From a virus (taxonomy: Duplodnaviria > Caudoviricetes): a stretch of 28,333 nucleotides of DNA. Below, one piece after another: positions 1 to 28,333 of this stretch. The notes under the pieces are model-generated. The model ran no database searches and was not told the DNA's origin. It saw only the letters and a list, made by a program, of their open reading frames with translations. The translations under genes were made by a program, and so were the position numbers. Location of the stretch: positions 1 to 28,333 of the IMG/VR virus record IMGVR_UViG_3300025435_000688; one strand, written 5' to 3'. Numbering within the stretch: the stretch's first letter is position 1; every line of letters begins with the position of its first letter.

Positions 1-2
1 AC

Positions 3-3000
3 ATACAGTACATACCAGTAACTACGATTTCTAGGACTAGTGGAATAGCCACCGTAGTCACCAAATATCCACATTATCTAGACAACACATCTACAGTTAA
101 TATAATTGGTTTGACTACTAGCACCGATAGCAATCCAGGATTCAATGCTACAAACGCAGCAGTAACATTCATAGATGAATATCGATTCACTTATACCAAT
201 GCAGGATCCGATGTAGCCCCTACTACTGCCATAAGCGGTGTAGTGCAGCAGTCTACTTCGTTTGCTGTAACTTCGATATCAAGAAGCAATGGAATCGCGA
301 CAGTAACTACGTCATCTGCGCACGGTTTGAGCCCAGGAGATGCTATAAGCATAGTTGATACTGATTTCAATCTAGTAATATACGGAACGTCTAGTTCCAA
401 TAATTCAATAACTATCACACTTAATTATAGTGACGGCGGTGATAGATATTCTATCACTAATACCACCAGTGGGTTAGCAGTAGGCATGCCTATAGTATTC
501 ACAGGTGCCGGGTTAGTTGGCACCAATATCGTAAATGGTACTACTTATTATATTAAATCATTAGTTGGTACTACAGCTATCACTATAAGCACAACTCCTC
601 CAACAGGTGCGTTTACTACGTTCATATTAGGTAATGTAGTTAATGCAGCAGCGACAGCAACGGCAGGTTACGGTTTTGGGATCTTAAATGTTAATCTGTT
701 ATCAGCGAGCGGTAACACGCTTACATATGAAAACCTAGCACCAAACCAAACAAGTGTAGGAACATTGACTCTAGCTAAGGCTATACCAATAAATCCAGTG
801 ATAGCTAGGATAACGCTTTATATTTCTCTCACAAGAGTAACTGGACACGATTTCTTATCTATTGGTACGGGCGGTTTCGCAGATACCAAATATCCAAACA
901 ATATATATGGTGCTCCAAAGAATAGCTCTCAAACAGCAAACGAAGTTACAGAAATAGGCAATGGTAGATGTTTCTACGTTAGCACTGATCAAAATGGTAA
1001 CTTTAGAGTAGGTCAATATTTCTCCGTAGATCAAGGAACAGGTGTTGTTAAGTTCGCGGCCAGTATAGTGCTCACTAATCTAGATGGTCTAGGATTTAAA
1101 CGCGGTGTTGCTATATCATCATTTAGTGCAGACGATACTATGCTAGACGATGCTATCGACGAAGTGCCAACACAGTCTGCCGTAGTAGGATATGTAAATC
1201 GTCGATTAGGAATAAATCCAAGCGGCGTCGCGCTAACACTAGGACAGATAGGTCCTGGATTTATGCCATTAAATGGCGTAGTACCGATGGCTGCAAATCT
1301 AGATATCGGTAGCCATAGGATCGTTAATCTATCAGACCCCGTTTCTAATAGTGATGCCGCTACTAAAGCATTCGTTAACTCGTCAATAGCTAGCTTATTA
1401 TCAACTGCTGGTGGTACAATGACCGGCAACTTAAATATGGGCGGTAAAAATATCACAAACGTTGGCGGATTAGACATGGCTAGTAACAAGATCACTAGCC
1501 TAGCTACGCCCACTGCATCAACTGATGCTGCTAACAAATCATATGTAGATACTACTGTATCTTCTGTGAATACTCTGTATAAATTAAATGATACTGCCAT
1601 AGAAGCTACTCTAAGCTACACTGCATCTAGTGCAGCAGCACCAACGGGATCGGGACCTTATATCGTAGTGTTCGCTATTCCTACACAGTCTGTAGCACCG
1701 ACTACAGGTATAGGATATACAGTATCTGGCAATAGCAATAGTTTATATAATATATCAGTTACAGCTACAGCAAGCACTGTTTCATCTATCACACTAAGCT
1801 ATCCTACAAATCCAGGAGCTTACGGAACAGGAACCACTACATTAACAACAAGTGGCTTAGCTAATGGAGATATTTTAGCTTGGAATGGCTCAGTTTGGGT
1901 GAATGCTGCACAATCAGGAAGCACTAGCTCAACATTCCAATCGATAGCTATAGCACAGATATCCAGAGCAAGCAATATAGCAACTGCGGTAACAGTTAGC
2001 GCACACGGATTAAACACAGGCGACAGAGTGACGATTGTTGGATTAGTCAGTAATAACAACACCGTTCCAGGTTTCAATGGCAGTTATGTTATAACTAGGG
2101 TCGATACTGTTACCTTTACGTATCTAAATTATGGTTCTGATTTTGCTAATGCGACAGCAGTAACAGGCACAGCTTTAGCTACATCTGGAACTAATAATTT
2201 CGTATTATTATCTTCTACGCTAAACATTTCTGTAAATTCTCCGATAGTCTTCACAGGTAGCACTATAGGAAATATCCTAGCTAAACAGCAGTATTGGGTG
2301 AAGAGCATAACTACACAGACAGTTATACCTATAGCAGAAGTAGCTAAATCTGGATATACAGTTACTATCAATACAGGTGCAGTACCATTTACACTAAATT
2401 CGTTTACTAGCAAGATACTACAAGGCGATAATACCTATAGAGTTACATTTGCGATTAACGTTAATCCGGCGCCGGCAGCCGGTGTTAGCTATCTAATCCT
2501 CGGTAACAGTAACTCAAACTACAATGGTACTTTTGTAGCATACAGCGCAAGCACTGTTAGTATAACACTAACATATCCAACAGATCCTGGCGTCTACGGT
2601 GTAGGTACTACTACAGCACAATATCTAGCACCACACGGATTAACGAATGGTCAGGTAGTCACTATAAGTGGAACGAGTATAGTTGACCAAACAAACGCTA
2701 CTGTAACTGTAATAAACGGAACACAATTTACTTACACACAGAGTACTTCTGCTACTATAACAGGTACTATTGTTACAGGTATCGCTACACCACAACCACA
2801 GATAACCTTATCGTCAACTCCTGGAGGAGCTGTAATAACACAAGTAGCAGCTAGCGGCACTATGTCTTTCACAGCTGTAGTTGATGGATTTGCACAGATA
2901 TTCAGCAATTCGATCAACAGTGGTGTGATAACCAACAGCATGATAAGTGCAATCGCTGCTATTGACCAAAGCAAGCTTAACCTTTCAAAGGCAACTGCGG

Positions 3001-4292
3001 GGTTAAACACAGGACCGAGCCCAGTAACGTTTGGTATAGCTGCATTTAGCAGCAATAATTTCACTGCAAGCAGCGGATTTATCAGTCTAGCATCTAATGG
3101 TATAACTTTATCAAACCTAGCAGCTATAAACTCAGGAAACGTATTAGGTAACATCAGTGGATCGACAGGAAATGTTAATAGCGTACCAGTAGATACCGCA
3201 TCAACTGCTAATACGCTAGTATTAAGAGATAGTAGTGGAAACTTCAGCGCAGGCATTATTACTGCTTCACTAAGTGGTAATGCTTCAACAGCCACTAATT
3301 TAGCTGGAACACAACAGCCAAATTATTTCTATGCAGGTCCAGCAAGCGGGACTACTCCTAATTCCGCTGGATGGAGGAGCATAGTAGCAGCCGATCTACC
3401 AACAGCTATAGCAGGTACAAGCGGTACAGGGTCTAAGGGAGCAGTCATACCAGACGGTTCAACTATAACTATCACTAACGGTGTTATAAGTTCGATAACA
3501 GGAGCCGCTGCTGCTGGATCACTGACTGGTGCTACATTAGCAAGCAATGTATTGGCTTCTAGCTTAACTAGTGTCGGAACATTGAGCTCGGTATTAATAA
3601 CGGGCAATGTTGGTATTGGAACTACTTCTCCTCAGAGGAAAGTAGATATTGAACAACTTAGTACCGATTATCAAATGAGAATTGGAGATACTGGTGGAAA
3701 TTATTATGATATAGGTAGAAATACCACCGATGGGTTATTACATTTTTACGGTAACCAGGCCGCAGCAAGTGGATATGTGTTTGATACTGTGAATGGCGAA
3801 CGTATGCGCATCAACTCCAGCGGTAGCGTTCTCCCTGGCGCAAACAATACACAAAATCTAGGTAGCAGTAGCCTCTCTTGGGGTACCGTTTATGGTAACG
3901 CAACTTCAGCTAACTACGCTGACTTGGCCGAAAATTACGAAGGCGACAAGTCTTATGAAGTAGGCACCGTAGTTATGATCGGTGGTGAGAAAGAAGTCAC
4001 GCAGGCCATAGGATTTGGTACTACAAAGGTAGCAGGTGTTGTTTCTGAAAATCCAGCACATTTAATGAACGCAAACTGTCCAGGTATAAAAGTTCCAGTC
4101 GCACTAACAGGACGAGTACCTTGTAAGGTAGTTGGTAAGATTGCCAAGGGTGATCTACTAGTAGTAGGACTTGTGCCAGGAGTAGCACAGTCTAGCACTG
4201 ATCCAAAACCAGGCAGTATCATAGGTAAGGCATTGGCAGATTATGATAGCGATAGGATTGGATTAATTGAGGTGCTAGTAGGTAAGCATTGA
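3..4292 (+). CDS. Giant modular tail fibre/adhesin-like structural protein, 5'-truncated; repeated beta modules plus C-terminal intramolecular-chaperone (peptidase G2/IMC-like) domain
   Basis: Frame is open from position 3 (IQYIPVTTISRTSGIATVVTKYPHYL...), so the TTG at 111 is not the start. Thr/Ser/Gly-rich, repeated ISRxxxIATxxTxxxHGL modules, DAATKxxV fibre motifs, GNVGIGTTSP motif, C-terminal ADLAENY...VAGVVS...VALTGRVPCKV...IIGKAL. Confidence 0.8.
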   Translation: MQYIPVTTISRTSGIATVVTKYPHYLDNTSTVNIIGLTTSTDSNPGFNATNAAVTFIDEYRFTYTNAGSDVAPTTAISGVVQQSTSFAVTSISRSNGIATVTTSSAHGLSPGDAISIVDTDFNLVIYGTSSSNNSITITLNYSDGGDRYSITNTTSGLAVGMPIVFTGAGLVGTNIVNGTTYYIKSLVGTTAITISTTPPTGAFTTFILGNVVNAAATATAGYGFGILNVNLLSASGNTLTYENLAPNQTSVGTLTLAKAIPINPVIARITLYISLTRVTGHDFLSIGTGGFADTKYPNNIYGAPKNSSQTANEVTEIGNGRCFYVSTDQNGNFRVGQYFSVDQGTGVVKFAASIVLTNLDGLGFKRGVAISSFSADDTMLDDAIDEVPTQSAVVGYVNRRLGINPSGVALTLGQIGPGFMPLNGVVPMAANLDIGSHRIVNLSDPVSNSDAATKAFVNSSIASLLSTAGGTMTGNLNMGGKNITNVGGLDMASNKITSLATPTASTDAANKSYVDTTVSSVNTLYKLNDTAIEATLSYTASSAAAPTGSGPYIVVFAIPTQSVAPTTGIGYTVSGNSNSLYNISVTATASTVSSITLSYPTNPGAYGTGTTTLTTSGLANGDILAWNGSVWVNAAQSGSTSSTFQSIAIAQISRASNIATAVTVSAHGLNTGDRVTIVGLVSNNNTVPGFNGSYVITRVDTVTFTYLNYGSDFANATAVTGTALATSGTNNFVLLSSTLNISVNSPIVFTGSTIGNILAKQQYWVKSITTQTVIPIAEVAKSGYTVTINTGAVPFTLNSFTSKILQGDNTYRVTFAINVNPAPAAGVSYLILGNSNSNYNGTFVAYSASTVSITLTYPTDPGVYGVGTTTAQYLAPHGLTNGQVVTISGTSIVDQTNATVTVINGTQFTYTQSTSATITGTIVTGIATPQPQITLSSTPGGAVITQVAASGTMSFTAVVDGFAQIFSNSINSGVITNSMISAIAAIDQSKLNLSKATAGLNTGPSPVTFGIAAFSSNNFTASSGFISLASNGITLSNLAAINSGNVLGNISGSTGNVNSVPVDTASTANTLVLRDSSGNFSAGIITASLSGNASTATNLAGTQQPNYFYAGPASGTTPNSAGWRSIVAADLPTAIAGTSGTGSKGAVIPDGSTITITNGVISSITGAAAAGSLTGATLASNVLASSLTSVGTLSSVLITGNVGIGTTSPQRKVDIEQLSTDYQMRIGDTGGNYYDIGRNTTDGLLHFYGNQAAASGYVFDTVNGERMRINSSGSVLPGANNTQNLGSSSLSWGTVYGNATSANYADLAENYEGDKSYEVGTVVMIGGEKEVTQAIGFGTTKVAGVVSENPAHLMNANCPGIKVPVALTGRVPCKVVGKIAKGDLLVVGLVPGVAQSSTDPKPGSIIGKALADYDSDRIGLIEVLVGKH

Positions 4293-4297
4293 TCTAC

Positions 4298-4305
4298 TAT
4301 AAATA
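4298..4305 (+). promoter_or_regulatory. T4-type late promoter TATAAATA
   Basis: Exact T4 gp55 late consensus in the 32-bp intergenic gap, followed by AAGGAG RBS and ATG 4325. Confidence 0.75.
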
Positions 4306-4324
4306 TTAACAAGGAGATCGATCA

Positions 4325-5629
4325 ATGTCTTTAGAATTAGTAAATGTTGGAAATGTTGTAAATGATGGCACAGGTGACGATCTCTATGCCGCATTTACTA
4401 AAGTTAACAACAATTTCCAACATTTGGATTTCGTTAACGCACAAAATAACACAGCTTCAAATTTAGGAGCTGGCGTAGGACTATATGCAACTAAACTAGG
4501 GAGTGATCTCAGATTTAAAAGCCTAGTAGCCGATACTGGTATAACGATTACTGGTGAAGCCAACGATATAAAAATTCGAGGTACTAATAGCGTTGGCGTT
4601 ATAGTAGGAGATACGGGAACATATACTGCTTCAGCTCCATTAAGCAGTATTAATTTCCGTGGTAGTGGTGGTATAACAGTTAGTGTTTCAGGAAATACTA
4701 TAACATTTAATCAGTCATTGCGTGTATCTAGTGATCCCAATCCTAGCCTAGGTGGTAATCTAAATCTCAACAACCATAATATAAGTGGCACAGGTACTAT
4801 AACTGCTAGCTCATTTACTGGAACGTTGACAGGAAATGTTACAGGTAATATTACAGGTAATGTTACAGGAAACCTAACTGGTTTAGTCAATAATATCAAT
4901 GTAGCACAGCTTGCTAAACAAACAAGAGATTTTGATTTTGGCCCTATTGCTCCATATAATATAAATCCCCAAGACGATTTCATCGATTGGTTGAAATACA
5001 ATATAAAAATAGACTTAGGATCATTTAATGATCCAATGACTACTATAGGAAATGGTACAGGCGGCGGCAGTAGCACCCAAGTAAATGCAGATTGGAATGC
5101 AGTCTCAGGAGTAGCTGCTATCTTAAACAAACCATCTATACCTAGTCCATATTCTTTACCAACTGCAACACCTTCCACGCTAGGTGGAGTTAAGGTCGAT
5201 AATAAAACTATCGTGATAGATGGCGCGGGTATTATAAGCACTCCAGGATTAGGTTCTAGGACAACAGTTTCAGTAGTTACTAGTTCTCTCGCAGCGGGTG
5301 CAAGCACTATTGCATACGTAACAGTTGGAAAAAGCTATGTTCTTTATAGCATAGGTACCTCTTCAGCAGCTTGGGTCGTAGTATATGCAAATACAGCTAC
5401 GAGTTCGGCAGATAGTACTAGGATGATCACTACAGATCCTACACCAGGATCAGGTGTGATGGCAGAAGGTATCACTACATCAAATAGCACTCAATATTTT
5501 ACCCCAGCGGTAGTATGTTACAATAACGAATCACCTGTAACGACTAGCATACCTCTGAAGATCTATAACAATGGAAATAGTCCAGCAGCTATCACAGTTA
5601 CCTTGACCTACATGGTATTAGAAATATAA
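4325..5629 (+). CDS. Baseplate wedge/tail-fibre connector-like protein (T4 gp9/gp10-type N-terminus)
   Basis: N-terminal VNVGNVVNDGTGDDLYAAFTKVNNNF matches the gp9/gp10-type motif; also GNVT repeats, ADWNA...ILNKP and LPTAT..TLGGVKVD fibre motifs. Confidence 0.7.
   Translation: MSLELVNVGNVVNDGTGDDLYAAFTKVNNNFQHLDFVNAQNNTASNLGAGVGLYATKLGSDLRFKSLVADTGITITGEANDIKIRGTNSVGVIVGDTGTYTASAPLSSINFRGSGGITVSVSGNTITFNQSLRVSSDPNPSLGGNLNLNNHNISGTGTITASSFTGTLTGNVTGNITGNVTGNLTGLVNNINVAQLAKQTRDFDFGPIAPYNINPQDDFIDWLKYNIKIDLGSFNDPMTTIGNGTGGGSSTQVNADWNAVSGVAAILNKPSIPSPYSLPTATPSTLGGVKVDNKTIVIDGAGIISTPGLGSRTTVSVVTSSLAAGASTIAYVTVGKSYVLYSIGTSSAAWVVVYANTATSSADSTRMITTDPTPGSGVMAEGITTSNSTQYFTPAVVCYNNESPVTTSIPLKIYNNGNSPAAITVTLTYMVLEI
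4829..4876 (+). repeat. 12-bp coding tandem repeat (TGNV/TGNI/TGNV/TGNL)
   Basis: acaggaaatgtt acaggtaatatt acaggtaatgtt acaggaaaccta. Confidence 0.85.
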
Positions 5630-5630
5630 T

Positions 5631-6854
5631 ATGGATTCTAACAGAACATTATTAAAACAAATAGAGTTAGCTGATCCTATAACAGGAGCGATACCTACTT
5701 CTATTCCATATCCGGGACTGCTCACCCCGCCACAGATAGCTAAAGCATATAATCTACCTAACGCGACAGGTTACGGAGTAAAGATAGGTATCATTAGCCT
5801 AGGTGGTGGATTTTTACAGAACGATCTTAACTTGGCATTTAATGATTTACGTAATGCCGGATTGGTGAACGGAGCCACTCCTACTATAAAAAAAGTAGTA
5901 TTAGATGGTGTGAGTGGAATATTTGATCCAAATGACGGAGCTAGTGGTGAAAATACTGTAGATATTTTTTGCACTGCTACTATGGCTCCTGCTGCTGATA
6001 TTACCATTTATATTGGAGGTTCGTGGGAAAGCCCAATAAATCAAGCGATAGCAGATGGTTGTCATATTTTAACTATCAGTTGGGCAACAAGCGAGTCTAC
6101 ATTTTTAGAATCTATATTTGAAACTGCTGCTGCTAACAAGATAGCAGTTTGTGTAGCGTCTGGTGACTGGGGTTCGATTTTTCCGTATACAGGTTCGCTA
6201 TCTGTTTGTTATCCGTCGTCTAGTCCTAATGTTATATCGATCGGTGGAACAAAACTGTTATTAAACAGCAACAACACAAGGGCAAGCGAAATAGATGACG
6301 ATCGAGATCCAAACTTCGGTTCTACTTGGGGCGGTGGTGGTGGCATAAGCACGCTATTCTCACTACCTTCATGGCAAACAGGATTACACTACACACCAAT
6401 AACGGGCGGAGTGACCGGTAGTCCTACTCCATTAACTATGAGAGGTCTACCAGATATCTCAGCACCTATGAGTGTTTATGCTTTGTATTTTAATGGGGGG
6501 TTAGCAGGCTTTGGCGGAACTAGCCTGGCGAGCCCAGTAGTAGCGGGCATACTTGCTCGATTCCAACAGCTAACTGGTGTGCAGAGATCTAGCAGCGAAT
6601 ATAATACAATATTTTACTCTAATCCTAATGCATTTTATGATATAACAGTAGGAACTAATAATACGGAGATATCTGATGGATATGCAGGAACCGTAGGTTG
6701 GGATGCTGTCACTGGACTCGGAGCACCTACAGGATCCAGCATTTATAAAGCAATACATATAGGTAATACTTTTCCAAAATCAAATAGAGGATTCAGGCCA
6801 GCAGCTGGACAAGCATATCCTCGAATCAGAATGTTCGCAGGCGTATCTAGATAA
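5631..6854 (+). CDS. Sedolisin/kumamolisin-like serine-carboxyl peptidase (S53), catalytic domain only
   Basis: E107-x3-D111 (GENTVDI), oxyanion Asp in SGDWG, catalytic Ser in GGTSLASP, Ca-site DITVGTN...GWDAVTGLG. Confidence 0.88.
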   Translation: MDSNRTLLKQIELADPITGAIPTSIPYPGLLTPPQIAKAYNLPNATGYGVKIGIISLGGGFLQNDLNLAFNDLRNAGLVNGATPTIKKVVLDGVSGIFDPNDGASGENTVDIFCTATMAPAADITIYIGGSWESPINQAIADGCHILTISWATSESTFLESIFETAAANKIAVCVASGDWGSIFPYTGSLSVCYPSSSPNVISIGGTKLLLNSNNTRASEIDDDRDPNFGSTWGGGGGISTLFSLPSWQTGLHYTPITGGVTGSPTPLTMRGLPDISAPMSVYALYFNGGLAGFGGTSLASPVVAGILARFQQLTGVQRSSSEYNTIFYSNPNAFYDITVGTNNTEISDGYAGTVGWDAVTGLGAPTGSSIYKAIHIGNTFPKSNRGFRPAAGQAYPRIRMFAGVSR

Positions 6855-6862
6855 GATATTAC

Positions 6863-6870
6863 GATAAATA
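6863..6870 (+). promoter_or_regulatory. Late promoter-like GATAAATA
   Basis: Intergenic, 17 nt before ATG 6888; same TAAATA core as at the other structural genes. Confidence 0.6.
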
Positions 6871-6887
6871 TTGCATAGGATAGCAAT

Positions 6888-9800
6888 ATGACAGATAAAC
6901 CTTTATGGAACATTAAATCAGAAACAGTCTTGGCAACTATATATGCCGGAGTCGCAGTTAATTTACCTCTACCGGTAACTAATCCACCAGTAGAGCAAAC
7001 AGCACCGTATCCTCCGCATAACGTACCTGTGGAAATTTACAAATTTACAGATTATAAAAATGCCAACATTGCATCTGCCCATACAAACAGATTCCAAGGA
7101 AATGCTACAGCATTCGCTGACATTAATGATCTGTATGTGAGCAGCAACGGATTACCTGCAACTACACCAGCAAGCTCTAATTATAGTCTATATATTGCTA
7201 CTGCTACAAATTATGTTTTTCGAATCCCTAGACAGAGGAACATACAAGATACAAAAAATCCTATAATGACGCAACAGTCTATAGGAGTAGCTATCGACGG
7301 GGTTCCGTTTTGTGCTCCTAGGTCCGGAAAGACACACAATTTCAATAATGTTATCTATACAGAAAATGATATATTAAATCCTGTAAATTTCCCTACATCG
7401 GACGGATCAGCGTTAGTAGGAGCAGATGGTGCGTATTTTTATAATTCAGATCCTAAATTACTCTACACTAAAAATCCAGAACAGCACAGTCCAATAATAG
7501 GATATGCATTTGACGGGTGGCCTATTTACGGACCTTACGGATTTACTAATACTAACGGTACTGGTGGAATATCATTAATGACTTCCAGCTATCAATTGAA
7601 GACGAGTTTGAGATCAAACAACACTGATCCCGATGGCACTTATATAGAAGACTACCTATATGTAGAAGGGTCGGGTACACTTGATCGATATAACGGTAGA
7701 GATTGCATAACTCCCGAATATCCAAACGGGGTATATGCATATTTTGTTACTGTTAATCCCTATAATACCAACGAACCTGTTTATCCATATATAATAGGAC
7801 CTTATTATAAAAGCAAGCCTGTTAAACCAAATGGCAATTTTACCTATCCCGGTAGTTTGACTATTTCGGTTATAAGTGCCGAGTTGCCCCCTGGGCTGAG
7901 GATAAGTGGAACTAATGTAGTCGGGACTGCTTATTCTATAAAAGTCGATACTAAATTCAAATTCGTTTTGAGGGCACAGAATAGCATAGGATTCTCAGAT
8001 AAAACACTGGTTATCGCTGTCACTGCTCAATCTGGTTTGCTTTGGGAAACCCCAGCAGGTTCTCTCCCAGTAGGTAATAACAAACTATTTCCCATACCTG
8101 TTCAATTTGATCCTAATAGATTAGGCCCTGATCTAAAATTAAGCAATTATAATCTAACTGTTTCTGCACCTAAGCCTATCACTGATGGTAGTGAACCTAG
8201 CGCACTATGCACTTATAACATATTAAACGGTGTCAAGGTGATTTTTAGCGTCATAGTAGATAAAGCGGTTAAAGATGCATTTACTGGAATCGGTATAGCA
8301 GGAGCAGGAATGAATCTAACTACTTGGGTAGGTAATACTATCGATAGTTTTGGATTCTGGGACGATGGGTCCGCATACGGAAACGACAATAACATCTACT
8401 ACCCAGCAGGAACTTTTCCTATCATATATGGAGGCGATATAGTTGACCTAGCAGTTGATAGGCAGAACAATCTCATCTGGATGAGGGTAAATGGTGGAAG
8501 TTGGAATGGCGATGCTTCGCAAGATCCTGTAACGGCAACAGGTGGTATCGATATTTCGTTTATGACCGCGGCTGTTTTTTATCCAGCCGTTAGTCCATAT
8601 AACAATGGATCAAGTGCAGGTCAGTTTACAGTAAAGCAATTACCTAGTTATAATATACCTTATGGATATATATTTGTCGGAAACGAAGTCATAGGTGACG
8701 TTTACTATGTATTAGACAATGGATATGTTAATTATCAGCTATCAGCTGTTGACAAAAACCTAGCACTTTCGCAAGATCTAAAATTCTACATACCTCCCAA
8801 CGGTGGTTATTTACCTGGCGGACTAACCTTGAGCTCGAGCGGAGTGATATCTGGATTTACTAAACCTGTATTTTCAGTTATATCAAGCAATGTCAACGGA
8901 AACTACGACGAGAACTTTTATGATGTATCAGCGTATGATTACGGTATACCACCAAACAACGGGTTTGATAGCTTCATATATGATATTGAAAATTACGATT
9001 TTTATTACAATATCAACATACCTAAAAAACTAAACAGATATTATCAATTTATAATCAGGGCAACTGATGGATATTATTACGAAGATAGAAAATTTAAGAT
9101 ATATGTAGTAGGCGACGATCATCTACGTGCAGATACTACATTAATACAAGCGGGTGCTAACATCTATAGAGCAGATGCCACTTATCTGAGGAAACCAATC
9201 TGGTTAACTCCAAACTTCCTAGGAACTAGGCGAGCCAATAATTATGTAACTATACCTACTAACATTTACATATCTGATAGTATAGTGGGAGTAATAACCT
9301 ATATTTTAGATCGTACTAACGACGACGGATCTATCAGCAGATTACCTCCCGGACTTGAGCTAGATGAACAGACAGGAACTATATACGGATCTATACCATA
9401 TCAGCCTGCTATATCACAGACTTACAAATTCACCATAAGAGCATATAGGTATGATCCAATAAAGGGAGACACTGTAGATACTCCTAGGACATTTACCCTA
9501 GATGTGATAGGTGAAGTAGAATCTATCATATCATTTACCACTAGCGGAGATATAGGTACGATAAATGCACAGTTGGTCAGCAATCTTAGTGTATCGGCGA
9601 CTACTAAAATACAAAATACCACATTAGTTTATACATTAGTTAATGGTAAATTACCACCAGGATTAACATTATTCAATGATGGAACCATTCAAGGAAAAAT
9701 AAATCAATTTTATAATCCTTCGATCGGTCTTGGATTGACTACGATAGATATGGGAACTGCTACATTTGATCATAGCACTACTCGTTTAGATAGACAATTT

Positions 9801-10739
9801 ATATTCACTATAAAAGCTGCTGATCAATTAGGACTCAGTGCTACTACTAAAACATTTAGCATAGAAGTAGCTACACCCTATAAGCTAAACTATAGCAACA
9901 TATATGTTAAGCCATTCTTAGATCAAAACACAAGAGTTAATGTGTTAGCTTTCTTGAACAATATCAATATCTTTACTCCTAATCTAATATATAGGCCCAG
10001 TGATAGTAAATTTGGTGTGCAAAAAACATTACAAATGTTACTTTATCCGGGCATAGAAACTACCGATGCTGCAAAATATGTAGCAGCATTTGGTAGGAGC
10101 TACAGGAAACAGTTTAGATTGGGAGATATTAAAAAAGCTATTGCTAAAACTCCAGGAACTAATACAGTAATTTATGAAGTAATATATATAGAAGTTTTTG
10201 ACAACCAAGAAATCGGAACGACTTCTATGAAAAGCGTCGTAGATATAAACAATAGAAATTATCCTATCACTGTCAACCAAGGGCGTAGAGATGCGATCGA
10301 TGACACATTTGGATCTAATATAGCTACGATAGAATCAATGGATGTATATAAGCGATATCATCTATCAGATAGAGCTATGAGCGCAGATTATAACGGCCAA
10401 AGAGTGAGTGATAGAAATAAATCAACTATCTTTGGAAACAGTGTCACAAATATGAGGAATAATATCAGACAAGTAGGAGATAGCGAAAGGGATTATCTCC
10501 CCCTATGGATGCAGACTCCCCAGACGTTTAGCGGTATAGTACAGAGCTTTACTAAGGCTATACCTCTTTGTTATTGTGTTCCTGGCGGTGCGGATGCTGT
10601 GATCCTAAACATACAGCACAGCGGATTTGATTTCAAATCTATAAACTACACTATAGACAGAGCCATTATAGACAGTGTCACTGGTTATGTAGGTGATAAA
10701 TATCTTATGTTCCCAGCGAGAGAGGTTATAAATGGTTAG
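6888..10739 (+). CDS. Large baseplate/tail structural protein with putative Ig repeats and inserted YHYH-like and SPRY-like domains
   Basis: Four LP(P/G)GLxL/I...GxI/VxG Ig-like units; IGVAIDGVPF...HSPIIGYAFDGWPIYGPYG...TPEYPNGVYAYF (YHYH family); LKLSNYNLTV...GIGIA...DIVDLAVD...FYPAVS (SPRY-like). Confidence 0.7.
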   Translation: MTDKPLWNIKSETVLATIYAGVAVNLPLPVTNPPVEQTAPYPPHNVPVEIYKFTDYKNANIASAHTNRFQGNATAFADINDLYVSSNGLPATTPASSNYSLYIATATNYVFRIPRQRNIQDTKNPIMTQQSIGVAIDGVPFCAPRSGKTHNFNNVIYTENDILNPVNFPTSDGSALVGADGAYFYNSDPKLLYTKNPEQHSPIIGYAFDGWPIYGPYGFTNTNGTGGISLMTSSYQLKTSLRSNNTDPDGTYIEDYLYVEGSGTLDRYNGRDCITPEYPNGVYAYFVTVNPYNTNEPVYPYIIGPYYKSKPVKPNGNFTYPGSLTISVISAELPPGLRISGTNVVGTAYSIKVDTKFKFVLRAQNSIGFSDKTLVIAVTAQSGLLWETPAGSLPVGNNKLFPIPVQFDPNRLGPDLKLSNYNLTVSAPKPITDGSEPSALCTYNILNGVKVIFSVIVDKAVKDAFTGIGIAGAGMNLTTWVGNTIDSFGFWDDGSAYGNDNNIYYPAGTFPIIYGGDIVDLAVDRQNNLIWMRVNGGSWNGDASQDPVTATGGIDISFMTAAVFYPAVSPYNNGSSAGQFTVKQLPSYNIPYGYIFVGNEVIGDVYYVLDNGYVNYQLSAVDKNLALSQDLKFYIPPNGGYLPGGLTLSSSGVISGFTKPVFSVISSNVNGNYDENFYDVSAYDYGIPPNNGFDSFIYDIENYDFYYNINIPKKLNRYYQFIIRATDGYYYEDRKFKIYVVGDDHLRADTTLIQAGANIYRADATYLRKPIWLTPNFLGTRRANNYVTIPTNIYISDSIVGVITYILDRTNDDGSISRLPPGLELDEQTGTIYGSIPYQPAISQTYKFTIRAYRYDPIKGDTVDTPRTFTLDVIGEVESIISFTTSGDIGTINAQLVSNLSVSATTKIQNTTLVYTLVNGKLPPGLTLFNDGTIQGKINQFYNPSIGLGLTTIDMGTATFDHSTTRLDRQFIFTIKAADQLGLSATTKTFSIEVATPYKLNYSNIYVKPFLDQNTRVNVLAFLNNINIFTPNLIYRPSDSKFGVQKTLQMLLYPGIETTDAAKYVAAFGRSYRKQFRLGDIKKAIAKTPGTNTVIYEVIYIEVFDNQEIGTTSMKSVVDINNRNYPITVNQGRRDAIDDTFGSNIATIESMDVYKRYHLSDRAMSADYNGQRVSDRNKSTIFGNSVTNMRNNIRQVGDSERDYLPLWMQTPQTFSGIVQSFTKAIPLCYCVPGGADAVILNIQHSGFDFKSINYTIDRAIIDSVTGYVGDKYLMFPAREVING
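10695..10702 (+). promoter_or_regulatory. Possible late promoter GATAAATA inside the upstream gene end
   Basis: About 30 nt before ATG 10732, with GAGG RBS in between. Confidence 0.4.
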
Positions 10740-11619
10740 CCAGATTAATTATACTAGTATAGATGCAACATATCCAATAGCAGGTAAAGATAACGATAGC
10801 CAAGGATTCCGTGATAATTTTGGATATATTAAGTCTGGACTAGAAGTAGCACAAGGTGAAATTACTGCACTACAGAATACTGCTGCGGTGACTTCCCAAA
10901 ACAACGATTTTGGAAATAATCAGATCACAGGTGCGGTATTCCGAAACAACAGCGATCTTTACTTTGATGGCGGAACTATCTCAGCTAATACGACAGTTAC
11001 ATATGCTAATGGTCCGTATCAAAAATTTGTAATCGGCGACGGTCCGCTAACATTGAGCCTAGGATTTCCTTCTACATCATCTCAAGTATACAAGATGCGA
11101 ATAGAATTAGTTGGCATAGATACAGCATATGCTGTAGGATTCGCAGGAACAGGATCTACAATAGTCACTAATAATATATCAAATCCTTTCTATATTACTA
11201 GCAGTACTAATCCAAGGATATTTGACGTATGGACTACTGATGCTGGAACAAACATCCACATCTATCAAGTTAATAATGATGACGGATTTTATGACAACGG
11301 CGCGGTATCAGGATCCGATACTTTTTCTTACACTAGCGGCAAATATCAAAGTTACACACTTGAAGGAACAACTGCTCTAACAGTGAGCGGGTTTCCTCCT
11401 ACAGGAAACACAGGTAAAATAATCCTAGAAATAAATAGCAGTGTTAGTTCTAGTTCATTTACGCTAGCAGCATTAAATACGGCAGGAACCGCAGGAACTA
11501 TCAAATACAGTCCTAATTTTCCCACAGCAGTGGCACAGGCAAATATGCTTATGTTAGAAATTTGGTCACACGATGGCGGAAATACTGTATATGCAAAAAG
11601 CCACGGAACGTTTTCATAA
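10732..11619 (+). CDS. Putative tail/baseplate structural protein with a tandemly duplicated C-terminal domain
   Basis: N-terminal YPIAGKDNDSQGFRDNF plus coiled coil; two similar units (F/YDxG...YxxGxYQ...GFP...WxxDxG). Confidence 0.6.
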   Translation: MVSQINYTSIDATYPIAGKDNDSQGFRDNFGYIKSGLEVAQGEITALQNTAAVTSQNNDFGNNQITGAVFRNNSDLYFDGGTISANTTVTYANGPYQKFVIGDGPLTLSLGFPSTSSQVYKMRIELVGIDTAYAVGFAGTGSTIVTNNISNPFYITSSTNPRIFDVWTTDAGTNIHIYQVNNDDGFYDNGAVSGSDTFSYTSGKYQSYTLEGTTALTVSGFPPTGNTGKIILEINSSVSSSSFTLAALNTAGTAGTIKYSPNFPTAVAQANMLMLEIWSHDGGNTVYAKSHGTFS

Positions 11620-11855
11620 TGCATCCGTTTAGTCCAGATCTAAGTGGATTATCTGATCAAGAACTAGACAACAAAATTATAGATCTTGGAAAAAAATATT
11701 TCCAAGCTATACGATTTAGTCCTAGCATTTCTCATCAAATTGTGTTACTATTAGAGAGTTATAAGTCTGAGCAGCAGAATAGATTTGCTGCAAAGATGAT
11801 GAAATCTAAGATAGACGGAGATGATGAGCTAAATGAACTTATTAGGATCGATTAA
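11619..11855 (+). CDS. Small helical hypothetical protein (78 aa, MHPFSPDLS...)
   Basis: TAATG stop/start overlap at 11617-11621 favours a start at 11619 over 11562. Confidence 0.7.
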   Translation: MHPFSPDLSGLSDQELDNKIIDLGKKYFQAIRFSPSISHQIVLLLESYKSEQQNRFAAKMMKSKIDGDDELNELIRID

Positions 11856-12498
11856 AGAGTCTAATTTTCCACAAACTATAAATTTTAAGGTAAATTGTTT
11901 AGTTTACGTCGACGATGCGTTTATCGTAAACAGATTTAAGATAAAAGTTGGATTTTCTCGCACTGTTAAGAATCCAATCTTAAACGACATAGCATTAGAT
12001 CAGATGGAATTATTCTTTAGTTTGCTGATGGATAATTGTGTGATAGTCAGCAAAGATGCATATGATGCTATGGAGCATCATCCAAAAAACAACTTCTTAA
12101 TGACATACGAAAAACCGGATGATCAGGCGATAGCTTGTATGCTATTATATAAACTTGTCAGCATCGTAGGGAATAATCTAGAAATAGAATATATTTCTTT
12201 ATCTAGCATACTAGGTGACAAGATAAAGTATACAATGACAAGGAGTTCAGAAGAAGTTAAGATGGTATTGCCCAATAAAGAAAATTGGTGGAATGATAAA
12301 AACATCGACTTCAGTCCTTGGTGGTTACGTAACGATTCTGCGACTTATGATAGATTGATAAATCGAGATGAGATCTATGACGGAGAATTTACTTGGGATG
12401 ATATGTTTGAAGAGCAGATAAAGGCAGCTGCTGAATTTGATCTTCCAAAATCCACAAAAGGATTTAAGGTAATCAACGGCGGCAAAGATGCAGATTGA
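11833..12498 (+). CDS. Hypothetical protein (221 aa)
   Basis: Long ORF overlapping both neighbours in an operon; no motif recognised. Confidence 0.7.
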   Translation: MNLLGSIKESNFPQTINFKVNCLVYVDDAFIVNRFKIKVGFSRTVKNPILNDIALDQMELFFSLLMDNCVIVSKDAYDAMEHHPKNNFLMTYEKPDDQAIACMLLYKLVSIVGNNLEIEYISLSSILGDKIKYTMTRSSEEVKMVLPNKENWWNDKNIDFSPWWLRNDSATYDRLINRDEIYDGEFTWDDMFEEQIKAAAEFDLPKSTKGFKVINGGKDAD

Positions 12499-13012
12499 TC
12501 AGCTAGGAAGGATTTCTTTTTCCAGCAAGAATCTTATAGAAGAAATCTATAAAGGAAACATTGATCTCCTTCCTAATGCTTTTGTATCCACAGACGAAGA
12601 TTATGTTAAATATTTAGAATACTTAGAAGAAAAAGCTATAACTGATTGGCCTATTCCTCTGCCCGAAAACAAAGACGATATAGATATTGAGACTTTCGAT
12701 AGGTCAAATCAACATAGTTGGTTAATGCTTGCGGAATATAAGGATTTTCCAGTTGCATCCTATCTATTAAATCTATGTAAGACGGCAGAGGAAACAGCTA
12801 GAGTTAAATTAGAATTAACGCTTTTCGAAGAACATAACATGATCGCCCTTCTGTGTTATCTAAAATTTTTGGTTGACACGATGCGATCAAATAATATATT
12901 ATGGGGCGTAGGTAGAGGATCGAGCGTTGCAAGTTATTGCCTATACCTTTTAGGAATACACAAAATCGATTCGCTTAAATATAACTTAGATATAAGAGAA
13001 TTCTTAAGATAG
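12488..13012 (+). CDS. Stand-alone fragment of DNA polymerase III alpha (DnaE/PolC family)
   Basis: RVKLEL...YLKFLVDTMR...WGVGRGSSVASYCLYLLGIHKIDSLKYNLDIREFL matches the DnaE GPGRGS...YxLGITxxDP...LxFERF block; stops before the PDID motif. Confidence 0.8.
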   Translation: MQIDQLGRISFSSKNLIEEIYKGNIDLLPNAFVSTDEDYVKYLEYLEEKAITDWPIPLPENKDDIDIETFDRSNQHSWLMLAEYKDFPVASYLLNLCKTAEETARVKLELTLFEEHNMIALLCYLKFLVDTMRSNNILWGVGRGSSVASYCLYLLGIHKIDSLKYNLDIREFLR

Positions 13013-13022
13013 GAGAACGATA

Positions 13023-13412
13023 ATGGCAACACGACAAGTTTATAGATCGATGCAGGGCAAAGTAGTTGATATGGGTCAGCTAATAGCCAAGAATGAATTA
13101 ATACCAGCCGTTGGTAATTCGAAAGTTAATGCCCGAGGAGATGAGCTCGGACCTGGTGGCAAGATCGTGCGAACCAGAGAAGAAATAATGGCAGAATATT
13201 ACAGAGACACGAACAATTCCTTGCCAGATTCTGTACCAAGCAGAGCTAGGACTACTCCGGTGCCTAAGCAGCCTGATCCAGTAGCAGCGATCACAGCACC
13301 TACACATACTGCTATACTTGCAGTCAGTGACCTATCTCCGGATGAATTAGAATTCCATGATCCAGAACCATTACCTACAGAAATAACCAAGAGGAAGAGG
13401 ACCGGCGAATAA
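13023..13412 (+). CDS. Hypothetical phage protein (129 aa)
   Basis: AGGAG RBS; globular-looking N-half (AVGNSKVNARGDELGPGG) and Pro-rich tail; TAAATA at 12976-12981 upstream. Confidence 0.7.
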   Translation: MATRQVYRSMQGKVVDMGQLIAKNELIPAVGNSKVNARGDELGPGGKIVRTREEIMAEYYRDTNNSLPDSVPSRARTTPVPKQPDPVAAITAPTHTAILAVSDLSPDELEFHDPEPLPTEITKRKRTGE

Positions 13413-13777
13413 TGAGTGAAGATACACTTTTAGTAAGAGCTATACGAGATAGTATCATCGTCAGTGATATGTTCTTTGGAGATATGCGTACAACATTTGG
13501 TATCATTATTCCAAACGACGATGGCAAGAGCTACGGAATCAAACCTCGCTGGGGCAAGGTATATTCCGTCGGTCCTGAACAAAAAGATGTAGTTATCGGA
13601 GATTGGGTATTAATAGAACATGGACGTTGGACTAGGGGGTTTGATTTCGATCTAGATGATGGATCAAAAATTACCTTGCGAAGGATAGATGCAGATGCTA
13701 TACTCTTAATTAGTGATGAAAGACCTTCTGATGTGCAGGTCACGCCAGACAGAATCTTAGATTTACACACTAATTAA
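13412..13777 (+). CDS. groES: GroES/Cpn10-like co-chaperonin
   Basis: RAIRDSIIV...TTFGIIIP (mobile loop)...GKVYSVGP...VVIGDWVLI...IDADAIL. Confidence 0.75.
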   Translation: MSEDTLLVRAIRDSIIVSDMFFGDMRTTFGIIIPNDDGKSYGIKPRWGKVYSVGPEQKDVVIGDWVLIEHGRWTRGFDFDLDDGSKITLRRIDADAILLISDERPSDVQVTPDRILDLHTN

Positions 13778-13788
13778 AAGGAAATTTT

Positions 13789-14214
13789 ATGTCAAATCAA
13801 ATTGACCTACAGAAATATTCGTCATTCGTCGAATATGTGACTAGCGATACAAGCAAGTATGCATATGCGTTCCAAGAAAGGTTTGACAAACTCTGTCAAA
13901 CACAAGACGACGGGACTAATATCAATCCAACATTGTTGATCACTGCAGGTATCGGTCTTAGTAGCGAAACTGGAGAGTTCAACGAAATTATAAAAAAGAT
14001 GCTGTTCCAGGGCAAGCCGCTCAACGAAGAGAATCGTTTCCATATGATGCGCGAACTAGGTGATATCATTTGGTATTGGACGAATGCTTGCCGCGCACTT
14101 GGGTATGATCCTAATGAAGTTATCGCTGAAAATGTACGCAAGTTAGAAACACGCTACCCCGGTGGCAAGTTTGATGCGTGGTATAGTGAAAATCGAATAG
14201 ATGGCGATCTCTAA
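13789..14214 (+). CDS. mazG: MazG-like nucleoside triphosphate pyrophosphohydrolase
   Basis: GLSSETGEFNEIIKK...RELGDIIWY...NVRKLETRYP. Confidence 0.88.
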   Translation: MSNQIDLQKYSSFVEYVTSDTSKYAYAFQERFDKLCQTQDDGTNINPTLLITAGIGLSSETGEFNEIIKKMLFQGKPLNEENRFHMMRELGDIIWYWTNACRALGYDPNEVIAENVRKLETRYPGGKFDAWYSENRIDGDL

Positions 14215-15663
14215 GTGTCAACATATGACAGCACGAAAGAGCTATTAGAAAAAATTAGTCCTACAATGTGTGCTGCAAAGTGGAATCAACCCACTTTGCA
14301 TCTACATAATGGACAAACACATAGCTGTCATCATCCAAATACACATCCTATACATTTAGGAGAAATAAAAGACGATCCCGCAGCATTAGTTAATAGCGGA
14401 TATCTAAAAACACAACGCAGAGAGATGGTCGAAGGTAAAAGGCCACAAGAATGCAATTACTGCTGGAACATAGAAAACACCAACGGAATTAGTGATAGAG
14501 TATTAAAAAGCAAATACGATACTCCTCTAGACAAATTAAATGAACTAGTTAACACAGATCCAGAACAATTATATACAAAGAATTTTAATCCTACTTACAT
14601 AGAAATTAGTTTCGATTATACTTGTAATTTAAAATGTGCATATTGCGGACCCACTATAAGCAGTGCTTGGCATCAAGAGATATTAGAACACGGTGGCTAC
14701 CCTACAACTATTCCTCACTATGATCTAGAATCTTACAAATCAAAACTTCCAATACTCAAGAGAGATCATAACCCTTATGTGGATGCTTTTTGGAAATGGT
14801 TTCCAGAATTAAAAAATGATCTCAAGATACTTAGAGTAACAGGCGGCGAACCTCTGTTAAGCAAAGATATGTGGAAACTGTTTGATAACCTAATAGAAGG
14901 ATCAAACACAGATATGACTTTTGCTGTTAATACTAATCTAATGCAAGATCGAGATATCATAGATAAACTAATCAATAGGATCAATAAATTAGAAGGTAAA
15001 GTAAGAAACTTTGAATTGTATACTTCTATAGATACAGGTATAGCCAAACACGCAGAATATATTAGATACGGACTGGATTATAATATCTTTCAATCAAATC
15101 TAGAGAGAGTACTAGATGAAGTTAAATGGCCCATAAAAGTTTCCAATATGTGTACTGTAACTAATCTAAGTTCTGTTGGGTTAAAAGACATCATAAGATA
15201 TTTTTTCCTGCTGAGGGGCGAATATGCTGGAACACACAAAGTAGCTAATCACAATTCATATCTACGATATCCTAATTGGTTAGATCTGCGAGTAGGTAGA
15301 GATACATCTATACATTATCTAGAAAAAACTAAAAAATACTACGAAAAGATAATGATAGAAAACAAAGCTAGAGACATAAAAAGTCTCAAGATAGACTTCT
15401 TAAACGGAAAGAGTGTGACGTTCCCAGGAAATGAAGATTATGACTTGTCTAATATTTTCCCCTATTGGAGCAAAAACGATATGTCTAAGCAGATTGATAG
15501 ACTGATAGGATTTGCTAAGATTCCGTTACCCGAATCGCAAGAAACTGTTATGCATCGAGATTTTTATAAATTCTGGACAGAATACGATCGACGCAAAGGA
15601 ACGGACTTCTGTAAAACTTTTCCGGAGTTTGCAGACTTTTATCATAAATGCAAGCAATTATAG
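14215..15663 (+). CDS. Radical SAM protein with N-terminal Twitch/SPASM-like Cys cluster
   Basis: CNLKCAYC (CxxxCxxC), TGGEPLL, NTNL, SID; N-terminal CAAKW...SCHH...ECNYCW; GTG start. Confidence 0.85.
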   Translation: MSTYDSTKELLEKISPTMCAAKWNQPTLHLHNGQTHSCHHPNTHPIHLGEIKDDPAALVNSGYLKTQRREMVEGKRPQECNYCWNIENTNGISDRVLKSKYDTPLDKLNELVNTDPEQLYTKNFNPTYIEISFDYTCNLKCAYCGPTISSAWHQEILEHGGYPTTIPHYDLESYKSKLPILKRDHNPYVDAFWKWFPELKNDLKILRVTGGEPLLSKDMWKLFDNLIEGSNTDMTFAVNTNLMQDRDIIDKLINRINKLEGKVRNFELYTSIDTGIAKHAEYIRYGLDYNIFQSNLERVLDEVKWPIKVSNMCTVTNLSSVGLKDIIRYFFLLRGEYAGTHKVANHNSYLRYPNWLDLRVGRDTSIHYLEKTKKYYEKIMIENKARDIKSLKIDFLNGKSVTFPGNEDYDLSNIFPYWSKNDMSKQIDRLIGFAKIPLPESQETVMHRDFYKFWTEYDRRKGTDFCKTFPEFADFYHKCKQL

Positions 15664-15692
15664 TTGACCACTAGATCTAATTATGCTATTAT
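15664..15692 (+). promoter_or_regulatory. Sigma70-type promoter TTGACC-N17-TATTAT with extended TG
   Basis: TTGACC 15664-69, TG 15684-85, TATTAT 15687-92; AGGAG 15704-08 follows. Confidence 0.7.
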
Positions 15693-15713
15693 AAGAATTA
15701 TTTAGGAGCATCT

Positions 15714-15872
15714 ATGAAATTTAGCAATGCTAGTTCTGGCGTAGGAACTATGGGGTTAGCTGGTATATCTCTTATGATATTACATATCACAAATCAATTA
15801 ACCGGATGGGCTTGGCCTTTATTGTATGTGCTAATGATAATGATGGCGATAGGACAGGAAAATCGAAAATGA
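15714..15872 (+). CDS. 52-aa two-helix membrane protein (not in ORF track)
   Basis: MKFSNASSGVGTMGLAGISLMILHITNQLTGWAWPLLYVLMIMMAIGQENRK*; AGGAG RBS; ATGA overlap with the next gene. Confidence 0.75.
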   Translation: MKFSNASSGVGTMGLAGISLMILHITNQLTGWAWPLLYVLMIMMAIGQENRK

Positions 15873-16225
15873 GTGGACCTTACGTAACAGGAGCAGAAGC
15901 GCCTGGTATATATTATAATAAGAAGGAACCTAAGAAATTGAACTTTTTACAGCGTTGGTTTGATCAAAAGTGTAGAGAGGCTTGGAATCGTGCTCAGTGC
16001 GAGCCTGCTAGTCCTTCTAGACTTATACCAATGGAAGATCCTGGAATTAATTCGATTGATGGATTGCAAATACGACTCTACGGAGCTACAGGTGGTCATA
16101 TTGTAGAATTCCGAAAATATGATAGACATAAAGACCGCACTGATTGTAGAATGTATGTTATTCATTCTGAAAAGAACTTTAGTGAAGAACTAGCTAAAGT
16201 CGTGAGTTTGGAGATATTAAGATGA
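15869..16225 (+). CDS. Hypothetical protein (118 aa, MSGPYVTG...)
   Basis: ATGA coupling at 15869-15872 favours this start over 15806. Confidence 0.65.
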   Translation: MSGPYVTGAEAPGIYYNKKEPKKLNFLQRWFDQKCREAWNRAQCEPASPSRLIPMEDPGINSIDGLQIRLYGATGGHIVEFRKYDRHKDRTDCRMYVIHSEKNFSEELAKVVSLEILR

Positions 16226-16446
16226 CGACTGATATTGAAATAGAAGATGTCTATACAAAAATGCAGAATTTTTCTATAGAATTAGCACTAGATTCGTCTA
16301 TAATAGCTGTTGCAGGCGTGATGATGGCACAGGCATTAACTATCTATAAAACTATATTATCGCCCGAAGAATACGAAATGATGTGCGCAAGCATTTACGA
16401 ATCTCGTGGCAAAGTAAAGAAGCTAACAGGACCAACACTACAATGA
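16222..16446 (+). CDS. Small hypothetical protein (74 aa)
   Basis: GGAG RBS; ATGA overlaps at both ends. Confidence 0.7.
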   Translation: MTTDIEIEDVYTKMQNFSIELALDSSIIAVAGVMMAQALTIYKTILSPEEYEMMCASIYESRGKVKKLTGPTLQ

Positions 16447-17366
16447 AACAACTATGGGTAGAAAAGTATCGGCCAAACACTGTTGCTGACTATGTTTTTA
16501 GAGATGAGAATCAAAAGGCACAGGTTGAGCAATGGATCAAGGATAAGTCTATTCCGCATTTATTGTTAAGCGGTAGCCCGGGTATTGGTAAGACTACTCT
16601 CGCTAAGATGCTGCTGAATGAGATGGGCATCAATGATTTTGATGTGTTAACAGCTAACGGATCTAAAGAAGGTCGTAAGATCGAATGGGTAGACAAGCTG
16701 ATTAGTTTCTGTCAGATAATCCCGTTTGGACCTTTTAAGGTTGTGCTTATCGATGAAGCTGATTATCTTAATCCTAATTCTACACAACCGGCGTTGCGTA
16801 ATCTAATGGAAGATTATAGTCATAGTGTTCGTTTTATTATGACCTGCAACTATCCCAACAAGATCATTCCTGCGCTACACAGTAGATGCCAAGGTTTCCA
16901 TATAGAGACCGTGGATAGAGATGAATTTACAGCCCGCGTAGCAACTATCTTGCTTAAAGAGCTCATCGATATCGATATCGATACGCTAGATACCTATGTC
17001 AAGGCTACATACCCAGATATGCGCAAGTGCATCAATCTAGTGCAGATGAATAGCGGAACTGGAGTTCTAGTGTCTCCAGATAAGGATGATAAATCTCAAT
17101 CAGATTGGCGGCTTTCTATGGTACAGTTATTCAAGCAGGGCAAGATAAGCGAAGCTAGGAAACTTGTTTGTAAAAATGCGCGGCCAGAAGAAATGGAAGA
17201 AATCTATCGATGGTTATATGATAACCTAGAGCTGATCAGCAAGGATGAAGCTGTACAAGATAAAATCGTCCTCGTGATCAAACAAGGTTTGGTAGATCAT
17301 GTCAGCGTAGCCGATGCTGAAATTAATCTAGCGGCTACGCTGATACGAATAGCTAATCTAGTCTAG
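16443..17366 (+). CDS. Clamp loader AAA+ small subunit (RFC/T4 gp44-like)
   Basis: WVEKYRP, Walker A GSPGIGKT, Walker B DEAD, SRC motif; start at the ATGA overlap 16443. Confidence 0.92.
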   Translation: MKQLWVEKYRPNTVADYVFRDENQKAQVEQWIKDKSIPHLLLSGSPGIGKTTLAKMLLNEMGINDFDVLTANGSKEGRKIEWVDKLISFCQIIPFGPFKVVLIDEADYLNPNSTQPALRNLMEDYSHSVRFIMTCNYPNKIIPALHSRCQGFHIETVDRDEFTARVATILLKELIDIDIDTLDTYVKATYPDMRKCINLVQMNSGTGVLVSPDKDDKSQSDWRLSMVQLFKQGKISEARKLVCKNARPEEMEEIYRWLYDNLELISKDEAVQDKIVLVIKQGLVDHVSVADAEINLAATLIRIANLV

Positions 17367-18088
17367 TCTCCGTATATTTCCAATATCTCTTTGACTGCAG
17401 GATGCCTTTCGATATCCTTTTGTCCAAAGTTGACTATGTCAACGTGCTTGAGATTTCCGTTGGTATTTTTAAGACGATTGATAAATTCTATTAATCCGTT
17501 GTCTTCTAGACGATCGGCTTGTCTTAGATCTCCAGTTATAACCATGCGGCTGTTATCTCCTATTCTTGTCAGCAGCATTTTCATTTGGTTTGGTGTAGCA
17601 TTTTGCATTTCATCTGCTAATATAAAAGCATTCTTGAACGTTCTCCCCCTCATATAAGCTAATGGACTTACTTCTATTATGCCTTCTAATAGCATATTTT
17701 GTATTTCCTTAGCAAAATAATATTCAGCAAACACATCAAATATTGGACGTGTCCATGGTTCCATCTTTTTTTCTAAAGTGCCAGGTAAAAATCCGTGTTG
17801 TTCATCAACACTCACTGCTGGCCTAGTGATAATGATTTTTTCTATCTCTCCTTCTTTCAATAATTTGATAGCTATTTGCGTGGCCAGTAGAGTTTTACCT
17901 GTACCTGCTGGTCCAACTGCAAATATCATAGTTTTTGTGGAATCTTGTAGTTTGAGAAAATAAGACTCTTGTGATCTGTTCCTTGGTATTATTTTTACCT
18001 GAGTCTTCTTTTTAGGCTGATATTCTTGGAAATTTATTACATTATCGTTAAAACGTTGTTGCTTTTTAGCTGATCGTTGTCTAGACAA
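17363..18088 (-). CDS. phoH: PhoH-like ATPase
   Basis: GPAGTGKT, TRPAV, GFLPG, YMRGRT, DEMQN, GDLRQAD, ERH; TTG start 8 nt after AAGGAG. Confidence 0.95.
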   Translation of the reverse strand: MSRQRSAKKQQRFNDNVINFQEYQPKKKTQVKIIPRNRSQESYFLKLQDSTKTMIFAVGPAGTGKTLLATQIAIKLLKEGEIEKIIITRPAVSVDEQHGFLPGTLEKKMEPWTRPIFDVFAEYYFAKEIQNMLLEGIIEVSPLAYMRGRTFKNAFILADEMQNATPNQMKMLLTRIGDNSRMVITGDLRQADRLEDNGLIEFINRLKNTNGNLKHVDIVNFGQKDIERHPAVKEILEIYGD

Positions 18089-18110
18089 ATGCTATGCTCC
18101 TTCTTTGCTG

Positions 18111-18160
18111 GAAGGACACTGTCCAAAAACGAGGACCATTGTCCTTCATAATTATTTAAG
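18111..18160 (-). promoter_or_regulatory. phoH leader: late-type CTTAAATA followed by a 5' stem-loop
   Basis: Minus-strand TAAATA at 18158-18153; inverted repeat GAAGGACA (18111-18)/TGTCCTTC (18140-47) with inner GTCC/GGAC. Confidence 0.55.
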
Positions 18161-18202
18161 GCCAAATGCAAAATCATAACTGGTTATAATGTGTTTTTAG
18201 TC

Positions 18203-18210
18203 GATAAATA
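18203..18210 (+). promoter_or_regulatory. Late promoter-like GATAAATA
   Basis: Intergenic, 21 nt before ATG 18232. Confidence 0.6.
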
Positions 18211-18231
18211 CTTTCATAAGAGAGATATCAA

Positions 18232-18804
18232 ATGCGTGACGAAGTTGACATAATCAAGAACATTTCTACCATATATGATAGCAACAATAGCCTCAGAATC
18301 CTAAAAGATTTTGAAAGGGTTATTGATACGTTAGACATATACGTATTTAAAAACTGGGAAGATGGAGAATTAGTTGAAGGTCCATTTGTCAGTCGCCATT
18401 GGGTAGAATGCAAGTTCTTATGGCACAAGGAAAAGATGCCAGACCCCATGGGGGGCAAACGCCTGCTGGATTATGGTTGCAAAGTTGGATATAAAAAAGA
18501 TGTCCTAAAGAAACCACGCAAGATTAAAGAACCGAGTGATTTTCGACCAAACAGCAAAAAAGGCAAAATGGAAGAATTACCAGTATGGATCGTTACGGTA
18601 AAGATGCCTAAGAAATTGATATTTGATATTTTCAAGGGCACAGTGAGGAACGCTAAAGATAATCAAATTGATCTAGAATCAATCTATCAGTACACTGACA
18701 CTGAAGCCAATACTCCATCTACTATGGAAGCGGATTCAAATGCAGCGCAGCAGGAAACACCTGCAGCACCAACTGTAGGAGGCGCTAATGCCCCAGCTGC
18801 ATGA
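18232..18804 (+). CDS. Hypothetical phage protein (190 aa), probably late
   Basis: Clean ORF after TAAATA; low-complexity Ala/Pro tail; no recognised family. Confidence 0.75.
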   Translation: MRDEVDIIKNISTIYDSNNSLRILKDFERVIDTLDIYVFKNWEDGELVEGPFVSRHWVECKFLWHKEKMPDPMGGKRLLDYGCKVGYKKDVLKKPRKIKEPSDFRPNSKKGKMEELPVWIVTVKMPKKLIFDIFKGTVRNAKDNQIDLESIYQYTDTEANTPSTMEADSNAAQQETPAAPTVGGANAPAA

Positions 18805-19519
18805 AGACCTTAGGAGCGGCGATCTAGAAGATCTCGTCAAGCCAGTAATACACATCGATACCTATAAAGCGACTATGGGCAAAGATGAGGATGTTGCTAC
18901 CGTAAGTTTTGAAGTCATAGGCAAAGATGCTGCTAATGATCTAGTGAATTTTATAGAGAATGGTTATGATTTTATCATGGACGCTAAAGCTAGCGAAGGT
19001 GAAGGTAAAAATCATACGTTCACTGTATTCATAGAAATAGAAAGAGGCAGGAAACTGGCTAATCATATAGAAGATATGATCTACGGTGTGGGAGAATTAG
19101 CTAAGATAACCGATTGGCGTTTCCGTTATTATAAAGACCTACAGAGCAAACCTATAGAAGATATAAAACATCTAGTTCCTACTGATCCGGCAAAATATAA
19201 ATCAAAGATAGAAAAAATATTTGAAGATGATATGAATTTTTTCTTCCGCAAGAGTCCTCTAGATTATATCGATATAGAAGAGAACAAACTTACATTCAAG
19301 AGATTCTCTAACAGCCCTGTAAAAATGGAATTAATGGATTATGGCACACGCACAGATATACTGGGCAACTTAGATGCTGTCATAAGGATAGACGAGAATA
19401 GTACTAGCCAATCTCTTTGGTTAACAAAGTATTTTGGAGATTACAATATCACCAAATACGACGAATATTTTGTTTTTGAAGACGGAAACAATGTACTAAT
19501 GCTTAAACTCATTTCTTGA
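18788..19519 (+). CDS. Hypothetical acidic phage protein (243 aa)
   Basis: GGAGG RBS; overlaps the previous gene; begins MPQLHE. Confidence 0.75.
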   Translation: MPQLHEDLRSGDLEDLVKPVIHIDTYKATMGKDEDVATVSFEVIGKDAANDLVNFIENGYDFIMDAKASEGEGKNHTFTVFIEIERGRKLANHIEDMIYGVGELAKITDWRFRYYKDLQSKPIEDIKHLVPTDPAKYKSKIEKIFEDDMNFFFRKSPLDYIDIEENKLTFKRFSNSPVKMELMDYGTRTDILGNLDAVIRIDENSTSQSLWLTKYFGDYNITKYDEYFVFEDGNNVLMLKLIS

Positions 19520-19546
19520 CTTTTCGTCTAAAATAATTTATAAGTA
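19516..19546 (+). promoter_or_regulatory. Possible promoter TTGACT-N17-TATAAG / late-like TATAAGTA
   Basis: TTGACT 19516-21; TATAAG(TA) 19539-46 just before dnaJ. Confidence 0.4.
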
Positions 19547-19551
19547 AAAGC

Positions 19552-20427
19552 ATGGACCACTATTCAACACTCGGCGTAGATAAGACTGCATCAGCAGATG
19601 ATATACAGAAAGCCTTTCGCAAGGCAGCAATGAAGCATCATCCCGATCGAGGGGGCGATGCAGCTAAATTCCAAGAACTTAACGAAGCATATAGCACACT
19701 AAGCGATCCGCAGAAGCGTGCAGAATATGATATGGGTGGACAGAATCCGTTTGGGCAACAGGGTCATCCTTTTGCTAATGGTTTCCATTTTACTACCGGA
19801 AATCCTTTCCAGGGAGGCGGTTTTGCTGGAAATCCTTTCCAGGATGTATTCAATCAATTTGGTTTCCAATTCCATCAAGGACAGCAACAGGTAAGAAATA
19901 GAGATCTAAACATACGCTGCAAGATAGGACTAAAGGATGTTTATCTAGGCAAACAGATGAACGTATCTTATAGGATGCCAAGCGGACGAGAAGAATCAGT
20001 AACCATAGACGTTCCGCCGGGTATAGAGCACGGACAGATATTAAAGCTATCCGGATATGGCGATGATTCTATGAAGCAATTCCCTAGAGGCGATCTAACC
20101 ATATCGATAGAAGTTGAAGGTATGCCAAACTTCCATAGAGAAGATATCAATGTAGTCACTAGCATAGATCTAGATATCTTTGATGCTATGCTAGGAACTA
20201 CTGTAACCGTAAAACACATAGATGGAACAGATGTCGACCTAGCTGTTCCTGCAGGATCTCTACATGGCCAGAGATTGAGCTGCAAGGGCCTAGGATTTAA
20301 ACATATGAAGTTTACTAACGTGCGAGGAGATCTACACGTGATACTGAACATAAAAACTCCTAGAGTTACAGATCCTAAACTAATCGAAGAAATTAAATCT
20401 CTAGCTGCTAAACTCAAAAGAAAATAA
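19552..20427 (+). CDS. dnaJ: DnaJ-class (type II, CbpA-like) co-chaperone
   Basis: J domain with HPD, G/F linker, C-terminal substrate-binding domains, no Zn finger. Confidence 0.92.
   Translation: MDHYSTLGVDKTASADDIQKAFRKAAMKHHPDRGGDAAKFQELNEAYSTLSDPQKRAEYDMGGQNPFGQQGHPFANGFHFTTGNPFQGGGFAGNPFQDVFNQFGFQFHQGQQQVRNRDLNIRCKIGLKDVYLGKQMNVSYRMPSGREESVTIDVPPGIEHGQILKLSGYGDDSMKQFPRGDLTISIEVEGMPNFHREDINVVTSIDLDIFDAMLGTTVTVKHIDGTDVDLAVPAGSLHGQRLSCKGLGFKHMKFTNVRGDLHVILNIKTPRVTDPKLIEEIKSLAAKLKRK
19798..19843 (+). repeat. 16-bp exact direct repeat in the DnaJ G/F linker
   Basis: GGAAATCCTTTCCAGG at 19798-19813 and 19828-19843 (GNPFQ twice). Confidence 0.85.
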
Positions 20428-20436
20428 ATTATACTC

Positions 20437-20465
20437 TTGATCTTTATCTATTATCATAGTATAAT
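20437..20465 (+). promoter_or_regulatory. Sigma70-type promoter TTGATC-N17-TATAAT
   Basis: TTGATC 20437-42, TATAAT 20460-65, GGAG 20477-80. Confidence 0.7.
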
Positions 20466-20489
20466 GTTATACTATTGGAGAAAAAAAGT

Positions 20490-22697
20490 ATGATGTTAGA
20501 ACCCAGTGAGAGCTTGCAGACTGTATTCGAGCAAGCAATTTCTATTGCTGAAGATTTAAACCACGAGTACGTAACACTAGAACATATAACTTTAGCGATA
20601 TTCACTGATGAAAAGTTTTCAGAATTCCTAGAAGAATATGACGGATCTCCGGATCTAGTACGTACTAATGTTGATTTCTATATCAAAAATAACTTAACTG
20701 ATATAGTATCTGATGAAGAAACAAAACCTCAAAAAACACAAACTGTAGAAAGATGTTTCAACAGAGCATTTACCCAGGCATTATTTAATGGTCGCCAAAA
20801 GATAGAGACTACTGATCTATTGCTGAGTATCTTGTCTGAAAAAAAGACACACGCAGTCTATATCCTGAACAAAGCAGGATTTACCAAGGATAAATTTAGT
20901 GAATATATCGATACAGAAACGATAAACGTGGACGAAGAAACATTTAATAGTAGCCAGTTTGATAAACTGTTATCACAATATACTACCAATCTAAATCATC
21001 AAGCACAGAAGAATAAGATCGATCCTGTAATTGGAAGAGATTCTGAGATCGAAAGCATGGTGCTTGCACTGGGTCGTCGTAATAAAGCAAACATAATCAT
21101 GGTAGGAGATCCCGGTGTTGGTAAGACTGCTATCGCGGAAGGTCTAGCTTATAAAATCGTCAATAACGAAGTTCCGGATTTCCTAAAGGATCACACGCTT
21201 TATAATCTAGATATAGGTGCTCTATTAGCAGGTTCTAAATATCGCGGCGAATTTGAAGAGCGGCTAAAGGCTGTGCTAAAGGCTGTAGAAAAGAAGGGCA
21301 AAAGCATCGTGTTTATCGACGAAGCCCATATGATGAACGGTGCGGGTGCAGGGAACAATAGTCCAAACGACATGGCTAATATGCTAAAGCCTGCGCTCAG
21401 CAAAGGCACTATCAAAGTCATCGCTTCAACTACTTGGGAAGAATATCGCAAGCACTTTGAAAAGGATCGTGCGCTAATGCGTCGATTCCAGCGTGTGACC
21501 GTTGACGAACCTACGACAGAAGTCACTATGGATATCTTACGCGGTATCAAGAAGTATTACGAAGACTTCCATAAAGCCGTGATCAATGACGATGCGATCG
21601 ATGCTGCTGTTAAGTTAAGTGTGAAATATCAAAGCGATAAGAAACTCCCAGATAAGGCTATCGATCTAATCGATCTTGCCTGTGCTAGATTTAAGCTCGA
21701 TACAAATGCTGCACGAGTAGTTGGGAAAAGCAACATAGAATTTGAACTTGGTAAAATGATCAAGATGCCTGTCGAGAGTATAAGCGAAACTGAAAGCAAT
21801 GTATTGCATCAATTAGAAGGCAATATGAAATCAAATGTGTTTGGACAAGATTCTGCTATCGATAATATTCTCGATAAGATCTTTATCGCACACGCAGGAT
21901 TGAAAAGTCCTAACAAGCCCGTGGGCAGTTTCTTATTTGTTGGTCCTACAGGTTGTGGTAAAACTGAAACGGCTAAGCAGCTAGCAGAAAATCTCTCAAT
22001 CAAGTTGATAAGATTTGATATGAGCGAGTATCAGGAAAAACACAGTGTTGCTAAGTTCATCGGAGCACCTCCCGGATATGTAGGCTTCGATGATAATGCC
22101 GGACAGCTTATCACTAAGATACAGGAAAATCCAAACTGTGTGCTATTGCTCGACGAGATTGAAAAAGCGCATCCAGACGTTAGCAATGTTTTATTGCAGC
22201 TCATGGATAACGGGCAGGTTACAGGATCTAATGGTAAGGTAGCCGATTGTCGCAATATTATCTTGATCCTAACATCTAATCTAGGTGCTAAGGATGCAGA
22301 ACGCCCAATTATTGGTTTTGGTCAAGAGGATAGATATAACGACGGCGATGATGCAGTTAAGGAGTTCTTTGCTCCGGAATTCCGCAACAGATTAGATGCT
22401 GTGGTTAGATTTAATAGACTATCCAAAACTAATATGGAAATGATTGTGATTAAGTTTGTCGCAGAGCTACAGGGGTTGATAAAGGATAAAACCGTTAATA
22501 TAACAGTAAGTCCTTTGGCTATGGATCTATTGATTACACAGGGATTTGATCCTAAGATGGGCGCACGTCCTTTGAGTCGCATAATTGATAATAAGATCAA
22601 AAAGCCTTTGAGCCGAGAGATGCTGTTTGGTAGACTCAAAAATGGCGGCAACGTAGTAGTTGACGTGCAAGATAGAGATGTTATACTTACAATATGA
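20490..22697 (+). CDS. clpA: ATP-dependent Clp protease ATPase subunit, ClpA-type
   Basis: Clp N-domain; two AAA+ modules (GDPGVGKT/IDEAH; GPTGCGKT/LDEIEKAH); GYVG pore loop; IGF ClpP-docking loop; no ClpB coiled-coil middle domain. Start ATG 20490 lies 9 nt after GGAG. Confidence 0.92.
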   Translation: MMLEPSESLQTVFEQAISIAEDLNHEYVTLEHITLAIFTDEKFSEFLEEYDGSPDLVRTNVDFYIKNNLTDIVSDEETKPQKTQTVERCFNRAFTQALFNGRQKIETTDLLLSILSEKKTHAVYILNKAGFTKDKFSEYIDTETINVDEETFNSSQFDKLLSQYTTNLNHQAQKNKIDPVIGRDSEIESMVLALGRRNKANIIMVGDPGVGKTAIAEGLAYKIVNNEVPDFLKDHTLYNLDIGALLAGSKYRGEFEERLKAVLKAVEKKGKSIVFIDEAHMMNGAGAGNNSPNDMANMLKPALSKGTIKVIASTTWEEYRKHFEKDRALMRRFQRVTVDEPTTEVTMDILRGIKKYYEDFHKAVINDDAIDAAVKLSVKYQSDKKLPDKAIDLIDLACARFKLDTNAARVVGKSNIEFELGKMIKMPVESISETESNVLHQLEGNMKSNVFGQDSAIDNILDKIFIAHAGLKSPNKPVGSFLFVGPTGCGKTETAKQLAENLSIKLIRFDMSEYQEKHSVAKFIGAPPGYVGFDDNAGQLITKIQENPNCVLLLDEIEKAHPDVSNVLLQLMDNGQVTGSNGKVADCRNIILILTSNLGAKDAERPIIGFGQEDRYNDGDDAVKEFFAPEFRNRLDAVVRFNRLSKTNMEMIVIKFVAELQGLIKDKTVNITVSPLAMDLLITQGFDPKMGARPLSRIIDNKIKKPLSREMLFGRLKNGGNVVVDVQDRDVILTI

Positions 22698-23371
22698 GAT
22701 CTATACGTATCATAAACACATCTAAACTTTTTTGGAAAAAGTTTCCATATAAAGCTGTGCTGTATGCAGATTGGACTGTCTGTATACGGCGCTATAGTCT
22801 CGATGATTTAATCTCTGAAGCATATCCTAGTGTAAAGAGAGTATTCCAAAGAAACGAATCCAAGGTCAAAAAACTTTTGGCCTTGATTTCAAGCGTAGAT
22901 AAAAAAGAAATAAAAATACGTTCTGAGCACTATAGCTTATCAATATACTTTAAAGATCGTTCTTTCGTAGATGCACTGCAAAAGGATTTTTTTAAAGAAT
23001 TCGTAGAGTTACACGAACCCAAAGATCCTGCAACTTTGGACTATCTGTTGAATAATTTCAAAACAGAAATCAAACCAGAATTACCGCACGGTTGCAGATA
23101 CAAAGTGATACTGTCATATGATACAAAATCACCGCAGCAACATCGAGATAATTTCATAGAAATGTCTAAGAGGAATAGTGATTATTTCTATGTAACACCT
23201 ATCGTAGCAAGCCTGATAAAAGTAGATAGGCCTTGGTATAGCCAGCGTTATATTTTCGTAAAGGACGATCGCCATCTTTTAATGACACAGATGATGCTAC
23301 AGCACAACATACGCTCCATAGTGGAGATAAAAACACAAGACGAAATAAAGGAAAGCGAAATCAATGAGTAA
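22694..23371 (+). CDS. Hypothetical protein (225 aa)
   Basis: ATGA overlap with clpA; no motif recognised. Confidence 0.7.
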   Translation: MRSIRIINTSKLFWKKFPYKAVLYADWTVCIRRYSLDDLISEAYPSVKRVFQRNESKVKKLLALISSVDKKEIKIRSEHYSLSIYFKDRSFVDALQKDFFKEFVELHEPKDPATLDYLLNNFKTEIKPELPHGCRYKVILSYDTKSPQQHRDNFIEMSKRNSDYFYVTPIVASLIKVDRPWYSQRYIFVKDDRHLLMTQMMLQHNIRSIVEIKTQDEIKESEINE

Positions 23372-23645
23372 TATGTTGGACCTCACAAAGATCTTAGTAG
23401 ACAAGAAACTTATCACTAGAGGTACAAATATCAGTGCTAGGATCTCTCTCAGCGGATTTGGTTATGCTCCTATCAACGTAGAAAAAGAAGGTAGGGTAAA
23501 CTCTATCGATGAAACTGGTTTGAGAGTCATCTTTGATGATAAGCAGAGGCATACTAAATTTGAAGATATTACCAGCATCGAAGGCATGGATATCTCACGC
23601 TTTGCCCAAGCTTATAAAGTCAAAGTTAAAAACAAGAAAAAATAA
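23364..23645 (+). CDS. Small hypothetical protein (93 aa)
   Basis: Overlapping ORF, beta-rich with a basic tail. Confidence 0.65.
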   Translation: MSNMLDLTKILVDKKLITRGTNISARISLSGFGYAPINVEKEGRVNSIDETGLRVIFDDKQRHTKFEDITSIEGMDISRFAQAYKVKVKNKKK

Positions 23646-23656
23646 ACACTATTTGT

Positions 23657-23664
23657 GGTAAATA
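23657..23664 (+). promoter_or_regulatory. Late promoter-like GGTAAATA
   Basis: Intergenic, before AAGGA RBS and ATG 23681. Confidence 0.55.
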
Positions 23665-23680
23665 TTATAAGGAAAAAAAA

Positions 23681-24037
23681 ATGCCAGCAAGCAGCCAAAT
23701 AATATTACCTAGCACAACACACGATCCTTTAAATCTACTTCCAGTAACAGTGACCAGCGATCCTTTCAAGGGCGCTGGTTATTACGGATTTGGATATGGA
23801 TTACATACTGTAAGTTATCAAGGAACTGGGTTCGAAGGTGTTATCAGTATGCAGGCAACACTAGCTGCAACTCCTGCCGAAGAGGACTGGTTTACAGTTC
23901 CAGAAACTACACAAGATAATACAGACTCTCCTTATACAGGAGTGAGCATATATAATTTTACAGGAAATTTTGTTTGGGTTAGAGCTACTGTAACTTATAC
24001 GATCGGAACTATCAATAATATAACATATAACTATTGA
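23681..24037 (+). CDS. Small beta-rich late protein, possibly a virion component
   Basis: Thr/Gly/Tyr-rich composition like the structural genes; TAAATA upstream. Confidence 0.65.
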   Translation: MPASSQIILPSTTHDPLNLLPVTVTSDPFKGAGYYGFGYGLHTVSYQGTGFEGVISMQATLAATPAEEDWFTVPETTQDNTDSPYTGVSIYNFTGNFVWVRATVTYTIGTINNITYNY

Positions 24038-24062
24038 CACATTTAATTTTCAATGTTATAAT
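24034..24062 (+). promoter_or_regulatory. Perfect-consensus sigma70 promoter TTGACA-N17-TATAAT with extended TG
   Basis: TTGACA 24034-39, TG 24054-55, TATAAT 24057-62. Confidence 0.9.
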
Positions 24063-24084
24063 TGCTTTAACATGGAGAAGTTAG

Positions 24085-24300
24085 ATGAAGAATGTCAAGG
24101 GCGCAAATAAGACCAAGTGTACGCTGATCCACCCAGAAACTGGACAAAAAGTTTCAGCTGATATCCTAAGCAAAGATAAAATGCGTATGACTGTACGTCC
24201 GCAAGGTACTAGGATCGAAATCAACATGGTACGTGCTGACGAGACTATTCCATACCGTGGAGCCTTCAACGGACAATACTTCACTGCTCACATAGATTGA
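24085..24300 (+). CDS. 71-aa early hypothetical protein
   Basis: GGAG at 24074-77, directly behind the consensus promoter. Confidence 0.75.
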   Translation: MKNVKGANKTKCTLIHPETGQKVSADILSKDKMRMTVRPQGTRIEINMVRADETIPYRGAFNGQYFTAHID

Positions 24301-24323
24301 TAAATATCCTAAAGAGGATATTT
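24299..24323 (+). promoter_or_regulatory. Late promoter GATAAATA overlapping an RBS-sequestering hairpin
   Basis: AAATATCCT-AAAG-AGGATATTT perfect 9-bp stem (24302-24323) covering the GAGGA RBS. Confidence 0.75.
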
Positions 24324-24325
24324 TT

Positions 24326-24928
24326 ATGGCCGAAATACGAGATCTAATTAAAAGGCTGGATCATATAGAAAATCTCAAAGAAGATGTTACTGGTGATGCA
24401 GCAGAAGTTGGTGCTAAGGCGATCGGCAAACACTTACCAGGTGTAGGTTTAGTATTTGGCGGAGCTGATGCTGCTTATAGGGTATATAATGGTGATTATC
24501 TCGGAGCCGGTATATCTTTACTTTCAGGTATCGTATCATTAGAACCAGGGCCAGGTACTGCTGCGAGCATAGCATTAGATGCAGCGAACATTGCTAGAGA
24601 TCATTTAGCAGTCGCGGATAAGACACCAAATATAGTTGCAGATCCGGAAGCAGCCAAAGAAGTTGCTTCTGCACCAACTCCACCATCGGATAAAGATATA
24701 GCTACAATAGTTGGAGATAATTTGTCACCAGAAGCTATTTCAAAATTAGCTGCGGCTGCAGAACAATACGCTTTACCAGCGGCTGCTATAGTAGCATTAT
24801 TATATGGGGGTAAGGTACTATATGATTATTTAACGGCAAAAACTAAGGAAAAAATTTCACCTAAAACTTCTATAAGAGAAATGATGGAGATAGTTAGAGC
24901 AGAACAGATAATAAGAGAGATGCTGTAA
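24326..24928 (+). CDS. Gly/Ala-rich hydrophobic-helix protein, putative internal virion/ejection protein
   Basis: Leader ending NLKE; hydrophobic segments LPGVGLVFGG, YLGAGISLLSGIVSL, ALPAAAIVALLYGG. Confidence 0.55.
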   Translation: MAEIRDLIKRLDHIENLKEDVTGDAAEVGAKAIGKHLPGVGLVFGGADAAYRVYNGDYLGAGISLLSGIVSLEPGPGTAASIALDAANIARDHLAVADKTPNIVADPEAAKEVASAPTPPSDKDIATIVGDNLSPEAISKLAAAAEQYALPAAAIVALLYGGKVLYDYLTAKTKEKISPKTSIREMMEIVRAEQIIREML

Positions 24929-26073
24929 TGTTATTAAATGAACTGTTTAGCAATCTCAAAGAAGCAGCTCCTGCAGTAGGTAGGAAATATCAACATATAG
25001 AAGATCTAGTGTTTACAAATGGATCAAATGGCGGATTACACGCTGTCGAACGTTTAAAACATATGGGAACGAAGGGCGGTAACATAGAACTAAAATGGGA
25101 TGGAAGTCCTGTCGTCTATTGGGGAAGAGATGATCAAGGCCGCTTTAGCCTCATACCTAAAAATGCTTGGGAGTATCTAAAGCGTGGTAAGACACAGCTA
25201 GATAACGGTGCTCCGACGGTTATGTACAAACCACAAGATATAAGTGATTTCATCTTAAATACCGGCAAAGCAGAACCCGATAAAGAAAAGGCTAGAAAAG
25301 CCTATGCTCAACAGCTATCTGGACTTTGGAAATATTTTGAAAAAGTTAGTCCAGAAAGAGGTTACCTAGAAGGAGGATTGCTTTTCTATCCTGGAGCGGA
25401 ACCTCAATATAACGCAAATACAGGTGAATACGAATTCCAACCAAATCTAACTACGTTCCACATACCGGGCAATAGCGCTCTTGGAATGCGTATTAAAAAT
25501 GCTGCTGTAATGGTAGCAGCTACCGGATACTATCCTACATTAGGTAGTAGCGAAGAAAGCCGTTATCCTGATGCAGAAAAACTTTCTACACCAGATGTTA
25601 TAGTACAAGGCACTACTTACGTTGAACAGGCGCCAGGTGCAGACGAAACAGGATTAAATGCTGCGGCTAAATTTATCTCATCCAATGCACAAGCCATAGA
25701 TAATTTCTTAGCACCGAAGCCGGGATTAAGCAAACCTGGTGATATATTATATAAGTTCTTCAATCAAAATTTACGCATAGCAGGTGTGAAGAAAAAATTC
25801 CAAGAATGGGCTATGCAAAATCTATCAGCAGGACAAGCAGGTAAAGTCGTTAATGATCCAGGATTAGATGTCGTATTAACTGCCGTAGAAATGCTCACAA
25901 AAGAAAAAATGAAACTGATAGATTCATTAAGTAAAGGTACACACGGTGATATAAGGCAAACTAAACCCGAAGGATATGTCCAGGCACACCCCGGTGGTAA
26001 GTTTGCTAACGATATTCCGGGACAGTTTGTAAAGACCATAGATCAAAAAAATTGGTCTCCGAGGAAAGATTAA
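24928..26073 (+). CDS. Ligase/capping-enzyme superfamily nucleotidyltransferase (RNA-ligase-like; DUF6267-like)
   Basis: Motif I ELKWDGS (Lys56), motif III YLEGGLL, motif IV PEGYV, motif V FVKTI; no OB domain. Confidence 0.7.
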   Translation: MLLNELFSNLKEAAPAVGRKYQHIEDLVFTNGSNGGLHAVERLKHMGTKGGNIELKWDGSPVVYWGRDDQGRFSLIPKNAWEYLKRGKTQLDNGAPTVMYKPQDISDFILNTGKAEPDKEKARKAYAQQLSGLWKYFEKVSPERGYLEGGLLFYPGAEPQYNANTGEYEFQPNLTTFHIPGNSALGMRIKNAAVMVAATGYYPTLGSSEESRYPDAEKLSTPDVIVQGTTYVEQAPGADETGLNAAAKFISSNAQAIDNFLAPKPGLSKPGDILYKFFNQNLRIAGVKKKFQEWAMQNLSAGQAGKVVNDPGLDVVLTAVEMLTKEKMKLIDSLSKGTHGDIRQTKPEGYVQAHPGGKFANDIPGQFVKTIDQKNWSPRKD

Positions 26074-28333
26074 TGTTTTTACGTGAGCTATTAAACGAAA
26101 CCCTAACTAGGACAGGACACGGAAGCACTGCCGTTGTTGGTTGGGGGCGCGGTATGGGACATAAAGGTCATATGTATCTAGCTAGCGCAGTCATACACAA
26201 GGCACAGGAAGTAGGCGGAGATCCCTACTTCGTGGTGAGCAGGACTGTAGGAAAAGATGATCCTATCAATCCGGAAGAGAAGATGGCTATCTATAAGAAG
26301 GTATTTCCAGACAGCAGCCATATATTCCAAACTGCTACAGATGAGATGCCGGACCTAACTCGTGTGCTATCAAATTTAAATCAACAAGGCTATACTAATG
26401 CTATCGTAGTAGTCGGTGCTGATCAAGTTAAGGCTCTCGCATATGTTAAGAACTACAACAACACACCTGACAAGACAGGCAAGATACACTACAAGTTTGA
26501 TAATCTAGAAGTTATCAGCAGGCAAGAAACTAGCGCTCCGGATGCGCAAGAAGAAGGCCCACGTGCTACTCCTATGCGCCAAATACTATTAGATCCAAAT
26601 GCTAGCGAAGAACAAAAATTTGCAGTTTGGCGCGATGCTATGAATCCCGAGATAGACGATGCTCAAGTTATGGATCTAATGCGTAAAGCGGAACAGCGTA
26701 TGAAAGCTATGCCTTCTAAGAAAGTTAAAGAAGGATTGCCTAATAGTAATCCGGAAGATAACCTACAGGCAAGCCAAATAAAAGATATGCTAAACAGAGG
26801 TATGGCTAAGTTAAATCCTCGTGAACAATTTGTGGTTTACAATGTAGCAATTAAAGGTCAGTCTTTTGCTAAGGTTGCTTTGGCTATAGGAAAATCAAAG
26901 CAGATGGCTAGTAATATTTACTATACTGCTATTGATAAACTCCGGAATGATAGATACAAAAATCAAGTGAGACCTACTGAGCTAATGAAGAATGTGGATA
27001 AAACTGATCTAGATTTATTAGAAGGCGTCTTTATGCAAAAGATGAAGAATAACTTCGGTATGGATCAATCTGCTTATGATACTAAGAATCCAGGTACCAG
27101 TCCTGATTACGTAGATAGCAACATCACAGTACAGCTTCTCAAGAATATCGATCGACATGGTGGATATCCAATACAGTTTAAAAACGGAACAGAACTACAC
27201 GTTAGTAGCTCATTATCACAAAAAATATTATTTAAGATACAGGACCTACTACCTAAAGAACGCCACGCTGTTATAAATCATATAATACAGTCTAGTGATA
27301 ACTTTAAAAGTTTTGCACAAGGTCTATCAGAAGCCATGATGCCAAAAAAAAACTTCGCGGGCTCAAGTAAGAACAAGCTAGGTCCTGCAGGTCATCTAAA
27401 AGGTAAAATGAAACGAGCTGCTAAAGCAGGCGATCTTGTTGGTGCTATGGAAGCATTTGATAGTGGTAGTCCGGTAGGTGGCAAACGTGGTAGTGGAGAA
27501 CCACATGCAGGATACGATATGGACGCTATGCGTAAAGCTACTGGCACTATGGAAGATACCGACGATTTTGAAGTACACGGGTACCATCATCTAGACGAGC
27601 TGTTAGCAGAACTCTGCAGGCTGGTAGTAGAAGGTCAAAAGCAAGACCCAGATCGTAACGGTATGGTAGCTGCTGGTATTAAAACTAAATTATATCCGTT
27701 TATGGCTCGTGTAGGATATATGGGCAAGCATGGCCACGTACACGCAGAACGTGCTGTATTAGAAGCATTCACTAGCAAACACGGCGAAGTTCCTGAAGGC
27801 AGCATAATGTTAGTCACACTAAGCCCTTGCAACAGACACGATGATAAAACTGCAAGTGAGCGTGTTGGTGAACCCTGTAGCGAATTAGTAGCAGCGCACG
27901 GTATCGAAAAAGTCTATTGCGGATTAATCGATCCAAGCCAAGCACACGGCGGACACGATCATAGGCATTATACACTAATAGAAACAGAAAATTCTAAGAT
28001 AAGAGATCTCTGCGAACAGTTTGCAAATACTTTTTTGCACGGAAAAGAAAGGCTATATGAATCAACTAGTTTCACAGGAGCATTAAGGAACCAACTAAAC
28101 AGATGGATGGACAAGGACCAAAAATTTAAAGATCCTTCCCAAAGGATACAGTTCCAAGAAGAGATTTGGCCACAGATAGAAAAATATCTAGTTTACATCC
28201 TAGAAGATAGAGGCCCAAAGGGCGACGGCGATTATCCTAGCAGTCCATTTGCTGCTTGGTTACTTGTACAGCATATGGATGCGTTTCCTAATAGGCAACG
28301 TGAGTTTTTAAATGCCTTGGAACAGTATATACC
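26073..28333 (+). CDS. Multidomain polyprotein, 3'-truncated (>753 aa): HxGH nucleotidyltransferase + sigma70 region-4 HTH + unknown modules + Zn deaminase + DUF6624-like
   Basis: Manual translation from the TAATG overlap is stop-free to the window end. WGRGMGHKGH and VVVGADQ; KLNPREQFVV...QSFAKVALAIGKSKQMASNIYYTAIDKLR; HAE...TLSPC-x15-C; AAWLLVQHMD. Confidence 0.85.
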   Translation, partial: MFLRELLNETLTRTGHGSTAVVGWGRGMGHKGHMYLASAVIHKAQEVGGDPYFVVSRTVGKDDPINPEEKMAIYKKVFPDSSHIFQTATDEMPDLTRVLSNLNQQGYTNAIVVVGADQVKALAYVKNYNNTPDKTGKIHYKFDNLEVISRQETSAPDAQEEGPRATPMRQILLDPNASEEQKFAVWRDAMNPEIDDAQVMDLMRKAEQRMKAMPSKKVKEGLPNSNPEDNLQASQIKDMLNRGMAKLNPREQFVVYNVAIKGQSFAKVALAIGKSKQMASNIYYTAIDKLRNDRYKNQVRPTELMKNVDKTDLDLLEGVFMQKMKNNFGMDQSAYDTKNPGTSPDYVDSNITVQLLKNIDRHGGYPIQFKNGTELHVSSSLSQKILFKIQDLLPKERHAVINHIIQSSDNFKSFAQGLSEAMMPKKNFAGSSKNKLGPAGHLKGKMKRAAKAGDLVGAMEAFDSGSPVGGKRGSGEPHAGYDMDAMRKATGTMEDTDDFEVHGYHHLDELLAELCRLVVEGQKQDPDRNGMVAAGIKTKLYPFMARVGYMGKHGHVHAERAVLEAFTSKHGEVPEGSIMLVTLSPCNRHDDKTASERVGEPCSELVAAHGIEKVYCGLIDPSQAHGGHDHRHYTLIETENSKIRDLCEQFANTFLHGKERLYESTSFTGALRNQLNRWMDKDQKFKDPSQRIQFQEEIWPQIEKYLVYILEDRGPKGDGDYPSSPFAAWLLVQHMDAFPNRQREFLNALEQYI

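Follow-up and report, generated by a model that had tools for sequence, protein, structure and literature searches.

A modular phage polyprotein with hydrophobic-x-Glu joints, probably a capsid-targeted precursor cut by the prohead protease

Results

A polyprotein gene at the end of a three-gene run

The DNA analysed here (the window, 28,333 nt) comes from an uncultured, T4-related giant phage of freshwater. From the ATG at 26073 to the contig end at 28333, the + strand carries an ORF of 753 amino acids that is absent from the gene track and still open where the contig stops. The first-pass annotation, which had read this ORF as an effector polyprotein, was correct about its existence and extent. 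The ORF is the last of a run of three genes. The first of these (24326..24928, +) encodes a 200-residue protein with a leader ending in LKE19, residues 23-93 of which share 59% identity with part of a 682-residue, leader-bearing protein of a related phage (G001); it is likely to be a co-transcribed head-cargo gene. The second (24928..26073, +) encodes a 381-residue DUF6267 protein (PF19782, E 1e-16) with a leader ending in LKE12, and its stop codon overlaps the polyprotein start. In G001 the DUF6267 module is preceded by an extra N-terminal module, and an I-N-E joint lies between the two.

Words of the ATAAATA type are the late promoter signal of T4. A word resembling this signal, ATAAATA, is located at 24300..24306 (+), 26 nt ahead of the gene that opens the run. 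The window contains six copies, all on the + strand, versus 15.7 expected, and five of the six sit 24-36 nt before a start codon; in G001 the word stands directly before 7 of 17 leader-bearing genes as compared with 79 of 365 others, an association that is weak alone. A perfect sigma-70 promoter 290 nt upstream of the run, ahead of a 71-residue ORF, could permit early read-through. The promoter word suggests that the operon, and with it the polyprotein, would be expressed late.

Extension of the contig, which the first-pass annotation had recommended, was possible with a matching record (L001) that shows no mismatches over the 2261 nt of the ORF and carries it to at least 1203 residues, where it is still open. 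The window ORF has seven Glu joints (LNE9, VKE220, LLE317, LSE420, AME460, TME494 and LYE663), each ending where it had been placed on first reading, at the last base of the Glu codon, and the extension contributes four more (V-N-E850, I-D-E964, about E1100 and T-D-E1189). The extended chain consists of about a dozen unrelated small modules, with ten internal motif-bearing joints in addition to the leader site.

Identity of the modules

The leader (26073..26099, +) has nine residues, ends in L-N-E and resembles a T4 capsid-targeting propeptide. An [ILVMF]-x-E motif lies within the first 12 residues of 63 of 78 distinct homolog N-termini, compared with 71 of 382 genes of G001. Profile and fold matches identify the next 211 residues (26100..26732, +; ending V-K-E) as a nucleotidyltransferase of the HIGH superfamily, the constant N-terminal module of the polyprotein family. 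It carries the HxGH motif (as HKGH) in a Rossmann-like fold and matches PHROG 3041 (E 4.6e-23) and viral cytidyltransferase-like models (E about 1e-8 to 1e-10); PF01467 reached just E 0.018, the best solved-structure match, NaMN adenylyltransferase 8aii, was weak (E 6.5e-3), and an NCBIfam search gave no match. Homologs of this module occur in 343 phage records, and in 101 homolog pairs the homology stops at residues 217-220.

The following module (26733..27023, +; 97 residues ending L-L-E) is a sigma-70 region-4 helix-turn-helix (TIGR02937, E 2.2e-8; PF04545, E 0.0021, below its cut-off). A complete sigma-70 factor with regions 2 and 4 was rejected, because the match is limited to the C-terminal region 4. 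Next are 103 residues ending in L-S-E (27024..27332, +), a module that is absent from the homologs P0004, P0005 and P0013 and had no match in Pfam or NCBIfam; its best Atlas lead scored 0.84 (all were below 0.9) and pointed to unnamed viral clusters, and 16 extra weak matches of 21 residues in a viral-contig search were left out. Two peptides come after it: a basic one of 40 residues (27333..27452, +; pI 10.5, ending A-M-E), which recurs in many homologs at other positions and at whose last residue, 460, 17 alignments end, and one of 34 residues (27453..27554, +; ending T-M-E), which has a different next module in P0008 and P0013.

Residues encoded by 27555..28061 (+; 169 residues ending L-Y-E) form a zinc-dependent deaminase of the CDA fold, with HAE and PC...C zinc motifs in place, a PF00383 match over the cut-off (E 4.3e-6), and a model that matched RibD, TadA and dCMP deaminases in Foldseek. 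A bifunctional RibD was rejected, as there is no reductase domain and TIGR00326 (E 1.3e-10, far below its cut-off) covers only 35-137 of 343 positions at 41 bits versus 156. These matches support the nucleotidyltransferase, sigma-4 and deaminase assignments of the first reading. Its label for the last module, DUF6624 (PF20329), had to be abandoned: 0 of 19 alignment members matched at E<=1, and so did 0 of 3 records in a search that detected its control in 3 of 14 genomes. This module is all-helical (model pLDDT 92.5); its first 90 of 187 residues are in the window (28062..28333, +) and the rest, ending in V-N-E850, in L001. Fold searches with it yielded one homolog, from an environmental phage, and otherwise helical-repeat matches of a generic kind (the best at Z 8.3 with an rmsd of 2.6 across 85 residues); an Atlas search gave no usable match.

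In L001, profile scans identified a ParB/Srx-like module after E850, up to I-D-E964, and a DUF6934-like module from E964 to about E1100; the translation continues with an 89-residue module without a family, which ends in T-D-E1189, after which comes a short C-terminal peptide. Among 50,697 annotated phage records none matched the modules after the nucleotidyltransferase, and in the viral-contig search the deaminase and the helical module matched the three nearest records alone. Pfam, which we take to include the hub domains MPTase, ArdC-N and MuF, gave no match to any of them in scans of 27 and of 13 proteins or segments.

In an AlphaFold model of the chain (pTM 0.39), confident domains span residues 9-218, 503-655 and 666-843. 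Stretches with pLDDT <50 contain or adjoin the joints, and leader residues 1-8 also fall below 50. The suggestion that the Glu sites occupy disordered linkers is borne out to the extent that the confident domains stop at the joints; it is less certain at E317 and E420, which fall within helices that are predicted at low confidence and have few aligned rows. The 40- and 34-residue peptides have no predicted fold. One could envision from these two pieces that the chain is packaged and cut mostly as head filler, its short basic peptides aiding core assembly or neutralising DNA and then being expelled or left inert, with only a few of the folded modules acting in the host. Many family members carry chiefly short Lys-rich modules, and in T4, gp21 breaks gp22, gp67 and gp68 into peptides that exit the head (PMC9958956). 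We consider this scenario improbable, given that the larger modules keep intact enzyme folds (deaminase and ParB/Srx here; HD, NT5C and GNAT in relatives) and that several modules are also stand-alone proteins of equal extent.

The joints coincide with module swap points

The motif [ILVMFT]-x-E occurs 30 times in 1203 residues; besides the copies at joints, 19 more are internal to modules, and three of these 19 (at 91, 575 and 600) fall in loops of confident domains. Because the motif is common by itself, the claim that it marks joints more than chance would allow depends on homologs. In close relatives, whole modules were lost, gained or reordered exactly at all six internal sites of the window, the modules shared with these relatives being mostly 77-100% identical. 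The sigma-4 module, for instance, is missing as an exact 291-nt block in L002 and also from one contig of run X17, and in P0008 and P0012 it is relocated to the C-terminus. Together with the module identities, this comparison confirmed the first-pass view that unrelated modules meet at x-x-E and that homologs swap modules precisely there. The jumping-alignment script was applied to the closest homologs only, distant ones being too noisy, and four joints marked 'between: not known' in the comparison with the X17 contig were left out.

Swap points called blind in 176 homologs gave 114 junction types. A Glu lay within -2 to +5 of the swap point in 104 of the 114, versus 50.4 expected, in a window that was set post hoc, being widened once the swap calls proved to fall about 3 residues ahead of the motif; [ILVMF]-x-E was present at 75 of the 114, versus 20.5 expected (0 of 200,000 simulations), the junction counts being phylogenetically non-independent. 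D, K, Q, A, G and S controls were unenriched. The narrower first test, for Glu inside the co-optimal switch window, gave 34 of 114 versus 14.4 expected. For [ILVMF]-x-E, collapsing to distinct module ends and starts left counts of 17 of 30 (versus 5.4 expected) and 27 of 43 (versus 7.6 expected). Among 147 distant representatives the motif stood at 159 of 204 module edges, versus 34 expected; the corresponding counts were 32 for D (36 expected) and 28 for K (39 expected). Where the deaminase recurs in other proteins, [ILVMF]-x-E borders 30 of its 37 N-edges and 61 of its 80 C-edges.

At 104 anchored junctions, P3 was V in 49, L in 11, T and K in 9 each, I in 7 and M in 6. The P3 preference of the family is therefore Val-led, neither the L/I of T4 nor the S/A of phiKZ. 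The poor fit of TME to known consensuses had been a doubt on first reading; it is lifted, since E494 is a swap point in P0008 and P0013 and Thr is among the P3 residues counted above. Ala at P3 of AME460 is a point against cleavage.

The site goes with the end of the upstream module, regardless of the module that comes next, and the motif was found behind a module in 112 of 125 cases where the module is internal and in 4 of 22 where it is terminal, against a background of 27%. Elsewhere, the same modules begin directly after leaders of 9-13 residues that end in the motif. These solitary modules, and the overlapping stop and start codons of neighbouring genes, could reflect a vestigial fusion in which leader-bearing neighbours were joined by stop-codon loss, the internal motifs being unused leader remnants. 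We think that this is very unlikely: the site would not be expected to move with the upstream module's end, the motif is kept after internal modules in relatives just 35-60% identical, and the window joints show no Met-initiated leader pattern.

The joints also serve as recombination crossover points, a role that the first-pass annotation, correct about the module junctions, had missed. The crossover of the L002 deletion falls within a 6-nt overlap. Sister clades have the joint fixed at the DNA level as well, as a 14-nt word encoding G-V-A-E that occurs in about 2000 viral-contig stretches; its coding frame is the longest open frame in 153 of 171 matches. Several copies are present at 25 of 136 loci, with 34 of 35 spacings in frame, whereas a synonymous control gave 0 of 120 multi-copy loci, and adjacent in-frame copies use GTG/GTA in 28 of 30 and GCG/GCA in 29 of 30. 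Being fixed as DNA in these clades, the motif can spread without protein-level selection. Neither the window nor G001 contains the word, which hence is not the general mechanism.

One interpretation of the crossover data is that the chain is a polyvalent protein that is never cut, and that the Glu motif is a short DNA crossover word copied from joint to joint; delivery without cutting is known for N4 vRNAP and proteins of the ArdC type (PMC5512222, in the sections consulted). We regard this as unlikely. The window lacks the word, and its eleven joints have little in common beyond the Glu codon, the hydrophobic P3 residues being encoded by differing codons. The enrichment persists when VAE-type joints are left out (51 of 88 versus 15.7 expected). 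Moreover, the leaders end in the same motif though no crossover is needed there.

Head protease and virion proteins of relatives

T4 gp21 cuts after L/I-X-E and removes 10-residue targeting leaders (PMC9026906), and Alt is cut at ITE-6 and LTE-619 (PMC5694885). A Peptidase_S77 gene of the gp21 type adjoins gp23 in G001 and G002, the two of five related records with a match over the cut-off; G001 is syntenic. The three nearest records, all fragments as is the window, contain no head genes (0 of 3), and the protease is thus known only from relatives whose nucleotidyltransferase is 67-70% identical. The first-pass expectation of a gp21-like protease holds for these relatives, the window's own record being a fragment without head genes.

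Virions of the cyanophage S-CREM2 contained the cytidylyltransferase gp154 and also gp155, gp156 and gp160, which, as its authors point out, may be co-purified (PMC10665884). A module of gp160 is shared with P0152 at 77% identity, and gp156 matches modules of four related proteins at about 35% identity. If the virion matches were co-purified, the chain might never be packaged, and either the head protease or a different one might cut it in the cytoplasm at a late stage of infection; the window does encode Clp ATPase, DnaJ and GroES-like genes (labels from reading the sequences). This scenario has very little probability in our view, as gp21 is activated inside the completed prohead (PMC9958956) and the leader looks like a packaging signal.

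Discussion

The polyprotein is probably a capsid-targeted precursor that the prohead protease cuts into separate cargo proteins. By analogy with T4 capsid targeting, and in view of the modules in cyanophage virions, the short leader would draw the module chain into the prohead. Homologs show that the make-up is modular, with modules gained, lost or reordered in frame at the joints, and in one deletion the crossover used few bases around the Glu codon; with crossovers at these bases, a shuffled gene retains a site at each new joint. A gp21-type protease would cut the joints, as suggested by the motif, by its location where folded domains meet, and by the presence of the protease gene in relatives. 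Most tentatively, the separate enzymes and peptides may enter the next host, where the nucleotidyltransferase, the deaminase and the ParB/Srx module might handle nucleotides or NAD and the sigma-4 piece might steer host transcription.

The polyprotein would work like the T4 IP/Alt system, yet it is no IP or Alt homolog. As in IPI, IPII, IPIII and Alt, there is a short N-terminal leader ending in hydrophobic-x-Glu, here L-N-E9, and as in that system a gp21-family protease by gp22/gp23 (in syntenic relatives), a putative late context and variable cargo are found (PMC9026906, PMC9958956, PMC5694885, as far as the sections consulted describe it). T4 cargo, however, sheds terminal propeptides only (Alt at both ends), whereas the present chain has about ten internal joints, which lie between unrelated modules and mark reshuffling points, with P3 led by Val rather than Leu/Ile. 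The proteases phiKZ gp175 and SPN3US gp245 likewise act on many head proteins at a three-residue motif ending in Glu (PMC10052503, PMC9026906), but their motif is A/S-X-E and the cuts mapped in the sections consulted remove or fragment propeptides; in SPN3US about 80% of head proteins are uncut and the mapped cuts take off terminal propeptides (PMC10052503). Those are phages of the phiKZ type, whereas the relatives here have a T4-type head cluster.

Each chain combines at least two disparate domains in an architecture that varies between relatives, and in this the family is like the polyvalent proteins, which also join many unrelated domains, including GNAT and ParB, in one chain. Iyer et al. 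(2017) likened polyvalent proteins to viral polyproteins and proposed domain release by proteolysis (PMC5512222). Release there is proposed to proceed via an embedded metallopeptidase, whereas none was detected among the chain modules here, and a recurring junction motif, a targeting leader and a role for the prohead protease have no counterpart in the consulted sections of that account (PMC5512222). The cyanophage 'cytidyltransferase' (PHROG 395/3041; S-PM2 p142, S-CREM2 gp154) is a homologous nucleotidyltransferase of up to about 34% identity. At its loci, small neighbour proteins share modules and motif-bounded joints, and the enzyme was reported in virions; unlike in the polyprotein, at the two cyanophage loci examined it does not head a long module chain. 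The sections of the literature examined held no report of processing of this enzyme or its neighbours, and those of the open-access literature no description of polyproteins jointed by prohead-protease sites. The polyprotein would unite the processing of T4 internal proteins with the make-up of polyvalent proteins, a combination that appears to be new.

We give about even chances to a broader reading, namely that T4-related aquatic phages use a true polyprotein strategy in which one leader loads a host-takeover kit, the maturation protease frees it, and the bases of the cut site are the shuffling crossover. Each joint would then be both a recombination and a cleavage site, in a protein-level cassette array that extends from freshwater giants to cultured cyanophages; among cultured phages, S-CREM2 gp160 and S-PM2 p145 have shared modules and make the idea testable. 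The role of gp21 would grow from propeptide trimming to the release of many products per precursor, and the swapping of cargo without a new packaging signal for each piece would be explained. Among the head proteins of environmental phages related to T4, many are long, variable and without annotation. Provided that the joints are cut, the motif would give a rule for dividing such proteins into their mature products, and with it a list of enzymes and peptides that are candidates for injection.

Modular organization of the proposed polyprotein

In the window, a virus record of 28,333 nt, the polyprotein ORF begins at position 26073 on the plus strand, where it overlaps the stop codon of the preceding gene, and it is still open after 753 codons at the window end. 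The first-pass annotation had placed Glu-ending tripeptides at the module boundaries, and each of the seven coordinates (26099, 26732, 27023, 27332, 27452, 27554 and 28061) proved to be the last base of the Glu codon in its tripeptide. Extension of the contig, which it had also called for, was provided by L001, a record with 0 mismatches over 2261 nt in which the ORF reaches 1203 aa or more. Of 24 rows matching this stretch, 22 came from metagenome runs on freshwater.

The chain starts with a putative HIGH-type nucleotidyltransferase (residues 1–220), which is at most ~34% identical to 'cytidyltransferases' found in T4-like cyanophages (343 records). It is followed by a sigma-70 region-4 piece, a 103-aa unknown module, two peptides (40 and 34 aa) and a putative zinc deaminase with intact zinc motifs and no reductase domain. 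The next module had been labeled DUF6624-like, a label that did not withstand comparison with the family profile; its helical fold is predicted confidently (pLDDT 92.5), and generic helical repeats were the sole matches in a fold search. L001 supplies the rest of this 187-aa module up to a Glu joint at residue 850, a ParB/Srx-like module ending at Glu joint 964 (PF02195, E 1.9e-6), a DUF6934-like module ending at ~1100 (E 0.001, under the cut-off), an 89-aa unknown module ending at Glu joint 1189, and a short C-terminal peptide. That the chain is a vestigial fusion seems to us very improbable.

An AlphaFold2 model of residues 1–970 (48 rows; pTM 0.39) contains confident domains at ~9–218, 503–655 and 666–843 and a weak sigma-4 domain, with pLDDT below 50 over 1–8, 219–233, 294–379 (with short breaks), 410–502, 656–665, 844–893 and 932–970. 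On the question of whether the Glu sites lie in disordered linkers, the model puts every joint inside a low-confidence stretch or on its border, and most of the unused motifs reside in helices or strands of the confident domains. Two observations point the other way: the helices that contain E317 and E420, themselves of low confidence, have few aligned rows, and three unused motifs are in loops.

Modules are exchanged at the joints

The module swaps exactly at x-x-E that had been anticipated were seen in the nearest relatives (homologous proteins with P numbers). Loss is exact for the sigma-4 module in P0003, for the 103-aa module in P0004 and for both in P0005; in P0006, four modules are gone, as far as E460. 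The sigma-4 module is found at the C-terminus in P0008 and P0012, and the TME site is followed in P0008 and P0013 by a module other than that of the window ORF. In the DNA of a relative, L002, an exact 291-nt block is missing, and the crossover falls inside an overlap of 6 nt surrounding the Glu codon; the same joint is present in a contig of run X17, from a different study.

Other chains (P0086, P0135, P0144, P0242, L062 and L078) carry HD (HD_4), NT5C, GNAT, amidoligase-like, DUF5661, DUF5872, DUF6321 and DUF6934 modules. In P0008, P0009 and P0012–P0015, a module of ~200 aa combines an early H-G-S with a Y-x-N...E pattern towards its end, an arrangement we take to be ADP-ribosyltransferase-like; a Pfam scan of this module in P0008 and P0009 gave no match. 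Most chains of loci L002–L056 finish with a short conserved C-terminal peptide, drawn from a small set, that has no site after it; such peptides could be a second tether by analogy with the C-terminal propeptide of T4 Alt.

The motif is enriched at module junctions

[ILVMFT]-x-E occurs 30 times in the 1203-aa protein, and 11 of these are at the leader end and joints; the motif alone is thus not special, and the homologs must decide. Junctions were called blind, as alignments jumping diagonals with the motif not used, in 176 distinct proteins pooled from 119 of the 120 listed among 504 protein matches and from ORFs of 80 of 90 loci. Counted without regard to phylogeny, this yielded 114 junction types, and in a strict window Glu was present at 34 of them (14.4 expected). 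Because the calls fell mostly ~3 residues before the motif, the window was widened to −2 to +5, a choice made after the strict result had been seen; Glu then appeared in 104 types (50.4 expected) and [ILVMF]-x-E in 75 (20.5 expected). D, K, Q, A, G and S as P1 controls showed no enrichment at the 114 types; ten types lacked Glu in the vicinity. Among the 104 anchored joints, the P3 residue was V (49), L (11), T (9), K (9), I (7), M (6), S (4) or A (3), among others. The signal survived collapse to distinct module ends (17/30 versus 5.4 expected) and starts (27/43 versus 7.6), as well as removal of VAE-type joints (51/88 versus 15.7).

A second set was obtained by comparing residues 221–1203 with 1.84 billion representatives (804 matches), of which 147 of the 150 listed were used, three being already in the first set. 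These matches begin and end at module edges, and the same modules often directly follow a short leader with the motif at its end. With edges defined from the query, and hence not blind, [ILVMF]-x-E lay within 4 residues of 159 of 204 projected edges (34 expected), versus 32 for D (36 expected) and 28 for K (39 expected). The motif followed internal modules in 112 of 125 cases and protein-terminal modules in 4 of 22, a figure lowered in itself by short tails (background for the 18-residue window, 27%).

Many joints of sister clades encode (Q)GVAE through codons that are fixed and otherwise rarer. The 14-nt word encoding G-V-A-E occurs in ~2000 stored stretches of viral contigs, its frame being the longest open frame in 153 of 171 matches. 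At 25 of 136 listed loci (L107–L242) it is multi-copy, with 34 of 35 spacings in frame; often two or three copies lie within 1 kb at module joints with silent positions kept, and neighboring in-frame copies differ mostly by transitions. A synonymous control word, in ~1600 stretches, was never multi-copy among 120 listed loci and lay mostly in unrelated genes in 30 contexts. We read G-V-A-E as a linker spread through short-homology recombination, as would be expected if the chain stayed uncut and its joints were driven by DNA. This alternative is unlikely for the window, however, because the word is missing there and the joints use varied codons, which places the shared signal at the protein level.

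Head genes and leaders in related phages

A gp21-like protease had been proposed as a companion of the polyprotein. The nearest records lack head genes, but Peptidase_S77 adjoins gp23 in the related genomes G001 and G002. G001 (345 kb, 94% complete) shows synteny with the window, with 31–71% identity between shared genes. Its protease aligns with T4 gp21 (5jbl, E 1e-14) and has His, Ser and Asp at the positions of what we take to be the catalytic triad, and its capsid protein has L-M-E40 directly before the region aligning with mature T4 gp23. The DUF6267 module of G001 is preceded by an extra module; the two meet at I-N-E, on the residue that corresponds to the leader end in the window. Nineteen of the 382 called G001 genes begin M-x-hydrophobic-x-E/D-hydrophobic, and they group around the head genes and the nucleotidyltransferase; from sequence, they form a candidate head-cargo list.

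According to excerpts of the literature, T4 gp21 cleaves after L/I-X-E and the capsid targeting sequence is 10 aa, the phiKZ motif being S/A-X-E (PMC9026906); gp21 is active in the finished prohead, where core proteins are degraded and IPs and Alt trimmed (PMC9958956); Alt is cut at ITE-6 and LTE-619 (PMC5694885); and SPN3US cuts at A-X-E, removing propeptides and sparing ~80% of head proteins (PMC10052503). Cutting of the chain in the cytoplasm is, in our estimate, another very remote alternative.

An excerpt of PMC10665884 places the cytidylyltransferase gp154, with gp155, gp156 and gp160, in CsCl-purified virions of the cultured cyanophage S-CREM2, with co-purification as a caveat. In the S-CREM2 sequence (L388, OR473000), the leaders of gp154 and gp156 both terminate with the motif. 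The gp160 protein is a string of short pieces bounded by it, and one of these shares 77% identity with a P0152 module. Short motif-bounded modules common with the polyprotein family occur in S-CREM2 gp154–gp160 and S-PM2 (L387) p145–p146. One could also envision that the chain is packaged and cut mostly as filler, which we consider improbable.

Genomic context

The polyprotein gene closes a run of three whose ends overlap or adjoin, and all three encode leaders that terminate in hydrophobic-x-Glu. ATAAATA, a T4-type late-promoter-like word, precedes the first of them by 26 nt. It is uncommon in the window (6 copies versus 15.7 expected, all on the plus strand); five copies are 24–36 nt before a start codon, and those of the five outside this run precede tail, baseplate-like and 'virion structural' genes. 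A perfect sigma-70 promoter (24034–24062; 12 of 12, extended −10), upstream of a 71-aa ORF (24085–24300) between late genes, might read through into the three-gene run.

The DUF6267 protein (24928–26073) has K-W-D-G near its N-terminus, presumably resembling motif I of ATP-dependent ligases. Its gene adjoins the nucleotidyltransferase, and at 16 of 80 loci, where a long open frame extends upstream, the two seem to share a reading frame; a comparable neighbor stands beside the nucleotidyltransferase-type gene of S-PM2. Elsewhere in the window, a 407-aa ORF among tail genes (5631–6854) looks like a sedolisin/subtilase-type serine protease. The last of several small ORFs at 11562–13012 resembles the N-terminal part of DNA polymerase III alpha subunit and has a 41% identical counterpart in G001. 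A probable chaperone/housekeeping block (13412–22697) has GroES-like, MazG-like, radical-SAM-like, clamp-loader-like, PhoH (opposite strand), DnaJ and Clp ATPase genes, most of them syntenic in G001.

Discussion

We think it probable that the chain is loaded in the head and cleaved at its joints. The sequences show the modular build, the swaps at the joints, the enrichment and placement of the motif, and the protease in relatives. We infer the rest: the gene would be expressed late, the leader would load the chain, cutting would occur at the joints, the products would be ejected, and the modules would have the functions proposed for them. The polyprotein would work like the T4 internal-protein system, yet it is no homolog of an IP or of Alt. 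It also resembles polyvalent proteins, which an excerpt of PMC5512222 likens to polyproteins, proposing release by embedded metallopeptidases, but it is without their hub domains. No description of prohead-protease-jointed polyproteins was found in the open-access literature. The comparative evidence is strong, and with relatives in culture the key step is open to direct testing.
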